DNA of 63,717 bases. Source: a virus. Its lineage: Duplodnaviria; Caudoviricetes. A model generated the notes under the pieces. It was not told the origin of the DNA, did not search any database, and saw nothing but the letters and a program-made list of their open reading frames with translations. Positions 1-63,717 of the stretch are shown here, piece by piece. Where the stretch lies: IMG/VR virus record IMGVR_UViG_3300030376_004081, positions 1 through 63,717 of that record, one strand, 5' to 3'. Numbering within the stretch: position 1 is the first letter of the stretch; the number at the start of each line of letters is the position of its first letter. A program made the position numbers and the translations under genes.

Positions 1-1
1 C

Positions 2-847
2 CAAGCCGATTTAGAATCAAGAGTATCTGCCGCAGCATTTTTAGGAACATTACAGGCTGGATATACTGATTTCCATTATCTTCGGGAAGTATGGCGTAAA
101 GCAACTGAAAAAGATGCTTTGTTGGGTGTTTCTATGACTGGTATTGCTTCTAATGTAGTTGAGCATTTAGACTTAGAAATGGCCGCATACGAAGTAAAGA
201 AAGAAAATGAAAAGGTCGCCAAACAAATTGGAATTAAACCTGCTTCAAGAACTACTTGTGTAAAACCTGCTGGAACCACTTCTCTTGTTTTAGGAACATC
301 AAGTGGTATTCATGCTTATCACGATGAATATTATATTCGTCGCCTTCGTGTTGGAAAGAATGAAGCGATTTACGGCTATCTTCTAAACAATCACCCTGAG
401 TTGGTTGAGGATGAGTTTTTCAATCCGCACGAACAGGCAGTTATTTCAGTTCCTCAAAAAGCACCAGATTCAGCAATTACCCGACATGAATCAGTATTTG
501 ATTTATTAGAACGAGTAAAGAACTTTAGTATTCGTTGGGTTCGTGCAGGACATAATGATGGATTAAATACTCACAATGTATCAGCAACTATTTCTATTAA
601 AGAAGATGAATGGGAACCTGTTGCTGATTGGATGTGGTTAAACCGCCACTATTACAACGGATTATCCGTATTACCTTATGATGGAGGCACTTATACTCAA
701 GCACCGTTTGAAACCTGTGATAAAGAAACCTACGATAAATTAACAGAATCATTAAAAGATGTTGATTTAACTATGGTTGAAGAATTACAAGATGATACAG
801 ACCTTTCAGGCGAAATAGCCTGTGCGGGTGGGGCTTGCGAAATTTAA
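2..847 (+). CDS. nrdJ: Class II (B12-dependent) ribonucleotide reductase, 5'-truncated by the window edge
   Basis: Frame is open from position 2 (QADLESRVSAAAFLGTLQAGYTDFHYLR...). Contains TTCVKPAGTTSLVLGTSSGIH and a C-terminal redox Cys pair (ACAGGACEI) typical of monomeric NrdJ. Confidence 0.93.
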   Translation, partial: QADLESRVSAAAFLGTLQAGYTDFHYLREVWRKATEKDALLGVSMTGIASNVVEHLDLEMAAYEVKKENEKVAKQIGIKPASRTTCVKPAGTTSLVLGTSSGIHAYHDEYYIRRLRVGKNEAIYGYLLNNHPELVEDEFFNPHEQAVISVPQKAPDSAITRHESVFDLLERVKNFSIRWVRAGHNDGLNTHNVSATISIKEDEWEPVADWMWLNRHYYNGLSVLPYDGGTYTQAPFETCDKETYDKLTESLKDVDLTMVEELQDDTDLSGEIACAGGACEI

Positions 848-856
848 GGTGATTAA

Positions 857-1219
857 ATGAAACTCTTCAAAAATTATGAAGAGTATTTAGAAACAATAAC
901 AATAATATGTAAAGACTTAAGTAATGAGTCTCTACAAAAAATAGGACTAGCAATAAATGTTTGTGATTCTTACATGGATGACAGCGAAAAAATATATAGG
1001 CTAAATACTACTGTAATGAAATGTCTTTGGGAAATAGAAGAAGCAATCCATATGGGATTCACTCAATACTTGAACAAAGAGTATAGTAAGACAAGATACA
1101 TTATTGAATATTATAAAGAAAACAATGAGAATCCTTGTCCTCTTTCTGAATTAATGGAAGAAATAAAAATAAAAATGAGGAATAACAATGAAAGAAAAGA
1201 ACCCCCAATATGTTCTTAA
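857..1219 (+). CDS. Hypothetical protein
   Basis: 120-aa ORF preceded by AGGTGA RBS; no recognisable motif. Confidence 0.7.
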   Translation: MKLFKNYEEYLETITIICKDLSNESLQKIGLAINVCDSYMDDSEKIYRLNTTVMKCLWEIEEAIHMGFTQYLNKEYSKTRYIIEYYKENNENPCPLSELMEEIKIKMRNNNERKEPPICS

Positions 1220-1349
1220 TAAAAGAAAGAACACAAAGATAGCCACCCGTTGTCGGGTGTGCGGTGGGCAATTATTCTTGCCTAATGAAATTAAGAATGA
1301 AATACACGATAAGTGTGATAATGATGACAAAAATGTTTATATGATGTGA
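1188..1349 (+). CDS. Zinc-finger microprotein (53 aa; not in ORF track)
   Basis: Manual translation MKEKNPQYVLNKRKNTKIATRCRVCGGQLFLPNEIKNEIHDKCDNDDKNVYMM; CxxC...HxxC; GAGG upstream; fills the gap to the next gene. Confidence 0.7.
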   Translation: MKEKNPQYVLNKRKNTKIATRCRVCGGQLFLPNEIKNEIHDKCDNDDKNVYMM

Positions 1350-1353
1350 TAAT

Positions 1354-2505
1354 ATGGAATTAAAAATTACTCAACCCAATGATAGTCAGCAACATTATAG
1401 TTGTAATATTCGCTGTGAAACCTTTAATTTTCCAACTCATAAGACTGTTTCTTATGAAAGGAGTGCTAAAGACCCTATTCAAGCAGGACTTGAAAGGTTT
1501 TGGAGAAACCTTATTTCTCCAAGAAAGAAAAGATATTCAAGAACACATGGATTTTCTGATATGTTTCATCATGTTGTATTTATTGAGGAATGCCCAGTTG
1601 TTCTTTCAAGAGAAGGTATTCGTTATCATCTAAATGGTAAGTCATACAGTCTATCAACCATTTGTTCTGCTTTGGCTAGAATTACATACAAAGCGTGTTT
1701 TGATAAAGAAGGTGCAGTATTACTATCAGCGTTATATTCTACTCTTAACCTACCCGAAAATGTAAAGTATTGTTTAGAGAATCGTGCGCCATATCATTTT
1801 GTTCATGATTTTGTCAAACAAGATGTTCGTTTGAATGTTGTGCAGATTGATGATAAGATGCTTGCTATGGAAATTAGTGATGGTGTTTGGGGTGAAATAA
1901 CACCTAAGCAATTAGACTCATATTGTAATTTTTATCTTCATGGAAAAAAGAGAGGCAGTTGGAAGTTTCTTTCCCCGAACAGACTATATACTAGACTGAT
2001 GAACAAAGAACCGAGCGCATCTGAACTGAAAGTGATGATTGCGTTTTTGATGCAAAACAGAATGCAAGACATTGTAGATGCAAGAGCGTTAGAACTGGTG
2101 GAAGATATGTTAAATCAACACAAAGGTCGTCTATCTGCTGAATATGATGATAATGGAACATTAGAGAAACTTTACATTCGTGGAAAAGATTATGATTGGA
2201 TGCTTTCTAATAACAAATATAAATCAGGTATTCAAATGGTTTCTACCTTTGTTTGGCAACCAGTTGAAACTCACACACATGATGAAGAAGGGGTAATAAA
2301 TGGAACTGTTTTATCTGAACCAGAATGGCGTGGGCCAATTTGTATTGACAATATGGCTGATGGTTCTCCATTAGGCGACCAATTCGCAACAAGAGCATTA
2401 GCATTACTGAATGATTTTCACACAATAAAAATAGTTAATACAATTAAGTCTTATTTAAAGACTGAACCCAATAAATATAGGAATGATGGAAATGATTTGC
2501 GATGA
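1354..2505 (+). CDS. Hypothetical protein (383 aa) with C-terminal GPICID motif
   Basis: Long ORF in operon; no confident family assignment. Confidence 0.8.
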   Translation: MELKITQPNDSQQHYSCNIRCETFNFPTHKTVSYERSAKDPIQAGLERFWRNLISPRKKRYSRTHGFSDMFHHVVFIEECPVVLSREGIRYHLNGKSYSLSTICSALARITYKACFDKEGAVLLSALYSTLNLPENVKYCLENRAPYHFVHDFVKQDVRLNVVQIDDKMLAMEISDGVWGEITPKQLDSYCNFYLHGKKRGSWKFLSPNRLYTRLMNKEPSASELKVMIAFLMQNRMQDIVDARALELVEDMLNQHKGRLSAEYDDNGTLEKLYIRGKDYDWMLSNNKYKSGIQMVSTFVWQPVETHTHDEEGVINGTVLSEPEWRGPICIDNMADGSPLGDQFATRALALLNDFHTIKIVNTIKSYLKTEPNKYRNDGNDLR

Positions 2506-3349
2506 ATGCGGTTGCACAGAAAATAACTTTGATGAAACTCTTGGAGAAAGAGTATGTGCCGATTGTGGCTTAGTCTTGGTTCAAGAACTATTTGAAGAAA
2601 CTGTTCATTCTTTAGATACAACAGGGAATCTAAGGCATTCAGCAGATAAAGGCAAACTAGGCTCAGTAATAACTGGGAAAGGTTCTTACAAATTCAATAA
2701 GTTCGGAAAGAATAGTGTTGTACCTCAACACATTCAAAAGGCTTTGATGCATTGTAATATGGTTTTAGCGCAAGTTGCGCCTCATCTCAATCTTAATGAA
2801 AGAGTTGAGAAATTATATATGGAATTGAACACCAAGAATATCTTTGGTAGGACTCAATTAGAAGCAAGGGCAACTGCATTAGTATTCTATGCTTTAAAGG
2901 AAAATGGAACTCCTCATCCTATGAAAGATGTTATGGCTGAATTTGAACCGAATGAAAAAACAGTCAAAAGATTGATTAGAAAAATTAATCAGGTTTATCG
3001 CAATAGCGCAAACTACACTCCCATAAATCCCCAATATCAACTGGAACAGACTCTAAGTAAGTTATCAGATGATTTGGTCTTTAGGAGACAATGTTTCAAA
3101 GTATTAGAATTTTTTGAAGCAAAGGCGGAAAAGAACACCTTCAATAAAGGAAGGTCATATTATGCAGCAATTATTTGGATTGCTGCTAAAATGAATGTTA
3201 ATACTGAAATAAAAGACCGAATACTTTCCGAGAAAACAGGGTTCTCTCGTTGGGTTATTTGGCGACAGACCAAAGAAATACTTGGAATGGTTGGTCTTGA
3301 AAATGCAAGCCAAGTAAAAGGAAAACAATTAAGTGAATTAGGTGAATGA
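2483..3349 (+). CDS. tfb: Transcription initiation factor IIB (TFB)-like protein
   Basis: N-terminal Zn ribbon CDECG...GERVCADCGLVL followed by two cyclin-like helical repeats (GRTQLEARATALVFYA; GRSYYAAIIWIAA). Confidence 0.88.
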   Translation: MMEMICDECGCTENNFDETLGERVCADCGLVLVQELFEETVHSLDTTGNLRHSADKGKLGSVITGKGSYKFNKFGKNSVVPQHIQKALMHCNMVLAQVAPHLNLNERVEKLYMELNTKNIFGRTQLEARATALVFYALKENGTPHPMKDVMAEFEPNEKTVKRLIRKINQVYRNSANYTPINPQYQLEQTLSKLSDDLVFRRQCFKVLEFFEAKAEKNTFNKGRSYYAAIIWIAAKMNVNTEIKDRILSEKTGFSRWVIWRQTKEILGMVGLENASQVKGKQLSELGE

Positions 3350-3674
3350 TATGTTTGAAAAAGAATGGAATAGAATAGCAAAGAAGATTTATACAAACGC
3401 AGTTAATCATGGATTCTGGAAAGAAGAAGTGAATGATGGTGAAAGAATGGCTTTGATTCATGCTGAAATAAGTGAAGCATTAGAAGCACTAAGAGAAGGT
3501 AATCCTTCATCAAATAAGATTATTGAATTTACTAATCTTGAAGAAGAATTAGCCGATGCAGTAATTCGTATCATGGATTATGCTTTTGGTAAGGATTTAG
3601 ATATAGCGGGTGCGATTCTCGCTAAGGTAGAATACAATAAAAGCCGTGAATATATGCATGGTAAATCGTTTTAA
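3342..3674 (+). CDS. MazG-like nucleotide pyrophosphohydrolase
   Basis: ALIHAEISEALEALR...EEELADAVIRIMD acidic helical motif. Confidence 0.85.
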   Translation: MNDMFEKEWNRIAKKIYTNAVNHGFWKEEVNDGERMALIHAEISEALEALREGNPSSNKIIEFTNLEEELADAVIRIMDYAFGKDLDIAGAILAKVEYNKSREYMHGKSF

Positions 3675-3686
3675 GGAGGAATAAAT

Positions 3687-3965
3687 ATGGAAGAAACAGA
3701 ATTTGATAAGTTTATCAACGAAATGCAAAGAAGAGGAACTATTGTAGCAAGTTTGGATGGGTGTATGTGTGCTGATTGTGTAGCAAGAAGAAAGAAACAT
3801 GGCGCAAAACCAATGGAAATTATTCCCAAAGAAACAGACGACCCAATTCAAAATGCAAATCGTCAAATGAAGATTGAGAAACTAAAACGAGGTATGAGTA
3901 GAAAAACTACTCAAGCCCAAAGAAAAACAAAACAAAGAAAGAATAAAAAGAAGAAGGAGGAATAA
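3687..3965 (+). CDS. Basic hypothetical protein with CxCxxC
   Basis: AGGAGG RBS; GCMCADC; Lys/Arg-rich C-terminus. Confidence 0.7.
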   Translation: MEETEFDKFINEMQRRGTIVASLDGCMCADCVARRKKHGAKPMEIIPKETDDPIQNANRQMKIEKLKRGMSRKTTQAQRKTKQRKNKKKKEE

Positions 3966-3967
3966 AT

Positions 3968-4264
3968 ATGAATCATGTAAAATTAACATACTATACAAAA
4001 ACAAAAAACGATGAATACGAATACCATACCATGTCAGGAGAATTACTAGTAGGTAATGCTATGTTTTCCGATATGGTTGGGATTAAAAATAGCCATGAAG
4101 GAGTTGTTCTAATTCCTTCAGCGACTTTAGTTAAACTTGAAGCAAAGGAACTGGATGAAATGTTCCTAGTTAGATTTAATCTATTGAAAGATGTATTAAC
4201 TCATCAAGATGAAGAAATGACAAATAAGATTAACGGTAATGGTGGAAATCACCTATTTAGTTGA
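3968..4264 (+). CDS. Hypothetical protein (98 aa)
   Basis: AGGAGG RBS; directly upstream of the ThiF gene; ends NGNGGNHLFS. Confidence 0.72.
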   Translation: MNHVKLTYYTKTKNDEYEYHTMSGELLVGNAMFSDMVGIKNSHEGVVLIPSATLVKLEAKELDEMFLVRFNLLKDVLTHQDEEMTNKINGNGGNHLFS

Positions 4265-4276
4265 GGAGGAATAAAT

Positions 4277-4834
4277 ATGAGAAAAATATTAATTATTGGA
4301 GCAGGTGGAATTGGAAGTTTTCTAATTCCTATTTTGGATAAAGTCGGTCTTTACCACATTCATGTGGCTGACCCTGATAGCGTAGAAACAAAAAATTTAC
4401 CCTATCAAAACTTTAAGAAAGCCCATGTTGGGCAGAATAAGGCTAGTGTTATGATGGATTCATATAAATCAGTCATTACATTCAGTAAATACCCTATTTT
4501 AACTCAAAAACAAATGTCAGGATTTGACCTTGTGATTTGTTGCGTAGATAACTTGGGCGTAAGGCGAACCTTATACAACACAAGCCTTAAATGGCTTGAC
4601 CTACGAGCGCAAGGTAGAAACGCTGCATTTGTGTCGCACAAAGCAGACCCTAAGATGTATGATATGCTTTTAGCAGGTGAAGAAGGTTCATTTAGTTGTC
4701 AAGGTAATTCATGGGATGGTACAAATAGTAATGTTCATTTCATGCAAGTCGCAATTGCAGGATTAGGCGCACAATGGATTCAAAGATACTTCAATGAAGA
4801 AGAAGTGAGAGATTATATGGTGGTGAATGTATGA
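4277..4834 (+). CDS. ThiF/MoeB/E1-family adenylyltransferase
   Basis: ILIIGAGGIGS Rossmann motif, DPDSVETKNLPYQ, GQNKA, DLVICCVDN; single C-terminal Cys (SFSCQ); no Zn-binding CxxC pair. Confidence 0.92.
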   Translation: MRKILIIGAGGIGSFLIPILDKVGLYHIHVADPDSVETKNLPYQNFKKAHVGQNKASVMMDSYKSVITFSKYPILTQKQMSGFDLVICCVDNLGVRRTLYNTSLKWLDLRAQGRNAAFVSHKADPKMYDMLLAGEEGSFSCQGNSWDGTNSNVHFMQVAIAGLGAQWIQRYFNEEEVRDYMVVNV

Positions 4835-6066
4835 GTAAAAATAATAAATGGAATGATGAACAATTAGCCTTTTTAGTTGTAGCAAGAATGAAAGGCGATA
4901 CATGGGATAGTATTGCATCTCAAATGATGCATCGGTTTGGTATAAATCGTAGCGGAACTAACATTTCTTTGAAATATAGAAAAACTATTGGAATAGATTT
5001 ATCTGCTGCTTTTCCAGCAGACCAAGAAAAGTTCATACAGGATTGCTGGACAAATAATTTCAATACACAGCAAATTATTATGGGATTCAAAGAACAGTTT
5101 GGAAGAACTATAACGGAAAATCACATTGATATGGTGATAACACAAATACAACATGAAGATAGTGTTGAAAAAGAATTATCTAAACAAACAACAAAAATAA
5201 AAAAGGAGATGAAAATGATGAGAAAATCAGTAAAATGGACAGAAGAAGAAGATAACATGATTATGTCATGTAATAGCAGAAAGGAAGCATTTGCGCTAGA
5301 CCTGAATGGCCGAACAAAAGGGGCTATTCGTAATCGCTGGCAAATGCTTAAATCAAAACCAAAGAAAACCAAACTAAAGCGTGGCCGCTATTCAGTTGAA
5401 GAAGTGGCTTTGCTCGCAAACTGCGCTTCTCTTGAAGAAGCACTAGAGGTATTCAAAGGAAAAAGAAGCGAATTTTCTATTACAGGAAAGTATCGCACTA
5501 TTGGGAATAGGACTTCACTATACCAGAAACCAGTTAAGCCTGTTGATAACATTAAAAAGCCAGCAAAGCGTGGCCGAATGACAAAGGCTGAATTGGAAAT
5601 GATTCGCAATTGTGAAACAGTTGAAGAAGCATTGGCTTTGAATTTGCGAAAACCCGAAACAATTATTCGGCAATTCACTACGCTAAAAACTGCTCCAACA
5701 AAAACCAAAAAGACTTCTAAGAAGAAAACGACTCATGGAAACAAGGGTAAGAAATATACCCCTCGTTGGACGAAAGAAGAAGATTTTGAACTAGTTTGTA
5801 ATTTTTATGAACTATCCATTGATGAAGCAAGAAATCGCTTTAATCGTTCATACGGAGCAATCGCAAGTCGCTTAGAAATGCTTGTTGATAGCACAAAACC
5901 CGACCATATTTCTATGCTTATGGAGGCTTCTTTATTGATTAAGGCTCGCAAGCAAGTGTTGAGCGAACCGCCTAAGAAATCCCGTAGAACGCTACGGAAA
6001 GAGCGAAAGAACGCTAAGAAAGAGGCTAAGTTGAAGGCCAAGTTGATGAAGTTAAGAGGTGAGTAA
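4831..6066 (+). CDS. Multi-repeat Myb/SANT-like DNA-binding protein
   Basis: Repeats such as KWTEEEDNMIM...NGRTKGAIRNRWQML and RWTKEEDFELV...NRSYGAIASRL; about six copies. Confidence 0.8.
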   Translation: MSKNNKWNDEQLAFLVVARMKGDTWDSIASQMMHRFGINRSGTNISLKYRKTIGIDLSAAFPADQEKFIQDCWTNNFNTQQIIMGFKEQFGRTITENHIDMVITQIQHEDSVEKELSKQTTKIKKEMKMMRKSVKWTEEEDNMIMSCNSRKEAFALDLNGRTKGAIRNRWQMLKSKPKKTKLKRGRYSVEEVALLANCASLEEALEVFKGKRSEFSITGKYRTIGNRTSLYQKPVKPVDNIKKPAKRGRMTKAELEMIRNCETVEEALALNLRKPETIIRQFTTLKTAPTKTKKTSKKKTTHGNKGKKYTPRWTKEEDFELVCNFYELSIDEARNRFNRSYGAIASRLEMLVDSTKPDHISMLMEASLLIKARKQVLSEPPKKSRRTLRKERKNAKKEAKLKAKLMKLRGE

Positions 6067-6670
6067 GATGGGTAAAAATGCACAAGCAGAAGAATGTATA
6101 AAATGTGGCGAATTGATTTATTATAACGGGAATAATCCTTGTTGTATTGATGAAGATTCTGAACTAACAGAAGATAGGAATAGTGTTGAACAGATTATTA
6201 CAAATCATTTTAATCATTTGCTTGAACAACAACTATCTTCTTGTGCTGGCCCAAAAGAAGAATTACTTGATGTGGCTATGCATGATTTAGAGTTCCATAA
6301 AACTATTTGGGAGTGTTCAACTGAAATACTTCCAGGATTAGAAGTACAAGTAGTTATTGATGGTAAAAACAATTGTTTTGTTTCAACTGGAAGTTCAGGA
6401 TATGTAGACTTTTTTGAACCACCAGTCGGTATGTCTCTTCCTATTCGTTGTTGGATTCATACTCATCCATTTGGTGCTGCTTATTTTAGTGGGACAGATA
6501 TTCGCACAGTAAGTATTTGGGAAGTAATGATGGAAACTGCATATGTTCTTGGCGGAGAAGGTCATTATGGATTTTGGTCGCAAAGAGAACCACAGCAACT
6601 TGAAATTTATGTAAATAATGTTGAAAAGGAAATTCAAACTTGGAAGAAAAAAGGAGATGAAGAGGAATGA
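6059..6670 (+). CDS. JAB/MPN+ (JAMM) metalloprotease
   Basis: Upstream Glu (GLEVQVV) and WIHTHPFGAAYFSGTD = H-x-H-x7-S-x-x-D. Confidence 0.88.
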   Translation: MSKMGKNAQAEECIKCGELIYYNGNNPCCIDEDSELTEDRNSVEQIITNHFNHLLEQQLSSCAGPKEELLDVAMHDLEFHKTIWECSTEILPGLEVQVVIDGKNNCFVSTGSSGYVDFFEPPVGMSLPIRCWIHTHPFGAAYFSGTDIRTVSIWEVMMETAYVLGGEGHYGFWSQREPQQLEIYVNNVEKEIQTWKKKGDEEE

Positions 6671-6912
6671 AAATGAATAAAGAAATACCAGAAAGATTGA
6701 CAGTAAAGGAACGAAGAGAGCGTCATATGGAAATGCATCCTAATGATAAGAATAAGCGTCGTGAAGGTAAAGGAATTACATGGTCTAAGAAAACACAACG
6801 AGATAAAGATTTGAAGTTGTTTTACAAGACCCATGTTTATACCTTTGTTGATGAAAAAGATTTGTCAAAGAAGCGTTGGATTCGTATTGCAGGGTATGGT
6901 GAAGAAGAATGA
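6667..6912 (+). CDS. Basic hypothetical protein
   Basis: ATGA-coupled to both neighbours. Confidence 0.7.
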   Translation: MKMNKEIPERLTVKERRERHMEMHPNDKNKRREGKGITWSKKTQRDKDLKLFYKTHVYTFVDEKDLSKKRWIRIAGYGEEE

Positions 6913-7235
6913 AGGAAGTTCTTATTTGGCTTAAAGAAAACCATCCTGATGTTTATGAGGAATACATGGCTTATACTAAACCCCAAAGAGATTTAGAAGT
7001 CAAAAGACTCAAAGAAAAGTTTGATGCGGTTCAAAAGTGGTTAGATGAATTAAAAGACCACCCTCGCTGGACAACTCAAAATGATTTCCAAAAAGCAATT
7101 CAAATGTCTTTAGATATGTATAATATGACTGATGATGAAGAAGAAAGGGCTAATATATGGAATGCTGTTCGGTCTTTAGGAAGTAGTCATCCTAGTTTTC
7201 CGAGAAGAAGAGGAATAAGGAGTGAAGAAGAATGA
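6909..7235 (+). CDS. Hypothetical protein
   Basis: ATGA-coupled ORF, 108 aa. Confidence 0.7.
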   Translation: MKEVLIWLKENHPDVYEEYMAYTKPQRDLEVKRLKEKFDAVQKWLDELKDHPRWTTQNDFQKAIQMSLDMYNMTDDEEERANIWNAVRSLGSSHPSFPRRRGIRSEEE

Positions 7236-7450
7236 AAGCAATAGGAGATTATGCAATAATAGAAGTAGAAAATTCTGTTTCTGCTACGGGTATTCAGATT
7301 AAAAGTGATGGACAAGGCTTAGTGCTTTCATGTCCTAAATATCCTGAGATAGAAGGAAAGTTTGTTTTGTTTGATGATAGACACCGTTCACCAACACATG
7401 ATGACCTAATATTTGTTAAGACAGAATACTTACTGGGAGTGATAGAATGA
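7232..7450 (+). CDS. groES: GroES-like co-chaperonin (short, 72 aa)
   Basis: MKAIGDYAIIE...SATGIQI (mobile-loop-like) and C-terminal LIFVKTEYLLGVIE; directly upstream of groEL. Confidence 0.75.
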   Translation: MKAIGDYAIIEVENSVSATGIQIKSDGQGLVLSCPKYPEIEGKFVLFDDRHRSPTHDDLIFVKTEYLLGVIE

Positions 7451-8943
7451 TTATTAATGGAAAAGAAGTAAAAGAAAAACTACTACAAGGAATTAATTTG
7501 GTTGCTAATACAGTTAAACCAACTTTAGGGCCACAAGCAAAAACAGTTATTCTTCAGGGTAATCCTCCAATCATTATTAATGACGGTGTAACTATTACAA
7601 AGTATGTTTCCCATGATGACCCTTATGTTCAAATGGGTGTTCAATTGGTTCAAAACTTAGCAAGTAAAGCACAAGATTCTTCAGGAGATGGAACAACAAC
7701 TGCTTGTATTTTAGCACAGGCTTTCTGTAATAATCTTTTTAATAATCCACCAAAAGAATCTGTTCATCGTTTTAATGACCGTATGGAAAGACTAAAGAGT
7801 TTTACAATAGGTTGGTTAGATAGTATTTCTCTTGAAATTGATGATAGCAACATTAAGAATGTTGCTACTATTGCATCAAACAATGATGAAAACTTAGGTG
7901 AATTAATTCAATCGGCTTTAGATAAAGTAGGAAGAGATGGTGTCGTCACAGTTGAAGAATCAAATAATTATCAAACTCAATTAATTCTACGAGAAGGTAT
8001 GGAGATTCAAGAAGGATATTTAAGCCATCTTATGTGCAATACAGAAAATGGAAAGGTTGAATTAAACAACCCAGTTATTTTTATGTCTAATATGGGATTG
8101 AGGCAATTTAAAGATATTATGCCTCTTCTTGAATATTCAGCAAGCCAAAGCAGACCGCTTCTAATTATGTGTAAAGGAATGGATGGTTCAGCACTTAACA
8201 ACCTATTGATGAATGTTATGAATAAAACAGTTGAATGTGCTGTAATCCTTGCCCCTAATTTTGGTGATGCTCAAATTGATGAATTGGGCGATATTCAATC
8301 ATTGGTTGGAGGAAAGGTCTTTATTGATGAAACAAGAGATGATTCAAAACTATTTACAGAAAGCGACTTAGGTACTTGTGCAAAGGTTGTTATTACAAAA
8401 GAAACTACAACTTTTGTTGGCGGTGAGGGAGATACAAAAGCAAGAATTACTTCTCTAAAGGAACAGGCTGATGAATTAAAAGGACATGAATTGGCTAGAC
8501 TTAAATCAAGAGTTGCTCGTCTAAAAGGGGGTGTTGCTACAATTAAGGTTGGTGCTTCATCTTCTATTGAAATGCGAGAAAAGAAAGAAAGACTTGATGA
8601 TGCCCTTCATGCAACAAAGGCCGCCTTAGAAGAAGGTATTGTTGTAGGTGGAGGAAATGCTTATTGGAGATTATCACTTGAAAACCCAACTCTACCTAGA
8701 TGGTTTAGAGATGCTCTATTAGAACCAATGAGAACTCTTATGCGTAATGGAGGAGTAGATGATACCGTTCCTCAATATGAACACATTGATGATGGATTTA
8801 ATGCTCTTACTGGTCATTTTGGTAATCTTGCTAAAGCAGGAGTTTATGACCCAGTAAAGGTAGCAAAGAATAGTTTCTTGGCGGCATTATCAATTGCACA
8901 GTTATTCTATTCAACAGAAGTTGCAGTATTAGTGGAGGAATAA
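7447..8943 (+). CDS. groEL: Group I chaperonin GroEL
   Basis: TLGP, INDGVTI, GDGTTTA, APNFGD, EKKERLDDALHATKAALEEGIVVGGG, YDPVKV. Confidence 0.96.
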   Translation: MIINGKEVKEKLLQGINLVANTVKPTLGPQAKTVILQGNPPIIINDGVTITKYVSHDDPYVQMGVQLVQNLASKAQDSSGDGTTTACILAQAFCNNLFNNPPKESVHRFNDRMERLKSFTIGWLDSISLEIDDSNIKNVATIASNNDENLGELIQSALDKVGRDGVVTVEESNNYQTQLILREGMEIQEGYLSHLMCNTENGKVELNNPVIFMSNMGLRQFKDIMPLLEYSASQSRPLLIMCKGMDGSALNNLLMNVMNKTVECAVILAPNFGDAQIDELGDIQSLVGGKVFIDETRDDSKLFTESDLGTCAKVVITKETTTFVGGEGDTKARITSLKEQADELKGHELARLKSRVARLKGGVATIKVGASSSIEMREKKERLDDALHATKAALEEGIVVGGGNAYWRLSLENPTLPRWFRDALLEPMRTLMRNGGVDDTVPQYEHIDDGFNALTGHFGNLAKAGVYDPVKVAKNSFLAALSIAQLFYSTEVAVLVEE

Positions 8944-8945
8944 AA

Positions 8946-9056
8946 ATGGATAAAGAGATTGTAAGAATGACTATTGTTTATGCAGATGGCTCAATGGACA
9001 TTATGATTAGACAAATTAATGGAACATTTAGTGTAGAAAAAAGGAGGAAACGCTGA
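8946..9056 (+). CDS. Microprotein (36 aa; not in ORF track)
   Basis: MDKEIVRMTIVYADGSMDIMIRQINGTFSVEKRRKR; GGAGG upstream; TGATG-coupled to the next ORF. Confidence 0.55.
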   Translation: MDKEIVRMTIVYADGSMDIMIRQINGTFSVEKRRKR

Positions 9057-9172
9057 TGGATTGCACCCGATGTAAAAGGAGACTTAAATCAACCGAAACA
9101 TATTATTTGCGTAGGTATGGACTTTGTAATAAGTGTTTGCAGATAATTAAGAAAGGTGAGCATCTTGAATAA
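9056..9172 (+). CDS. Zinc-finger microprotein (38 aa; not in ORF track)
   Basis: MDCTRCKRRLKSTETYYLRRYGLCNKCLQIIKKGEHLE; AGGAGG RBS; two CxxC. Confidence 0.68.
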   Translation: MDCTRCKRRLKSTETYYLRRYGLCNKCLQIIKKGEHLE

Positions 9173-9566
9173 GAAAAAGGCAATAACTGTTGTTTTACCT
9201 GCTCCGCACAAAGCAAAAGTAAAATGCCCCATCTGTAAAGGAAACAAATGTGTTGTTTGTAATATGACAGGTAATCTATCAATAGATGTTGCTCCTAAGA
9301 TACCAATTCAAAGGGCGCATATCATTAAGTATGTTGCTGAAAATATTCATGAAGTAGCAAAAGAAATAACTAAGAAATATGGTTTAGTTCCTGAAATTAA
9401 TACTTCTGAAGTATTAGAAATGAATGATGGACAATACGAAGTTGTTCAAGTATCTTCTCTTGGCGGTGTTTGTTGGATTGTCAATCGTCTTGATGAATTA
9501 GATACTCCTAGATACTTTACATCTAAACAAGAGTTAGATAGATTCAAACAGGGGTGGATGAATTGA
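9165..9566 (+). CDS. Protein with DnaJ-type CxxCxG zinc finger
   Basis: CPICKGNKCVVCNMTG; TTG start at 9165 fits the AGGTGA RBS (track start is 9156). Confidence 0.72.
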   Translation: MNKKKAITVVLPAPHKAKVKCPICKGNKCVVCNMTGNLSIDVAPKIPIQRAHIIKYVAENIHEVAKEITKKYGLVPEINTSEVLEMNDGQYEVVQVSSLGGVCWIVNRLDELDTPRYFTSKQELDRFKQGWMN

Positions 9567-9775
9567 CAGATGAATTAGAAGTAAAAGGAACAATAGTCCG
9601 TGATGCCCAACTGGACTGTAAAATTAAAAGAGGCACTTATTGGAACATAGATGTTCTTGATATTCGTTGGTATAAAAATGACAAGCCAACGAATAAAGGC
9701 GTTCGTTTGAATGTCAAAGAAGCAAAATTGTTATTACAAATATTAAGGAGAGAATTAGATGAAGAGAGTGAGTGA
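9554..9775 (+). CDS. PC4/YdbC-like ssDNA-binding transcriptional coactivator
   Basis: IDVLDIRWYKNDKPTNKGVRLNVKEAKLL matches the PC4 DIR...P..KG+.L signature. Confidence 0.82.
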   Translation: MDELTDELEVKGTIVRDAQLDCKIKRGTYWNIDVLDIRWYKNDKPTNKGVRLNVKEAKLLLQILRRELDEESE

Positions 9776-10022
9776 AGTTCAATCAAAGAAAAGCCTGAGA
9801 AGTGCTAATAAAGATAGACAATATGGACATGGTGCAGTTCCTCGTTTTGGAACTAACGCTGGTAAGATTATTGATTTATTTGCTCAGTATGTTGAAGATA
9901 GCATGACTGTTCCACCTAAAGGCGGAAGAGGTTGTCGTGTTCAAAAAGAACATATTGATTTGTGTTTTGGTAAGTTTTATCAGGCTATGAGAGAATTTAT
10001 GGACGGTGAAAAGAATGAATAA
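9759..10022 (+). CDS. Small protein, possible divergent histone fold
   Basis: Helix-loop-long helix-loop-helix spacing ending GRGCRVQKEHIDL (compare the archaeal histone [12 protein letters not shown]). Confidence 0.5.
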   Translation: MKRVSEVQSKKSLRSANKDRQYGHGAVPRFGTNAGKIIDLFAQYVEDSMTVPPKGGRGCRVQKEHIDLCFGKFYQAMREFMDGEKNE

Positions 10023-10365
10023 GATATATTTAATTACAACAAACAATAAGAAATTTGATTCTTGGTCTAAAGAGATGAAGAAAAAACTAAAGGATGCGGC
10101 ATTAGACCATTTTAATGAAGGGTATAATGATGTTGTAAATGGAAATTATTTTGCTAGAGCGTCGTTTGTTTGTTATTGGGAAATTTACCGTAATGATTCT
10201 CTTGCACGATTAGCACCTGCTATTACTCAAGCGTCGTTTATTCATATGATGCACCGCTTTATGGAAAAACAAATGCAAGAAGAAGTTGAAGTTGTTCAAC
10301 AGTTAATGTGGAATTTCTTACGCCTCCTTGAAAGACTAGAAGGTGGAAACAATGAAGAAGAGTGA
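10006..10365 (+). CDS. Hypothetical protein
   Basis: ORF in tightly packed operon. Confidence 0.7.
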   Translation: MKRMNKIYLITTNNKKFDSWSKEMKKKLKDAALDHFNEGYNDVVNGNYFARASFVCYWEIYRNDSLARLAPAITQASFIHMMHRFMEKQMQEEVEVVQQLMWNFLRLLERLEGGNNEEE

Positions 10366-10522
10366 TTGGATATACTTAGCAAATGCTATGTGGGAATATT
10401 CAGAAAAACACGAAGGAAGAGTTAGTCAATTACTCAAACAATTGGTAAAAGAAGTAAATAAAAATAAGGAGATGATTATAGATGACATGGGAAAACATGA
10501 GCAGAATGATGCAAGCGACTGA
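10352..10522 (+). CDS. Small hypothetical protein (56 aa; not in ORF track)
   Basis: MKKSDWIYLANAMWEYSEKHEGRVSQLLKQLVKEV...; AGGTGG RBS; fills the gap before the ligase. Confidence 0.6.
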   Translation: MKKSDWIYLANAMWEYSEKHEGRVSQLLKQLVKEVNKNKEMIIDDMGKHEQNDASD

Positions 10523-12023
10523 CCAAATGGTTCAAACGCAGCAAGTAAATAGAATAGCAAAAGATTTAGAAGGATTTACTACATTAAAGAGTAATCCGTC
10601 TCTTGTATTGCAAATCTTAGATAAGGATAAGTTAGAGGCAAATAATCTTGGTCTAGCAAAAGCAAAGAAATGGATGGCTAAAATCTTTGATGTTTTTGAT
10701 GATGAAATAGATGGATTGATGTATGCTCACGATGATTTAGGTGAAGCAATCTATCATCTTGACCCTTCTGCTGAAAAGCAACGAAACTTTTCAGTCCAAT
10801 ATGTTCATCGTCTTTTGAATATGAACTGTGGAAAGATTGATTCTAATGAGTTTTCAATGATTGAAGAATCAATTTTGGCTATGTCTGCAAACGCACGACG
10901 CTGGTTTATTCGCTATATGCTCAGAACTCCGAGAAACGGAATCAATGAAGGAACAGTAGCGAAGATTATTGCTAAGTATTACAATAAGAAGCAAGCAGAT
11001 GTAAAGAAACATTTGAACTTTAATTCTGTTGAAGTAGTTTGTCAGTATTATGAAGCAGGTAATAACCCTCCTTGTAATTTAACTTACGGAAAGTTTGTAA
11101 AACCAATGCTTGCTAAGGAAGTTCCGATGAATAAGTGGCCGACTAATTTTGTTGTTGATTACAAATACGATGGAAACAGGTATCAGATTCATATTGATGG
11201 CGACAAAACTATGATTTTTAATCGTAAGGGTAAAATTGTGACTCAGCAATTCCCTGATGTTGTTGAATTGGTTCAAGCCTATGATGTTAAAAACGCTATT
11301 CTTGATGGCGAAATCTATCCTATCTTGGAAAATGGTTCACCTGCACCTCATAAAACAATGGGAACGAGAGTTCATTCAAAGAATGTTCAAGAGGCTATGG
11401 AAAGAGTCAAAGTAGAATGGGTAATTTTTGACTGTCTTATGCTTAACAACGAAACAGTTATGGATTTATCATATACTGATAGGTTAGTGAGAATGAAAGA
11501 CCTCCCTAATCAAGCACACCGAATCACCGAAGGCGATATTATGGCCTTTTACCATGAAGCAATCAATGAAGGGTTTGAAGGAATCATCGTTAAAGATGCA
11601 AGCCAACCTTATCAATCAGGAAAACGCTCCGTTTTCTGGGCTAAATACAAACCTCCGCAGATAAACCTTGATGTTGTTATCCTTTCCGCTAAATACGGGG
11701 AAGGAAAACGCTCCAATGTTTTCGGCACTTACGAATTAGGCGTGAGGGCTAATAATGGTTATCACAGCGTAGGATGGTGCGGAACAGGCTTTTCGGATAG
11801 CGATTTAGTTCATTTAACGAACACACTTCGTCGTAATGTAGAATCATTTGAGAACGGGAGATTCTTTGTTTCACCTGTTGTTGTTTTAGAAGTTAAGGCT
11901 GATTTAGTTAGTCGTGATGCAAATAATAACTTAGGACTTAGATTCCCTCGTTGTATTCGTATTCGTGATGATAAGTTTGTTATTGACATTAATACACTTG
12001 AAGATGTGGAGAGATTAGAATGA
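10482..12023 (+). CDS. lig: ATP-dependent DNA ligase (archaeal type)
   Basis: KPMLA, YKYDGNR, ILDGEI, FDCL, EGIIVK, WAKYK, LRFPR motifs; N-terminal DNA-binding domain. Confidence 0.96.
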   Translation: MTWENMSRMMQATDQMVQTQQVNRIAKDLEGFTTLKSNPSLVLQILDKDKLEANNLGLAKAKKWMAKIFDVFDDEIDGLMYAHDDLGEAIYHLDPSAEKQRNFSVQYVHRLLNMNCGKIDSNEFSMIEESILAMSANARRWFIRYMLRTPRNGINEGTVAKIIAKYYNKKQADVKKHLNFNSVEVVCQYYEAGNNPPCNLTYGKFVKPMLAKEVPMNKWPTNFVVDYKYDGNRYQIHIDGDKTMIFNRKGKIVTQQFPDVVELVQAYDVKNAILDGEIYPILENGSPAPHKTMGTRVHSKNVQEAMERVKVEWVIFDCLMLNNETVMDLSYTDRLVRMKDLPNQAHRITEGDIMAFYHEAINEGFEGIIVKDASQPYQSGKRSVFWAKYKPPQINLDVVILSAKYGEGKRSNVFGTYELGVRANNGYHSVGWCGTGFSDSDLVHLTNTLRRNVESFENGRFFVSPVVVLEVKADLVSRDANNNLGLRFPRCIRIRDDKFVIDINTLEDVERLE

Positions 12024-12415
12024 ATGAAGAACACGCAGTATGGAATATAAAGTATATGCCCGATTTCTTTGGGCGACCTCAAAAGATTTGTAAAATGAGT
12101 ATTAAACAGGTTGATGAGCGAATTAGGTTCACTAAAGTGAAAATGAAAACCAACAAATCTTGGTTAGATGGTCTTTATCAAAGAAGAGCAGTTCTACTGC
12201 TTAAAGCAGGAGATGTTAATTATCAACGAAAGAATACGAATGAGAAGATTATTCAGACTTTACAACTAAGAAAGGACTTGGAAACAGATGAGGCAAAGGA
12301 AACATACGATAGCAAATTAAAGGCTATTCTTCTTACTTGTCTGGACTTCTTAGAAAAAGGTAAGTCTCCAGAATTGGTTAAAGCAATCCTAGAACAAGCG
12401 AGGGATGAATTATGA
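12020..12415 (+). CDS. Hypothetical protein
   Basis: ATGA-coupled helical ORF. Confidence 0.7.
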   Translation: MNEEHAVWNIKYMPDFFGRPQKICKMSIKQVDERIRFTKVKMKTNKSWLDGLYQRRAVLLLKAGDVNYQRKNTNEKIIQTLQLRKDLETDEAKETYDSKLKAILLTCLDFLEKGKSPELVKAILEQARDEL

Positions 12416-12855
12416 TTCAACAAGGCGAAATGACAATTATTGATGCGATAACTTACAGGTGTCTTAAAATTGATAGTGAGGGATATGCTCATCTAAAGAA
12501 TATTATCCATGAACAAGGGAGGCCGAAATTAATATTGCAGAAATATTGTCCTTACATTAAAGATAATAAAGTGGTTATTCCAGAAAAACCTGTCTATGAA
12601 AGGGCTAAGCCAACAACAAAAATTAGTATTACTAAACTAATAAGAGAGAATACAGACTTACAGGTATCTAACAAAGCCAGGTTTTTCATAACAGAATGGA
12701 TTGAAACAGCAATTGCTAATATGATAGGAAATGCTGAACAAAATGCAAAACTTAGGGGAGATTCTCGTATAACCGAAGCACATTTCTTTTGGTTAGAAAC
12801 TAACAATGCACCTAATGGCTATTGGCCGTCAAACAAAGAATATATGCAGGACTGA
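12412..12855 (+). CDS. Histone-fold protein with N-terminal extension
   Basis: [52 protein letters not shown] aligns by eye with the HMf-type fold ([52 protein letters not shown]). Confidence 0.75.
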   Translation: [147 protein letters not shown]

Positions 12856-12860
12856 TATAT

Positions 12861-13256
12861 ATGTATAGTAAAGATATGTTAATTGGTATTTTACTGGGCG
12901 CAGGTAAATTAGACTTTAATATTGAAAGAGCCAATGATGCTCAAATAGGTTATCGGGTAAGAGTAAAAATTATTTTTAGGGCTGACCTTTTCTTTCTTAT
13001 AGGAATACAACGCTCACTAGAACAACACCAAATTTCTTCTAATCTAAAAGAAAAGGAAAGTAAAACAAGGCCGCATCCAATCTTAAAGATTGGCGGTATT
13101 AAAAACCTGTATAAATTGACAGAACTAGTACCTGTTTTACCAGACGCAAAAGGAGAATGGAAAGTATTTAGAGAATTAGTTGATTTAATATCGGAGAATA
13201 AACATAGAACATCAAGCGGGCTTGATAGAATATTTGAATTAAAGGGATTGATATGA
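12861..13256 (+). CDS. Single-motif LAGLIDADG-fold protein, probably catalytically inactive
   Basis: LIGILLGAGKLDFNI...YRVRVKIIF and C-terminal FRELVDLISENKHRTSSGLDRIFELK; ATG 12861 preferred over 12822. Confidence 0.7.
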   Translation: MYSKDMLIGILLGAGKLDFNIERANDAQIGYRVRVKIIFRADLFFLIGIQRSLEQHQISSNLKEKESKTRPHPILKIGGIKNLYKLTELVPVLPDAKGEWKVFRELVDLISENKHRTSSGLDRIFELKGLI

Positions 13257-14101
13257 GTTTAACCAGTAAAAATAATGACAATAGGACAATACTACTAACA
13301 GGAAAAACAGGAACAGGTAAATCAACAAAGGCTCTTACATTCGTTAAAGAACCAATCGTTCTATATGCAAACGATATTGATTTTGATGTAGGTTCATTTC
13401 CTGTGGAGAATGGTATCGTTATTGAAGATGTGCATTACAAAGCAGATAAGTCTGCAATTTTGCACATTATAAGAAATTATCAAGGACAGGTAGTATTGAC
13501 TTCTATTAATCAAAAATCTGTTCCAAAGGAAATTAAAGATATGTGCAAAATCAAAAGGGCAGGTTCAAGGAATTTTCTTGAAGAGTCTATTAAAGAGATA
13601 GCACCAAATAGTGAAAGTCCTTTTTCTTTAGAACGAGATATGTATTCAATGGCTTATGGCTTTCTAAAAGAAAGAAATAGAGATATGGTAGCAGAAGTAT
13701 TGCTTTTTAATAAGCCTTCAGATACCCAGATTCTATCATGGCTTAGTGAAAATATGCACCCTAACAGATTAATTTTTGTTGATGGTAGAGTTAAAAGAAG
13801 ATGGAGTCAAAAGTATTTTTATGAGATGTTAGCCTATTCACATACTGGTGGATTCGTAGGACAAATGAATATGCCGAAAAGAAGAGCCTATTCTCAAATA
13901 CCCAAATTATCAAGAAGGCTGGGAGTAAAGAACCCAAGACTTCTTCCTACCTTATTAAAGGATGAACAATTTAAAGAACACGCAAAAAAGAAACTCAATA
14001 ATGCCGAGTGTCGTTTGCTTAAAATTGGTGAAAAAAGACGGAGAAAGAAAACAACTCCAATAGTAGCCACACAAACATCGTTGGAGGATTACTATGCCTA
14101 G
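13253..14101 (+). CDS. rfcL: Replication factor C large subunit-like AAA+ protein
   Basis: LLTGKTGTGKST, VIEDVH; C-terminal PIP-box QTSLEDYY; next to the RFC small subunit. Confidence 0.75.
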   Translation: MSLTSKNNDNRTILLTGKTGTGKSTKALTFVKEPIVLYANDIDFDVGSFPVENGIVIEDVHYKADKSAILHIIRNYQGQVVLTSINQKSVPKEIKDMCKIKRAGSRNFLEESIKEIAPNSESPFSLERDMYSMAYGFLKERNRDMVAEVLLFNKPSDTQILSWLSENMHPNRLIFVDGRVKRRWSQKYFYEMLAYSHTGGFVGQMNMPKRRAYSQIPKLSRRLGVKNPRLLPTLLKDEQFKEHAKKKLNNAECRLLKIGEKRRRKKTTPIVATQTSLEDYYA

Positions 14102-14345
14102 TAAAAACTTAATACCTAGAATACAAGAAGTATTGGGTGATGAAGAATTATCAGTTAGTCAAATTATGACTAGACTTAAAAAACAAAATGATTCACAAAA
14201 AGAATCATCTAAAAGAACTACCTCCTTTACTACACAACAGGTAAGTCAAATTATGAGAAGAAAAATGTTTGAAAAAGCAGGTTGGTGTAATAAAAGAGGA
14301 GTAAACCTATGGAGGAATAAATATGTTATGGACAGAAAAATATAG
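14094..14345 (+). CDS. Small winged-helix-like protein
   Basis: IQEVLGDEELSVSQIMTRL...TTQQVSQIMR...FEK...LW pattern. Confidence 0.6.
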   Translation: MPSKNLIPRIQEVLGDEELSVSQIMTRLKKQNDSQKESSKRTTSFTTQQVSQIMRRKMFEKAGWCNKRGVNLWRNKYVMDRKI

Positions 14346-15231
14346 ACCAAAGAAATTAAATGAAGTAATAGGACAAGAACACTTTACTTCCGATGCAAGA
14401 GGTTGGATTGAAGAAAAAAATATGCCTAATATCTTATTATACGGAAATCCTGGAAATGGTAAAACAGGAGCAGGATTAGTTATAGGAAGAGAAATCTTAG
14501 GTGAAACATTCAAAGATAACTATGTTGAAGTAAATGCGTCAGATGATAGAAGATTAGAAAATGTGCGAACAACAATTAAGAATATCGCACAAAGCGGAAC
14601 AATAGGTGATGCTCCTTTTAGAATAGTATTACTTGATGAAATGGATGGTATGACAACTGATGCTCAAAATGCACTAAAGCGTATTATGGAACGATATGCT
14701 AATAATATTCGTTTTATTATTACCTGCAACGATAGAAATAAAATTATTTTTGCACTACAAAGTAGGTGTGCAAATTATCATTTTAAGCCTCTCTCTAATG
14801 AAGCAGTTATGGAAGTATTAACTTCAATTCTCAAGGCTGAAGAAATAACGAGATTCTCCCAAGATGAATTGCACTCCTTTATATACGCTATGAATGGTGA
14901 TATGCGGAGGGCGATTACGGAACTACAAGCCGCTAAAGCGAGCAATTCCACCCTCAAGAAGCAAATTGATGCAGGATTAAATGAATATAAAAAATTGCTA
15001 ATGAAAATAATAAATAAAGACAACTTCGCATTAAGCAACATACACGATTTCTTACACAACGGATTTACAATCCGTGAAATCTGCATTGGCCTACATGATG
15101 CAGTTATTGAGTCTGATTTAGAAAGCAACTTAAAATTTAAAATTCTTAGAACAATAGGAGAAAGCGAATGGCGTTCAACCACTATGACTCCTAAAGTATT
15201 GGCCTCTTGGTTAATAAGTCAATTATCATAG
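14323..15231 (+). CDS. rfcS: Replication factor C small subunit
   Basis: WTEKYRP, GNPGNGKT, EVNASDDR, LLDEMD, AQNAL, ALQSRC, GDMRRAI. Confidence 0.96.
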   Translation: MLWTEKYRPKKLNEVIGQEHFTSDARGWIEEKNMPNILLYGNPGNGKTGAGLVIGREILGETFKDNYVEVNASDDRRLENVRTTIKNIAQSGTIGDAPFRIVLLDEMDGMTTDAQNALKRIMERYANNIRFIITCNDRNKIIFALQSRCANYHFKPLSNEAVMEVLTSILKAEEITRFSQDELHSFIYAMNGDMRRAITELQAAKASNSTLKKQIDAGLNEYKKLLMKIINKDNFALSNIHDFLHNGFTIREICIGLHDAVIESDLESNLKFKILRTIGESEWRSTTMTPKVLASWLISQLS

Positions 15232-15236
15232 ATTTG

Positions 15237-15270
15237 AACAAAACAAAAAAAAACAAAACAAAACAAAAAA
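15237..15270 (+). repeat. A-rich (AAAAC)n intergenic tract in the leader of the SSB/RPA-like gene
   Basis: aacaaaacaaaaaaaaacaaaacaaaacaaaaaa: 34 nt containing only A and C. Confidence 0.85.
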
Positions 15271-15285
15271 TATGGAAGTGAAAAT

Positions 15286-16506
15286 ATGGATGAAAACATG
15301 AAAGCAGAAATTGAAAAGAGCGCACAATACATTGGATTGAGCGTTGAAGAAGCGACGAATAAATTTGAAGAGATTTGTTCTGAAAACAACATTGAAACAA
15401 CAAACCCCATTGGTCGTGGCCTTTGGAGAAACTTTGTTGCTAATGTGCGAAGAACACAAGAAAGCGGGGATAAGAAGGAAAATAGCAACGATTCTTTTTA
15501 CAAAGCGGCATTTGGTTTCTTTGTTTCTTTAGATGCTCCGAGAGATATGATGGCTTGGAACAGAATGAAAGCAAAAGAAGAGTATATGCGTGATGCGGAT
15601 AATGCTCTTGAACAAGGAATTGTTGCAGTAGCAAATCAAAATGCTCTTGGTAAGTGGGTTGTTTCCCGTTATCACAACAATGAATACGAAGAAAAAACTG
15701 TTTCAACTTTACCTTCGGGTGCAGAAGAAACAGAAGATGGTCGTTTTTATATTCCTTTGGATAGCACCGCAACTTACATGAATGGTGGTAAAAACAACAA
15801 TTACGGTAAGCCTCTTCCCGCAGAACAAATGCGAAGAAGTGGTATTTTCTTTGGTTCTATTGGAACAGGAGAAATGAAACCTTATTACTTTTCTTACAAG
15901 AATCAAGGTGGAGTAGATTTTGCACCAAATACTTTTGAATGGGTGCATTTCCTTTGCGTAGCAAATGATAATGGAACAGACCTTTATGGTGCAAAGCAAT
16001 TAACTTTGGACAGTCTTTCCCTTAATTCTGACATGAATCCCGATAATGAACTTTATCGTGATATGTCGTCTTTTGACTTTGAGGATTGTTTGCGTGAAAA
16101 CTTTGAATCACATCTTGTTCCTTTGATTGATATGGATAAGGCACATATTAGTCGCCAAGCACTTCCTTCAAAAGAGCGTTTCGTGATTACTGATGGAACG
16201 GTGTGCAATATGAATATGACTCCAACAAAGAACGGAAATAGAATCATTAACCTAACTGATGTTAATGCAGTAATGGATTATGATTCTAATGAATCGGGTA
16301 TTACTACCTGCTGGATTCCTGAGCATTTGTCTCTTGATTTCGGTATCGGTTCTTCCGTTATTGTTATTGGGCGAACAAGCCAAAGAACAACTGATGAAGG
16401 CGTTGAACCAACAACTATCAATGTTGCTGGTATTTACTGCACAATTCGTCATGGTTCTGCGGTTGAGGTTTCAGTTCCAGTTGAAGAGGACTTTGACTGG
16501 TTTTGA
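15286..16506 (+). CDS. RPA/SSB-like OB-fold single-stranded DNA-binding protein
   Basis: C-terminal OB-like strand pattern (ITDGTVCNMN...RIINLTD...TTCW...GIGSSVIVIGRT); acidic-aromatic tail EEDFDWF; position in replication cluster. Confidence 0.65.
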   Translation: MDENMKAEIEKSAQYIGLSVEEATNKFEEICSENNIETTNPIGRGLWRNFVANVRRTQESGDKKENSNDSFYKAAFGFFVSLDAPRDMMAWNRMKAKEEYMRDADNALEQGIVAVANQNALGKWVVSRYHNNEYEEKTVSTLPSGAEETEDGRFYIPLDSTATYMNGGKNNNYGKPLPAEQMRRSGIFFGSIGTGEMKPYYFSYKNQGGVDFAPNTFEWVHFLCVANDNGTDLYGAKQLTLDSLSLNSDMNPDNELYRDMSSFDFEDCLRENFESHLVPLIDMDKAHISRQALPSKERFVITDGTVCNMNMTPTKNGNRIINLTDVNAVMDYDSNESGITTCWIPEHLSLDFGIGSSVIVIGRTSQRTTDEGVEPTTINVAGIYCTIRHGSAVEVSVPVEEDFDWF

Positions 16507-16513
16507 TTAAAAC

Positions 16514-16583
16514 CACCTTTTGTGTAGCCGTTGGCGTTAATGACGGTCATATAGGTGCGAAGCCTATACTTTTAAAAAAGGTG
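16514..16583 (+). promoter_or_regulatory. Predicted structured intergenic RNA that could occlude the next RBS
   Basis: CACCTTTT (16514-21) is complementary to AAAAGGTG (16576-83, the RBS); inner hairpins GCCGTTG/TGACGGT and TATAGGT-GCGAA-GCCTATA. Confidence 0.5.
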
Positions 16584-16590
16584 AAAAAAT

Positions 16591-16887
16591 ATGGAAAAGA
16601 TTACAATAAATGATTACTTCCCTGCTTATATTGCAGGGAATTTTGCTGTTAAGCAAGGGGCTTGGATTGTCCATTTAGGAGAAGTTGAGTTTATTACTTA
16701 CAGAATAAATGAAAAGAACGAAAATCAGTATTTAGTTATGCTTCACATGAAAGATAAAGAAGCAAAGATTATGGTTGATAGTTTAAGTGCTTTGAAAGAA
16801 TTACTTTCTACTTGGGCTAAATCTAAAGGTAAAGAACTAACACTAGAAGAAGAAGATTTGAAAGGAGAAGTGAGAACATGGGATTAA
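16591..16887 (+). CDS. Hypothetical protein
   Basis: AGGTGA RBS; 98 aa. Confidence 0.72.
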   Translation: MEKITINDYFPAYIAGNFAVKQGAWIVHLGEVEFITYRINEKNENQYLVMLHMKDKEAKIMVDSLSALKELLSTWAKSKGKELTLEEEDLKGEVRTWD

Positions 16888-17699
16888 CTAGCAATAAAAA
16901 TACAAAAGCAGTAGATGAAGGAATGGCGCAAAATGCAAGGGTTCTTGCATTTAAAGATAAATTAGCAAAGCAAACAGAAGGACGACTTGCTCGTAGCAAC
17001 CGTCTTATTTGTGGTGTTTGGGGAGAACCAAAGACAGTTAAAAGCGGTTTGGCTCTTGACTTCCCAAATAAACAAATTTATGTTTTAGATTGGGATGATG
17101 GTTGCGAACCAACTTGGAGACAAAACCATGAAATGACTGATAGGATTACACTTTGGAATCCTGAAGTGCGAAACAAAAATGGTGAATTAGATATTCAAAA
17201 GTCCGAAGCAAATTCAGAAGATTTTGTTTTGTTTGTTAAATCAAAGATTGAAGAAGGCGAAGATTGTCTTTTTGTTTTTGATGGTGTAGATAAATGGCTT
17301 GATTGTTGCACATTAAATGTAACTGGCTCTTCAAAAATTGGAAAGCCACAAAAGATGAAATTTGAATGGGGTAAGAGAAATGCACCATTTTATTCTCTTT
17401 TGATGATGTGTAAGAATCTTAATTGCGACCAAATTTATATTACGCATTCAAAGGCTGATTATGGCGCAACTGGCGAAGTAATTGGTTCTAAACCAAACTG
17501 GCATAATTGGGGTGATTACCTGTATCAAATTATTACAACAAGAAGAACACGCAAAAAGAACGATGTTGTCTATAAGGCTGAATTACTCAGTAGTAAGACT
17601 AACACCGAATTAGTAGGTAAATCTTGGGAAACATTAACCGTTGGTAGTGGTAAAGTTTCTTGGGAAGGAATATCCGAATTGCGTGAGGGATTGATTTGA
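16878..17699 (+). CDS. RecA-superfamily ATPase (Sak4/RadB-like recombination protein)
   Basis: Walker A variant WGEPKTVKS, VLDWDDG, Walker B FVFDGVD, IYITH; lies between SSB and PCNA. Confidence 0.72.
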   Translation: MGLTSNKNTKAVDEGMAQNARVLAFKDKLAKQTEGRLARSNRLICGVWGEPKTVKSGLALDFPNKQIYVLDWDDGCEPTWRQNHEMTDRITLWNPEVRNKNGELDIQKSEANSEDFVLFVKSKIEEGEDCLFVFDGVDKWLDCCTLNVTGSSKIGKPQKMKFEWGKRNAPFYSLLMMCKNLNCDQIYITHSKADYGATGEVIGSKPNWHNWGDYLYQIITTRRTRKKNDVVYKAELLSSKTNTELVGKSWETLTVGSGKVSWEGISELREGLI

Positions 17700-18463
17700 A
17701 ATTTACAATTGATAGTGATACATTAAAGAAAGCATTAGAAAGCGTTCAAGTAAAAGGAAGAGGAACAACAAATAACGGATTTGGTTCAACTAATTTTGGG
17801 ACTTATGCGTATATTGTTGCCGATACTACTTCTATTGAAGTATGGAATGGTAATCCTACCTTTTGTGTCAAACTTGTTATTGACGCAGAAGTTGAACAAC
17901 AAGGTAGGGTTTGTATTGATAGCGCAACAGTTATTCCTTATCTAAAGAATTTTAGTGGTGAAGATATTAATTTTTCAGTTAATGACTTTGTTCTCCTTAA
18001 TTGCGGAACAAAGAAGGCATCTATACCTTTGGTTGTAAATCACCCAAATGCAGACGCTATTTCAAGACTTAAAAATATGTTGAACCCTGTTTATTATACA
18101 ATACAACCACAGATTCTTTTTAACTTTGGTAAGTCAAAGTTTGAAGGAGCATTTACACTAACACAACGACAATTGCAGGACACAATTAAAGCCTGTGAAT
18201 TAGTTAAGAGTGGGGTGTATAAGTTTGATTTTAATGAAGGAGTGTTGAATATCTCAACACGACAAAATGTCACAAACAAATACGAAGAAACAATAACTCC
18301 TGCTTTTCCTACGGGAGAACCTGCTACGGTGGAGTTTAGTTCGCCAATCTATGCTTTCTTTGAGAAAGACCAGATGCTTAATATTTATATGAAGGACAAT
18401 TTTCCTTTGTTAGTCGTAGCAAATGATAGAATGCTATTGAAAGCACCTCACATTTCAGGGTGA
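17696..18463 (+). CDS. pcn: DNA sliding clamp (PCNA-like)
   Basis: 255 aa, two-domain alpha/beta pattern, C-terminal PLLVV...MLLKAP; directly upstream of polB; PIP boxes present in partner proteins; TTG start. Confidence 0.75.
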   Translation: MKFTIDSDTLKKALESVQVKGRGTTNNGFGSTNFGTYAYIVADTTSIEVWNGNPTFCVKLVIDAEVEQQGRVCIDSATVIPYLKNFSGEDINFSVNDFVLLNCGTKKASIPLVVNHPNADAISRLKNMLNPVYYTIQPQILFNFGKSKFEGAFTLTQRQLQDTIKACELVKSGVYKFDFNEGVLNISTRQNVTNKYEETITPAFPTGEPATVEFSSPIYAFFEKDQMLNIYMKDNFPLLVVANDRMLLKAPHISG

Positions 18464-18469
18464 ATAATA

Positions 18470-20104
18470 ATGATAATTAGTAAAATGAATGATGGAAATA
18501 GAATATACAAATCTTGGAGAGAAAACGGAGAGAAGAAACATGAAATTGTTCCCTTTCGGCCTTACTTCTATGTTAAGGAAGATAGTACAGAACCTTTTGA
18601 GTATAGACCTTCTAAATATGTTTCTAGGGAGTTTGAGTATATTCGTGGCGACTGGGTTAATCTTAATAATGAGCCATTGAAAAGGGTTAATGTTGAATCT
18701 TCACATGATATTAGAAAGGCAAAGGATATGTTCGGTGAAACTTATGAAGCCGATGTTCCTTTTCACTTTAGATATTGTGTAGATGAATTAGATGAAATGC
18801 CTGAATATAAGATGCGTAAATGGTATTGGGATATGGAATGGGCGCAAGGTGGAGAACACCATGATAAGATTACTACTATTGTTGTTTATGATAATTACGA
18901 TGAAAAGTATTACCAATGGGCGTGGTTTCCTAATTATGAAGGAGAAGAGTATTTATTTTTTGATAATGAAAAAGAAATGCTTGAGTCTTTTATGCGAACT
19001 ATGATTGTAAAAGACCCCGATATGCTAATTGCATGGTTCGGGCATTTTGCAGATATTCCTAAGTTATTAGAAAGAGCCTGTGCAGTTGGTATTAATCCAT
19101 GCATTATGTCTCCTACTGGTTTCGTTAAAGGAATCAAGAAGATAAAAGATGGATATGAATTCAAGTATGCTGAAAAGGGATTCAGTCCTATTGAGCAACC
19201 TATTAATGGAAGAATTACTTTATCTTTAGATTTAGCATTTGAGAGACAATGGAATGATTCTCAAAGAGGAACGCTACCTTCAATGTCTTTAGATTATATT
19301 TCACAAGAAGTATTGGGTAAGAAGAAATTAGTATCGGAAAAGTTTCCTGACCCAAACGAATTTTATCGTAGAGCATGGCTTGAAGATACAGAAACATATC
19401 TAAAGTATGCCTTAGTTGATGTAGAATTAATGGTTGAAATTGATGAAATCAACTTTTGTAGTGAAGCAATTCTTTCTTTACAAAGATTACTCAAAGCACC
19501 ATTTGATGCTTGTTTTTATGCAAGCCATATGGGTTCTATTTACTTTATGCGAAACGCTTGGTGGAAAGCACCAACTGGTAGTAAAGTAGATAAAAGACAG
19601 GAATATGAGGGGGCTATGATTTATGACCCCTTAAGTGAAGGAACAAACGGATTACATCTAAATGTAGCCGCTTTTGATTTTGCTGGCCTATATCCTAGTA
19701 TGATGATTGCAAGGAATATTTCTTGGGAGACTAAATCAAATGACCCTACTGAATTTGGAGTAAACATTCTAACTCCTAGAGACTTCAGCGAAACAAAACA
19801 TGAGCAGATGTTATATTACAAAACAGATAAACTCGGACTACTACCGAGAGCCGTTCTTGAATTGAAGGAGTTGCGAAATGAATATAAACGACTGATGCGA
19901 GAGGCAAGAGAAACGGACAATGGCGAGTATGCTAAGTGGTATAACAATCAAATGGCGGTAAAGCGATTAATGGCCTCTTTTTACGGCATTGTTGCTTTTC
20001 AAGGATTTGGTTGGGCTGATGTAGATTTAGCCGCATCAATTACAGCAAGTGCAAGAGAAGCAATTAGATTAGCGGCATTTGCAGCAAAGGAGATGAAAAT
20101 ATGA
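18470..20104 (+). CDS. polB: Family B DNA polymerase, N-terminal subunit (exonuclease + motifs A and B)
   Basis: YEADV, ExoI WDME, ExoII WFGHFAD, ExoIII YALVD, motif A DFAGLYPSMM, motif B QMAVKRLMASFYG; stops before motif C. Confidence 0.93.
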   Translation: MIISKMNDGNRIYKSWRENGEKKHEIVPFRPYFYVKEDSTEPFEYRPSKYVSREFEYIRGDWVNLNNEPLKRVNVESSHDIRKAKDMFGETYEADVPFHFRYCVDELDEMPEYKMRKWYWDMEWAQGGEHHDKITTIVVYDNYDEKYYQWAWFPNYEGEEYLFFDNEKEMLESFMRTMIVKDPDMLIAWFGHFADIPKLLERACAVGINPCIMSPTGFVKGIKKIKDGYEFKYAEKGFSPIEQPINGRITLSLDLAFERQWNDSQRGTLPSMSLDYISQEVLGKKKLVSEKFPDPNEFYRRAWLEDTETYLKYALVDVELMVEIDEINFCSEAILSLQRLLKAPFDACFYASHMGSIYFMRNAWWKAPTGSKVDKRQEYEGAMIYDPLSEGTNGLHLNVAAFDFAGLYPSMMIARNISWETKSNDPTEFGVNILTPRDFSETKHEQMLYYKTDKLGLLPRAVLELKELRNEYKRLMREARETDNGEYAKWYNNQMAVKRLMASFYGIVAFQGFGWADVDLAASITASAREAIRLAAFAAKEMKI

Positions 20105-20274
20105 AAACAAAATACATTACAGTAAAAGTGTCCTATGACACAGAAGAAACATGGAATATTACTATGCAAGAAGTAAAAGAAATATTTCAAATGATGAATA
20201 ACCTCAAACGAAATGCAATCATTGTTGATATTGAACAAGGTGTGAATGAAAATGATGATGGACAAGACGAATGA
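20101..20274 (+). CDS. Small protein inserted between the polB halves (57 aa; not in ORF track)
   Basis: MKTKYITVKVSYDTEETWNITMQEVKEIFQMMNNLKRNAIIVDIEQGVNENDDGQDE; ATGA overlap with the polB-N stop. Confidence 0.65.
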   Translation: MKTKYITVKVSYDTEETWNITMQEVKEIFQMMNNLKRNAIIVDIEQGVNENDDGQDE

Positions 20275-20383
20275 GTTATTAGAAGAATTGCTGGCTATGA
20301 TAGCAAAATCAAATAAGATATTGATGATGGTAAATATCGTGAACATAGCAACCATCATAACAATTATAACGGTGATATTATGA
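20252..20383 (+). CDS. Small membrane-anchored protein between the polB halves (43 aa; not in ORF track)
   Basis: MMMDKTNELLEELLAMIAKSNKILMMVNIVNIATIITIITVIL; hydrophobic C-terminus; ATGA-coupled to the next ORF. Confidence 0.6.
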   Translation: MMMDKTNELLEELLAMIAKSNKILMMVNIVNIATIITIITVIL

Positions 20384-20580
20384 GCAAAGAAATAAAAGAT
20401 TTAGAAAACAAAGTAGCAAACCTTGAACAAAAGATTAAGGGGCTAGAAAAAGACTTAGATGCGATTTACAACAAAGATACCAACATTATCAAAATGGTAA
20501 ATTGTATTCGTGATTTACAAGAAGAAGTGGCTAGGCTATCTGGACAACCTGTTGGAATACTATTTGACTATATGAGATGA
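20380..20580 (+). CDS. Coiled-coil small protein between the polB halves
   Basis: Heptad pattern IKDLENKVANLEQKIKGLEKDL; GGTGA RBS. Confidence 0.72.
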   Translation: MSKEIKDLENKVANLEQKIKGLEKDLDAIYNKDTNIIKMVNCIRDLQEEVARLSGQPVGILFDYMR

Positions 20581-20584
20581 TTAC

Positions 20585-21478
20585 ATGAAAGTAGTTTATG
20601 GACACACCGATTCAATTTATGTTCAAATTGAATCTGTTGAAAAGGCACAAGTCTCCATCAAGGAGATTGAAAGAAAAGTGCGAGAACATTTCCCTAATGT
20701 TATGCAACTTGATAATCACCCAGTAGTGCTAGAATTTGAGAAATATTATTCAGCATTGGGTGTAGGAACAACAAAAAATAGAAACGCAGGTTTAGTATCT
20801 TGGGAAGATGGTGAATGGTTAGACAAACCAAAATTCAGTATGACTGGATTTACGGCAAAGCGAGTTAGTGAAACAAAGTTAGCCAAAGAAGTTCAAACGA
20901 ATGCTCTCAAGATGTGGGTGGAACAAAAGAGTTATCCTGAAATTACTAAGTATTTGTATGAAACATTCAAATCAGTTAATGAAGGAGATATTCCTATTTC
21001 TGCTATCGTTAAGAGAAGCCGTCTAAGGCAAAACCGATTTATGGTGAAATGCCCCGAATGTAATGCGAAGTATCATTTGCGTGATTGTATCAAACTAAAA
21101 CATAAAGTTTGTGAAAAGTGTGCAACAGAAACGCACAAATTTAGAACTCTTGAAGGGAAGAAACCAACAATAGGTTCGGGTATTGCTGGAGTTTTATACG
21201 CTTGGGAAAAGAAAGACGCTAAATTTGATGACTCTTATCTCTTCTTAAAAGTAAAGAGAGTAAATGATTTTTATACGCATCCTTTAACGCAAGAAAGGCG
21301 TGATGTTGAATACTTATCAGGCATAACTTACGAGGATTTCAAGGGTTGTAGTCCCGATTGGGGCTTCTATTCCCAACAAGTAATCAAGAAGGCCGACCCT
21401 ATTTTCAAGGCTATGGGGTGGGATATATCGTCTATACGGACAGGAAAAATACAGGTTAGCCTTGACGAATGGTGGTGA
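20585..21478 (+). CDS. polB: Family B DNA polymerase, C-terminal subunit (motif C, thumb, Zn finger, PIP box)
   Basis: Begins MKVVYGHTDSIYV; LEFEKYY; CPEC...CEKC insert; C-terminal QVSLDEWW PIP box. Confidence 0.92.
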   Translation: MKVVYGHTDSIYVQIESVEKAQVSIKEIERKVREHFPNVMQLDNHPVVLEFEKYYSALGVGTTKNRNAGLVSWEDGEWLDKPKFSMTGFTAKRVSETKLAKEVQTNALKMWVEQKSYPEITKYLYETFKSVNEGDIPISAIVKRSRLRQNRFMVKCPECNAKYHLRDCIKLKHKVCEKCATETHKFRTLEGKKPTIGSGIAGVLYAWEKKDAKFDDSYLFLKVKRVNDFYTHPLTQERRDVEYLSGITYEDFKGCSPDWGFYSQQVIKKADPIFKAMGWDISSIRTGKIQVSLDEWW

Positions 21479-21484
21479 AATACA

Positions 21485-22396
21485 ATGAACAAAGATGAAA
21501 AATATGAAGCGAGAATTAACTCAATGAAAGAATTTACTTATGACTGGAAACCAGAAAATTACGATGACCCTTCAAAACCAATTTTGAAGATAAGTAAATC
21601 TTCATTAGTTAATTCTTTTGGTTGGTGTCCACAAAAATATGTATTTTCATATATTCAAAGACTACCCCAAGACCAAACAGAAGCCATGAGAAAGGGAACA
21701 ATTCTTCACAATAGCCGTGAAGATTTCTTTAATGAGTTTGATATTAAGAAAGCAGAACAAATGAACAATTCTGAAGTTCTTGAGTATTGTACCTCTCTAA
21801 TGCCTGTTGATGATTACTTTGATATTTCTTTAACAGTAGCGGCATTTGAAGCACAACGATTTATTGAAGCAAGAAGCGAAGATAGAGTAGATGAATATTT
21901 ACCAGTAATTAACGAGAGAAAGTTTGATTGTGAAATTACTGTGCGTAAGAATGGAAGTAAGAAATACCCGCTACAAAGAGACTATGTAGTACGACTACAA
22001 GGAATTATTGACCGAGTATTTATTGAGAACGGGAAATTAATTCCCTTTGAATATAAGACAGGCGGTTGGAAAGAAGGTAAAGAATCTTCTATGCGTCAAG
22101 AAATGGCTTTCTATCAATTGATGATTGAGAATGCACCCGAAGAAGTGCTTGAAAAACATGGTTTAACAAAAGATATGGAAGTATCTCATTGGGGTTGGTA
22201 TTATCCAGCCGCTAATCATATAACTGTTGAACCAGTTAAGAAGCGTTCAATGACAGCACTAAAGGATAATATAGCAAAGTTAATTCATTCTTATGAGCAG
22301 AATAATTTTGATGCTAAGTTTTGGCGACAAACTTGTTCACAATATTGTTCTTATTATGGTATTTGCCCTGCGGCACAAGAGGATGCGTGGCTATAA
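21485..22396 (+). CDS. Cas4/RecB-family PD-(D/E)xK nuclease with probable Fe-S cluster
   Basis: CPQKY, GTILH, GIIDRV, EYKTG, Q..FY and C-terminal CSQYCSYYGIC. Confidence 0.88.
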   Translation: MNKDEKYEARINSMKEFTYDWKPENYDDPSKPILKISKSSLVNSFGWCPQKYVFSYIQRLPQDQTEAMRKGTILHNSREDFFNEFDIKKAEQMNNSEVLEYCTSLMPVDDYFDISLTVAAFEAQRFIEARSEDRVDEYLPVINERKFDCEITVRKNGSKKYPLQRDYVVRLQGIIDRVFIENGKLIPFEYKTGGWKEGKESSMRQEMAFYQLMIENAPEEVLEKHGLTKDMEVSHWGWYYPAANHITVEPVKKRSMTALKDNIAKLIHSYEQNNFDAKFWRQTCSQYCSYYGICPAAQEDAWL

Positions 22397-22767
22397 TGAA
22401 AGAATTGATTGAAAAGAAAGTATTAGATAGGGATTGGACTTTTAATGAGATTTCTAATCTTAATGAAACAGTAGCAGCATTATCTCAGGATATTTATTCG
22501 GAGATGACATTAATTGAAAAATTTAAGTTAATTCAAGACCTAAGAATCAAAGACGACTATGTTGGTGCATATTTTGAAGATGTAGTTAAACTAACTGTAA
22601 TGACAGTATTAAATGGCGAAATCGCCCAAACAATCAAACAATTGCTCAACGGAGCAACAATTAATTTTGGAGGAAATAAAAATGAAATATCCGAGAGAAG
22701 TATGGGCGGGAAGCCACATAAAGAACGCACCTCAAATGAAAAGAAAAGTAGTCTTAGCGAGGAATGA
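22396..22767 (+). CDS. Hypothetical protein
   Basis: ATG at 22396 overlaps the upstream TAA (preferred over the track start 22321). Confidence 0.65.
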   Translation: MKELIEKKVLDRDWTFNEISNLNETVAALSQDIYSEMTLIEKFKLIQDLRIKDDYVGAYFEDVVKLTVMTVLNGEIAQTIKQLLNGATINFGGNKNEISERSMGGKPHKERTSNEKKSSLSEE

Positions 22768-23722
22768 ATATGCTGACTTTATTAATGCTCAAAATAACAG
22801 GACGAATGTATATACTACGGTCTATGATTTCCAACATTTTTCGGAGAAAGCGAAGATAGAATCATCAGTTATTATTGATAGAATATTTTTAGATTTTGAT
22901 GCTCACGAAGATGAATTGGAATTGGCTTGGAGAGATGTTAAAGTGGTGATGAATATGGTAATTAACAACAATTGGCTACATACCCTTTTCTTTTCAGGTC
23001 GTGGTTTTCATTTATTTTTGTTTGGTAAAAGAACCAATAATATGAGAAATGTCCAGACATTCTTTCGTGAAGTTAAAGAAAACCTATCTATAAAAGTAGG
23101 AAGAAAAAATACTCTTGATGAAAGAGTAGGACAAACAACAAGATTAAGAAGAGTCCCAAATACAGTTAATATGTCCTCTTCCGATGAAAACGGTAATCCT
23201 TATTATTGTGTTCCCTTGACAGTTGATGACCTTTCACTTAACCTTGAACAAATACTATCAATTGCTAAGAAGCCTCGCCATATCCCCTTCAAAAAAGGGG
23301 GAGAAAATGAGGTCTTGTTTCCCGAAGCACCCCCTATGGAGGCTTTAGGAGGGGCGGTTTCTGTGCCTGAAACAGTCGGAAAACTCCCAATGTTGCCTTG
23401 TTTGCATAATGCCGTAATGACGGAGAATCCTTCGCATATGTCAAGAGCATACCTAGTATCTTGGTATAGAGACTTAATATCAGGCTATCGTGATTTAACA
23501 ACGGGACAAGAGAAAATGAAAGTCCTTGAGTTAGTAATTGAAGAATTAGAAAGAGTATTTGCTGAATCCGATTCAGTATGGCTGGATTGGGATAAGAACG
23601 AAACAAAAAAACACGCTAGATTTACAGTATTCAATAACTACAATACTCCGCATTGTGATAAATTGATTAGTGATGGATATTGTGTAGGAAAATGTTGGAG
23701 GTATCATAATGTTGATAATTGA
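22682..23722 (+). CDS. priS: Archaeo-eukaryotic primase, PriS fused to a PriL-like Fe-S domain
   Basis: FLDFDAH, FSGRGFHLF, RLRRVPNT; C-terminal LPCL...HMSR...HCDKLISDGYCVGKC; GGAGG RBS before ATG 22682. Confidence 0.88.
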   Translation: MKYPREVWAGSHIKNAPQMKRKVVLARNEYADFINAQNNRTNVYTTVYDFQHFSEKAKIESSVIIDRIFLDFDAHEDELELAWRDVKVVMNMVINNNWLHTLFFSGRGFHLFLFGKRTNNMRNVQTFFREVKENLSIKVGRKNTLDERVGQTTRLRRVPNTVNMSSSDENGNPYYCVPLTVDDLSLNLEQILSIAKKPRHIPFKKGGENEVLFPEAPPMEALGGAVSVPETVGKLPMLPCLHNAVMTENPSHMSRAYLVSWYRDLISGYRDLTTGQEKMKVLELVIEELERVFAESDSVWLDWDKNETKKHARFTVFNNYNTPHCDKLISDGYCVGKCWRYHNVDN

Positions 23723-24398
23723 CTCAAGAGAAAAATCTAAATTAGCAAAACTGGTTATGGAGAAAGCAAGAGGTTTAAATGTTCAGTTTGAACAACGCTG
23801 GATTGAGATAGGAGATTATGTTTATGATGATGTTTGTTTTGAAGCAAAGTCTACAACAGATTTCTTAGGCTCAGTCATGTCAAAAAGACTATGGACTCAA
23901 ATTGACAACATGGATAGACACTATAAAACAAATGTAGTTATTATTCATGGAAGTCTTGATGAAGCAATTATGAATGTTATTCAAAACTCTCCCAGTAAAA
24001 TGCCCATAGGAACTAGAAGTATTATGCTAAATACTAAATTTCTGGGAGGAATTGGTAGGCTTATTCTTGATACAGATGTAAAGCCAGTATGGGTTGAAAC
24101 AGAAGAAGAAGCCGCTTTGATTATTACAGCAGTATGTAAAATGAAGCCAATGACGAGAGATGTTATTGCTCCTCAAGTGTTTAAAAGATTAACAACTGAC
24201 GATTTACGCTTAGATTTACTAAGCAGTATTAAAGGAGTTTCAATTAAAAAAGCGAAACAACTAATAAAACAATATGGCTCTATTATGGAAATAGGTGAGT
24301 GTTCAGCATTTGAATTACAAGCCATTGAAGGTATCGGAGAAACCTTAGCCAAAAGAATAATCTCCACATTAAACTCAGAAGAGAAGGTGAAAATATGA
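23709..24398 (+). CDS. ERCC4/XPF (Hef/Mus81-like) nuclease with HhH motifs
   Basis: IIDSRE, IGDY, FEAKS..DF; tandem HhH IKGVSIKKA and IEGIGETLA. Confidence 0.9.
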   Translation: MLIIDSREKSKLAKLVMEKARGLNVQFEQRWIEIGDYVYDDVCFEAKSTTDFLGSVMSKRLWTQIDNMDRHYKTNVVIIHGSLDEAIMNVIQNSPSKMPIGTRSIMLNTKFLGGIGRLILDTDVKPVWVETEEEAALIITAVCKMKPMTRDVIAPQVFKRLTTDDLRLDLLSSIKGVSIKKAKQLIKQYGSIMEIGECSAFELQAIEGIGETLAKRIISTLNSEEKVKI

Positions 24399-25858
24399 AT
24401 GAAGAATATAATGAAGAAGAATATATGGAAATACTAGAAGAAAACAACGGTGTTTTTAGTGGAGCATTACCAAAGGTAGTGCAAGAGTTTCAAAAATCAG
24501 CAGTTGAAGTATCACATTACAATGATATTCCTGCTGGTATTTGTTTCTTTAATTTGTTGGGTCAAATAGTAAAAGACTTTATTACAATCCCTAACGGAAG
24601 AAACCATGAAGATACTAGAATACACTTTTGTTGGGTTCAAACAAGCGGAACGGGCAAATCTACTATGTGGAATTTTGTTGGGCCAGTTGCTAATAAAACA
24701 TTTCAATTGATTAATGATAGCAACAAACACCCACCATTTGTAAGAAACAACTTACCAATGAATCGTATTTTCAATACATTCGGAGTGACTGATTATACTG
24801 ATTCTGTTTTAATCGGTGGATATGATAAAGAAATTGATGATGATGGAGAAGTTGAATATAATAGACGGCCTGGAGTTTTAGAAGGAAATGGCCTCGCTCA
24901 TTGGGATGAATTTGAGTATTCTGGTATCTTTAAACAAAGCCAACACAAAGAAAATTCAATTGTATATCTCAATACTTTAATGAACTCCTTATCGGGAGAG
25001 TCTTGGATTATTTCAAAGGCTTTAACTTCTTTTGGTGGAATGGTTATGGAATGTTTCTGTGAGCGTTCAGTATTGGCTATGACTTACCCCCCAACAAACC
25101 TAAACGATGTTATGGCGGAAAAGGGTGTTCTTCAAAGAATGCTATTATATGTATGGGATGTTCCTGAGTTTATTCAACATAAAATGCGTCTTGAACAAAT
25201 AGACAAAGCAGGTACAGTTGAAGATGTTAATTCTCCTATTGATAAATATGCTCAGGCTTTATTCAAACTCTATGTTCTTACTCAAGAACGATTCAATGAA
25301 GTTGGTGGCGACCCACTTAAAACAATAAAATATAGTCCAGAATTTAATCAAAATCTTAAATTAGAATATGAAAACATGAGAAGATATATTCAATCTTATC
25401 CTTCCCATGTTACGAAAATTGCGGGTAATTTTACTACCCGTTTAATGAAAATCCTCCTAAAGATGTCTGTTCTATGTAGTGTAGCATCTGCTCCTCAAAT
25501 TAGAGATAAAGACCAACAATTCGTTGTTTATGGTCATCATGTGCTTCAAGCCTCAACAATCATCCGACAATGTTATAGGTCATTGGTGGATTGGCTAACT
25601 GATAGCCTCCGAGCCAAGCGTAAGAGCATAGCCGAAAACTCGCTTGAATCAGTCTTTATGGATATATACGCCAAAATGAAGAAAGATGACGAAGGTTTTG
25701 TCAATAAAACAACACTCTTAACAGAAGTCCGAACCAAAGCGAAAAAATCAAGAGCACAGGTATATCGGCATTTTGATGTAATTAGACACAAGTTTGAGGA
25801 ACAAAAAGGTGCAAGTAATAGGACTTATGTTAAGTTAATACGGAGTGATGAAGAATGA
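24395..25858 (+). CDS. AAA+ helicase (MCM-related / YfjI-like), probable replicative helicase
   Basis: Walker A QTSGTGKST, Walker B HWDEFE, KGVLQRMLLY; C-terminal winged-helix-like segment; no MCM N-terminal Zn/OB domain seen. Confidence 0.72.
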   Translation: MNEEYNEEEYMEILEENNGVFSGALPKVVQEFQKSAVEVSHYNDIPAGICFFNLLGQIVKDFITIPNGRNHEDTRIHFCWVQTSGTGKSTMWNFVGPVANKTFQLINDSNKHPPFVRNNLPMNRIFNTFGVTDYTDSVLIGGYDKEIDDDGEVEYNRRPGVLEGNGLAHWDEFEYSGIFKQSQHKENSIVYLNTLMNSLSGESWIISKALTSFGGMVMECFCERSVLAMTYPPTNLNDVMAEKGVLQRMLLYVWDVPEFIQHKMRLEQIDKAGTVEDVNSPIDKYAQALFKLYVLTQERFNEVGGDPLKTIKYSPEFNQNLKLEYENMRRYIQSYPSHVTKIAGNFTTRLMKILLKMSVLCSVASAPQIRDKDQQFVVYGHHVLQASTIIRQCYRSLVDWLTDSLRAKRKSIAENSLESVFMDIYAKMKKDDEGFVNKTTLLTEVRTKAKKSRAQVYRHFDVIRHKFEEQKGASNRTYVKLIRSDEE

Positions 25859-26085
25859 AATGGGAAAACACATATTTAGTTTTTGAAGTAGCAAAAGGGC
25901 CAAAAGTAATTATAGATACATTAAACACTTATGGGGATGATGGATGGGAATGTTGTTCTCAACTAATTGTTGCTGGTTCACAAATTGTTTGCTTTTTAAA
26001 GCGAAGAACAGATGTTGATGAAGAACCTAAAGTGGATAAAGAAGCCGCTAAGATTAGTAAACTTTGGTCTAATACCAGCGAGTGA
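25855..26085 (+). CDS. DUF4177-like small protein
   Basis: MKWE...LNTYGDDGWE...FLKR pattern. Confidence 0.7.
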   Translation: MKWENTYLVFEVAKGPKVIIDTLNTYGDDGWECCSQLIVAGSQIVCFLKRRTDVDEEPKVDKEAAKISKLWSNTSE

Positions 26086-26684
26086 GTTTAATGTCAGTTC
26101 TAGCAATTGACTTAGAAACCAAAAATATGTCTTATGACATTGGCGGTTTCGGGAATACTCATATGTTTCAGGTATCAACCGTTGCTACTTGGGATGGAAA
26201 GAATGGGATAGTTTATGTTGATGAGCCTGTTAATTCGTTTGCTAAATCTGGTCATGTAGTTAAATCTTTAAGTGAACTTAAATATGACTTAGATGAACAT
26301 TTTCAAAAAGGTGGCCTATTGTTAGGACACAATATTAAAGGCTTTGATTTACCTATTCTTAGAGACTCAATGGATATTTATTGTATCAATAAGTATATCA
26401 AAGACGAAAAATTTATTGATACTTCAAGAATCCTGTTAAAAGAGCATGGTGAAAGATTTCAATTAAAAAATCTTGTTAAATGTACTATGAATGATTTTAA
26501 ACTCATGGATAGTGCAGATGCTCCTAAGTTATGGAAGATGGGTCAATATGATGAAGTAGTTGAGTATTGTATGAAAGATACTCAATTAGTTTATGACCTT
26601 TGGAAGTATGGACAAGATAACGGAATAGTAAAGGCTTTTTCTTTAGAAAAAGGAGAACACAAAGAATTGGAGGTGAAATGGTAA
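26082..26684 (+). CDS. DEDD-family 3'-5' exonuclease (RNase H-like)
   Basis: AIDLET, GHNIKGFD, EYCMKD. Confidence 0.85.
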   Translation: MSLMSVLAIDLETKNMSYDIGGFGNTHMFQVSTVATWDGKNGIVYVDEPVNSFAKSGHVVKSLSELKYDLDEHFQKGGLLLGHNIKGFDLPILRDSMDIYCINKYIKDEKFIDTSRILLKEHGERFQLKNLVKCTMNDFKLMDSADAPKLWKMGQYDEVVEYCMKDTQLVYDLWKYGQDNGIVKAFSLEKGEHKELEVKW

Positions 26685-26827
26685 TGACTGGCTGGGAATG
26701 GTTTGGTTTATTTGCTTTTCTCGTCATTTTGATGCTTCTCTTCTTCGCTGCATTTGGTGGAACAAATATCACCGATGAAAGCGTTGAAGAATACATGAAG
26801 CGTCTAATGGGCGAAGATAGCAAGTGA
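26684..26827 (+). CDS. Small membrane protein (47 aa; not in ORF track)
   Basis: MTGWEWFGLFAFLVILMLLFFAAFGGTNITDESVEEYMKRLMGEDSK; GGAGGTGA RBS. Confidence 0.7.
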   Translation: MTGWEWFGLFAFLVILMLLFFAAFGGTNITDESVEEYMKRLMGEDSK

Positions 26828-26831
26828 TTAT

Positions 26832-26975
26832 ATGGGATTAAAACAAGAATGTTTCTACTGTAAAGAAAAGACAGTAGCAAGAAGATTACTTGGGTTTTAT
26901 GTAGGTTCTACTGAACAAGTAAAATTGTGGGAATGTAGAGCCTGTAAAGCCATTTGGTCTGAAAAGATTAATTGA
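26832..26975 (+). CDS. Zinc-ribbon microprotein (47 aa; not in ORF track)
   Basis: MGLKQECFYCKEKTVARRLLGFYVGSTEQVKLWECRACKAIWSEKIN; CxxC...CxxC..W. Confidence 0.72.
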   Translation: MGLKQECFYCKEKTVARRLLGFYVGSTEQVKLWECRACKAIWSEKIN

Positions 26976-27006
26976 GGGGGAGCGTATGCTCCCTCTCTTT
27001 TTTTTT
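26974..27006 (+). terminator. Hairpin plus poly-T terminator ending the + strand module
   Basis: GAGGGGGAGC-GTAT-GCTCCCTCTC (10-bp stem, one G-U pair) followed by T9. Confidence 0.85.
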
Positions 27007-27160
27007 GGTCAAAATCCAAAATGCGATTTTTTGTTCGCTTATTTTAAATTTAATAGACCTAAATGAGAATATTTGCCTTTATATGCAAAACTGAAATTGT
27101 TTTTGTGCCATTTTCATATGAAAAAATACCTATCCAAGAATCTAGTTAAATTCTATGTAA

Positions 27161-28432
27161 TCATAGAATTAAGCCCTGTAATTGCAAAGCGTCAATTAAA
27201 TCATTTAACTTGGTTGAAATAGTCATAATTTCCTGTTCAAGAATACTCATATAATTATCTACATTAGGCTCAAATCCAGGATTTGCGCTAGGGTCTACCG
27301 CAGGTCGGCCAAAAGCAGCAGGATTGGGAGCAAAAGAACCATTACCTACATTTGGTCTAGCAACAGGAGTTGTACCATAAAAACCAACCGTTGTACCATT
27401 ATGGTCTAAAGCATTACCAATTATAACATCACCGCTTGAGCGAATATTTCCTGAAACAGAAAATTTCTCAGCAGGGGTAGCAGTTCCAATTCCTACATTC
27501 GCTGCATTACCAAGTATTCGCATAACTTCGGTATCTGCTCCGCCATCATTAACTTTGAAAATCATGTCATTATCTTGATTTGTATTTTTAATAACTACAT
27601 CGTTAGAAGAAACAGATAATTCTAAATCACTATCAACTGTTAAAGTTTTACCACTAGCAATACTCACATCACCGCTTAAAGCCAAAGTTGCTTCTCCCTC
27701 AACGGCAGAAATAGCATTAGCATCAGAATAAAGAGAAGTTTGAGCAACAAAGGATAATTGTCCTCCACCATCTGTTTTTAAAACTTGATTTGCTCCTCCA
27801 TCAGCAATAGGCCAGTTTAATCCATCAAGAATGATTTTGCCGCTTCCATTAGGAGTAATTCTAATATCACTATTTGTTGTAGTAGTAACAATATCAATTC
27901 CTTGACCAGATGAACCAGTAGGAGCAGTAATTTTTCCTTCTTCAATATATGCTGTGCTACTATTATTTTGACCTATACTTACTGAGTTTTCAGTCTTGTC
28001 CAAAGTAAGATATTGTAATTGCATTGGATTGCTTCCAGTATGCACTAAAACCCCAATAATAGTATCTCCTGCGGTAATAGAAGGAGTTTTACCTCTAACA
28101 GTATTTAATCTCCTAGTCACATTTCCACTAGCAGGTGCAACTAATAAAGCATAAGTATTGCCTGTTCCTGAACCAGCAGATATAGTCAAAGTATCACCAG
28201 TAATGGTGACTAATTTTCCATCTCGGAAAATCTTTCCATCAGCAATATCTACACTTGTAGCACTTATATTTGTAGCATTAAAACCACTTACTGCAAAGTT
28301 TTGTCCTAAACCATCTGCTAAAGCCTTAATAATTCCCACATGGGGAAAATCTTCATCGTCTCTAATATCGTTTAAACTGCCGCCTGTTCCCATCTCGGAA
28401 TATTTGTTCGGATTATTTACCATTTCACTCAA
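27161..28432 (-). CDS. Tail fibre-like protein
   Basis: LNWPIADGGANQVLKTDGGGQLSF and VGIGTATPAEKFSVSGNI fibre motifs; C-terminal coiled coil; last gene of the tail module. Confidence 0.7.
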   Translation of the reverse strand: MSEMVNNPNKYSEMGTGGSLNDIRDDEDFPHVGIIKALADGLGQNFAVSGFNATNISATSVDIADGKIFRDGKLVTITGDTLTISAGSGTGNTYALLVAPASGNVTRRLNTVRGKTPSITAGDTIIGVLVHTGSNPMQLQYLTLDKTENSVSIGQNNSSTAYIEEGKITAPTGSSGQGIDIVTTTTNSDIRITPNGSGKIILDGLNWPIADGGANQVLKTDGGGQLSFVAQTSLYSDANAISAVEGEATLALSGDVSIASGKTLTVDSDLELSVSSNDVVIKNTNQDNDMIFKVNDGGADTEVMRILGNAANVGIGTATPAEKFSVSGNIRSSGDVIIGNALDHNGTTVGFYGTTPVARPNVGNGSFAPNPAAFGRPAVDPSANPGFEPNVDNYMSILEQEIMTISTKLNDLIDALQLQGLIL

Positions 28433-28772
28433 CCTCCACTAAAATAAAAATTTCAAGAGTATCTGTTGTTGCTATTGGGCCAATTCCATCAAAATTAATT
28501 CTTTGCAGTAATTGATTACTGCTTGTTAAAAGACCTGCTTCACGAATAACTTTTCCATCAATATCGCTGCCTGAAACAGTAATTTTAAATTCAACTACAT
28601 TTAAGTTTGATTCGGATTCTACTAATACTGCCTGTGAAGTAGATAAGCCTAAAGCAACATCTAAAGAAGTTGCGGTAGGATTTGTAGAATTGCCTCCTAA
28701 ACCTAAATCAGCCTTTGCTACTTGGGTTTGAATATTATCAACAATTAATTCTCTTAATTTATCCACTATCAT
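28425..28772 (-). CDS. Tail tip / fibre-attachment protein
   Basis: LGLGG...IREAGLL pattern like tail-collar domains; gene position. Confidence 0.55.
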   Translation of the reverse strand: MIVDKLRELIVDNIQTQVAKADLGLGGNSTNPTATSLDVALGLSTSQAVLVESESNLNVVEFKITVSGSDIDGKVIREAGLLTSSNQLLQRINFDGIGPIATTDTLEIFILVEVE

Positions 28773-31700
28773 ACTAAATCCTCATCAATTAAATTAGTGT
28801 AGGTAATCGCTCCACCTGCAAAGCCGAATGGGGTTGTTGCCGTGTTTAGTGCTGTGCCGAAGCCGAACTTAAAGCCACCGCTTGCCGTTCTTGTTCTCAC
28901 TAATAACTTCAATTCGTTAATATTAACCTTATCTAAAAAGTTATACCCTAATTCATTAGTATCGGTATTTTTACTTCTTAACGCTGCTTTATTCTCTCTA
29001 TTATTCAAAAACAGTTCCGAGAAAATATCTGCTAAATCTTTACTATATCTGCCTAACTCTAGTTTAACAAAACCACTTAGTTGATGTTCCATTTGAAGAA
29101 CAACATATTCTCGCATTTCAATATTTTCTCTTGTTATTTCAACATGAATAATATCACCGACTCTTAGTTGATTTATACCCCTATTATTTAAAGTAATGGA
29201 TAGTTTCTGATTTAAATTAGAATGTAGCCTAATAAGAGAAGTTGCTCTTTTTTCTACTTCTTGTTTAGAACCTAGAGTATTATCTACTACTTCAAGTGTT
29301 TTTCTTCCTCTTTTTTGTATAGAACGAATATCTTTACGAATGGCTTTGTGCGAAGAACCGTAGACTATAACTTCATTATAGAAATCAAAAACAGTTGAAA
29401 CCTTTTCAAAGTCAAAAATATAATAATCACCGCTATCATCTATTACAATATCTGTGTGGTGTTCAGTAGCCTCTTTTAATTTAACTTTAAATACTCCATT
29501 TTCTTCAATTAATTTTAAGTCTTTTCTTTCTAAGATAAACCTTAGTGCTGAATATAAATCAACTCCTTGATAATTAGGTGCTAAGAAAATAGGATTATCT
29601 GTCGTTGGTAATTCAAATTCAATACCTTCCTGTTCAAGAAGTTCATTGATTAAATCATTCCCTTCTAACCCCAATTGAACAGTTGCACCAATACAAGCCC
29701 GTGTAGGTTTAATTTTTAATTCCTCTTTTGAATTTACTGTAAATGGTTCAGAAATAGAAACAACTCCCTTTGCTGAAAGCATTTTATCAAAAATTATCTT
29801 TACGGGTTCTAGATTATTAACAATTGCAATGTTTCTTTTTTGTCCATTTTCTCCATCACTTACATAGAAGGTATATGTTTTTTCTTCTAAATACTCCTGA
29901 ATAAAATCATTTCCATCTTTAATTACCAAGTCTACTTCGGTACTTTGTCTATCAGTATCTAATATAACAAACATTGAACCAACTCCTTCATCTATTGTTC
30001 TTAAATTAGAATCCAAGCGTCCTCCTTCTCTATAAAAATATGAACTTTTTATATCATAGGTTTCATTTTTGTTGGCTACTTTGGTATATTGAGGCAGTAT
30101 GGTATTTAACATAATTTCTGTCGGCATAAAATCATAAAGACAAACTTCATTGGGTTGAAGTATTCTAAATGCCCTATCATTAGGTAATGCCTTATCAGTA
30201 ATTAAATGATGAACGAAAGGATTTGATTCATCTATTTCATGTGAAATAACATAGGCTAAGTCGTTTGGCTCTAATCCATGAGAATTTTTACGAAGATATT
30301 CTTCTCCTGAAAAAACATTATTTTGGGAAATATCTTTTCCATCTTCACTTGCTAAATAACACCCTGTTAAATCTATAAATTCTAACCAGTCATTATTACC
30401 ATTCACAGTAATTTCATTATGTATTACATCTCCATTAGAAGATTTAAGAGTAGTTACTTGTGTTCTAATTCCTGATTCAATCCAAAGTCTTGGTTTAAAC
30501 ACCATATACGCTCCATCTGCTGCTTTTATAGAATCACCTGATGCAGAAGAATCGGAAGCAACTGACACCACCGTTGATTCATAATTTTTAAAGCCGTAAT
30601 CAGCAGGGGCTTTTAGAACTAAGTGCGTTAATTCATCTCCCCCTGAAGTGTCCATTAAATCTGAAGTATTAGCAGTAATAACTTGTGAAGTATTTCCTTC
30701 AACTACTGGGTATTTTCCTCCTTGTTCAATGCTAAATCTATCAAGCATTACTGCAATCATTCCAGCATGGGCTTTATTGTCTGCTATTGCTTTAATAACT
30801 TTAGAATCAAAATTTTCGGCATTTCCGATTTCACTTTGAGCATTTGAGGTTCCCGCTATTAAAGAAATAGGCAAATATATTTCTTGGTTAGTCACACTAA
30901 CATCATTATTTGAATTAGCAATACGAATACGGTCATTTGCGCCTTTTCCATAATTTGAATCTTCAGGAACAACTATGCCTTTAAGTGGATGAAGTGAATA
31001 TTGTGAATGATTATGTGCAGTATCTCTAACATTTCTTCCAAGAATTGAATGTTCTAAAGCATCAACTTCAATTTTAACACCACTTGTAGCCCCAGTTCCA
31101 TCATCATTAGTTAGTTTACCAGCAGCAGTTAAGGTATAATTTGGTGCTGAACCTGATGCTATCTCTCCAATAAAATTACCTTTACTGTCGTATATTTTAT
31201 CCCCTGCCGTTAAAGAAGTAGAACAAGTTAATGAAGTTCCACTAACAGCAATAGTGCTAATACTAGTAATTTGATAAGCCTTTAAATCATCAATACCATT
31301 ATTAACATATTTTCTAAGTATTGGTTTTTCAGGATTAATCGGGTTAAATAAACAATCAACACAAACTTCTGTTAATCGCATTAAACTAAATCTTTTAAGA
31401 GTAGAAATATCTACATCGGTTGAAAAAGATATATTTTGAAAATTTGAGTCCTTTAATTGGTTTATTGCTCCACCATCAACTGTGGTATCTGTTTTTCTTG
31501 TATTTTCTATTAACATCATATTATAGTTATTGATATTTTTAGTCATAGCATTTGAAGTCTGGTGCATCAGGCTATCTTTTCTTAATGAAGAATATGGTAA
31601 ATTATCACTTGTAATGTATAGAAATTTTCTACTTGCTGAAGCATCAAAATCATGTAAATAGTTTAATCTTTTAGAAATAACAGGAGTAGTAGTTAAAATA

Positions 31701-34700
31701 AAGTTTTTAAATACATTATGATAAAACCTAGAGAACATATTAGAACCATAAGGCCCAGTATTTCCTCTTTGTTGTAAAGGCAAAACTCTATGAGAAGAGT
31801 CTGTTTTTCCGTAATTAACAATATTGCTAGTAGAAATATTAGGATTAATTCTATAAGTAGAAACATGGTAATTTAGTAATGACTTATTATGTTCATACCA
31901 ATTAATTATATTATCCGTTGAACGATGAAAAGAATTATATGGACTAAAATTACCATTAGCCAAATAGATTACTTTGTAATACATTTGTCCGAACTTATTG
32001 TTGAAGTCTTTTGTTCCTGTTGTGTTTTCAACATTTAGTGGAACTGCACCAGTTGTTGTTGTTTCTGGATGAGGAGAACAAAGAATTTTACCGCCCCAAA
32101 GATGAGAACCATTTACTACACCAATATCATGTATTTTTCTTGTTCCTTTAACAATAGTTGCACCAGTAGATGTGGTTATTGAACTATCTAAGTATATATC
32201 AACTTGGATGCCTCCACTATCAGTTTGAACTGATTTTTTAATAATCTTTCCTATAAACTCATAATACTTAACTGCTGACCCTCTATAAGTATGAGATGAA
32301 CTGAGTACTTCTTTATATAATGCATCTCCTATTTCTAAATCATATGCAGCAGCAACAGAAAATCCTACCCTACTAGTAGACAAAGTATTATTTCCGCCAA
32401 TAGTTGTAAATTCATATAAATCATTATTAGGGTCAGAAAATACATCAGCACCTAAATTATTGGGTTCAATGGGTGCTCCCATAGTAATAGGAACATATGG
32501 GGCTAATTCAATAACTGTATCATTATCTTTTTGGGTTGAACCTACAACTTCAAAATCAATTAAAGTATTTACAGTATCAAATGAAGCAGGTGGCGAAGAA
32601 AAGGTTCTACTCCCTGAAAGAGTACCAGTTGTAGCGGCACTTAAAGTAATTTCAGTATTTGAATTAATACCAGCAATAGTTGTTCCTGCCGCTAAATCAT
32701 GTCCACTAACAGTTAATCCTACATATAGAGCAGTTGCATCTTGAACCGTTAATGTTGTTGAACCCGAAGAAGCAGAACAAGTTTGAGATACTGTTGTAAA
32801 ATGTTCATCATGTAATTTTGCTTGGAAATAGTTATCTTTATCAATACTAGAAGGAGAATTTATTGAATATCCTATTGCATCGGGATGATGATTAGAACTA
32901 GAAAGAACTAAAGTTTCTGTATCAGTTCCATCTGTCATATCTACTTTTGCTCCTGAAGTAAAAATAATTCCTTTGTTAGCAGAACCAATTAAAGAAGAAG
33001 GTTTATTTTTAGCCATATGTGAAGAACTTAACGCTTTATTTAGAACATAATTCTTTTCTATGTTCATATAAATTGCTTCACTATTTAGTTCTGTCAAAGC
33101 AGGAGTAATAATTAATTTTCTATTTACTGATGCATGAACAGATAATGAGGTAACTTCTCCAATATATCCATTAGCACCATATAATTTAGTTCCCACAACA
33201 GGGTAATTATCAAAAAATTGAACACCAGCAACAATACCAGTATCAATTATAGTATCTTTTAATGCAACTGTGTATGTGTTTCCTGCTTTAATGTTGCCCA
33301 ATTTGTTATAAGGGCTATTAGAAGAGTAAATAATATCTTCTGTAAATAATGTATTTAGATTAATAATAGGAGAAAGTAATTTATTAAACTTATCTCTACC
33401 CTCTAAAGTCATAATTGATTGACTCTCTTCTTTTCTAGTCTCAATATTTTCAACTTCTCCATCAAATCTTTGTAAGTAAATCAAATATTCACCATTCATA
33501 TACCTTAGTGTTTCATCATTATAACTAGCATTAGGGAAAGATAAAGTAATCATTGATTTTTCCCCATCACAAGCAGTAATTTCTGCAAATAAGCCTTCAT
33601 TGTTTAATGAAGAAAAAGCCACAAATAACTTATTGAACCGACCAGTTATGAGCCGAGTATCAAGCATAAGTGTGTTGTCAATTGGGTTATATGCTCGCCT
33701 GTGTAGCACATCTCCGCTTGAAGGACTAACGACCTGTGCCGTGAAAGCCCCGTCATTTAAGCCTCTTGCATAGGGGTTTGTGGACGCTTCTACGGTAATC
33801 TCTTGGGTGTTTCCCGAAGGGGCGGCAATAGCATTAATGATTAAAATTTTATCGCTCAATTTAATCTCATCTTTCACATTTAAAACATCTCTTAAATCAT
33901 AACCAACATTAAAGGTATATGTGTTAGAAGAGGCTGAACTGAATCTTGCATCTAAAGCAAAAAATTCTGCTAAGTCTGCTCTATGAATTAAATTTCTTAC
34001 TCTATATGGAGTAAATTCTTTTACTTTCTTTAGCATTATTCTTCCATTATCAACAATAGAAGTCTTAGAAAGGCCTCCTTTACCATCAATAGATTCAGTA
34101 TTGTTATGTTCATAAACATTGTATAGTAAGTTTGCTTTTGTTGGGGAGAATCCATAATGTAAATATCTTTTTGTCCCACCATAAGTACGAGTAGAAATAT
34201 CATCATTAATATCTCTTGTCGCATTAGGAAACATTTCATTATAATCATTAGTATCAGCGGTAATTGTTCCTCCTTCATTAATAGCGATTGAACCACTAAT
34301 TGTATCATCTAATGTTCTTAATTTATCTGTTAAAGTGACCCTATGTGTGAATTTGCTATAATCAATTACAACTTTTCCAAAATCTTGAACTGTTCTAAAA
34401 ACTACTGCGTCTGTTGTATTAAATGCAGGAATACTAAAATGCTCCCCAACAGACCTTTGCATACAGTAATATTTAGCATTATGGTCTAATTGATTCTTTT
34501 TATCTAAGTAATCATTAAAGAAGTAAAATAAAGGTCTAGCACAACTTAAGTTAGTGCGGTCATCATTTTTAATACCCGCAGAAAAAGCAACAATTTTGGT
34601 GTCTGATTTTGCTGGCCCTTTAATTATTAAAAATTGAGTTCCTACTGGAATTTCATTACCTAATTTTGGCTCAAACTCAAAGGCATCTCCTTCTTCATCT

Positions 34701-35059
34701 TCTGTTAAAACTTCTGTAATTCTAGCAAAATGATGTTTCTTATAATCATCCGAATAAACTAAAACAAAATAGTTATAAGTACTAATATCGGAATTAGAAG
34801 AATTTAATTTTACACCTTCTTGTGTTAAAGCATCGTAGCACTTAATTCTAAAACCCTTTGTAGTATTTACGTTTTTCATATTTCTAAATAGAGTAACTAA
34901 ACTTATACCGTCTGGATTATGCCAATGAGGAGTAAAGGTTGTACTAATCGCATCAGTAGCAATAGCAGTAAATATTCTATCACTTGCTCCACTATCACCA
35001 AATAGAGGATTGGTTGGTGCATCAGCCTTAGCACTTGAAGGGTTTAAATCAACAACCAT
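28769..35059 (-). CDS. Large tail tip / central fibre protein (2096 aa)
   Basis: Beta-rich, S/T/G-rich; C-terminal LRVGDIIHV...YVVLQMEH hub-like region; lies downstream of the tape measure gene. Confidence 0.75.
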   Translation of the reverse strand: MVVDLNPSSAKADAPTNPLFGDSGASDRIFTAIATDAISTTFTPHWHNPDGISLVTLFRNMKNVNTTKGFRIKCYDALTQEGVKLNSSNSDISTYNYFVLVYSDDYKKHHFARITEVLTEDEEGDAFEFEPKLGNEIPVGTQFLIIKGPAKSDTKIVAFSAGIKNDDRTNLSCARPLFYFFNDYLDKKNQLDHNAKYYCMQRSVGEHFSIPAFNTTDAVVFRTVQDFGKVVIDYSKFTHRVTLTDKLRTLDDTISGSIAINEGGTITADTNDYNEMFPNATRDINDDISTRTYGGTKRYLHYGFSPTKANLLYNVYEHNNTESIDGKGGLSKTSIVDNGRIMLKKVKEFTPYRVRNLIHRADLAEFFALDARFSSASSNTYTFNVGYDLRDVLNVKDEIKLSDKILIINAIAAPSGNTQEITVEASTNPYARGLNDGAFTAQVVSPSSGDVLHRRAYNPIDNTLMLDTRLITGRFNKLFVAFSSLNNEGLFAEITACDGEKSMITLSFPNASYNDETLRYMNGEYLIYLQRFDGEVENIETRKEESQSIMTLEGRDKFNKLLSPIINLNTLFTEDIIYSSNSPYNKLGNIKAGNTYTVALKDTIIDTGIVAGVQFFDNYPVVGTKLYGANGYIGEVTSLSVHASVNRKLIITPALTELNSEAIYMNIEKNYVLNKALSSSHMAKNKPSSLIGSANKGIIFTSGAKVDMTDGTDTETLVLSSSNHHPDAIGYSINSPSSIDKDNYFQAKLHDEHFTTVSQTCSASSGSTTLTVQDATALYVGLTVSGHDLAAGTTIAGINSNTEITLSAATTGTLSGSRTFSSPPASFDTVNTLIDFEVVGSTQKDNDTVIELAPYVPITMGAPIEPNNLGADVFSDPNNDLYEFTTIGGNNTLSTSRVGFSVAAAYDLEIGDALYKEVLSSSHTYRGSAVKYYEFIGKIIKKSVQTDSGGIQVDIYLDSSITTSTGATIVKGTRKIHDIGVVNGSHLWGGKILCSPHPETTTTGAVPLNVENTTGTKDFNNKFGQMYYKVIYLANGNFSPYNSFHRSTDNIINWYEHNKSLLNYHVSTYRINPNISTSNIVNYGKTDSSHRVLPLQQRGNTGPYGSNMFSRFYHNVFKNFILTTTPVISKRLNYLHDFDASASRKFLYITSDNLPYSSLRKDSLMHQTSNAMTKNINNYNMMLIENTRKTDTTVDGGAINQLKDSNFQNISFSTDVDISTLKRFSLMRLTEVCVDCLFNPINPEKPILRKYVNNGIDDLKAYQITSISTIAVSGTSLTCSTSLTAGDKIYDSKGNFIGEIASGSAPNYTLTAAGKLTNDDGTGATSGVKIEVDALEHSILGRNVRDTAHNHSQYSLHPLKGIVVPEDSNYGKGANDRIRIANSNNDVSVTNQEIYLPISLIAGTSNAQSEIGNAENFDSKVIKAIADNKAHAGMIAVMLDRFSIEQGGKYPVVEGNTSQVITANTSDLMDTSGGDELTHLVLKAPADYGFKNYESTVVSVASDSSASGDSIKAADGAYMVFKPRLWIESGIRTQVTTLKSSNGDVIHNEITVNGNNDWLEFIDLTGCYLASEDGKDISQNNVFSGEEYLRKNSHGLEPNDLAYVISHEIDESNPFVHHLITDKALPNDRAFRILQPNEVCLYDFMPTEIMLNTILPQYTKVANKNETYDIKSSYFYREGGRLDSNLRTIDEGVGSMFVILDTDRQSTEVDLVIKDGNDFIQEYLEEKTYTFYVSDGENGQKRNIAIVNNLEPVKIIFDKMLSAKGVVSISEPFTVNSKEELKIKPTRACIGATVQLGLEGNDLINELLEQEGIEFELPTTDNPIFLAPNYQGVDLYSALRFILERKDLKLIEENGVFKVKLKEATEHHTDIVIDDSGDYYIFDFEKVSTVFDFYNEVIVYGSSHKAIRKDIRSIQKRGRKTLEVVDNTLGSKQEVEKRATSLIRLHSNLNQKLSITLNNRGINQLRVGDIIHVEITRENIEMREYVVLQMEHQLSGFVKLELGRYSKDLADIFSELFLNNRENKAALRSKNTDTNELGYNFLDKVNINELKLLVRTRTASGGFKFGFGTALNTATTPFGFAGGAITYTNLIDEDLV

Positions 35060-36267
35060 TATTCATCCACCTCTTCAAATCTAAGATATAAAACAGTATT
35101 ATTGTAATTGGGCATTAAGTTAAATAAAGCAGGAAAAGACCTTCTCTTATCATTAGTAATACATAGTTCATGTAATTCTCCCATAAATTGATTATTTGTT
35201 GTAGCGGAATTTGCTCCCGTTGCTCCTCCACCATTCGCCCCAATGTAAAAATCTTCTCCCTCCATAGCAAAAGAATCTGTTTGAGTATGCGTTCCTGCCT
35301 TAACCAAATTACCATTAAAAAATATTAAAATCTGTTTTGCATTATTATCCCAAGAACAAGCAATATGATAAGTGTTATTTATGTATAGTGGGTTTAGTGC
35401 TCTTTTGATATATAATTCAGTATCTGAATCTATGGTAGTAGTGATAGTATCAGTAGTAGTAATTGTTCTCGGAGAAGAACCTGAAAAAGCATTTATTGTT
35501 CCCAAAGAAATAAAAGTAGTTCCTTCTCTCTTAAATAATTCTTGTTTGTCTCCTGCAAAAATAATATCATCTGTACTCGCTAAAGCAGCACTAACTGGAA
35601 TAACTTTTCCTGTATTTGAACCAGTAGCATCACATAACTTCTTATATTTTAGCCTACCATCTTCATCAAAACCACTTAAAGGTCTATTACCTGAAATAGC
35701 ATCAATAGACTCATAAGTGTAGGAATATGATTCATTAGGAATAATTACTTCATCGGAGATAAAGTATTCCATAGCAGCAGAACCTAATTTAATTCCTACT
35801 TTAATTTTATATCTTGCGGGATTATTTTCATTATGTAGGGTGTTATTAACTAAACTAATTTGAAGATTTGTGCTATGAAATATTCTCATTTCATGGTCTA
35901 TTCTGTCGGCTCTTGGTAAATACAGTTCGCTTTCATAATTGTTTTGGGTTCCAGCAGCATAAACAGATTGAAACGGGGCGGGCATTATCTTCGTTGTATC
36001 AGTTGCAGTATTAATTCCAGAACTTCCTAGAAGATTACCTTGTGTTGAGGCTTTATAGACATATCCTCTTTGACTATGAGTTCCATATCCATTAATATCA
36101 TAAGGAGTCAAAACACATTCAAATGTAAAGTTCTCATCTAAATCCCAAATACCATAATTAATATCGCTAGAAGGAATATTATCGGAATAGTCAATAGTTA
36201 AAAATGCATTACACATAACAGGGAAAATTAAAGCCCTTTGTTTTCCAGCGTAAATAGAATATGACAT
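35059..36267 (-). CDS. Concanavalin A-like/LamG-domain tail protein
   Basis: FTFECVL...YHIACSWD...IFFNG...FYIG...FMGELHELCI...LYLRFEE. Confidence 0.78.
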   Translation of the reverse strand: MSYSIYAGKQRALIFPVMCNAFLTIDYSDNIPSSDINYGIWDLDENFTFECVLTPYDINGYGTHSQRGYVYKASTQGNLLGSSGINTATDTTKIMPAPFQSVYAAGTQNNYESELYLPRADRIDHEMRIFHSTNLQISLVNNTLHNENNPARYKIKVGIKLGSAAMEYFISDEVIIPNESYSYTYESIDAISGNRPLSGFDEDGRLKYKKLCDATGSNTGKVIPVSAALASTDDIIFAGDKQELFKREGTTFISLGTINAFSGSSPRTITTTDTITTTIDSDTELYIKRALNPLYINNTYHIACSWDNNAKQILIFFNGNLVKAGTHTQTDSFAMEGEDFYIGANGGGATGANSATTNNQFMGELHELCITNDKRRSFPALFNLMPNYNNTVLYLRFEEVDE

Positions 36268-36276
36268 TTAACCACC

Positions 36277-36930
36277 TCAAGGCAAAACATTTGCTACTGT
36301 AAAATCTAAAGTAAATTCAACTTCAAGAGTTTCTGCTGAAAAAGTAAATCCAAAAGAAGAAACGAATCCCTTTACTCCTTGATAGCCCAATTGTGAAAAA
36401 TTAGCACCAGTATTTGATGTAGGGAAATCTAATGGTATCGGGACATTTCTATTATCTTTTTCTAATGCGCTACCTCTTGCCCTAAACGAAAAAGGTATAT
36501 TTTCATTTGCTGTTCTATTTGCATAATTTTCATCAACTCCTGAAGGCATAAGTAGAACTAATTCATTAATAGCCTGATAAGAAGCAATACCCGTTGAATC
36601 AACACCCGAAGCAATTAATTGAGCAATTTCATGTGCAGTAAATTGTAATTGAACTTCAGTCCCACCGCTTTTAGTGTGTGTTCTTCGTATAATTGTATGT
36701 GGGTGTCCTAAAATAGCGCCACCAATACTAATTCTTTTATTAGACATTCCTAAATCTAAAGCAACTGTTGTAGATTCACCAGTCACTAAACCACTTAAAG
36801 GAATAGGGAAATTAGGAATTGTTTTATCAACACTAATCTGTGCAGAATTTACTCTTAGCGGAATAGTATCAATTTGGCTACTGTTTCCCGAATGAAAGCC
36901 TAACTTAAGATATACATAAAAATCACTCAT
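36277..36930 (-). CDS. Probable distal tail protein
   Basis: Immediately after the tape measure gene; beta-rich; positional inference. Confidence 0.5.
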   Translation of the reverse strand: MSDFYVYLKLGFHSGNSSQIDTIPLRVNSAQISVDKTIPNFPIPLSGLVTGESTTVALDLGMSNKRISIGGAILGHPHTIIRRTHTKSGGTEVQLQFTAHEIAQLIASGVDSTGIASYQAINELVLLMPSGVDENYANRTANENIPFSFRARGSALEKDNRNVPIPLDFPTSNTGANFSQLGYQGVKGFVSSFGFTFSAETLEVEFTLDFTVANVLP

Positions 36931-36946
36931 AATTATCGCCTCAAAT

Positions 36947-39900
36947 TTATTTTAAAATTGTAGATGTTATACTTCTTGTAAGATTCTTTACAACGCTCTT
37001 TTGTAATTCTCTTGCTATTCTATCCATTTCTGCTTTAGAAGTGTCTTTTGCATTGATAGTGATGTTAATGTTATTTACAATACTATCTCCACCATTATTT
37101 GCTACCATTTCTCCTGATTTTTTGTTATCTGTAACTTTTGCTCCTGCTGGTAAATTAACTAATTCTGGCCCTTTTTCTCCAACAACTGCTAAACCACCCG
37201 AAGAAGTTCCCCCGTCAGCAAAGAAATCAATATCAAGTATTTTCTTTATTTTCTTTACAATCCAATTACCAATATACCATAAGGCTACACCAATAACTGC
37301 AACTAACCAAACAGGAGCAGTTGTGAACATCATAACTGCAACCCCGACAAGGGCTAATAAAACTCCGAAATTCTTAGCCAGCCCCTTAACGCTTGTAAAA
37401 GTATCTACGAAGAAATCTTTTGCTTTGCCCCAAAGTTCCACCGCAAATGCTCCAATAAAGGTTATTGCTAACCCTAATACTAGCAAACCAAAGGTGATAG
37501 CCATTCCAAGTAAGCCAACTGCTATTTTAACTAAACCTTCAACTAAACTTTCAAGACCGCCATCACCGAAGAAAGCATTTAATACATCAACAACACCTGT
37601 CTTGATTAAATTAAAGGCCATCGCCATTACAGTAATTATAGGCTTCATAATAGCAAAAGCCTTTTCAAACGCTGTTGAAATAACAGGCCATGCTTTCTTG
37701 ATAATTAAGAATATTGCTATCATGGCTAAATTTAGATATAAATAGGTGGAGGCTAATCCTCGTATAAGCATACCCAATGCAGCCTTTATAATATTAAAGA
37801 ATTTGATAACCTTGAATGCGGCTCTAAAGAATTTAGATTTCTTTAAAAGATTCTTTAGTCCTTCTTTTCGCATTCCTTTAAATTCTTTTAACATATCAGT
37901 TGCATTGGATTTTTCTCCTTCTTTTTCAGCAATAACTGATTTATCCGCTTCAACCTCTTGCTGTTTACCTACATTTTCAGCCATTAGTGGATTTACTATA
38001 TCATCTCTTTCTTTTTCAGTAATGCTTCCCATGCTATACAATTGTTCAGCAGTTTTAATAGCCTCTTCATTGACAGATATTTCTTTTTCTAATGATTTAA
38101 TATTCTTCTGTCTTTCTTTGATTACTGCTTGAATAGCATTTAATTCTGCATTAATTCCAGTAATGTTGCTCTTTTTAAGAAGTTTCTCTTTCGTTTCCAT
38201 TACTCCTTCTATTTCTTTTTTATATTTTTGCATATTTTCATTTAATTTTAATATTTCTTCAGCATCTCCGAATTGATTAGCAACTTCTTTTAGTTTTTCT
38301 GCTTCTTCATTTGCTTTATTGAATGATTCAGTTAATCTATTTACATCATCAGGTGTTCCGATAATCATAGCATTAGCCAGTTGAGTTTGTATGTCAAAGG
38401 CTTTATCTGCTTGTTTCTTATATTCATCATATGACTCCGAAACTTTTTGAATATTTTCTGCATGAACCTTTATTGCTGTTTGTCCTTCTTCTAAATCATC
38501 GGGAACAAGTGAAAATTTATCCATTTCCTTTTGTGCTTTATTTAAAAGAGTAGTTTGATTTTTTAAGATACCATTATAGTGTGTGAATTTTTTAACAGAT
38601 TTATTATTTATTTCTACAACCCTCTTTGTTGCTTCTGCTAAATCATTTTGGGCATCAGTAATTTCACTAGTATCTCCTGATTTATATGCTAATTTTAACT
38701 TTTTCTCAAATACAGAAACTTGTTCTGTTGCTTCTACTAATTCTTTACTAGTGTTTAAACCAAAAGTAGAAGTTTTATTAACAATAGGAAGAACACTAGC
38801 AAAAGCAGAAGCATATTCTTCTGCTGATTTTTTTAATTGTTTTGTATAGGTTTCTTTTCCTTTTTGTGTTAATTTATTTAAATCTTCTTCTGTGCTAGAT
38901 AGAACATTTTCAACTTCTTTTCTATATTGTTTATTTGCTTCAGTAAGTTCTTCTCTAGCATTTGTTTCTCTTAATAAACCATTAGCAAGCCTTTGCTCTA
39001 TTTTTTGTTGTCTAAGTCGTTGCTTATATGTTAGATTTCCATTTTGTAGTTCTAACTCTTGTAATTTTTGAAGTTTTTCTTTTCTACCTTTGTTTTCTTC
39101 AACAACTAAACCAACCTTTTTTTCCGCATCTGTTAATCGTTGATTAGCCAAAGAGTGAGTAGTTAATAATTGCGAAGATTTTTGTATTTGCTCATTATAT
39201 TTATCTATTTCAGGACTTGAGCCTAGCCCTACGGAAACTAAACTATCTACCTTTGCTTGAGCATCGTTAATTAAATCTTCTTGTTTTTTAATATATTCAG
39301 TATTAATTATATCTTTAATTTCAGGAGTATTATATTGAACACCTTTAAGTGCCTTGTTGATGGTTTTCATCTTCTTTTTGAGTTCGGATGCTTCTTTTCT
39401 TTCATCCACATTTAGTAATGTAGGCATTTGTAGTGCTTTTTTAATTTCTTTTTTGAATTGTTTTGGTTTAATTAATGCTTTAACAACTGCTTGTGGTTTA
39501 AAGAATGACCTTGTAGTGATTTGTTTAACCATATCTTTAAGACCAGTCCTAACTCGTTTATCTTCAACTGTCGGAGTTATACGAAAGAAGTTTTTAATTT
39601 TTCCAAATTTAGTTGCTTCTTTTTCAACTTCTTCCATACCTTCAAAAAATTTATCGGTTTCAAACTTAAATTGAATTGGACTCTTTGCGAAATCATGTAT
39701 TTTATTTAGTCCTTTGAAAATATTCCCAAATATATTTTGGGGTGCTTCCAACTTATCTAATCTTTCTTGTAATCCTTTTATTTCTTTTTCTTCAGTAGCA
39801 AGATTCAATGCTGCTTTTAATCCTTCAATTTCTTCTTTAGCCGCACCAGAATCAGTCACTAACTTTCTATATTGACCACCAGCCAATTGAAGAGTTGAAG

Positions 39901-40396
39901 AAACCTTATTTAGCATTCTAAACATTCCAGGCGGTAAAAACCCATACATTACTTTACGGGCTTTTGCTGCCTCAATACCAAAAATAGTAATTTCTTCTCT
40001 TGAACTGGAAATAAATTCCGCTAAATATTCCGCTAAGTTTCCGCCTCTTTTTTGGTATTCTTGAAATGATTTCATTCCTAAATTAAATCTTTCATTACTT
40101 TTGTTTAATTCTTTAACTGTTTCATTTAGAATAGCACTTCTTTTATTGAAGGCAAGCATCTTGTCTCCAACTTTGGTAATTTCTTCACCAAATTCATTGA
40201 CTCTATTACCCGTTCTTTTACTGAAAAGTTCATTATTTCTTAACTCTATACCTAAAGCCCTTTGAGCCGCAGTTAAGTCAGTAATTGGTTTAGTAGTTGA
40301 TTCAACTGCCTTTTGATAATTTCCCATAACGGGAATCATACTATCTACTAGTTTTTGGAGTTTCCCAATAGAAGCATTCAAGGCAGCCATATCCAA
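36947..40396 (-). CDS. Tail tape measure protein
   Basis: 1149 aa coiled coil, hydrophobic TM-like region, FADGG...VVGEKGPELV and NINITINA C-terminal motifs. Confidence 0.9.
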   Translation of the reverse strand: MDMAALNASIGKLQKLVDSMIPVMGNYQKAVESTTKPITDLTAAQRALGIELRNNELFSKRTGNRVNEFGEEITKVGDKMLAFNKRSAILNETVKELNKSNERFNLGMKSFQEYQKRGGNLAEYLAEFISSSREEITIFGIEAAKARKVMYGFLPPGMFRMLNKVSSTLQLAGGQYRKLVTDSGAAKEEIEGLKAALNLATEEKEIKGLQERLDKLEAPQNIFGNIFKGLNKIHDFAKSPIQFKFETDKFFEGMEEVEKEATKFGKIKNFFRITPTVEDKRVRTGLKDMVKQITTRSFFKPQAVVKALIKPKQFKKEIKKALQMPTLLNVDERKEASELKKKMKTINKALKGVQYNTPEIKDIINTEYIKKQEDLINDAQAKVDSLVSVGLGSSPEIDKYNEQIQKSSQLLTTHSLANQRLTDAEKKVGLVVEENKGRKEKLQKLQELELQNGNLTYKQRLRQQKIEQRLANGLLRETNAREELTEANKQYRKEVENVLSSTEEDLNKLTQKGKETYTKQLKKSAEEYASAFASVLPIVNKTSTFGLNTSKELVEATEQVSVFEKKLKLAYKSGDTSEITDAQNDLAEATKRVVEINNKSVKKFTHYNGILKNQTTLLNKAQKEMDKFSLVPDDLEEGQTAIKVHAENIQKVSESYDEYKKQADKAFDIQTQLANAMIIGTPDDVNRLTESFNKANEEAEKLKEVANQFGDAEEILKLNENMQKYKKEIEGVMETKEKLLKKSNITGINAELNAIQAVIKERQKNIKSLEKEISVNEEAIKTAEQLYSMGSITEKERDDIVNPLMAENVGKQQEVEADKSVIAEKEGEKSNATDMLKEFKGMRKEGLKNLLKKSKFFRAAFKVIKFFNIIKAALGMLIRGLASTYLYLNLAMIAIFLIIKKAWPVISTAFEKAFAIMKPIITVMAMAFNLIKTGVVDVLNAFFGDGGLESLVEGLVKIAVGLLGMAITFGLLVLGLAITFIGAFAVELWGKAKDFFVDTFTSVKGLAKNFGVLLALVGVAVMMFTTAPVWLVAVIGVALWYIGNWIVKKIKKILDIDFFADGGTSSGGLAVVGEKGPELVNLPAGAKVTDNKKSGEMVANNGGDSIVNNINITINAKDTSKAEMDRIARELQKSVVKNLTRSITSTILK

Positions 40397-40400
40397 ATAA

Positions 40401-40610
40401 TCACTTCCTCATTTTCTTATTATGTTTGTCCATTTCTTCTGCTTCTAATTCTCTAACGGCAAAATCAACTGAAAGTAAATCTAAAACTAAACTTGACGGC
40501 ATTTTGTATATTTCAAGAGGGCTTATTGCTAACGCTTTCGCTAAGGTATAAACAACGATTAACGAAGCCTCATGGGGTTCGGCCTTGCCTCCCCTCAATA
40601 TAGACTTCAT
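40401..40610 (-). CDS. Tail assembly chaperone, C-terminal (gpT-like) frame
   Basis: In the -1 frame relative to the upstream ORF; directly before the tape measure gene. Confidence 0.65.
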   Translation of the reverse strand: MKSILRGGKAEPHEASLIVVYTLAKALAISPLEIYKMPSSLVLDLLSVDFAVRELEAEEMDKHNKKMRK

Positions 40611-40987
40611 TCTTCGTTTTTTTCTTCATCCCCCGAAAAAGAATCAAAGGGATTTGGTAAAATATCTTTAATTTGACTTCCGATATAAGGAGTCAAACGA
40701 ATAATATCAATAGCAGAAAGGGAGGGTTCTGTCTTTACGATAAAATTATCAACCATATACTTATACATGGCGTTTAAATCTAACTTCATGTCTTGCTTTT
40801 TTGTGTCCAGTTGCATAACGCTATTCACGGCTTTATCAATTTCAAGCCATGTAGGTTCTTTAATCCAAACCTTTAGGTATTCATCGCTTTCTGGTGCTAC
40901 ACGAATATAGTGTAGTTTTGGCTCAGTTAGTGCAAATAGCACATTCTTATCTTTTACGGTTTTCTTATCGTTTAACATATTCTCCAC
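40607..40987 (-). CDS. Tail assembly chaperone (gpG-like)
   Basis: Between tail tube and tape measure genes; slippery A AAA AAC near its end. Confidence 0.7.
   Translation of the reverse strand: MENMLNDKKTVKDKNVLFALTEPKLHYIRVAPESDEYLKVWIKEPTWLEIDKAVNSVMQLDTKKQDMKLDLNAMYKYMVDNFIVKTEPSLSAIDIIRLTPYIGSQIKDILPNPFDSFSGDEEKNEE
40616..40622 (-). other. Programmed -1 ribosomal frameshift site (A AAA AAC)
   Basis: GAA AAA AAC GAA GAA TGA; a -1 shift reads AAA AAA CGA AGA ATG AAG TCT..., in frame with 40401..40610. Confidence 0.75.
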
Positions 40988-41026
40988 CTTCTAACCAACA
41001 AACAAACAAACGGTGTTGGTGGAATA

Positions 41027-41158
41027 TCATTCAGTTGATTCAGTTTCACTTACTTTTGGGGCTTTTGGGGCTTTTTCTTTTTTAGGGGTTTTCTTTCCTT
41101 TAGCCTCTTCTAGTCTTTTTAAAGCAAGCCTTCTTCTAAATTCTTCTTTTGTAGCCAT
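41027..41158 (-). CDS. Small basic protein (43 aa; not in ORF track)
   Basis: MATKEEFRRRLALKRLEEAKGKKTPKKEKAPKAPKVSETESTE; GGGGTGA RBS. Confidence 0.62.
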   Translation of the reverse strand: MATKEEFRRRLALKRLEEAKGKKTPKKEKAPKAPKVSETESTE

Positions 41159-41162
41159 TTAA

Positions 41163-42764
41163 TCACCCCATTAGAATATTATCTGTGTGAACCAAACATT
41201 CGTGTAAATCTCTTGGCTTAATTGTAGAACTGAAAGAAATCGGCCCTTTATCATCAGGAATAGTAATTTCAGTAGTATCAAGGAAATAATTCTTGAATTT
41301 AAGAGAAATTTTTTCGGAAGTGTCAGGCTTAGTGAAAAGGAACTCAACATAGTTAGAACTTATATTTTCTGTTTCATTTAACATTTCCTTGAATAATTGG
41401 TCATTTGTTACGATTGCTTCAAAAGAAATTTCATATGAGCGTTGTGCAGGAATACCTTCTTTCATATCACGGTGTCCACCCATATATCTCTTATCCATCA
41501 AATTGTTGTTAATAGTAATACTAACTGAATTGACCTTTAAGAACTGTTGTCCAAATACACTAAAGGTTCCTTGAGCAAAGAAGAAAGGTGCGCCATAATT
41601 ACTTCCAGCGTTCCAATTAAACAAACTATCATTAGCGGTTTGGTTTGCTCGGCTAACATAAGATACGCTAAGACTAGCATCCCGATAAAGGTCAGTAATG
41701 CTATCAACAAGACGAGCGTTAATATCCATATTCATCTTTAATTCTTCACCTTCTGCTGCTTCAATAGTCATTGAATTAACTCGGCAACCTCTAGCAATAC
41801 GGGTAAAAGCCACATCTTCATCTAAAGTGGTTGTTGCCGCACCACCCAAAGTTGCAGGATTTTTTGCGATAGTTTGTTCTAAACTAAAAGAAGGAAGTTG
41901 GTCGGTATTTAATTCAGCCATTGTATATTGAATTAAATTGGTTGGTCTTAAAGGGCTTCCACTAAAAGGAATCTTAACTAATCCTGAACCATCGTGAATA
42001 CTGAAATCTAATGGAGGAAGGATTTTAGTTCCGCCTTTAATTGTTCTATAAAATAATGGGCCAGTAGTAGGAACATCAGCAGTTGTGGCGTTTCCTTTGA
42101 TAATAACATCATTAGCAGTAGCGGCATCTGCAAAAACATCGGTTGATTTTGATATAGTGGTTGCTGCTCCACCAGTATAATTAATTGTTGAAACAGACCC
42201 AAGAGCATAATAAAGCCATGAACCAGTATTTGCGACTAAGGCGAGAGAACCGTTATCAGCAGTTCTAAGTCCTTTGTATTGGAAAGTAAAGTTTCTTGAA
42301 CCACCAAGACCCAAATTCATTTGTTTGAGTTCTTGACTAAGATTAGGGAAAGTTACGCTTTCCATGATTCCTAACCAATTATCTGATAATAGTGATTCTC
42401 TTTCAGGTGTCCCATTTCCGTTATAATCAATTAAAGGATGAGGAGCAGGTGAACCATATCCTCTTAAAAGAGCATATTGAACGACTCTCGGAGAAGATGC
42501 CGCAGTAGGAGTTGAACCTAAAGTAAAAGTAGTTTTAGTATTTGAAGTAATACTGTGAGATGAAAGAAGATTTGCTGCATCATCATAAATATCAATAGTG
42601 CAACCAACATAAATATTAGGGACTAGGCTAAATAAATCAGTAAATGCTGATTCAGGGGTTAATGTAGTTGTTGTTCCAGAACTGGTACAAGGGATATAAA
42701 TATCCTGTTCTGGAATTAATGTCGTTGATGCTCCGCTACCTAAAAATATTTCGTTATTTACCAT
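41163..42764 (-). CDS. Major tail tube protein
   Basis: LPSFSLEQ...GCRVNSMTIEA...SVSITINNNL...RSYEISFE tube-like pattern; position before the chaperones; no sheath gene seen. Confidence 0.72.
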   Translation of the reverse strand: MVNNEIFLGSGASTTLIPEQDIYIPCTSSGTTTTLTPESAFTDLFSLVPNIYVGCTIDIYDDAANLLSSHSITSNTKTTFTLGSTPTAASSPRVVQYALLRGYGSPAPHPLIDYNGNGTPERESLLSDNWLGIMESVTFPNLSQELKQMNLGLGGSRNFTFQYKGLRTADNGSLALVANTGSWLYYALGSVSTINYTGGAATTISKSTDVFADAATANDVIIKGNATTADVPTTGPLFYRTIKGGTKILPPLDFSIHDGSGLVKIPFSGSPLRPTNLIQYTMAELNTDQLPSFSLEQTIAKNPATLGGAATTTLDEDVAFTRIARGCRVNSMTIEAAEGEELKMNMDINARLVDSITDLYRDASLSVSYVSRANQTANDSLFNWNAGSNYGAPFFFAQGTFSVFGQQFLKVNSVSITINNNLMDKRYMGGHRDMKEGIPAQRSYEISFEAIVTNDQLFKEMLNETENISSNYVEFLFTKPDTSEKISLKFKNYFLDTTEITIPDDKGPISFSSTIKPRDLHECLVHTDNILMG

Positions 42765-42794
42765 GCTTTTCCTCTCCTTCCTTTTACAAACTTA

Positions 42795-43307
42795 CTAAGG
42801 GAGTGCTAATGCGTATCTTTTTGCTTCTAAATTGACTTTATATCCGAACAAACGCTTGGCTCTATCATTTGATTCACTTCTTGAACCTAAAAATAATTGA
42901 TTGAATTTAGAACCATCACTTGAGGTATAACCGTTCCGTTTGCTCTCAAGAACCCTACGCAGTATCAAGTATATAGCCCTTAGCCTGTCTTTGCCCTGTG
43001 AGGCATCAGCCCCGCCCCTCTCGTCGTGCAAGACCCGTATGTGTAAAGTGAAAGAATAGGTTTCGTTCCTAATATCGTACATTACAGTTGGATATTCAAT
43101 AGTTTGAGAATCTTCAAAAACAACGATTGTTGCAGGTGTTCTGCTTAAATCCACACGAACACCTTTATTTGCAGACAATGTTCTAATATCTATGAAATCA
43201 GGAGTTACTGCGTGGTCAGCACTAATTGTTCCTGCACTTACAAGAGCAGTAGCATTAGACGACCAATTAGTTGATAATAAATTTAAGAGAAGAGAGACTT
43301 CATCCAC
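42795..43307 (-). CDS. Tail terminator / completion-like protein
   Basis: Size and position immediately upstream of the tail tube gene. Confidence 0.55.
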   Translation of the reverse strand: MDEVSLLLNLLSTNWSSNATALVSAGTISADHAVTPDFIDIRTLSANKGVRVDLSRTPATIVVFEDSQTIEYPTVMYDIRNETYSFTLHIRVLHDERGGADASQGKDRLRAIYLILRRVLESKRNGYTSSDGSKFNQLFLGSRSESNDRAKRLFGYKVNLEAKRYALALP

Positions 43308-43507
43308 ATTTCCACCTCCGAAGTAATTTGTTTATTGATTTCTTTTTCGTATGCTTCCATAGCGTATTTGATTACTTCATCATCGCTAAAAGAAATATCA
43401 ACACCTAATGCTTCCGATGCTTCTTTCATGGCTACTTGTCTTTCTTTTTGAATATCAAGAAGTTTTTGAAACTTAGAAAAATCAATATCAATAGCCATAA
43501 CAATCAC
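43283..43507 (-). CDS. Hypothetical protein
   Basis: 74-aa ORF overlapping both neighbours. Confidence 0.65.
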   Translation of the reverse strand: MIVMAIDIDFSKFQKLLDIQKERQVAMKEASEALGVDISFSDDEVIKYAMEAYEKEINKQITSEVEMWMKSLFS

Positions 43508-43932
43508 ACTCTATTAGGAAGTTCGGTAAATCCGTTTCTAACTTCTGCTAGTCTTTCTTTGACATTGGGTAATTTCATAAAGTCTCTACTTTCTTCAATG
43601 CTAAATTCTGAATCCGTGCTATCAAAAAATAAATCATTAATTTGCCTGTTATCTGTTCCTGCTATAAAACAATTAGCAAAGATAAGAGAGTCTTTCCCAT
43701 CATCAAATTCAAATTCATATTTGAAAGCAAGGTTGCTAACTGCCGCCATTTCAGGAACAGTTAAGGAAGTTTTTCTAATATGAACTATGTAATCTCCAAA
43801 TACATGCCTTCCTGCCTCGTATTTCGCTTTAAACATTTTTGCGACAACATTTTCAGTAATATCCTCAATACTATAAACAAAATCTTCTATGTCTTGTTCT
43901 GTTAATTCGTTTTTAATAATGTCTTTCCACAT
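43504..43932 (-). CDS. Acidic hypothetical protein with MWKDIIK leader
   Basis: Shares the W-x-x-I-[LI]-K N-terminal motif. Confidence 0.72.
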   Translation of the reverse strand: MWKDIIKNELTEQDIEDFVYSIEDITENVVAKMFKAKYEAGRHVFGDYIVHIRKTSLTVPEMAAVSNLAFKYEFEFDDGKDSLIFANCFIAGTDNRQINDLFFDSTDSEFSIEESRDFMKLPNVKERLAEVRNGFTELPNRV

Positions 43933-43937
43933 AATAA

Positions 43938-45251
43938 TCAGTCCAAGAAATAAACAAGGTCGCCCTTTCCTTTCAAAATATCCATAGCCTCTTTACGAAG
44001 TATGTCATATTTTTCTTTTGTAGAAATATTACCACCTGATTCGGTGATTAGAATACTTTGGTCGTCATGGCGAATAATTTCAGATGCGGCCAATTTAGTT
44101 GTTGCTTCGTGAATAGCAGAAGGAACTCTATTATCACCTGCGATATAAGAAACAATAACTGAATTGTTTCTATGATAAGGATAATCTTTCAAAAAGAAAA
44201 TACGCCCTTCTTCATTAATTGTCCAGTAATCACCGAGCCTTCTTAAATCTTCTTTGTCAGTAAAATCTTCTATTGTGCAAACAGTAGGAATAGCATCTGT
44301 TGTTGTAAATGTTATACTTCCTGAAAAAGAGCCACCTGTTGTAGCGTTGCTTAAAACAACATAACCTTCTCCAATAGCAGTAATAGTGCTTCCACTTACA
44401 ATATTGCTAACCCCACTTACTACCATACCTACGGCTAATTTACTTGTATCAGCAACAGTAAGGTTTGTTGAGTTATTGCCCGAACATGACTGTTTTATTG
44501 TTGCCTTGATGACGCAATCTGCCCCATCATCTCCCGAAAGGAGGGATGAGAAGAGGATTTGCTTCCCATTTGACTTGGCCTTTGCCGCATAGAAAAAGTC
44601 TGAAATGGATAAATTAGATTGAGTGAGGCTTTTTGGAGCAGTTGCACCAGTAAATTGAGACATTGAAGGAAAAGATTCGTTTACTAGAGAAATGATTTCT
44701 TCATTAGTTGTTTTAATTCCAAAGGTATTATTGAATTCGTTGTTTGCTAAATCAGTCAAATCATTTTCAGCCAACATTTCAAAAGAAACTCCGCTATTTG
44801 GTAATTGTAAAATAATAGAATTTAAGTCTCTAAAATTATCCTGTAAAGTAAGTTTGGCTTGAGCCGATGCAATTTCAATATATTGGCTTCCTTGCCAAAG
44901 TAAAAGAGAAACAATCTTTCTTACTTTCATTTTGGCTAATTGCACAAAACCAACATGACCGCCATAATATGCCTTGTGTGGGAGATGAGAAAATTCAAAG
45001 TTATGGTACTCATCTTTTGTGATAATTGGTCGGTATGAACGCTTTACCTTATCATCAACGATGCCTTCAACCCTTTTTATGATTGACCCAATCTGTGCTA
45101 ATGTAGGGTATGTTGAGGAAGTAAAGGCGGGAACTTGTAGTAAATTAGCAACCTCCGTAGCATTAGTATAGAACCCCCGACCTTGAGAATAGTCGGGATT
45201 AATTTCAGTAAAATCACTAGGAGAAATCGTTTGACCCATACTAGACACCAA
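43938..45251 (-). CDS. Head-tail adaptor/neck protein with inserted beta-barrel module
   Basis: N-terminal YTNATEVANLL...IIKRVEGIVD and C-terminal VIVSYIAG..VPSAIHEATTKLAA, as in gp6/gp15-type adaptors. Confidence 0.68.
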   Translation of the reverse strand: MVSSMGQTISPSDFTEINPDYSQGRGFYTNATEVANLLQVPAFTSSTYPTLAQIGSIIKRVEGIVDDKVKRSYRPIITKDEYHNFEFSHLPHKAYYGGHVGFVQLAKMKVRKIVSLLLWQGSQYIEIASAQAKLTLQDNFRDLNSIILQLPNSGVSFEMLAENDLTDLANNEFNNTFGIKTTNEEIISLVNESFPSMSQFTGATAPKSLTQSNLSISDFFYAAKAKSNGKQILFSSLLSGDDGADCVIKATIKQSCSGNNSTNLTVADTSKLAVGMVVSGVSNIVSGSTITAIGEGYVVLSNATTGGSFSGSITFTTTDAIPTVCTIEDFTDKEDLRRLGDYWTINEEGRIFFLKDYPYHRNNSVIVSYIAGDNRVPSAIHEATTKLAASEIIRHDDQSILITESGGNISTKEKYDILRKEAMDILKGKGDLVYFLD

Positions 45252-46974
45252 TTATTCTCTTAAGTTTCCTAACATTCTTTTTAATTTTATTTGAATAATT
45301 AGCCATACTTCTATTTTGTCGGCCTCTTGCTCCACTTAGATTAAATTCACCATGTTTGGTCACTTCAAATTTCAATTCAACAAATGCCTCTTTAAATGCT
45401 TCTTGAATTTGTTCTAAAGGTATAGTTTGTGTTGATACTTCTTCTTGACCGAAATCTTTAGATTCTTGATATTTAATTTTTCCAGGTTTTTCAACATCAT
45501 CATATACTCTAATTTCGCTGTTGTAGTTTTCTTTTTCACTACTAGATAACGCATTGTAATCTGTTTCTGAAATAAATTTCTTATTAGTATATTTACTAGT
45601 TTCATCATCTTCTAGTTTATTATATTCACCTAGAGTAATCTTTTCACCAGTTTCAAGATTTGTGTACTTTTCTTCTTTTTCTGTTTTATGGCTATATGCT
45701 CTATTGGATTGTTCTTCAATATCCTTAACAGATAATGTTTTTCCTTTAGGCCCCATTCCTCTTAACTTAGGAGCATCTTTCTTTGCTTGTGTGGCTAAAG
45801 CATATTCCTTATATGAAGGCTTTGTAGATTTTTTTGTTTTAATGTTTCCATATATTTTTACTGTATAAACTTCATCAGGAACAACTAAATATTTATTTAT
45901 TATTCTTTCAATAATTTGTTGAGTAGCATTATCATCAAAGAAGCCTTCGGGCGTTCCAGCACCAAAACCAGAAAAATTAAGTCTTGCTGTTTTATTATCA
46001 TCCGAAGCAACAACATACCTAACAAAATAGTATTTTCCATTTAATCGGATAATATCTTCTGCTTTCATATCATCAGTTCTATCTAAATCCTTAAGAGCAG
46101 GTAAAACATTGTTATCGTTAATTTCATCTTCTGGATTAGAAGTAAACTCTATTTTCTGTCCTTTATCAGTAAACTTCATTTTTCCATCTTCTTCAGTCAC
46201 TTCTTGTTCAACAACATAATTAGGTCTACTAGAAACTCCTTTTAATTCTTGAATTACTGAATCAGGAACCTCAAAAGAATAATCAATAACTTCTGTCCCT
46301 GCTGTAAATTTTTGTTTCATTAATTTAGGTTGGGCTTCTTGACCTGTGGTTTCTAAGATATAATCTGCTTTAGCATTCAATAACTTTCCTTCATCAAATC
46401 TAGGATAAGTGATTTCCATGTGTGCATTTAATCCACTAAGTCTATCATTGTGAGCATAAACAAACCTATCATTCAAACTACCGTGTTCTCTAAAAGTAAT
46501 GTCTGTTGAAACATTTAAATCATCCGAAAATTCATTTTGAGTTGAATACCAATCATCAAAATCAAAGTCAGGAAGTTTGGTTTTTCCTCCACGAATAAAA
46601 GAAACATCTGTTCCTTTTAATCTGCCTAAAACCTTAGCGTTTGTAATATCGTTAATTTTTTTATCTTCAATAAAAGTAATATTGGCTTCATTTATAGTTT
46701 TATCTCTTTTACGAGAAAAACCTTTCCAAGCCTCACTATCTCTTTCTAAAATAGGTTTAATGGGTTCATTAAGAACTTTTGTTAGAATTGAAGCAAGTTG
46801 TTCTTTTAATTCGCTTTTGCTTTGGGGGTTATCCTCAACGCTTTGTTTTGCTTTCTTTAATTTATTTCGGAAAACCTTATCCCCATCCAAAACATAATCT
46901 CTCATTTGAGTATAAATAAAAGATTCGGACTTAGGGAGGCTTAAGTTCTGTGTTCCCCATTTAAAATTAACCAT
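45241..46974 (-). CDS. Hypothetical protein (577 aa, charged)
   Basis: GAGGTGA RBS; no recognised motif. Confidence 0.8.
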   Translation of the reverse strand: MVNFKWGTQNLSLPKSESFIYTQMRDYVLDGDKVFRNKLKKAKQSVEDNPQSKSELKEQLASILTKVLNEPIKPILERDSEAWKGFSRKRDKTINEANITFIEDKKINDITNAKVLGRLKGTDVSFIRGGKTKLPDFDFDDWYSTQNEFSDDLNVSTDITFREHGSLNDRFVYAHNDRLSGLNAHMEITYPRFDEGKLLNAKADYILETTGQEAQPKLMKQKFTAGTEVIDYSFEVPDSVIQELKGVSSRPNYVVEQEVTEEDGKMKFTDKGQKIEFTSNPEDEINDNNVLPALKDLDRTDDMKAEDIIRLNGKYYFVRYVVASDDNKTARLNFSGFGAGTPEGFFDDNATQQIIERIINKYLVVPDEVYTVKIYGNIKTKKSTKPSYKEYALATQAKKDAPKLRGMGPKGKTLSVKDIEEQSNRAYSHKTEKEEKYTNLETGEKITLGEYNKLEDDETSKYTNKKFISETDYNALSSSEKENYNSEIRVYDDVEKPGKIKYQESKDFGQEEVSTQTIPLEQIQEAFKEAFVELKFEVTKHGEFNLSGARGRQNRSMANYSNKIKKNVRKLKRIIGV

Positions 46975-46984
46975 TTAAATCACC

Positions 46985-47635
46985 TCACATAAGCCATTTT
47001 GCCCATGCCGCACCTTTTTGAATGGCTGAACCCAAGCCTAATCCGCTTTGTGGGGGTTCATAACTCATTTGTCCTTGAGCATCAATCCAATATGGGCGAC
47101 CATATCCATCTGTTCCATTTGGAGGAATAGGATAACCTGAACCATTATTCATAGCACCCTGCATTTGATTATATTGTTGTGTTTGTCCCGTTACACCAGC
47201 AATAGCCATACCTGCGGTTGGTTGAACATTACCACCGCCACTAAATCCTTGAGATTCAAGATATTGTTGTTTAGCCATCTTTCGTTGCATAACAACTTCC
47301 GTATTGATAGCAGACTGTAATAATTTTTGAATATCTAAATCAATATTTTCTTGAGTAATTCTTTCATATTCCCGAAGAGCATCTCTATTGACATTAATAG
47401 AAGAACCACTTGTCTCAAAACTTAATTTAGCAAGCATTTGTGAAACAACTCTTTCTACTACATCTTCCATTAACTTTTCAAGAGAAGTCAAAAATTGTTC
47501 TCCATGATATTGAAAAAACTCTTCAACATGATTTTCTTGTAATGAAAGTAAATTATTTACTGTTTTAAACTGTGCATCGCTTTGCGCCTGAACAGCCCCT
47601 AAGACTGTTCCGTTGCTTGTTCCTAATATTCCCAT
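46985..47635 (-). CDS. Hypothetical protein (helical N-terminus, Q/G-rich region, amphipathic C-terminus)
   Basis: Ends GLGSAIQKGAAWAKWLM; same operon as the GTPase. Confidence 0.75.
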   Translation of the reverse strand: MGILGTSNGTVLGAVQAQSDAQFKTVNNLLSLQENHVEEFFQYHGEQFLTSLEKLMEDVVERVVSQMLAKLSFETSGSSINVNRDALREYERITQENIDLDIQKLLQSAINTEVVMQRKMAKQQYLESQGFSGGGNVQPTAGMAIAGVTGQTQQYNQMQGAMNNGSGYPIPPNGTDGYGRPYWIDAQGQMSYEPPQSGLGLGSAIQKGAAWAKWLM

Positions 47636-47637
47636 GT

Positions 47638-48315
47638 TTATGCCTCCTTAATTGCTTCGTTTATCTGTTCTTGCGGTAATTCATTCTGTGCTTGAACATT
47701 GTGCTTAAGCATTAAATGATTGAGTCTTTCTGTCATAATGTTTATTTCAGTAATTAACCGAATGACTTCATCGGTTGCCGTCTTTGAATCTCCTAGTGCG
47801 GGTGGGGTTATAAACCATCCTGCTGATGTTAGAGCCATCACATCATTCTTTGTTAATGTGTTAATTGGCCCACTTTTAAGCATTTTAGGCATTCGTGGCT
47901 TAAAAGAACTAAACTCAAGACCATGCTTATCTGCAAGTATCTGTTGTTGTAGCATTTCTAATTGCCTATACATAGAAGCGTGTTTAGGACAATAAGTTCC
48001 CATTAATGGCCTACCTTTAACTACTCCGTCTAAAGGCATGGGTGGTCGCATATAATCACCTTGCTCCCAAATATGATGAAAACCACAAACAACACACCTA
48101 TCTTTAAGATTAAATTTTTTCCCATACTTAATGCCTAACAGTTTCTTCGGTTCCGCCTTTAGAACCAATTTAAGTTCTTTTAGTTGAGACTTTGGTTTAA
48201 AAGAAATAAACTTGTATTCTTGCACAACCCCGCTTGCTCTTGCCTGTTTAAGTGGCGAAAGAGTTGGATTAAATTGTTGCGGTGCGTTCTGTCCTATTAA
48301 CTGGTTATTATACAT
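47638..48315 (-). CDS. Zinc-binding hypothetical protein
   Basis: CVVCG...YCPKH. Confidence 0.72.
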   Translation of the reverse strand: MYNNQLIGQNAPQQFNPTLSPLKQARASGVVQEYKFISFKPKSQLKELKLVLKAEPKKLLGIKYGKKFNLKDRCVVCGFHHIWEQGDYMRPPMPLDGVVKGRPLMGTYCPKHASMYRQLEMLQQQILADKHGLEFSSFKPRMPKMLKSGPINTLTKNDVMALTSAGWFITPPALGDSKTATDEVIRLITEINIMTERLNHLMLKHNVQAQNELPQEQINEAIKEA

Positions 48316-48775
48316 TTCTAATCATTCCTTTTATCCTTAGTCTTGCTTTTACATATTCTTCGGGGGAGATTAAGTCTTGGTTTGTTGCTTCTTGCAGTAT
48401 TTCTTTAATTTTTCTTCCTCTTGCAGTATTGAAAACATCGGGGTGATTTACAAAATTAAGTAATCTTAAGTGCATAGGGTCGGCTAAATTTTCTAAAGCG
48501 AAAGCAATATATTCTTTTTGGCTTTTAAATCTTGAATGGAACTTATCATCTGCTTTATTATGTGCTGCATGGGCTACTTCGTGATTTACAATTCTGAGTA
48601 AATAATCAATTATTTCTTCATCTGTGGTTTTTCCTTTCTCTTTAAGATATTCATAAATGCCTTTTTCGTCTATTGTTATTTTATCTGTATTAGAGTCATA
48701 TTCTCCTATTTGATTTTTAGGTAGGGATTTAAAGTCAAAATCAACCTTGAGTATATTAAACCACATAATAATCAA
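48308..48775 (-). CDS. Zincin-like (HExxH) metalloprotease with MWFNILK leader
   Basis: GEYD...ITID...VNHEVAHAAH...KEYIA. Confidence 0.72.
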   Translation of the reverse strand: MIIMWFNILKVDFDFKSLPKNQIGEYDSNTDKITIDEKGIYEYLKEKGKTTDEEIIDYLLRIVNHEVAHAAHNKADDKFHSRFKSQKEYIAFALENLADPMHLRLLNFVNHPDVFNTARGRKIKEILQEATNQDLISPEEYVKARLRIKGMIRNV

Positions 48776-49440
48776 TAATCCTTTATCATTGTAGTAATTC
48801 CTCTATAAACCATTTCTGGGTCTGATTTTGCTGAGACTATATATTTAAAACACGGTATTCCTTTGTCATTTAACTTTCTCATTCCGTATTTAAATGGTTC
48901 AAAAATCTCATGTTTATCTATTTCTTGACCTTCATTTAGTGGATATTTTTTCCCCCAAATATCATATTTGTTTGCCCAAATACCCACAGCCATAGGAAAA
49001 TCGGAATCTCTTTTCTTTTTACCATTTGACCATGTATTTGAAATTATTGCATCAACTAAAAATTTCCATGCTAATTGGTGGTCTAAATTAATTTCATTAT
49101 CTAAGTGTCGGTGGTCAATCATAAAAACAATATATCTGACCCTTCTATCCTTCATGTCCTTTTCCCATTCTTTCCAATAAATTGCTTCTCCGCCAATATC
49201 TGCGCTTCTTATAGTATGTGAATTACCATCAATTTTAATATTCTTTCTTGATGGTCTATGTTTCCCGACTGTTCTTTCATTAATTTGTGGGACTTCTCCT
49301 CTTGTTCTTAATTGATGACTTAAGGTTGTTTTACCCACCATTGTTGCTCCATAGACTCCAAAATTAATTGCATGAACCTTCTTGTAAAACCCTATAATCG
49401 CTTCACCTACAAGAATAGCAAAACCAGTCATTAATGACAT
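48772..49440 (-). CDS. Small Ras-superfamily GTPase, Arf/Sar-like
   Basis: G1 GATMVGKTT, G2 RTVG, G3 DIGGE, G4 NKYD, G5 SAK; hydrophobic/amphipathic N-terminal helix. Confidence 0.88.
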   Translation of the reverse strand: MSLMTGFAILVGEAIIGFYKKVHAINFGVYGATMVGKTTLSHQLRTRGEVPQINERTVGKHRPSRKNIKIDGNSHTIRSADIGGEAIYWKEWEKDMKDRRVRYIVFMIDHRHLDNEINLDHQLAWKFLVDAIISNTWSNGKKKRDSDFPMAVGIWANKYDIWGKKYPLNEGQEIDKHEIFEPFKYGMRKLNDKGIPCFKYIVSAKSDPEMVYRGITTMIKDY

Positions 49441-49662
49441 TTAATGCCCCCATCCTCCAAGAATAGTATCAAATAGGAAACCCATAATACTAATATCAAA
49501 AACAACACCAATAATATTTCCTATCAAAAAGAAAAACAAAGTGGAGCATAAGCCCCAAAACCATGCTTTCATTTTAATAAAAAATACATCGGCAGAATGC
49601 GCTCTTTGTTGATTATAGGCATAATCCGAGTCGGAAAAGCCCACTAAGTCGCCAAAGACCAT
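49441..49662 (-). CDS. Small membrane protein
   Basis: Hydrophobic WFWGLCSTLFFFLIGNIIGVVFDISIMGFLF. Confidence 0.72.
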   Translation of the reverse strand: MVFGDLVGFSDSDYAYNQQRAHSADVFFIKMKAWFWGLCSTLFFFLIGNIIGVVFDISIMGFLFDTILGGWGH

Positions 49663-49671
49663 TTAACCACC

Positions 49672-50055
49672 TCATTGAAGGGCGGCTAAGAACTCATTTC
49701 CTACGCTATTATCTTCTTCCTGTTGAACAGGTTGATAAAAGGTGGTATTATATTGCTTTGCGCTTTCACGCATTTTAACTCTTTGTTGTTCGTCTCTAGC
49801 CTTTCTTTCCCAGTATGCGGCAATCTTTCTATCAAGAAGCCACATTTCTATCTTATCGTTAAGGGCTAAATCAAATATGGCTTTCATAACCATAATTGAA
49901 CCAATCGTTCCTAACCCAAAAAGAGTAGCATGGGCTAAACTAGTATATGGGAAGTTTGTTCCGAAATTAGCATATGCCCAAACATTTGTTCCACTTAATG
50001 CGCCAACAAAAAGAATAGTCATAACTAAGCGAGTATCTGTATTTAATGCAGCCAT
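49672..50055 (-). CDS. Two-TM membrane protein with charged C-terminal helix
   Basis: LVMTILFVGALSGTNVWAY and ATLFGLGTIGSIMVM hydrophobic segments. Confidence 0.72.
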   Translation of the reverse strand: MAALNTDTRLVMTILFVGALSGTNVWAYANFGTNFPYTSLAHATLFGLGTIGSIMVMKAIFDLALNDKIEMWLLDRKIAAYWERKARDEQQRVKMRESAKQYNTTFYQPVQQEEDNSVGNEFLAALQ

Positions 50056-50064
50056 ATTATCACC

Positions 50065-50346
50065 TCAAGCAAAATGAATGTAAGTATTTGCGTTGCCTGA
50101 TGTTTCTTCATAAAATAGTCCAACAGAACAAATAACACCATGCATATCAAATTCAACTTGTGAAGTAGCCGCACCATCCAGATTAAGACGGGCTAATTCT
50201 TTACCAGTATTATCTGTTCCATCAAATACCTTAACTTGACACGGTGCGCCACTATCGTTATTGACATGAATAGAAATTAATTTGCACTTACCAACAAAAA
50301 CCTTTCCACTAGCCGTTAAAAGACCACTACTTCTACAACTCGGCAT
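50065..50346 (-). CDS. Small beta-rich protein, probable virion component
   Basis: 93 aa, alternating beta pattern; downstream of the capsid genes. Confidence 0.55.
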   Translation of the reverse strand: MPSCRSSGLLTASGKVFVGKCKLISIHVNNDSGAPCQVKVFDGTDNTGKELARLNLDGAATSQVEFDMHGVICSVGLFYEETSGNANTYIHFA

Positions 50347-50407
50347 CTATAATCACTCTCGCTCAATCTCTCTATGAGGCATCACCCTCTTAACCCTATC
50401 GCTAGGA

Positions 50408-50728
50408 TTATTCTGTCAAAGTGGATTTTTTGCTCTTAGCAGGGGTTTTCTTAGGTTTAACCTTAGCGGGTAGAAGATATTCACACAATTTATCATGTGT
50501 ATCAAAATCCTTGCCCATAGCCCTACTTAAGCGACTTAGCATTTTTGGCTCTAACTTCTTCAAATCTTTTCTTTCGCTTTCTACGAAAGAAATATCTAAA
50601 GAACTATCTCCCAAATAAACCAAAGCCCTTTCAATAGATAAATCCAAAGAATTATCCCTGTTAAGCAATTCCCCTTCAATGAGAAGAGTCTTAGACCTTG
50701 CCCCTTTAGTCAGTTTAATTGTCGCCAA
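50408..50728 (-). CDS. Hypothetical protein
   Basis: TTG start with GAGGTGG RBS; basic C-terminus. Confidence 0.68.
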   Translation of the reverse strand: MATIKLTKGARSKTLLIEGELLNRDNSLDLSIERALVYLGDSSLDISFVESERKDLKKLEPKMLSRLSRAMGKDFDTHDKLCEYLLPAKVKPKKTPAKSKKSTLTE

Positions 50729-50738
50729 TTAAACCACC

Positions 50739-51074
50739 TCAAAGCAAACCAAAGACTCTAACCCTAACAATTCCTTCATCGGCTGTTCCGCTTTGTTGAG
50801 CAGAACCAGTTGATAGAATGATTTTGACGCTAGAAACAGATTCATAAGCACCAGTTGATGAAACAACTGCTCTTGCTGAATGACCGATTTCCTCAACGCC
50901 AGTAATCATAAGTTGAGTGATTTGGCTTAATCCCACTTCTGTTGCCGTTAAGGTAATACCGCCCTGAACATAATTAGCGATGTTAATGATTGCATCAACC
51001 ATATATTCATCGCCATTTACTCTAGGCTTAGTAAAACCTTTATGGTCTGCTAATAATGATACTGTATGTGTCAT
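50739..51074 (-). CDS. Probable capsid decoration / minor head protein
   Basis: Directly after the capsid gene; YVQGG..L...VRVRVFG pattern. Confidence 0.55.
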   Translation of the reverse strand: MTHTVSLLADHKGFTKPRVNGDEYMVDAIINIANYVQGGITLTATEVGLSQITQLMITGVEEIGHSARAVVSSTGAYESVSSVKIILSTGSAQQSGTADEGIVRVRVFGLL

Positions 51075-51084
51075 CTAAAGCACC

Positions 51085-52434
51085 TCAAAGAAGGTTTGTA
51101 ATCTTTCCTTGACCCTTGAAGTAAGAACAACCAGTTTCACCCATTGTGCGGTAAAGAGCCTTGTTTCCAAGATTACCGACACCGAATGGGTTTCCGTTGC
51201 TGATACCATCCTCAAAGTATTGTGTAGGCTTCATAACAGATAGCCACAAATGGTCAGTATCAAGGAACATCATATCACTAATTAAAGAAGTGTTTAGACC
51301 AGTTGAAGGCATAGCAGCAACAGGAATCAAAGGAATGTCGTAATAGGTTGAAACTCGGAAACCGACTTCTTGACCCTTAACACCACGAACACCATTAACA
51401 GTAGGAACAATTTCCTTTCTGTCCATGAATCGCTCTTGGGCTTGTAATAAGTCAGAAAGCGTTTGAAGTGTATCATATCCAGTAAGAATAACCTTTGGAG
51501 AACCACCTGCAACACGGAGTCTGCGAACCATATCATTAATAACAGTTAGCGTCAATTGTCGTGCTTCTGCTGAAAGGTAGCCATCTCCGAAAGAAACTTC
51601 TGCGTCCAAATACTCGTTGCCTGAAGCACTTCGGAGTTTTCCGTAAAGTGTGTCAATTTGTTGGTCAGTAGCACTATCAACAAGGTTTCCACCAGAATTG
51701 TCAGCCAATTCGGTAATTTCAGCCGAGTTGCTTACAATCTTGTAAAGAGAAGTATATCCTCTATCAATAGCGTTTGCTGTGTTGTATGCCGTAGTTGGAG
51801 AATAGTTTTCCAAAGGCATAACAAGCATTTGATTCTGAACTTCTGCGTGATGCTTACCCATATCTTCTCTCAATTGAGCACGAATATCACCGATACCATC
51901 ATCAATTTGAGCCATTTCCATAGCCAATTCGCTGAAAGCGAATTGATGAGCAATAATCTTTGGACTGGTAAAGAGTGTGTCGTATTCAGGAGCAATAGAT
52001 TGAAGTCCATCCGAATCAGAATCTAATGATGCATTTTCAGGAACACCACCGATTCGGTCTGCTCTCAAAGAATCAGCACCATAAAGTGCAGTATTAAGAG
52101 CAGTATTTGAAGCCGCACTAATATCCAAAAAGTTTCCAGCCCCACCAGCAGGTCGCTTCTTGAGGATTCTCCAACCACTTGAAGAATAAGGTCGCTTTGC
52201 GATAACAGATAGAGCATTACACTCTCTATTTAGCATAGACCAGACTTTTTGGCCGTAAATCTTGTTGTAAAGGTTTGCATTAATACCCGTTGGGTCGCTT
52301 AATGAACCATCGTGAGCGACATGAATACCGCTAACGGTTCCTGCTGCTTTAAGCAATTGGTTGCTAATATGACCAGTTGCTCCTGTTCCGTATGTTTGTG
52401 CTTCTAAATCTGCAATTGTGTTAATATAACTCAT
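51085..52434 (-). CDS. Major capsid protein (HK97 fold)
   Basis: Follows the prohead protease; PKIIAHQFAFSELA, spine helix LREDMGKHHAEVQNQML, PKVILTG, VSTYYDIPLIP, GKITNL. Confidence 0.88.
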   Translation of the reverse strand: MSYINTIADLEAQTYGTGATGHISNQLLKAAGTVSGIHVAHDGSLSDPTGINANLYNKIYGQKVWSMLNRECNALSVIAKRPYSSSGWRILKKRPAGGAGNFLDISAASNTALNTALYGADSLRADRIGGVPENASLDSDSDGLQSIAPEYDTLFTSPKIIAHQFAFSELAMEMAQIDDGIGDIRAQLREDMGKHHAEVQNQMLVMPLENYSPTTAYNTANAIDRGYTSLYKIVSNSAEITELADNSGGNLVDSATDQQIDTLYGKLRSASGNEYLDAEVSFGDGYLSAEARQLTLTVINDMVRRLRVAGGSPKVILTGYDTLQTLSDLLQAQERFMDRKEIVPTVNGVRGVKGQEVGFRVSTYYDIPLIPVAAMPSTGLNTSLISDMMFLDTDHLWLSVMKPTQYFEDGISNGNPFGVGNLGNKALYRTMGETGCSYFKGQGKITNLL

Positions 52435-52435
52435 T

Positions 52436-53641
52436 TTAAACGCCTCCTACCATTTTATGAATGTCTGACCAATCCATTTCGGCCAATTCTTCCATTGTTG
52501 GGAGTTTGATTGTGGCTTCTTCTTGAGCCTTTAGAATGGTTTCCTTCTCAGCCGTCAAAGACTTGCGGAGAGCAGTAAATTCATCCTTAAGAGAAGCAAT
52601 TTCGCTTTGTGCATCATATTGAGCCTTAGCGAGAACATTTTCTCTTGAAGAAGTTTCAGCCTTGAACCTGTGTTCAAATTGCTTTTGGAGATTGTCGTAA
52701 GCCAACTTTTCAAGTTGTTCTTGACGGAAAGCATCGTAAGCCTTCTCAATGTTAGCAACAGACAAATCAAGAGTTTCTAACTCTTCATTATTGAATGCCT
52801 TAACAACTGGTAAATCCGATGCTCTCGGCTTTCCGTTGTCAATGACGACTCTATCAGCAGGTTCGCCAATTTCAACACCTGCACCGTCAAGAGTGGAAAC
52901 ATAGGCTTTTGCTTCGGAATCATCCATATATTCGCCACCCATGTTTTCTTCGTCCATGTTTTCTTCATCCATAGCCATACCCTTTTCTTTATCGGGCATT
53001 TCCATGTTTTCTTCATCTTCTTCCTTTCTTAGCATATTAACTTCTTCCATAAGAGAATCAAGTTCTGCTAACGCTTTTTCTATTTTGGTCATATTGTTCA
53101 CCTTTTTTGTTTTTTTGTCTTGCTTTAAAATATCAAATCTTGCTTCTGGGTTAATTCCTTTTTCACAAATTGTTACTTCATGTAATTCTAATTTACTTAT
53201 TTCATTGTATTGTCCTAATTCTTGGTGGGTTTTCTTTACTTTTTCTAAAGCCTGTCCTCCAATACTAAAACTCCTCAATGAACCTTTTCTAATGCCTCTA
53301 TTAATTTCTTTGGCTTTTTCTATATCGTCTCTTAATTTGATAACTACGAAGAATCCTACATCATCAACTTCTGTTTTGTATAATTTCCCCGATTTGTCCC
53401 TATATGATTTTACTACTTCCCCTACTTGAACATTAGAATGATTAGTCATTACATTTCTAAATTTGGGGTTCTCCATATATTTGTTTACCGCTTCTTTGAG
53501 GGCTTTGAGTGTGATTAAATCATTTTGCTTATCAACGATTTCAATGCTTGCATATCCTCCAATCATTAAATCGTCTTGGCTTTTGAGAATCCTAAAATCC
53601 GAAGTGTTGTTTCGCATCACCGTAGAAGTCATTCTTCTCAA
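52436..53641 (-). CDS. Prohead protease fused to scaffolding domain
   Basis: IGGYAS..VDKQND, NHSN, LRSFSIGG, LHEVTIC..GINP; acidic coiled-coil C-terminal half ending MDWSDIHKMVGGV. Confidence 0.9.
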   Translation of the reverse strand: MRRMTSTVMRNNTSDFRILKSQDDLMIGGYASIEIVDKQNDLITLKALKEAVNKYMENPKFRNVMTNHSNVQVGEVVKSYRDKSGKLYKTEVDDVGFFVVIKLRDDIEKAKEINRGIRKGSLRSFSIGGQALEKVKKTHQELGQYNEISKLELHEVTICEKGINPEARFDILKQDKKTKKVNNMTKIEKALAELDSLMEEVNMLRKEEDEENMEMPDKEKGMAMDEENMDEENMGGEYMDDSEAKAYVSTLDGAGVEIGEPADRVVIDNGKPRASDLPVVKAFNNEELETLDLSVANIEKAYDAFRQEQLEKLAYDNLQKQFEHRFKAETSSRENVLAKAQYDAQSEIASLKDEFTALRKSLTAEKETILKAQEEATIKLPTMEELAEMDWSDIHKMVGGV

Positions 53642-53662
53642 TCCCTACTAACCATTATCCAG

Positions 53663-53670
53663 TATATAAA
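53663..53670 (-). promoter_or_regulatory. Archaeal TATA box upstream of the protease-capsid operon
   Basis: TTTATATA on the - strand, about 22-30 nt before the possible start codons (53641/53632), in a short intergenic gap. Confidence 0.55.
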
Positions 53671-53677
53671 GAACAAC

Positions 53678-56600
53678 CTATTCTTCGGTAGGGAGGGGCA
53701 ATTTGTTATACCTATCTTCATAGATATTCCACTTTCCTTCATCTCCTTCCTTATCAGCAGGGGTTTGCTTGAATCCAGTCCATGCTAACCACATTTGTTC
53801 TCCATTAACCTTTAAGACTCTATAATGCATTTTAGTTTCAAATTTGTTGCCTTCTAAGAAATATTCATGATAACCGTCTCTTTGAATACCTAAACGAATT
53901 TTACCAGAATCAACCACTTTACCTTTAGAAACAGTCTTTGCTACTTCTGCTGGGTATTTACCAGCCGCACCGAATAAATCAAACATCTCTTTTTCATTTT
54001 CAATATTGATTGTCCAAAACATATTTTCTGTTTTAAGTTTTATAGCCAATGTTAAATTATCATCTTCTCTTGCGTATAATTTGAAGATTCCCTCTCTTAA
54101 TTCAGGAGGTGTTTTATATTCCCCTTCAACGAGTTTAATATCTTCTTTAAGCATAGCATACTTATCCGAAAAGCCCGAACCAAAGGAATTACAACTTTTG
54201 TATCTTTCTCTAATTGCACTATATGTGTCATCCTGCTTTTCCCCATAGTCTTGTAAAAAATCAAAAACTTCTTCACATGACATTACATCCAATACATCTT
54301 TAATTTCTTTAATTTCTAATTCCATTGTATCTTCATAATATAAATCCTCATTAGGATTTTCCTGAGTTATAGTATAAACAAACTTATCCCATGAACCATA
54401 AATTTCTACTAATTCTTCATACTTCTCTATTTCTACCTCAATAAAATCTTGCTTCATTTGTTCGCAACAATCTCCCGAAAAATCAGCATCAATTTCAATT
54501 TGTGCTACATTTTGAGCCACATCGGGTTTTTCTTCTACTCTCATAGTAGGGCTATTCCTTTTTAGTTTTACTTTTAATTCTTGAGCCATCATAGGCTTCA
54601 TTGATTTTTTAATATCCTCTTCTTGCATAATTTTATCATCATCAGCAGAAATCTTGCCGTTCTTTTCACTAATACCATCTCTAAGAACCGACCATTGTTT
54701 TAATTTCTTTTCATCAGATTCAAGAACATCTTCATATAAATCAGCGTGTTTTTCCTTTAAGAAATTATGTAATTGCTTTGGTGTCTTATCTCCATCCATT
54801 TTTAAATATTGAAACATAGCAACAGTTAAATCACTTTGCTTTGATTTCATAATCTCAATTGCTTGTTGTTTCCATAAATCAATATCTAAGGTTGCATTCT
54901 TAGACATAAGATTATCTTCTTCATAACCATAAAGAGTAAAGCCATCCAAATCAAACTTTAGAATAGCATTGGTTTCTCCGTGAATATGGTCAGTAATTTT
55001 TACTCCTTTAGTAAAGGCTTCAACAGAATAATTAAGTGATTTTTTTGTATCTTGAGATAATAGTTCAAGAGTGATTAATTTATCAGGATATTCTACTTCG
55101 GGTATTTCTATAACCTTTGCTGAAAATAAACTGAATCCTTCTCCTTTTTTCTTAACTTCATCAACCTTTACTCTTATGATTCCCCCGATTTCTACGGATT
55201 CCTTTGTATTCAAGGCTTTACCAACATTGAGATATTTTCTTCCATCAATTTCTTGTCCATCCATATCATCAGGTATTGGCCCAACACCGACAGTATAAGA
55301 GTAAAGATTACTCTTTGTCTTTTTCTTATCTAAAACGATAACATCTAAATCAACGAACTTCTTTAACTTAATCCACTTAGGATTCTTCTTAGTCCCAACA
55401 TAATAAGTAGAAGTAGCGTCTTTAATTACTACTCCTTCGGACGCAGGGTTTTCCATTATTTCTTTTGCATATTTATCAATATCTGTTAAGTTATCTGCTT
55501 GACGAGTATCTTTCTTTGAGGGATAAGCAATCGCTTCTCCTGATTTAGAAGAATAATTGTTAAATAGAATAGTCATTCGGTTTTCTAACTCTTCATCAAC
55601 AAGAGTTTGGGCTTCATGTCGTATAATATCAAAAACATGACAACGGAGTGTAGCATCTTTATATTTTCCTTTAAATACATGGGCTATTGTATCAGCCCTA
55701 TGTAAAGGGTCGTCTCCATCAAATAGAACTAATTCAGCATCTAATATGCAATCACCGTATTCTTTCTTTTTTAGTTCTTTGACTTGCTCTTTACACTTAT
55801 CAGTAATATCCTTTTCATTATAAGAATAAACCTTAACATTGTTATCTAACTTGTGCAATTGTATTCTCATACCATCAAATTTTTCTTGAACATACCAATC
55901 ACCGCTAAAACCTCGCAATTCCTTAATATCATCTACTTCAAAAATCCTATACATGGGTTTATTAGGAACAATAAATTGAGAGATAGACTTTTTCTCATCA
56001 CTTGGGACAGACTTCTCTACTCCCTCTATATCCTTCAACTCTTCCCAATCTTTTTCATTGTTCTTAGAAAAGAAGATTAGTTCTAACATATCCATAGCAG
56101 CCTTTACTTTAGATTCAACCTTCTTTGAGTCTTTTCCATCCCCATAATGCTCAATAATATACAGGGGTATGTCGTCCGATTCTATGTCAAGACCCATAAG
56201 ACCCTCCGTAATCGTGTCGGGTTGCATCCCTTTAACGCTGTAAATCTCAGCAGATAGGGCTTTATTGTCATCCCTTAACGCATAATGTACAAATTTAACC
56301 ATGCTTTCGGGATTATCTAATAATTCTTCAAGAACATTGTCCTTGAACATAGAAGCGAAGGGGTCAGAAACAACAGAAGAAGAATACCTTAATAATTTAA
56401 TCTTCTCAAATAATTCCTTTGCTTGTCTTGAAGAAGGGTCTTTGACATCTTTATCTTCTAACTCTTTCTCTTCAATAAAGTTTCTCATTTCTTTACCTGC
56501 GGTATCTGTCTCATTGTAGGCTTCAGTAATGGTATCTACTGCTTTACGCCAACGACTTGAGTATTCTGTTGGGTCGTGAATAGCAGATAAATAGGCTACT

Positions 56601-56680
56601 CTTGTCTTTTCAAAAAGACGAAGAATTTCTTGGGAAGGCTGTTTATCCTTCTCAATAGAAGCCAACTTCATACCAATCAT
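53678..56680 (-). CDS. Multidomain ATP-dependent DNA ligase in the head-assembly cluster
   Basis: QEKFDGMRIQLH, ILDAE, FDII, EGVVIK, WIKLK and OB domain, plus about 240-aa N-terminal and about 450-aa C-terminal extensions. Confidence 0.85.
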   Translation of the reverse strand: MIGMKLASIEKDKQPSQEILRLFEKTRVAYLSAIHDPTEYSSRWRKAVDTITEAYNETDTAGKEMRNFIEEKELEDKDVKDPSSRQAKELFEKIKLLRYSSSVVSDPFASMFKDNVLEELLDNPESMVKFVHYALRDDNKALSAEIYSVKGMQPDTITEGLMGLDIESDDIPLYIIEHYGDGKDSKKVESKVKAAMDMLELIFFSKNNEKDWEELKDIEGVEKSVPSDEKKSISQFIVPNKPMYRIFEVDDIKELRGFSGDWYVQEKFDGMRIQLHKLDNNVKVYSYNEKDITDKCKEQVKELKKKEYGDCILDAELVLFDGDDPLHRADTIAHVFKGKYKDATLRCHVFDIIRHEAQTLVDEELENRMTILFNNYSSKSGEAIAYPSKKDTRQADNLTDIDKYAKEIMENPASEGVVIKDATSTYYVGTKKNPKWIKLKKFVDLDVIVLDKKKTKSNLYSYTVGVGPIPDDMDGQEIDGRKYLNVGKALNTKESVEIGGIIRVKVDEVKKKGEGFSLFSAKVIEIPEVEYPDKLITLELLSQDTKKSLNYSVEAFTKGVKITDHIHGETNAILKFDLDGFTLYGYEEDNLMSKNATLDIDLWKQQAIEIMKSKQSDLTVAMFQYLKMDGDKTPKQLHNFLKEKHADLYEDVLESDEKKLKQWSVLRDGISEKNGKISADDDKIMQEEDIKKSMKPMMAQELKVKLKRNSPTMRVEEKPDVAQNVAQIEIDADFSGDCCEQMKQDFIEVEIEKYEELVEIYGSWDKFVYTITQENPNEDLYYEDTMELEIKEIKDVLDVMSCEEVFDFLQDYGEKQDDTYSAIRERYKSCNSFGSGFSDKYAMLKEDIKLVEGEYKTPPELREGIFKLYAREDDNLTLAIKLKTENMFWTINIENEKEMFDLFGAAGKYPAEVAKTVSKGKVVDSGKIRLGIQRDGYHEYFLEGNKFETKMHYRVLKVNGEQMWLAWTGFKQTPADKEGDEGKWNIYEDRYNKLPLPTEE

Positions 56681-57213
56681 CTATTTCTTTGGTATTCAGG
56701 GTCTAATGTTTCAGCCGAATATTCGGAATCATAAAACATTGTTTGTTCAGGAATAGAAGCCAATTCTTTTTCAAGAGCCATTAACTTCTTATTAATTTCA
56801 ACCATCTTATCCATTAGGTCAGGTTGTTCACTAACCTTCGCTTCTTGAATTTGCTTTGATAATCCAGTAATCATGGAAGCAAGACCATCAATTTGACTAA
56901 TTAACTTAACTCTTTGTTCATGATTCAAAAGAGGGTTTTCATCCATATCTTCAGGTAAAATAGCCTTAAGCAACTTAACCATCTTTGTTATTTCTCCTGC
57001 ATAAGCATGAAGATTAACTGGCCCATCATTTGATTCTCCTTTGTAAGTATAATTTTCTGCCTTTGGTCGCTTTAATTTAACTGCTTCCGATTTATCTTCT
57101 TCAGGATTTCTATTATTATCCATTAAAGATTGGTATAACATCTCTTTAGCGTCTCTTGCTTTTTGAATTAAAAGACTAATTTTTCTTTCTTCTTTTGTTA
57201 CTCTTTCAGGCAT
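56677..57213 (-). CDS. Hypothetical helical protein
   Basis: 178 aa; GGAGTGA RBS. Confidence 0.72.
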   Translation of the reverse strand: MPERVTKEERKISLLIQKARDAKEMLYQSLMDNNRNPEEDKSEAVKLKRPKAENYTYKGESNDGPVNLHAYAGEITKMVKLLKAILPEDMDENPLLNHEQRVKLISQIDGLASMITGLSKQIQEAKVSEQPDLMDKMVEINKKLMALEKELASIPEQTMFYDSEYSAETLDPEYQRNR

Positions 57214-57218
57214 TTAAA

Positions 57219-57464
57219 TCACTCCATCTTTCCAACCATTTTGTGAATTTCAGACCAATCCATAGTAGAAACATCAGTAGAAGGCAAAGAATCAATTCCG
57301 CCAATACTGTTATCAAGAGCAGGTGTAGGGCTTTGGGAAATAACTAATCCTGCCTTCATTAAAAGACTATCTTTTGCATAAAGGGTTTTTTCTAATGCTT
57401 CAACCTTAGCAGTTAAAGCCTTAATAATTTCTAAAACATCTTTGTTAATACTTTCTTCTGTCAT
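57219..57464 (-). CDS. Small scaffold-like protein
   Basis: Coiled coil; C-terminus MDWSEIHKMVG nearly identical to the scaffold C-terminus. Confidence 0.75.
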   Translation of the reverse strand: MTEESINKDVLEIIKALTAKVEALEKTLYAKDSLLMKAGLVISQSPTPALDNSIGGIDSLPSTDVSTMDWSEIHKMVGKME

Positions 57465-57469
57465 TTAAA

Positions 57470-57721
57470 TCACATTCCAAACTTTTCTTTGCATCTTTCT
57501 CTTGCTTTAGCATAATCTTCTTCAGACATTCCGCCTCTTCCAAATTGTGCGTTTAAACGGTCAATACAAGCAAGATAACTTGAAGCATCTAAACTACTTC
57601 CCCTCATGGGTTTTCTTCTGCTTCCGCCCTTGAATCCTCTTGCGCTCATTCCTCTTGCTTTATTCAAATCACCTGAACAACCGCAACCGCAACCTGCTTT
57701 TAGTATTTCTTTCCAACTCAT
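57470..57721 (-). CDS. Small Cys-containing basic protein with MSWKEILKA leader
   Basis: CGCGC motif follows the leader. Confidence 0.72.
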   Translation of the reverse strand: MSWKEILKAGCGCGCSGDLNKARGMSARGFKGGSRRKPMRGSSLDASSYLACIDRLNAQFGRGGMSEEDYAKARERCKEKFGM

Positions 57722-58083
57722 TTCTTTTCATCCCCTTTTCCCTTTGGATGCACTAAGTCTCTTAGTTGTCTGTAAAGAAGTTCATATTCCTTACGAAGTT
57801 TGGTAGCCGTAGCCACTATATCAATGTTCCTTTCGTCCATTGACTTCATTTTCTTATTTAACTTCTTGTCTGATTTAGTTAAGTCTAATTCTCTAAGAAC
57901 AGAAATAAGTTCGCCTAATTTTGTAAAGTCTTGACCAAAAAATTCTGTGGGTTCAGCCGCTTGAAGAGTCTTTTTTAGTTTCTTTCTACCCTTTGCATCT
58001 AATGAATCAAGGAGTTTCTTAGGCTCCTGTTTCTTTTCCTTTAGAATAAAATCTTCTCCATCTCCGTAAAAATCCCAAGTCAT
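57718..58083 (-). CDS. Hypothetical protein
   Basis: 121 aa; coupled to neighbours. Confidence 0.72.
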   Translation of the reverse strand: MTWDFYGDGEDFILKEKKQEPKKLLDSLDAKGRKKLKKTLQAAEPTEFFGQDFTKLGELISVLRELDLTKSDKKLNKKMKSMDERNIDIVATATKLRKEYELLYRQLRDLVHPKGKGDEKK

Positions 58084-59699
58084 TACTCTTCTCCCCCTGT
58101 AATAAGAGAATCTATCTGTTCAATTATCTGTCCTAATTCATTAGACTTTTCAGTATATTTTTCAGAAAGTTCTTCAAAATCAGCCATCATAGAAACATTT
58201 AATGTGGGGAATCCTTCAAAGAAACCGTCCACTATACCAACATCGGGGTTTTCGGACATAAATTCTCTCATTCCTTGTGTAATAGCCCCTTCTGATTTTC
58301 TTGTAATTTTAGCCATACCATTTGAATATCTTCTTAAATAACTTAATAAATTAATACCCTTTGTTAGTTTCTTTTTAACTGAGGTTATTGGGTCTGTTTC
58401 TGTAAACATCCCTAAAAACTTAGAAAACTTAGCAACATTTTCATCTTTATCAAATGCATCTATATCTGTGCGAAGTCTCTCTAATTTATTTTTTTCTTGA
58501 GCAATCTCTTTTTCTAATTCAAGAGTTGCTTCTTTGATATATTTATCTTTATTCTTTTGCATATCTTTCATAGTATCGCTTAAGGTTTTCATCTTATCAC
58601 GAGTTATTTTTCCAGAATTAATTAAAGTTCTTAAAGAACTGTTAATCTTTTGAATTTTCTTACCTACTATTTTATCTTTATCTTTAGCAATTTCTTCTAG
58701 CCCTTTGATTTTATTATCAAGGAATAACTTTCTTGAAGAAATTTCTCTATTATTTGTTTGGATAGCAGTAATTTTTCTTAATGCTCTCTCATATTTTGAA
58801 GTATCTCCTAAATTAACTCCACGCTTCTTTGCTCTCTCCATCATTTTAAATCTTTCAGACTTAACTTGACCTCTTGGAACTAAATTTCTAGGTTGCCTTC
58901 CATATTTTTGAATATGTAATAATTCAAAAACTCTTAAAAAATCAATAGGTTCTTTTCCTTCAACTTCAAAAGTTAAACGCAATATACCATTTAAGATATC
59001 AAAAAGACCATTAACATCAATATCTTCTCCTCTTTTATCTTCTTCTTTTCCTTGCCTACTAATTTTATATGCTTTTCCAGTCAATACTCCATCAACTAAA
59101 AGTCCAGCATATTTTTCTTTGTAATAGTTCGGTGCTTTCTTTAAAATGGTTAAAATGGATAATAAAGTAGATGATTCTGTTTCGCTTGCTCCTAATCTAA
59201 GATAGTCTTTTCTTCCTTGCCTAACAACAGTCTTTCTAACTTTTCTACCTCTTACTTCTTCTTCAACAACTTGAACATCTGCATTTTGAGCAATATCTAA
59301 TAAAATATCCTTTTGATAGTTTAATTGAGATAGGAACTTATAAGCGTCTTTTTCTTCAGATTGTCTATTAACTGCATCACCATAAGCGGCTTCATCAAGT
59401 CTTGATTGTCTTTCATTTTGGTCAGCATAAACTTCTTCATCAGTCGTTAAATCAGTTTCGCCTTCTTCAAGACTTCTTTTTGCATCAGCCCTTCTCTTTG
59501 CATCATCTTCTTCATTCTTAGCAATTGTAATGTATTTGCGGTAATTAATCATATTTTGAGGAGTAATATTTTTCTCCAAAGAGGCTTTAATTATAGATAC
59601 ATTAGCCCTTTCATTAAGTAATGAAGAAGTCTCTTCATCTAAATCAGCCTTCCTTAAAATATTTAATAAAGACTTATCTTTGGCTAATTCATAAAACAT
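58083..59699 (-). CDS. Large coiled-coil protein
   Basis: 538 aa, K/E-rich heptads; GAGGTGA RBS. Confidence 0.78.
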   Translation of the reverse strand: MFYELAKDKSLLNILRKADLDEETSSLLNERANVSIIKASLEKNITPQNMINYRKYITIAKNEEDDAKRRADAKRSLEEGETDLTTDEEVYADQNERQSRLDEAAYGDAVNRQSEEKDAYKFLSQLNYQKDILLDIAQNADVQVVEEEVRGRKVRKTVVRQGRKDYLRLGASETESSTLLSILTILKKAPNYYKEKYAGLLVDGVLTGKAYKISRQGKEEDKRGEDIDVNGLFDILNGILRLTFEVEGKEPIDFLRVFELLHIQKYGRQPRNLVPRGQVKSERFKMMERAKKRGVNLGDTSKYERALRKITAIQTNNREISSRKLFLDNKIKGLEEIAKDKDKIVGKKIQKINSSLRTLINSGKITRDKMKTLSDTMKDMQKNKDKYIKEATLELEKEIAQEKNKLERLRTDIDAFDKDENVAKFSKFLGMFTETDPITSVKKKLTKGINLLSYLRRYSNGMAKITRKSEGAITQGMREFMSENPDVGIVDGFFEGFPTLNVSMMADFEELSEKYTEKSNELGQIIEQIDSLITGGEE

Positions 59700-59708
59700 T
59701 TAATCACC

Positions 59709-59933
59709 TCAAAAAGGAATATTTTCTTTCTTTCCTCTTTTCTTAGGAGGTAAAAGAATAACATCTGGGTTATCGGAAGATGTAGGTAAAGCCTTATGCG
59801 TGGTATCTTCTGGTAATCCCACAGACATATCACGATTCTTTTTTACCTTATTATTCTGTTGCGCTGTTAAAGCCTTAACTTGCGCTAATTCCTTTGTCAA
59901 TCTTCTTTGCTTTTGGTTTAAATCTTCGCTCAT
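59709..59933 (-). CDS. Hypothetical protein
   Basis: 74 aa; GGAGG RBS; ends ENIPF. Confidence 0.68.
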   Translation of the reverse strand: MSEDLNQKQRRLTKELAQVKALTAQQNNKVKKNRDMSVGLPEDTTHKALPTSSDNPDVILLPPKKRGKKENIPF

Positions 59934-60214
59934 ACTGTCGCCTCCATTAAATTTCCTTGTGTGCTTTCTAAAATTTGAATAAGTTCTTGTTTTGACATTT
60001 GACCGATTTTATCCATAACGGCATCCATTAAATCTTCTCTTGTCATTTCAGCCAATTCATCTAATTCTTCTCCGAACATAGCATCAAAAGTAGGTTCATC
60101 TGTTCTACCTCTTGGTTTCATAGAAGGACTTCCACCAGCCAATCTTGTTTGTGGCTTTTGTCTAGTCTTATCTTTAATTTGTTTCCTTTTACTAATTAAT
60201 TCTCGCCAATCCAT
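59930..60214 (-). CDS. Hypothetical protein with MDWRELISK leader
   Basis: ATG at 60214 follows the portal stop (preferred over the track start 60268). Confidence 0.68.
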   Translation of the reverse strand: MDWRELISKRKQIKDKTRQKPQTRLAGGSPSMKPRGRTDEPTFDAMFGEELDELAEMTREDLMDAVMDKIGQMSKQELIQILESTQGNLMEATV

Positions 60215-60215
60215 C

Positions 60216-61859
60216 TTAACCAACTCTTCTTTCTGTTCTTTTGTCATTGTTTTGATTTCCCGCATCAAGGGGTAGTCCTGTCATGCGCTTGTCGGGTGCT
60301 ACATTCATAGAAGGCTTATTTCTAGTTGTCGCTGGATTTGCCTGTGGCTTGCTCCCGCCTTGCATGGCTTGTTCTTGCATTTGTCCCATTTGTGAAGCAT
60401 CAATGTTTGTTCCCGCATAAGGGTCTTTTTCAACTGGTTCTTCTCCTTCTCCGCCACCTTCGGGAGTTGTTTCAGGTTCGGGTTTCTTAAAAGTAAATTG
60501 ACCATCTTCATCCATATCAACTTCAAATCCTAAATTCTTTGTTGATGCAGCAATATTGACTTCAATCTCACGCTTACGAAGAACGGCTATTTCGTCCTCT
60601 TCTTCGCTTGGTGGTAGTTTTAAATGCCAGTCTGTAATTCCAAATTGTTTTACAAGGAAAGGAAATACGTAATTATTGTACACAGTTTGTGCTTTTTGAA
60701 CGGCTCTATTAGTTACGAGAATTTGCATACCTTCATTGTTTAATCCACCGCTTGTAGTATTATCGGCCATAAAGACTTTACTTACACCATAGAAAGCAGA
60801 AATTCTATCTCTTAAATCATCCTTAACGGAGACATAATCCATTTCTTTGAGACTGTCCATGAACTTAATCCATTCAACTGCTCCTTTACCACCTTCCGCT
60901 TCAATTCCCATGACTGGAATAAAGTGTGGGTCGGCTTCCATCTTTTCTTTAACCGACCTCCAAAATGACCGCATAGAGTCCATGTTTCTTGTTTGAACTG
61001 CAAGCAAACCTCTCGGCATTCGGCTCTTTGTGTAGGATTGATTTACATAATTCTCCATAGCAATAAGAGTCATAATATTGTTAAATAAAGTAATAACAGG
61101 AGACATACCATAAAGACGAGAAGGACTGTATTTGCTAAAGTGCAACACTTCTCCTTTCAAAAAGTGCTGGTCATCTCCATTTACTCTATTAACATAATGA
61201 ATAGGGAATAAATTACTATTACAAATTTCACATTTTTCATGTGGGTCTTTATGAATAATACCACGATGATTCACACAAGTAAAACCTTTTGTTCCTCTTT
61301 GTCCATTTTCATCGCTATAAATAAACATTGTTACTGGGTCGCCACGATAAACTTCTTTAATGCGATGCATTCTAATTTTACCATTACCATCAATAAAGTA
61401 TTCTTTAACCAAAACAATATAAGCATCATCCATTATGTTTAAATCATCTTCAAGTTCTTGTAAAACATCAATAAACAGTTGTTCTGATTTATTAACATAT
61501 CCTTCAATAAACTTCTCGGCATATTCTAATTGCTTTGGGTCAGGAACATCTAATTCGGTACTTGCACAACGAGCGCATTCTTGAACAGGTCTTTTATGTT
61601 CTTTTCCACAACTTTTACACCTTGCTTCATATGCTTTCTCCCAAACATATCCTCTTCTAAATACTTCTTGTTTTAACTGTGTAATACAGGTTCTAGCAAT
61701 AACAGATTGATTAACAATATTATAGATAATTGGGCCAGTCATCATGTGATTGGTTTCTCTTTCCTGAATACCCATGTTGTAAACTTTTCTATCGGCAGGT
61801 TTAGGGGTTTGCCTTCTAAACAAGTTAGTTATACTAAATCTTCTTTTTTCTTCAACCAT
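60216..61859 (-). CDS. Portal protein with Zn-finger insertions
   Basis: DLNIMDDAY, EVLHF...LYGMSPV, MPRGLL, RISAFYGVS (HK97-type portal); CKSC..CARC and CVNH..CEIC inserts; ATG 61859 fits the GGGGGTG RBS. Confidence 0.88.
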   Translation of the reverse strand: MVEEKRRFSITNLFRRQTPKPADRKVYNMGIQERETNHMMTGPIIYNIVNQSVIARTCITQLKQEVFRRGYVWEKAYEARCKSCGKEHKRPVQECARCASTELDVPDPKQLEYAEKFIEGYVNKSEQLFIDVLQELEDDLNIMDDAYIVLVKEYFIDGNGKIRMHRIKEVYRGDPVTMFIYSDENGQRGTKGFTCVNHRGIIHKDPHEKCEICNSNLFPIHYVNRVNGDDQHFLKGEVLHFSKYSPSRLYGMSPVITLFNNIMTLIAMENYVNQSYTKSRMPRGLLAVQTRNMDSMRSFWRSVKEKMEADPHFIPVMGIEAEGGKGAVEWIKFMDSLKEMDYVSVKDDLRDRISAFYGVSKVFMADNTTSGGLNNEGMQILVTNRAVQKAQTVYNNYVFPFLVKQFGITDWHLKLPPSEEEDEIAVLRKREIEVNIAASTKNLGFEVDMDEDGQFTFKKPEPETTPEGGGEGEEPVEKDPYAGTNIDASQMGQMQEQAMQGGSKPQANPATTRNKPSMNVAPDKRMTGLPLDAGNQNNDKRTERRVG

Positions 61860-61912
61860 ATACAGCACCCCCTGTTTTTACCCTACGCTATTCTCGCCTA
61901 TGAACGCTTCGG

Positions 61913-62158
61913 TTATTGATTACCGCCATCTTCAATATCATACCTTGCATTACTTGAACGAAGCATTTCTTCTAAAATGCCCTTTAAAAATAAAGCCCTT
62001 CTTTCAGGCTTTTGGAATCCAGACTTTAAATAATAAATAACCATTTTTTTATTAATGGAAGTTAAATTAGTAAATCTTACATACTTTTTCCTATCTCTAG
62101 GAAGTATATCATTTAAGATACCATCCTTTAATTCTTTCCATGACATTCTTTTACTCAT
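61913..62158 (-). CDS. Hypothetical protein
   Basis: AGGAGG RBS before ATG 62158 (MSKRMSWKELK...), preferred over the track start 62236. Confidence 0.68.
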   Translation of the reverse strand: MSKRMSWKELKDGILNDILPRDRKKYVRFTNLTSINKKMVIYYLKSGFQKPERRALFLKGILEEMLRSSNARYDIEDGGNQ

Positions 62159-62300
62159 ATATACTTCCTCCTTCGGCTGAACCATCCATAGCCATCGGCT
62201 TACCTTGTTTAATCCAACACTCTTTACAAAAACCAAAAGGATAAATTATTTCACTAAAATAACAACAAGTAAAATAAACATAAGACCAATTTGTATTCAA
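62151..62300 (-). CDS. Cys-rich microprotein (49 aa, TTG start; not in ORF track)
   Basis: (M)NTNWSYVYFTCCYFSEIIYPFGFCKECWIKQGKPMAMDGSAEGGSIYE; AGGTGG RBS; TTGA overlap with the upstream stop. Confidence 0.5.
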   Translation of the reverse strand: MNTNWSYVYFTCCYFSEIIYPFGFCKECWIKQGKPMAMDGSAEGGSIYE

Positions 62301-62587
62301 CAATTCCACCTTCTTCGGGCTGCTCTTGCTTTTTCGCTATAAGTCCCATCTGCTCGTTTAAATCCTCTTGACCTTGCACAAAAAGATTTACGCCTCTTTG
62401 CTGCTTTACCGCCTGGTTTTAATTTACTTGGCTTTTTAGTGACTGGACGCTTTAATTTAGAACCTGTTTCTCTATTAAATTTAGCACGACCTTTTGCACT
62501 TAATCCACCAGTTTTTGCGTGAATCTTTTTATTATAGCCCTTGAAGGGTTTCTTTTTTCTTTTAAGAATATTTTGCCATTCTTCCAT
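62297..62587 (-). CDS. Highly basic small protein with MEEWQNILK leader
   Basis: GGLSAKGRAKFNRETGS.LK.PV...RRKSFCAR...RRWNC resembles a small basic family I recall from marine phages (DUF6321-like; not verified). Confidence 0.75.
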   Translation of the reverse strand: MEEWQNILKRKKKPFKGYNKKIHAKTGGLSAKGRAKFNRETGSKLKRPVTKKPSKLKPGGKAAKRRKSFCARSRGFKRADGTYSEKARAARRRWNC

Positions 62588-62596
62588 TATATCACC

Positions 62597-63088
62597 TCAA
62601 TATGCTGGCCTTCGGAAATCCCTTTCAGTTGGTTTTCTTTTTGATTTTGGTTGATTTTGAAATGATTGTATTTGTTGTTGATTTTGTGTTTGCATTCTTG
62701 CTGCATTATCAATAGCAGTTTCAATTACAGAAGAATTTACAGTTTTTCCCCTTAAAATATTTGTAATGTTTGGGTATTTTGTTATATTTTGATTATATGT
62801 ATCTAATGCTCTTTGGTCTGTAAAATTAACTCCATCTTTTGTAAGTTGCTGCGGTTGTTTATTTCTACCAAAGAATTTCTCAATACTTTCTGGATTATGG
62901 GTGTAAATATCTCCATCTTCGTGCATAAAGATTTTACCTTCCTTTCTTAACTTAGATAGGGTTTGTTTAATTTCTGCTTCTTCACCAAACTGCTTTAGGT
63001 TTTTCATTCCCAACGCTCCGCCTTCTTTCTCAATCTCATTAAGAATCTTTGATTCTAAGTCGGCTTTAAGTATTCCTTTCCAACTCAT
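62597..63088 (-). CDS. Protein with MSWKGILKA leader and winged-helix-like segment
   Basis: ILNEIEKEGGALGMKNL...IKQTLSKLRKEGKI; internal SIEK. Confidence 0.72.
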   Translation of the reverse strand: MSWKGILKADLESKILNEIEKEGGALGMKNLKQFGEEAEIKQTLSKLRKEGKIFMHEDGDIYTHNPESIEKFFGRNKQPQQLTKDGVNFTDQRALDTYNQNITKYPNITNILRGKTVNSSVIETAIDNAARMQTQNQQQIQSFQNQPKSKRKPTERDFRRPAY

Positions 63089-63486
63089 TTTTCTCCCCTC
63101 ATCTGATTTTCTTTAGAAGTTTTATCATCATCAATTGGGCCACCCTTAGCCCATGTATAACAAGTTCTAGCAGAATGACATTTAAAATCATGCATCCAAC
63201 AATAACCTAAACGGCCATCTTCATCTGTTGTTAGGGGCATACATTTATCCATTCTAGGAGATATATCAAAGGCAATACAATTACTACAATTTGATTCTTT
63301 AGCAACATCGGGAGTAGTATTCCATTGTTTAGCATATCGCTCCCAATAATCTTCATCGTCTAAATTAAGAGGCCCATATTGAATATGTTTTTCTTTAACA
63401 GCCCTGTCTCTATTTTTAGTATTGAGTTTTAAATCTTGAGTCGCTTTAGGACAGGATAGTTCCTTTAAAATAATTTGCCAATTCAT
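63085..63486 (-). CDS. Cys-rich protein with MNWQIILKE leader
   Basis: CPKATQD...YGPLN...CSNC...GYCWMHDFKCHSARTCYTW. Confidence 0.75.
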   Translation of the reverse strand: MNWQIILKELSCPKATQDLKLNTKNRDRAVKEKHIQYGPLNLDDEDYWERYAKQWNTTPDVAKESNCSNCIAFDISPRMDKCMPLTTDEDGRLGYCWMHDFKCHSARTCYTWAKGGPIDDDKTSKENQMRGEK

Positions 63487-63716
63487 TTTCCTTTCCTCCT
63501 TTTATATGTTTTACAAGCAGAACAAGTCGGCCTACATCTTTGTTTAGTTCCTTTAGAAGCATCTTTCCTTCCACAAGGTTTTGTTCCTTTTTTATCATCT
63601 TCACATGATTGACAAGAAACCCAACCTTTCTGTCCATTTCCACCTCTTCTTGAGAACCAACCGTGTAATCCCGATTCTTTTTCTCTTTTGAAATTATCTC
63701 CGCCTTTAGAAACACA
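63483..63716 (-). CDS. Basic Cys-rich protein, 5'-truncated by the window edge (different frame from the track ORF)
   Basis: ...GLHGWFSRRGGNGQKGWVSCQSC...KPCGRK...RCRPTCSACKTYKRRKGK; its TGA overlaps the next ATG. Confidence 0.65.
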   Translation of the reverse strand, partial: CVSKGGDNFKREKESGLHGWFSRRGGNGQKGWVSCQSCEDDKKGTKPCGRKDASKGTKQRCRPTCSACKTYKRRKGK

Positions 63717-63717
63717 A

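Follow-up and report, generated by a model that had tools for sequence, protein, structure and literature searches.

The E1-like and JAMM/JAB genes of the virus described here, possibly together with a third gene upstream of them, are best explained as pieces of a virus-encoded ubiquitin-like protein (Ubl) system that is common to magrovirus-type archaeal viruses and may act by the mechanism proposed below, a reading to which we assign a probability of roughly 0.6. The evidence lies in observed gene content, conservation, co-occurrence, gene fusions, folds, and motifs. That these genes form one Ubl-E1-JAB system is very probable; that the output of the system is protein tagging, as opposed to sulfur carriage, has an even chance. 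The first-pass annotation of this DNA had suggested a system for Ubl conjugation and deconjugation. The assignment of the ThiF-type E1 and the JAB protein to a Ubl system stands, because the two always co-occur, are fused in members of the same clade, and have relatives in which a cognate, GG-ended β-grasp Ubl is encoded; conjugation of this Ubl to proteins, the other part of the suggestion, is possible.

Gene Arrangement in the Virus and Its Relatives

The window, the whole stretch of 63,717 nucleotides that was analyzed, comes from an ocean virus of the magrovirus type that infects archaea, and the record is about 69% complete. According to PMC5434244, magroviruses rank with the most abundant viruses in surface seawater. 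The three ORFs coding for the ThiF/E1-like protein, the Myb-like repeat protein, and the JAMM/JAB protein (Table 1) are genuine, tightly packed genes, as had been claimed, and are located in a block of replication and transcription genes. The three genes had been described as overlapping, which holds for ThiF and Myb, which share 4 nucleotides (ATGA), but JAB more likely starts at an ATG 1 base past the Myb stop codon, preceded by AGAGGTGA. An alternative GTG start at 6059 would give a protein of 203 residues; the ATG is favored because Met4 is invariant and an identical database protein, encoded on a contig of 94.4 kb, has 200 residues. The sequence GGAGG is present 9 nucleotides upstream of the ThiF ATG.

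Table 1. Features of the window that are discussed in the text
Feature	Position	Strand	Basis
Class II (B12-type) ribonucleotide reductase, 3' part, cut by contig end	2..847	+	Match to G001
Candidate fourth component, conserved, 383 aa	1354..2505	+	42-sequence family, hhalign
Minimal E1-like (ThiF-family) adenylating enzyme, 185 aa	4277..4834	+	Pfam, alignments A1 and A3, PDB profile alignments
Myb/SANT-like repeat protein, 411 aa, six degenerate repeats, between E1 and JAB	4831..6066	+	Pfam, phrog_323
JAMM/JAB (MPN+) metallopeptidase, 200 aa from ATG 6068	6068..6670	+	Invariant motif, AF2 and Foldseek

The synteny check that had been proposed found the same arrangement in 57 related viral loci, a recurrence far above chance. 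The identity of the E1 across these loci is 68–93%, higher than for its neighbors, and the gene set is among the best-conserved non-structural blocks of magroviruses. Co-occurrence of ThiF and JAB in relatives had been set as a test of the proposal, and the two are found together in all 54 loci of a first set, each with at least 3.5 kb of downstream flank, and in 62 of the 63 loci of a second set, the exception (L081) having a JAB of the phage type. No gene separates ThiF from JAB in three loci (L032, L037, and L048), which are arranged as ThiF-JAB-small ORF-GroEL. Searches of Pfam, NCBIfam, and the PDB give no support for a GroES at 7232–7450 of the window, and the ESM Atlas has no usable match for the ORF at 857–1219.

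Fusions within the same E1 clade join the components directly. P0378 is an E1-JAB fusion whose C terminus matches the magrovirus JAB HMM (E 5e-14), and in P0296 and P0351 a Ubl is fused to the E1 (Ubl HMM, 2.3e-17 and 1.3e-11, respectively). Distant phage relatives (L065–L076) have the gene order [∼700 aa]-Ubl(..LVGG stop)-JAB-ThiF, and their JAB proteins score above the Pfam cut-off (4.5e-13). Diverged E1 and JAB pairs are also present in cultured crAss-like phages of Bacteroides, among which crAss001 Gp77 has an HSH..SGTD motif that was read by eye; the JAB HMMs do not match this protein at E ≤ 1.

The E1-like Enzyme, the Peptidase, and Their Companions

The ThiF ORF belongs to the E1/ThiF superfamily with its Rossmann-type fold, scoring well above the cut-off of PF00899 (E 2.9e-17, 63.1 bits, cut-off 28.1). 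The Rossmann GxGGxG sequence is present, with Gly8, Gly10, Gly11, and Gly13 invariant in alignments A1 and A3, and the protein also contains Asp32 and Asp34, Lys55, an Asp91-Asn92-x3-Arg96 motif, and Cys141 in an SCQ motif. Lys55, Asp91, and Arg96 are invariant in the clade, and Asn92 is also invariant in the magrovirus alignment A1. The Mg/ATP residues of the superfamily, which we take from the structures of MoeB and ThiF to be the conserved Lys and the DN..R Asp, are both present. There are only three cysteines (Cys88, Cys89, and Cys141) and no CxxC pair, and no variation at Cys141 is seen among 18 magrovirus sequences or among 19 aligned sequences of the wider clade, in agreement with the earlier description of one candidate catalytic Cys and no zinc site.

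The Arg of the NLxRQ motif is absent, and an invariant Tyr43 takes its place (A1); in profile alignments with PDB entries the same columns read NLNRQ in E1s versus nl-t-Y-Q in the viral ThiF. In a rough count with a regular expression across the clade (n = 109), this position is Tyr in 60, His in 12, and Arg in 1, with 17 unmatched. The N-terminal helix and zinc-binding CxxC pairs of MoeB/ThiF-type enzymes are absent, the Pfam match beginning at profile position 22, which corresponds to residue 3. In HMMER comparisons only the N-terminal half can be aligned with known E1s; the C-terminal half, with Cys141, is not alignable to solved E1s. Adenylation activity and a role for Cys141 are therefore assumptions, given that the Arg, the helix, and the zinc site are absent and that the alignment is limited to the N-terminal half.

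Proteins of the clade have about 190 residues, and the library contains 6339 matches at E ≤ 0.001 and 309 at E ≤ 1e-10. The SCQ motif is present in 102 of the 109 members that are at least 170 residues long (among the best 150). Sequence comparisons indicate that the viral E1 clade is a minimal one, characterized by a length of about 190 residues, an SCQ cysteine, Tyr or His at the position of the E1 Arg, and no zinc site.

Grouping with TcdA or with sulfur-transfer enzymes had been named as an outcome that would count against the proposal, and by NCBIfam scores the protein falls in no such curated family. The highest-scoring models are of the ThiF and MoeB types. No sulfur-transfer model is near its cut-off, the best giving 49.6 bits (cut-off 159); the scores of other models are likewise below their cut-offs, with the UbaA equivalog model NF047750 at 28.3 bits (cut-off 450), the TcdA equivalog model at 19.7 bits (cut-off 304), and the PRTRC ThiF model TIGR03736 at 43.6 bits (cut-off 144.75). 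No ParB family is found among the family matches of the window ORFs, and the genes do not constitute a PRTRC cassette. The PDB profile of ThiF also matches MccB (4.7e-7) and TcdA (1.6e-4). Cap2 (E1-E2) models of PADLOC match the N-terminal half (best 8.3e-10 among the matches listed), and the best stretch never reaches beyond residue 101 in the 25 of 32 Cap2 matches that are listed.

The JAB protein scores below the cut-off of Pfam Prok-JAB (E 0.002, 18.4 bits, cut-off 25), but its identification as a JAMM protease is borne out by an invariant motif and by fold matches. Glu95, His134, His136, Ser144, and Asp147 are invariant in 20 homologs and form the E ... HxH-x7-S-xx-D motif on a JAB/MPN fold. 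A Foldseek search with the AF2 model (pLDDT 84.3) gave almost only JAB/MPN chains, the best being AF2198 (E 2.7e-3, probability 0.99), and the Rpn11 homolog of Caldiarchaeum subterraneum was among the matches; AMSH-LP matches at the motif (E 0.0046). The N-terminal zinc ribbon is variable, and the core comprises approximately residues 77–194. An hhalign comparison of the magrovirus and phage JAB profiles aligned the motif only (probability 21%), and there is no match for the protein in PADLOC.

The Myb ORF matches PF00249 (E 2.2e-11, 44.1 bits, cut-off 24.4) and phrog_323, a "transcriptional regulator" (1.3e-10). The six repeats that had been assigned to it can be aligned by eye or with MAFFT, but when they are taken singly only repeats 1 (7.3e-4) and 3 (9.7e-6) match the Pfam Myb model, with no match for repeats 2, 4, 5, and 6. 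In relatives the protein ranges from 103 to 418 residues or the gene is absent, as in L032, L037, and L048, and on this comparison it appears to be a variable companion gene and not a core part. An analogy with MYSM1 had been drawn; unlike MYSM1, in which the Myb/SANT and MPN+ domains share a single polypeptide, the Myb and JAB proteins are separate ORFs here, and with three related loci devoid of the Myb gene the analogy fails as a claim of membership. A looser link between a Myb/HTH domain and the E1 clade receives weak support from an HTH-E1 fusion in that clade.

The 383-residue protein encoded between the reductase and the E1 may be a further component. It has a family of 42 sequences with one invariant Cys, Cys330, in the motif W-x-GPICIDN..GDQ..RA.A..ND, is encoded between the Ubl and E1 genes in all relatives, and co-occurs in L150–L152. 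An hhalign comparison with the ∼700-residue protein whose gene immediately precedes that of the Ubl in the phage relatives is weak (E 0.0015, probability 17%) and is collinear over 313 columns that include the Cys motif. An HMM of the phage protein found no match at E ≤ 10 in six-frame translations of magroviruses, and neither Pfam nor the ESM Atlas gave a lead or a family for the 383-residue protein, which we regard tentatively as a fourth part of the system.

A Ubiquitin-like Protein in Related Viruses

A search HMM was constructed from the GG-ended small proteins that adjoin distant phage homologs of the viral E1. It detects a homologous ORF in magrovirus loci (E 1e-7 to 2e-11), with 66–70 residues and the ending ..PAIVGG, followed by a stop codon or by 1–2 extra residues. 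Among the 39 related loci whose upstream flank is long enough, at least 5.9 kb, 36 have the ORF at a distance of 2.9–6 kb upstream of ThiF. The search gave 31 positives; 5 of the 8 misses were examined in whole records, and all 5 have the Ubl just past 6 kb. Of the 49 distinct Ubls of magroviruses, 12 stop at the GG itself, 3 extend past it by one residue, and 34 by two, and this tail appears from the sequences to represent a precursor form that needs a peptidase.

The first-pass annotation found no β-grasp Ubl in the window, and a six-frame search of this record with the Ubl HMM likewise gave no match, but relatives encode one just upstream of the contig break. Positions 1–3695 of the window correspond to 16843–20546 of the closest complete relative, G001, in which the reductase gene, with Pfam RNR-II insertion and barrel domains, is at 15815–17689 and the Ubl gene is at 15149–15352, about 0.5 kb upstream of the start of the reductase gene and, in terms of the window, about 1.5 kb outside its 5' end. 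By extrapolation from the relatives, the Ubl gene of this virus should lie just beyond the 5' end of the contig.

The Ubl model (pLDDT 86.5) has the element order β-β-α-β-β-α-β, and the fold is predicted to be a β-grasp. Every one of the top 50 Foldseek matches is a chain of the ubiquitin, NEDD8, ISG15, or SUMO type (best E 2e-3). With VIA-align the best match is MoaD (Z 5.5), and its list also includes the Ubl of a bacterial E1-E2-Ubl complex (Z 5.3), SAMP1 (Z 4.3), CysO, Urm1, ThiS, TtuB, and BubA. The Ubl family scores above the cut-off of no Pfam model and is invisible to that for ThiS (PF02597), which was found in 0 of 5 complete relatives. The fold matches of the Ubl and JAB proteins are modest, with Foldseek E values of at best 2e-3 and Z scores of no more than 5.5.

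Other candidates for the Ubl were rejected. Of the 57 related loci, just 6 (L008, L009, L023, L024, L042, and L052) have the small ORF next to ThiF on its upstream side (3968–4264) that ends in GNGGNHLFS; the L042 homolog has no GG, and the ORFs at that position are unrelated between loci. Other ORFs with GG near the C terminus (GGWE and similar) are not conserved, and the ORF downstream of JAB (6667–6912) lacks a GG, its product being conserved and basic and having the motif HPNDKN..FYKTH.

Proposed Mechanism and Its Alternatives

We infer the chemical steps and the nature of the targets as follows. The JAMM/JAB peptidase would trim the tail of the Ubl and expose its Gly-Gly, and the E1-like enzyme would use ATP to adenylate the Ubl C terminus and would probably accept the Ubl onto Cys141. 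Pfam searches of the window and of the remainder of one complete relative detected no E2/E3, and the Ubl may be handed on directly, or through the 383-residue Cys protein, to lysines of viral or host proteins, in a process akin to archaeal SAMPylation; JAB may also be able to take the tag off. The Myb-like protein would be a variable DNA-binding companion, acting as a regulator or adaptor. A broader version of this mechanism is doubtful: a self-contained tagging machine of four parts, namely a Ubl synthesized in masked precursor form, a minimal E1 without zinc, a JAMM peptidase, and a Cys partner of unseen fold that stands in for E2/E3, which would be present in ocean archaeal viruses and, in diverged form, in many bacteriophages, would be steered by Myb/HTH proteins, and during infection would mark host or viral proteins involved in replication, transcription, or chromatin.

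The SAMP system of Haloferax volcanii, as described in PMC4443979 and PMC4895103, consists of SAMP1–3, the E1 UbaA, and the JAMM desampylase HvJAMM1. The viral genes resemble it in having a small β-grasp GG modifier (here in relatives only), a single E1-like enzyme, a JAMM/MPN+ peptidase, and an archaeal setting, with no E2/E3. However, they are encoded by a virus, most of the magrovirus Ubls are precursors with 1–2 residues past GG and belong to a family above no Pfam cut-off, and the conserved Cys-bearing partner may belong to the system; the E1, at 185 residues, differs from UbaA in having no zinc site, no N-terminal helix, and a Tyr for the conserved Arg. The ubiquitin operon of Caldiarchaeum holds E2 and E3-like genes, whereas no such gene was detected in the virus. 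In C. subterraneum the CsUb precursor is processed by CsRpn11 (PMC6043591), and the viral JAB would similarly be a JAMM enzyme that matures a Ub-type precursor and can deconjugate it.

It is unlikely that the system is instead a sulfur carrier, in which JAB would trim the Ubl, the E1 would adenylate it, and its C terminus, converted to a thiocarboxylate, would supply the sulfur for a nucleotide, tRNA, cofactor, or small molecule that is produced in the course of infection. A Ubl, an E1, and a JAB without an E2 are also the composition of sulfur-carrier pathways, and in the parallels CysO/Mec+/MoeZ and QbsE/QbsD/QbsC the carrier has residues past GG that are removed by JAB. The absence of an E2 beside the trio and the two-residue tail of 34 of the 49 Ubls are in keeping with such a role, as are the position of MoaD as best VIA-align match, with CysO, TtuB, and ThiS also listed, and the ThiF and MoeB types of the top NCBIfam models. 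A MazG-like pyrophosphatase and the class II reductase are neighbors in magroviruses, and in the phage group and crAss001, too, a reductase is located close to the trio. Gene neighborhoods described by Iyer et al. (2006; PMC1779556) combine ThiS/MoaD-like, JAB, and E1 genes with sulfur-assimilation genes, and the sulfur-carrier trios likewise have a Ubl with residues past GG, a JAB, and an E1, with no E2. Unlike those of the trios, the viral E1 has no rhodanese domain and its gene belongs to a block of replication and transcription genes. Searches of the 62 ORFs of the window and of 42 ORFs of the part of G001 that is missing from it revealed no gene for a rhodanese, a cysteine desulfurase, a PP-loop thiolase, Moco, or sulfur assimilation, and the earlier remark that thiamine and molybdopterin genes are lacking nearby holds for the same ORFs, many of which have no family, so that this absence is no proof. 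The best sulfur-transfer model is far below its cut-off, Foldseek puts ubiquitin-type modifiers first, and the Ubl-E1 and HTH-E1 fusions would be atypical of sulfur pathways.

Protein tagging by a self-contained viral system is also to be weighed against counter-defense or host take-over, in which the viral E1, JAB, or both would strip or misdirect host Ubl conjugates, of the SAMP type or from antiviral Ubl systems, with the viral Ubl as a decoy or competitor. JAB enzymes act to remove Ubls, and the viral JAB retains an intact fold and motif. The bacterial CBASS Cap2/Cap3, Bil, and Bub systems, as described in PMC10557695, PMC11601596, and PMC11601603, also combine an E1-like adenylation domain with a JAB, with a Ubl in Bil and Bub, and an antiviral role of bacterial Ubl systems is reported in the first of these sources. 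The similarity extends to the match between Cap2 models and the N-terminal half of the viral E1 and to the presence of BubA and the Ubl of the bacterial E1-E2-Ubl complex among the fold matches. In contrast to these systems, the virus lacks a CD-NTase and has no E2, either as a domain or as a separate gene, and the E1 is a third of the size of Cap2; the E1-E2 fusion beside a CD-NTase that defines type II CBASS is absent, no family of E2 or CD-NTase being found in the window. Furthermore, the JAB has no match in PADLOC, and the genes are viral and not part of a host defense island. This virus type encodes its own cognate Ubl as a precursor, and in archaeal and bacterial viruses alike the three genes have stayed together, which fits a self-contained system; counter-defense is improbable.

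It is most improbable that the substrate adenylated by the E1-like enzyme is not a Ubl but an RNA base, as for TcdA, or a peptide, as for MccB and RiPP-associated ThiF proteins, with the JAB and Ubl neighborhood being meaningless; the truncation of the enzyme, its lack of the conserved Arg, its profile matches to MccB and TcdA, and the distance of 2.9–6 kb to the magrovirus Ubl gene would be accounted for, but the Ubl-E1 and E1-JAB fusions in the same clade, the tight Ubl-JAB-E1 operon of the phage relatives, the near-perfect co-occurrence of E1 and JAB, and the low score of the TcdA model argue against it.

A Ubl with a terminal Gly that is encoded by phages together with a JAB has a precedent in the TAPI (Ubl) and TAPK (JAB+NlpC) tail assembly proteins of lambda and T1 (PMC1779556). 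That pair has no E1 and belongs to the tail block, whereas an E1 is present here and the genes lie among those of replication and transcription.

If the proposed Ubl system is correct, it would operate without an E2 and with an E1 smaller than any seen so far, and would provide a simple model of Ubl activation and transfer as well as a new route by which archaeal and bacterial viruses rewire their hosts. A literature search found no paper joining "magroviruses" with "ubiquitin" or "crAss-like" with "ThiF," and the main texts of PMC5434244, PMC10160649, and PMC11706807 do not mention ThiF, JAB, ubiquitin, or Myb, although their supplementary annotation tables may list them. Magroviruses and their hosts are uncultured, but the crAss-like phages of Bacteroides are in culture and open the question to bench work.

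Contigs of the RNA-Seq library X20, with a likeness of 85–95%, cover 29 of the 30 bins of positions 3900–6900, a coverage that may reflect DNA carry-over and is not evidence of transcription; the same applies to library X19, which is RNA by guess only and covers 10 of the 30 bins. A profile search of genome contigs with alignment A1 gave only three loci, in MAGs labeled Maricaulis and Altibacter; the contigs have the same set of virus-type genes and are probably viral sequences that were binned wrongly.

The E1-like protein and the JAB peptidase

The window genes very probably belong to a single Ubl-E1-JAB system (probability about 0.85), Ubl denoting a small β-grasp protein ending in GG, E1 an adenylating enzyme, and JAB (or JAMM) a metallopeptidase. 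The window, 69% complete according to CheckV, encodes a split family-B DNA polymerase, an RFC-like clamp loader, two ATP-dependent ligase domains, ERCC4 and PD-(D/E)XK nucleases, a Cpn60-type chaperonin, and an HK97-type capsid, protease, portal, and tail module; this gene set and the length of related contigs (∼92–97 kb) are consistent with magroviruses, tailed viruses that have been assigned to Marine Group II archaea (PMC5434244). By blastn, the window corresponds to positions 16,843–78,291 of its closest complete relative, G001 (94,476 bases), so that the record lacks ∼17 kb at its left end and ∼15 kb at its right.

The three ORFs that the first-pass annotation described as overlapping genes for a ThiF/E1 enzyme, a Myb protein, and a JAMM protease are present at the positions that it reported. 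The first two share an ATGA, but for the JAB gene the most likely start codon is ATG 6068, a single base past the end of the Myb gene. The 185-residue protein is indeed a ThiF homologue (63.1 bits versus a Pfam cut-off of 28.1; E = 2.9e-17) and, as claimed, has one candidate catalytic Cys and no Zn site: it contains three Cys and no CxxC pair, and C141 is invariant. Every curated E1 family in NCBIfam scores below its cut-off, including ThiF PRK08644 (49.6 bits versus 159), PRTRC ThiF (43.6 versus 144.75), Cap2_3 (35.9 versus 320), MoeB (35.8 versus 266), UbaA (28.3 versus 450), and TcdA (19.7 versus 304), so that the protein belongs neither to TcdA nor to any curated sulfur-transfer family; thiamine and molybdopterin genes are, as had been stated, absent among the ORFs scanned. 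Alignments of NCBIfam models and solved E1s are confined to residues ∼3–105, and because the Pfam match begins at profile position 22, the N-terminal helix of MoeB/ThiF-type enzymes is absent. In magrovirus E1s, an invariant Tyr replaces the Arg of the “NLxRQ” motif. When 1.84 billion representatives were searched with a profile, 6339 matched at E ≤ 0.001 (309 at ≤1e-10), the best 150 being mostly proteins of 180–205 residues aligned end to end. Among these best 150, SCQ is present in 102 of the 109 proteins of at least 170 residues, and the Arg position, read with a rough regular expression that left 17 unmatched, is Tyr in 60, His in 12, and Arg in 1 of the 109. The window E1 and its kin form a distinct clade of minimal E1-like proteins.

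Although the Prok-JAB match of the third ORF (E = 0.002) is below the Pfam cut-off, its identification as a JAMM protease is sound: residues Glu95, His134, His136, Ser144, and Asp147 of the JAMM motif (E...HxH-x7-S-xx-D) are invariant in 20 homologues, and Foldseek searches with an AlphaFold2 model (pLDDT 84.3) returned JAB/MPN chains almost exclusively (best E = 2.7e-3, probabilities up to 0.99), including AF2198, Rpn11, CSN5, AMSH, Sst2, PfJAMM1, BubCD, and RadC. The sequence profile matches AMSH-LP at the JAMM motif (E = 0.0046); its top match, a WD40 coatomer, was dismissed as a composition artefact.

Ubl, E1, and JAB genes co-occur strictly, and there are natural fusions among them. A search for related viral loci yielded 57 that have the ThiF gene, which at 68–93% identity is better conserved than its neighbors (Myb, 31–67%; JAB, 46–75%; chaperonin, 55–87%); the arrangement ThiF-(Myb)-JAB-(small basic ORF)-(72-aa ORF)-GroEL does not vary. 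The co-occurrence of ThiF and JAB in relatives, on which the first-pass annotation had made its interpretation depend, is found in each of the 54 loci that extend 3.5 kb or more beyond ThiF on the downstream side and in 62 of 63 loci of a second, more distant set that shares some contigs with the first; the sole exception carries a phage-type JAB. Within the E1 clade, protein P0378 (407 residues) consists of an E1 followed by a magrovirus-type JAB (JAB HMM 5e-14, residues 274–369), and P0296 and P0351 have an N-terminal Ubl-profile domain (2.3e-17 and 1.3e-11). P0385 looks similar by eye, with ..LPLLLGG ahead of the Rossmann fold, and is not matched by the Ubl HMM. A Ub-like domain at the N terminus of certain ThiF proteins is already noted by Iyer et al. 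in 2006 (PMC1779556).

The Ubl gene and its predicted fold

The core of the Ubl-system interpretation is supported, and the sequence family and fold of the Ubl, which the first-pass annotation could not identify in the window, are now in hand. Viral contigs searched with an alignment of distant E1 members contained 302 relatives, of which 80 were retained. In L065–L076, loci of distant phage relatives that have a sigma-70 gene, the genes run class II RNR...[∼700-aa protein]-[71–86-aa ORF]-[144–198-aa JAB]-[∼200-aa ThiF], followed by a small Cys-rich ORF in about half and a sigma factor in most; the JAB is above the Pfam cut-off (4.5e-13), and the 71–86-aa ORF ends in ..LTNALVGG and a stop codon. 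An HMM made from ten of these small phage ORFs, searched against six-frame translations of all fetched loci, has no match in the window and matches a 66–70-aa ORF in magrovirus loci (E = 1e-7 to 2e-11), with the consensus MIKLRIMNETGHTE..L....VIEQIDTHPTHWVFIDGEMVARE.I..INWD.V.SVDLTPAIVGG. Of the 39 loci whose flank extends 5.9 kb or more, 31 have this ORF 2.9–5.7 kb upstream of ThiF; of the eight missed loci, the five searched as whole records (all but L009, L019, and L052) each have it just past 6 kb. In G001 the next genes are a 127-aa ORF and the RNR gene, the 3′ end of which is the first ORF of the window; by extrapolation, this virus should thus have its Ubl gene outside the record, ∼1.5 kb beyond window position 1.

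The GG is directly followed by the stop codon in 12 of 49 distinct magrovirus Ubl sequences, by one extra residue in 3, and by two (SY, NL, CY, and others) in 34; in the phage proteins the corresponding numbers are 11 of 14 with no tail and 2 with one residue, the remaining protein being fused to a 155-aa extension. In an AlphaFold2 model (27-row alignment; pLDDT 86.5), the secondary-structure elements are arranged strand-strand-helix-strand-strand-helix-strand, as in a β-grasp, and the tail is floppy. The top 50 Foldseek matches are all ubiquitin, NEDD8, ISG15, SUMO, or UBL domains (E = 2e-3 to 9e-3), and VIA-align, with 48,161 chains, places MoaD first (Z 5.5, rmsd 3.1, 63 aligned) and the Ubl of a bacterial E1-E2-Ubl complex second (Z 5.3), with Fubi, ISG15, CysO, SAMP1, Urm1, ThiS, TtuB, and BubA among further matches. 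The scores of this predicted fold are modest for a 68-residue domain, but the β-grasp Ubl assignment is safe because both match lists are uniform and the terminal GG is invariant. No Pfam family matches the Ubl above cut-off, and Pfam ThiS has no match in any of five complete relatives.

It should be noted that between positions 3687 and 8943 many ORFs end in E-E(-E), more rarely G-G or R-R-E, with the next start within a few bases. These tails seem to be in-frame readings of GGAGG-type ribosome-binding sites in translationally coupled genes and also give rise to misleading “GG” C termini.

The Myb-like protein and other neighbors

Coordinates of the features discussed (G001, closest complete relative; L066, a sigma-factor phage locus; L153, Bacteroides phage crAss001)
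Feature	Sequence	Position	Strand	Size or remark
Ubl	G001	15,149–15,352		
Class II RNR	G001	15,815–17,689		
Class II RNR	window	2–847	+	3′ end
Class II RNR	L066	25–2667		
Class II RNR (Gp69)	L153	9419–10420		
Candidate fourth part	window	1354–2505		383 aa
Zinc-ribbon protein	window	2483–3349	+	288 aa
MazG-like	window	3342–3674	+	
ThiF/E1	window	4277–4834		185 aa
Myb-like	window	4831–6066		411 aa
JAB	window	6068–6670		
Small basic protein	window	6667–6912	+	
72-aa ORF	window	7232–7450	+	72 aa
GroEL-type chaperonin	window	7447–8943		
DNA ligase 1	window	10482–12023	+	513 aa
Polymerase, first ORF	window	18470–20104	+	
Polymerase, second ORF	window	20585–21478	+	
Prohead protease/scaffold-like	window	52436–53641	−	
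Second ligase domain	window	53678–56680	−	within 1000-aa protein
Gp76 and Gp77	L153	3256–5654		adjacent, Gp77 directly upstream

The Myb-like protein scores 44.1 bits with Pfam Myb_DNA-binding (cut-off 24.4). Six Myb-like repeats, as first described, can be aligned, but singly only repeats 1 and 3 are recognized by Pfam. In almost every magrovirus locus the gene separates E1 from JAB, and its product is detectable by BLAST in 48 (103–418 aa). In four loci (L026, L041, L043, and L045), its place is taken by 251–269-aa proteins that begin, as read by eye, with a SANT-like W-T-x-E-E/Q stretch, the two tested having no Pfam match; in three (L032, L037, and L048) there is no Myb gene and ThiF adjoins JAB. 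Since the protein is unfused to JAB, has one to six repeats, and is sometimes missing, it does not belong to the core, and the proposed parallel with MYSM1 fails in this respect. A DNA-binding helix-turn-helix module nevertheless keeps turning up beside the E1 clade: P0299 has one at its N terminus (Pfam HTH_23, 1.6e-6) that is 37% identical over 41 residues to repeat 6 of the window protein (pairwise E = 0.011), and phage loci L069 and L072 have weakly HTH-like ORFs between Ubl and JAB (E = 6e-4 and 0.08, both below cut-off). The Myb protein may be an operon regulator or an adaptor to DNA-bound targets.

The 383-aa ORF has no Pfam or Atlas match but is located between Ubl and E1 in every related locus with sufficient flank, and just one Cys is invariant across 42 sequences of its family, within W-x-GPICIDN...GDQ..RA.A..ND. 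No link between magrovirus sequences and the phage ∼700-aa protein, the gene of which is directly upstream of the phage Ubl, came from a plain HMM search; hhalign gave a collinear alignment of 313 columns with the 383-aa protein (E = 0.0015, probability 17%) that includes ..yICIVDK..VG.D.LVNR..A..ND. Tentatively, it could be a transfer enzyme replacing E2/E3, or a main target.

The zinc-ribbon protein, whose gene is retained between those of the Ubl and E1 in every relative, is probably a TFB-like transcription factor encoded by the virus (N-terminal TFIIB-type ribbon, Pfam 2.2e-4, below cut-off; phrog_20431). The MazG-like nucleotide pyrophosphatase (phrog_3301, 5.1e-27) is 70–95% identical across the relatives possessing one, a conservation equal to that of E1, and its gene is relocated downstream of JAB in some lineages. 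Directly after JAB in most loci (45 matches, 38 distinct), the small basic protein has the motif ..R..H...HPNDKN...G..W...R.K.L..FYK.H.Y, no known family, and no GG end. The 72-aa ORF, also kept in most loci, is immediately upstream of the chaperonin gene and overlaps it, and we take the spacing of its hydrophobic and Gly residues to be reminiscent of GroES; no GroES match came from Pfam, from NCBIfam, or from PDB sequences searched with the single sequence and with a profile. According to Philosof et al. (2017), no GroES is expected in magroviruses (PMC5434244).

Proposed function and distribution

Given such a system, there is about an even chance that its output is protein tagging. The Ubl is a GG-ended β-grasp protein, mostly a short-tailed precursor, and the JAMM peptidase, which has all of its catalytic residues, would remove the tail and may later strip the tag from targets. 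The E1-like protein, with its nucleotide and Mg residues and invariant Cys, would adenylate the exposed Gly and take the Ubl onto C141; the tag would then pass to target lysines with no classical E2 taking part, in the manner of archaeal SAMPylation and perhaps through the 383-aa protein. Several traits set the proposed virus-borne system apart: its E1 is minimal and lacks both the Zn site and the motif Arg, its Ubl has a masked GG and is of a Pfam-invisible family, no E2 was detected by Pfam in the window or the rest of G001, and there may be a new partner bearing a Cys.

A sulfur-carrier role is the strongest rival, though less probable than tagging. The combination of Ubl, JAB, and E1, with no E2 and with residues after the GG, is the make-up of CysO/Mec+ and QbsCDE-type pathways, MoaD and CysO rank with the best structural matches of the Ubl, and the RNR and MazG-like neighbors belong to nucleotide metabolism, but no sulfur-mobilizing or acceptor enzyme is present among the ORFs scanned in the window and the rest of G001. 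Anti-host or other uses take up the remaining probability.

In three widely differing virus groups, a class II (B12-type) RNR gene is located no more than a few kb from Ubl/E1/JAB genes: in the magroviruses, in crAss001, and in the sigma-factor phages, where one copy has a LAGLIDADG-type insert. The proximity may reflect nothing more than a shared replication module.

In a phage collection, tblastn with the window E1 gave nine records (27–29% identity), and cultured crAss-like phages carry a relative of it. In crAss001, Gp76 is annotated as “thiamine biosynthesis protein, ThiF” (ThiF HMM, 7e-21) and Gp77 as “metalloprotease domain containing protein”; the latter contains ..IHSHNNMATFFSGTD.., with a JAMM-like HSH..SGTD motif read by eye, and is not matched by the JAB HMMs. 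The B12-dependent RNR is 4 kb from this pair, which could serve as a cultured model of the Ubl-E1-JAB system. Gp76 has a ∼165-aa N-terminal extension with ..IIIQTAIVGG.., like the magrovirus Ubl end; the Ubl HMM does not match it, and no Ubl was detected in the locus. Three contigs in MAGs labeled Maricaulis and Altibacter carry a magrovirus-type gene set and are probably mis-binned viral DNA.

A 2006 study (PMC1779556) described prokaryotic Ubl-JAB-E1 neighborhoods as well as the TAPI-TAPK pair of lambda/T1. E1-like genes are reported in Asgard viruses (preprint 10.1101/2021.07.29.454249), and the RaFAH study counts a MoeB/ThiF-family gene among those auxiliary genes that are most prevalent in archaeal viruses, one sentence tying it to ubiquitination (PMC8276007). 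The main texts of three magrovirus papers (PMC5434244, PMC10160649, and PMC11706807) do not contain ThiF, JAB, ubiquitin, or Myb, and no paper was found that joins “magroviruses” and “ubiquitin” or “crAss-like” and “ThiF”.

The two polymerase ORFs are separated by ∼480 bases, the first containing the exonuclease domain and polymerase profile positions 37–194 and the second positions 222–368. Ligase 1 is an ordinary enzyme in the replication block, and the second ligase domain is in the structural block, in a protein whose gene adjoins that of the capsid protease. The prohead protease/scaffold-like protein ends in ..HKMVGGV in the window and ..HKMVGGNL in G001, the GG near the C terminus being kept.
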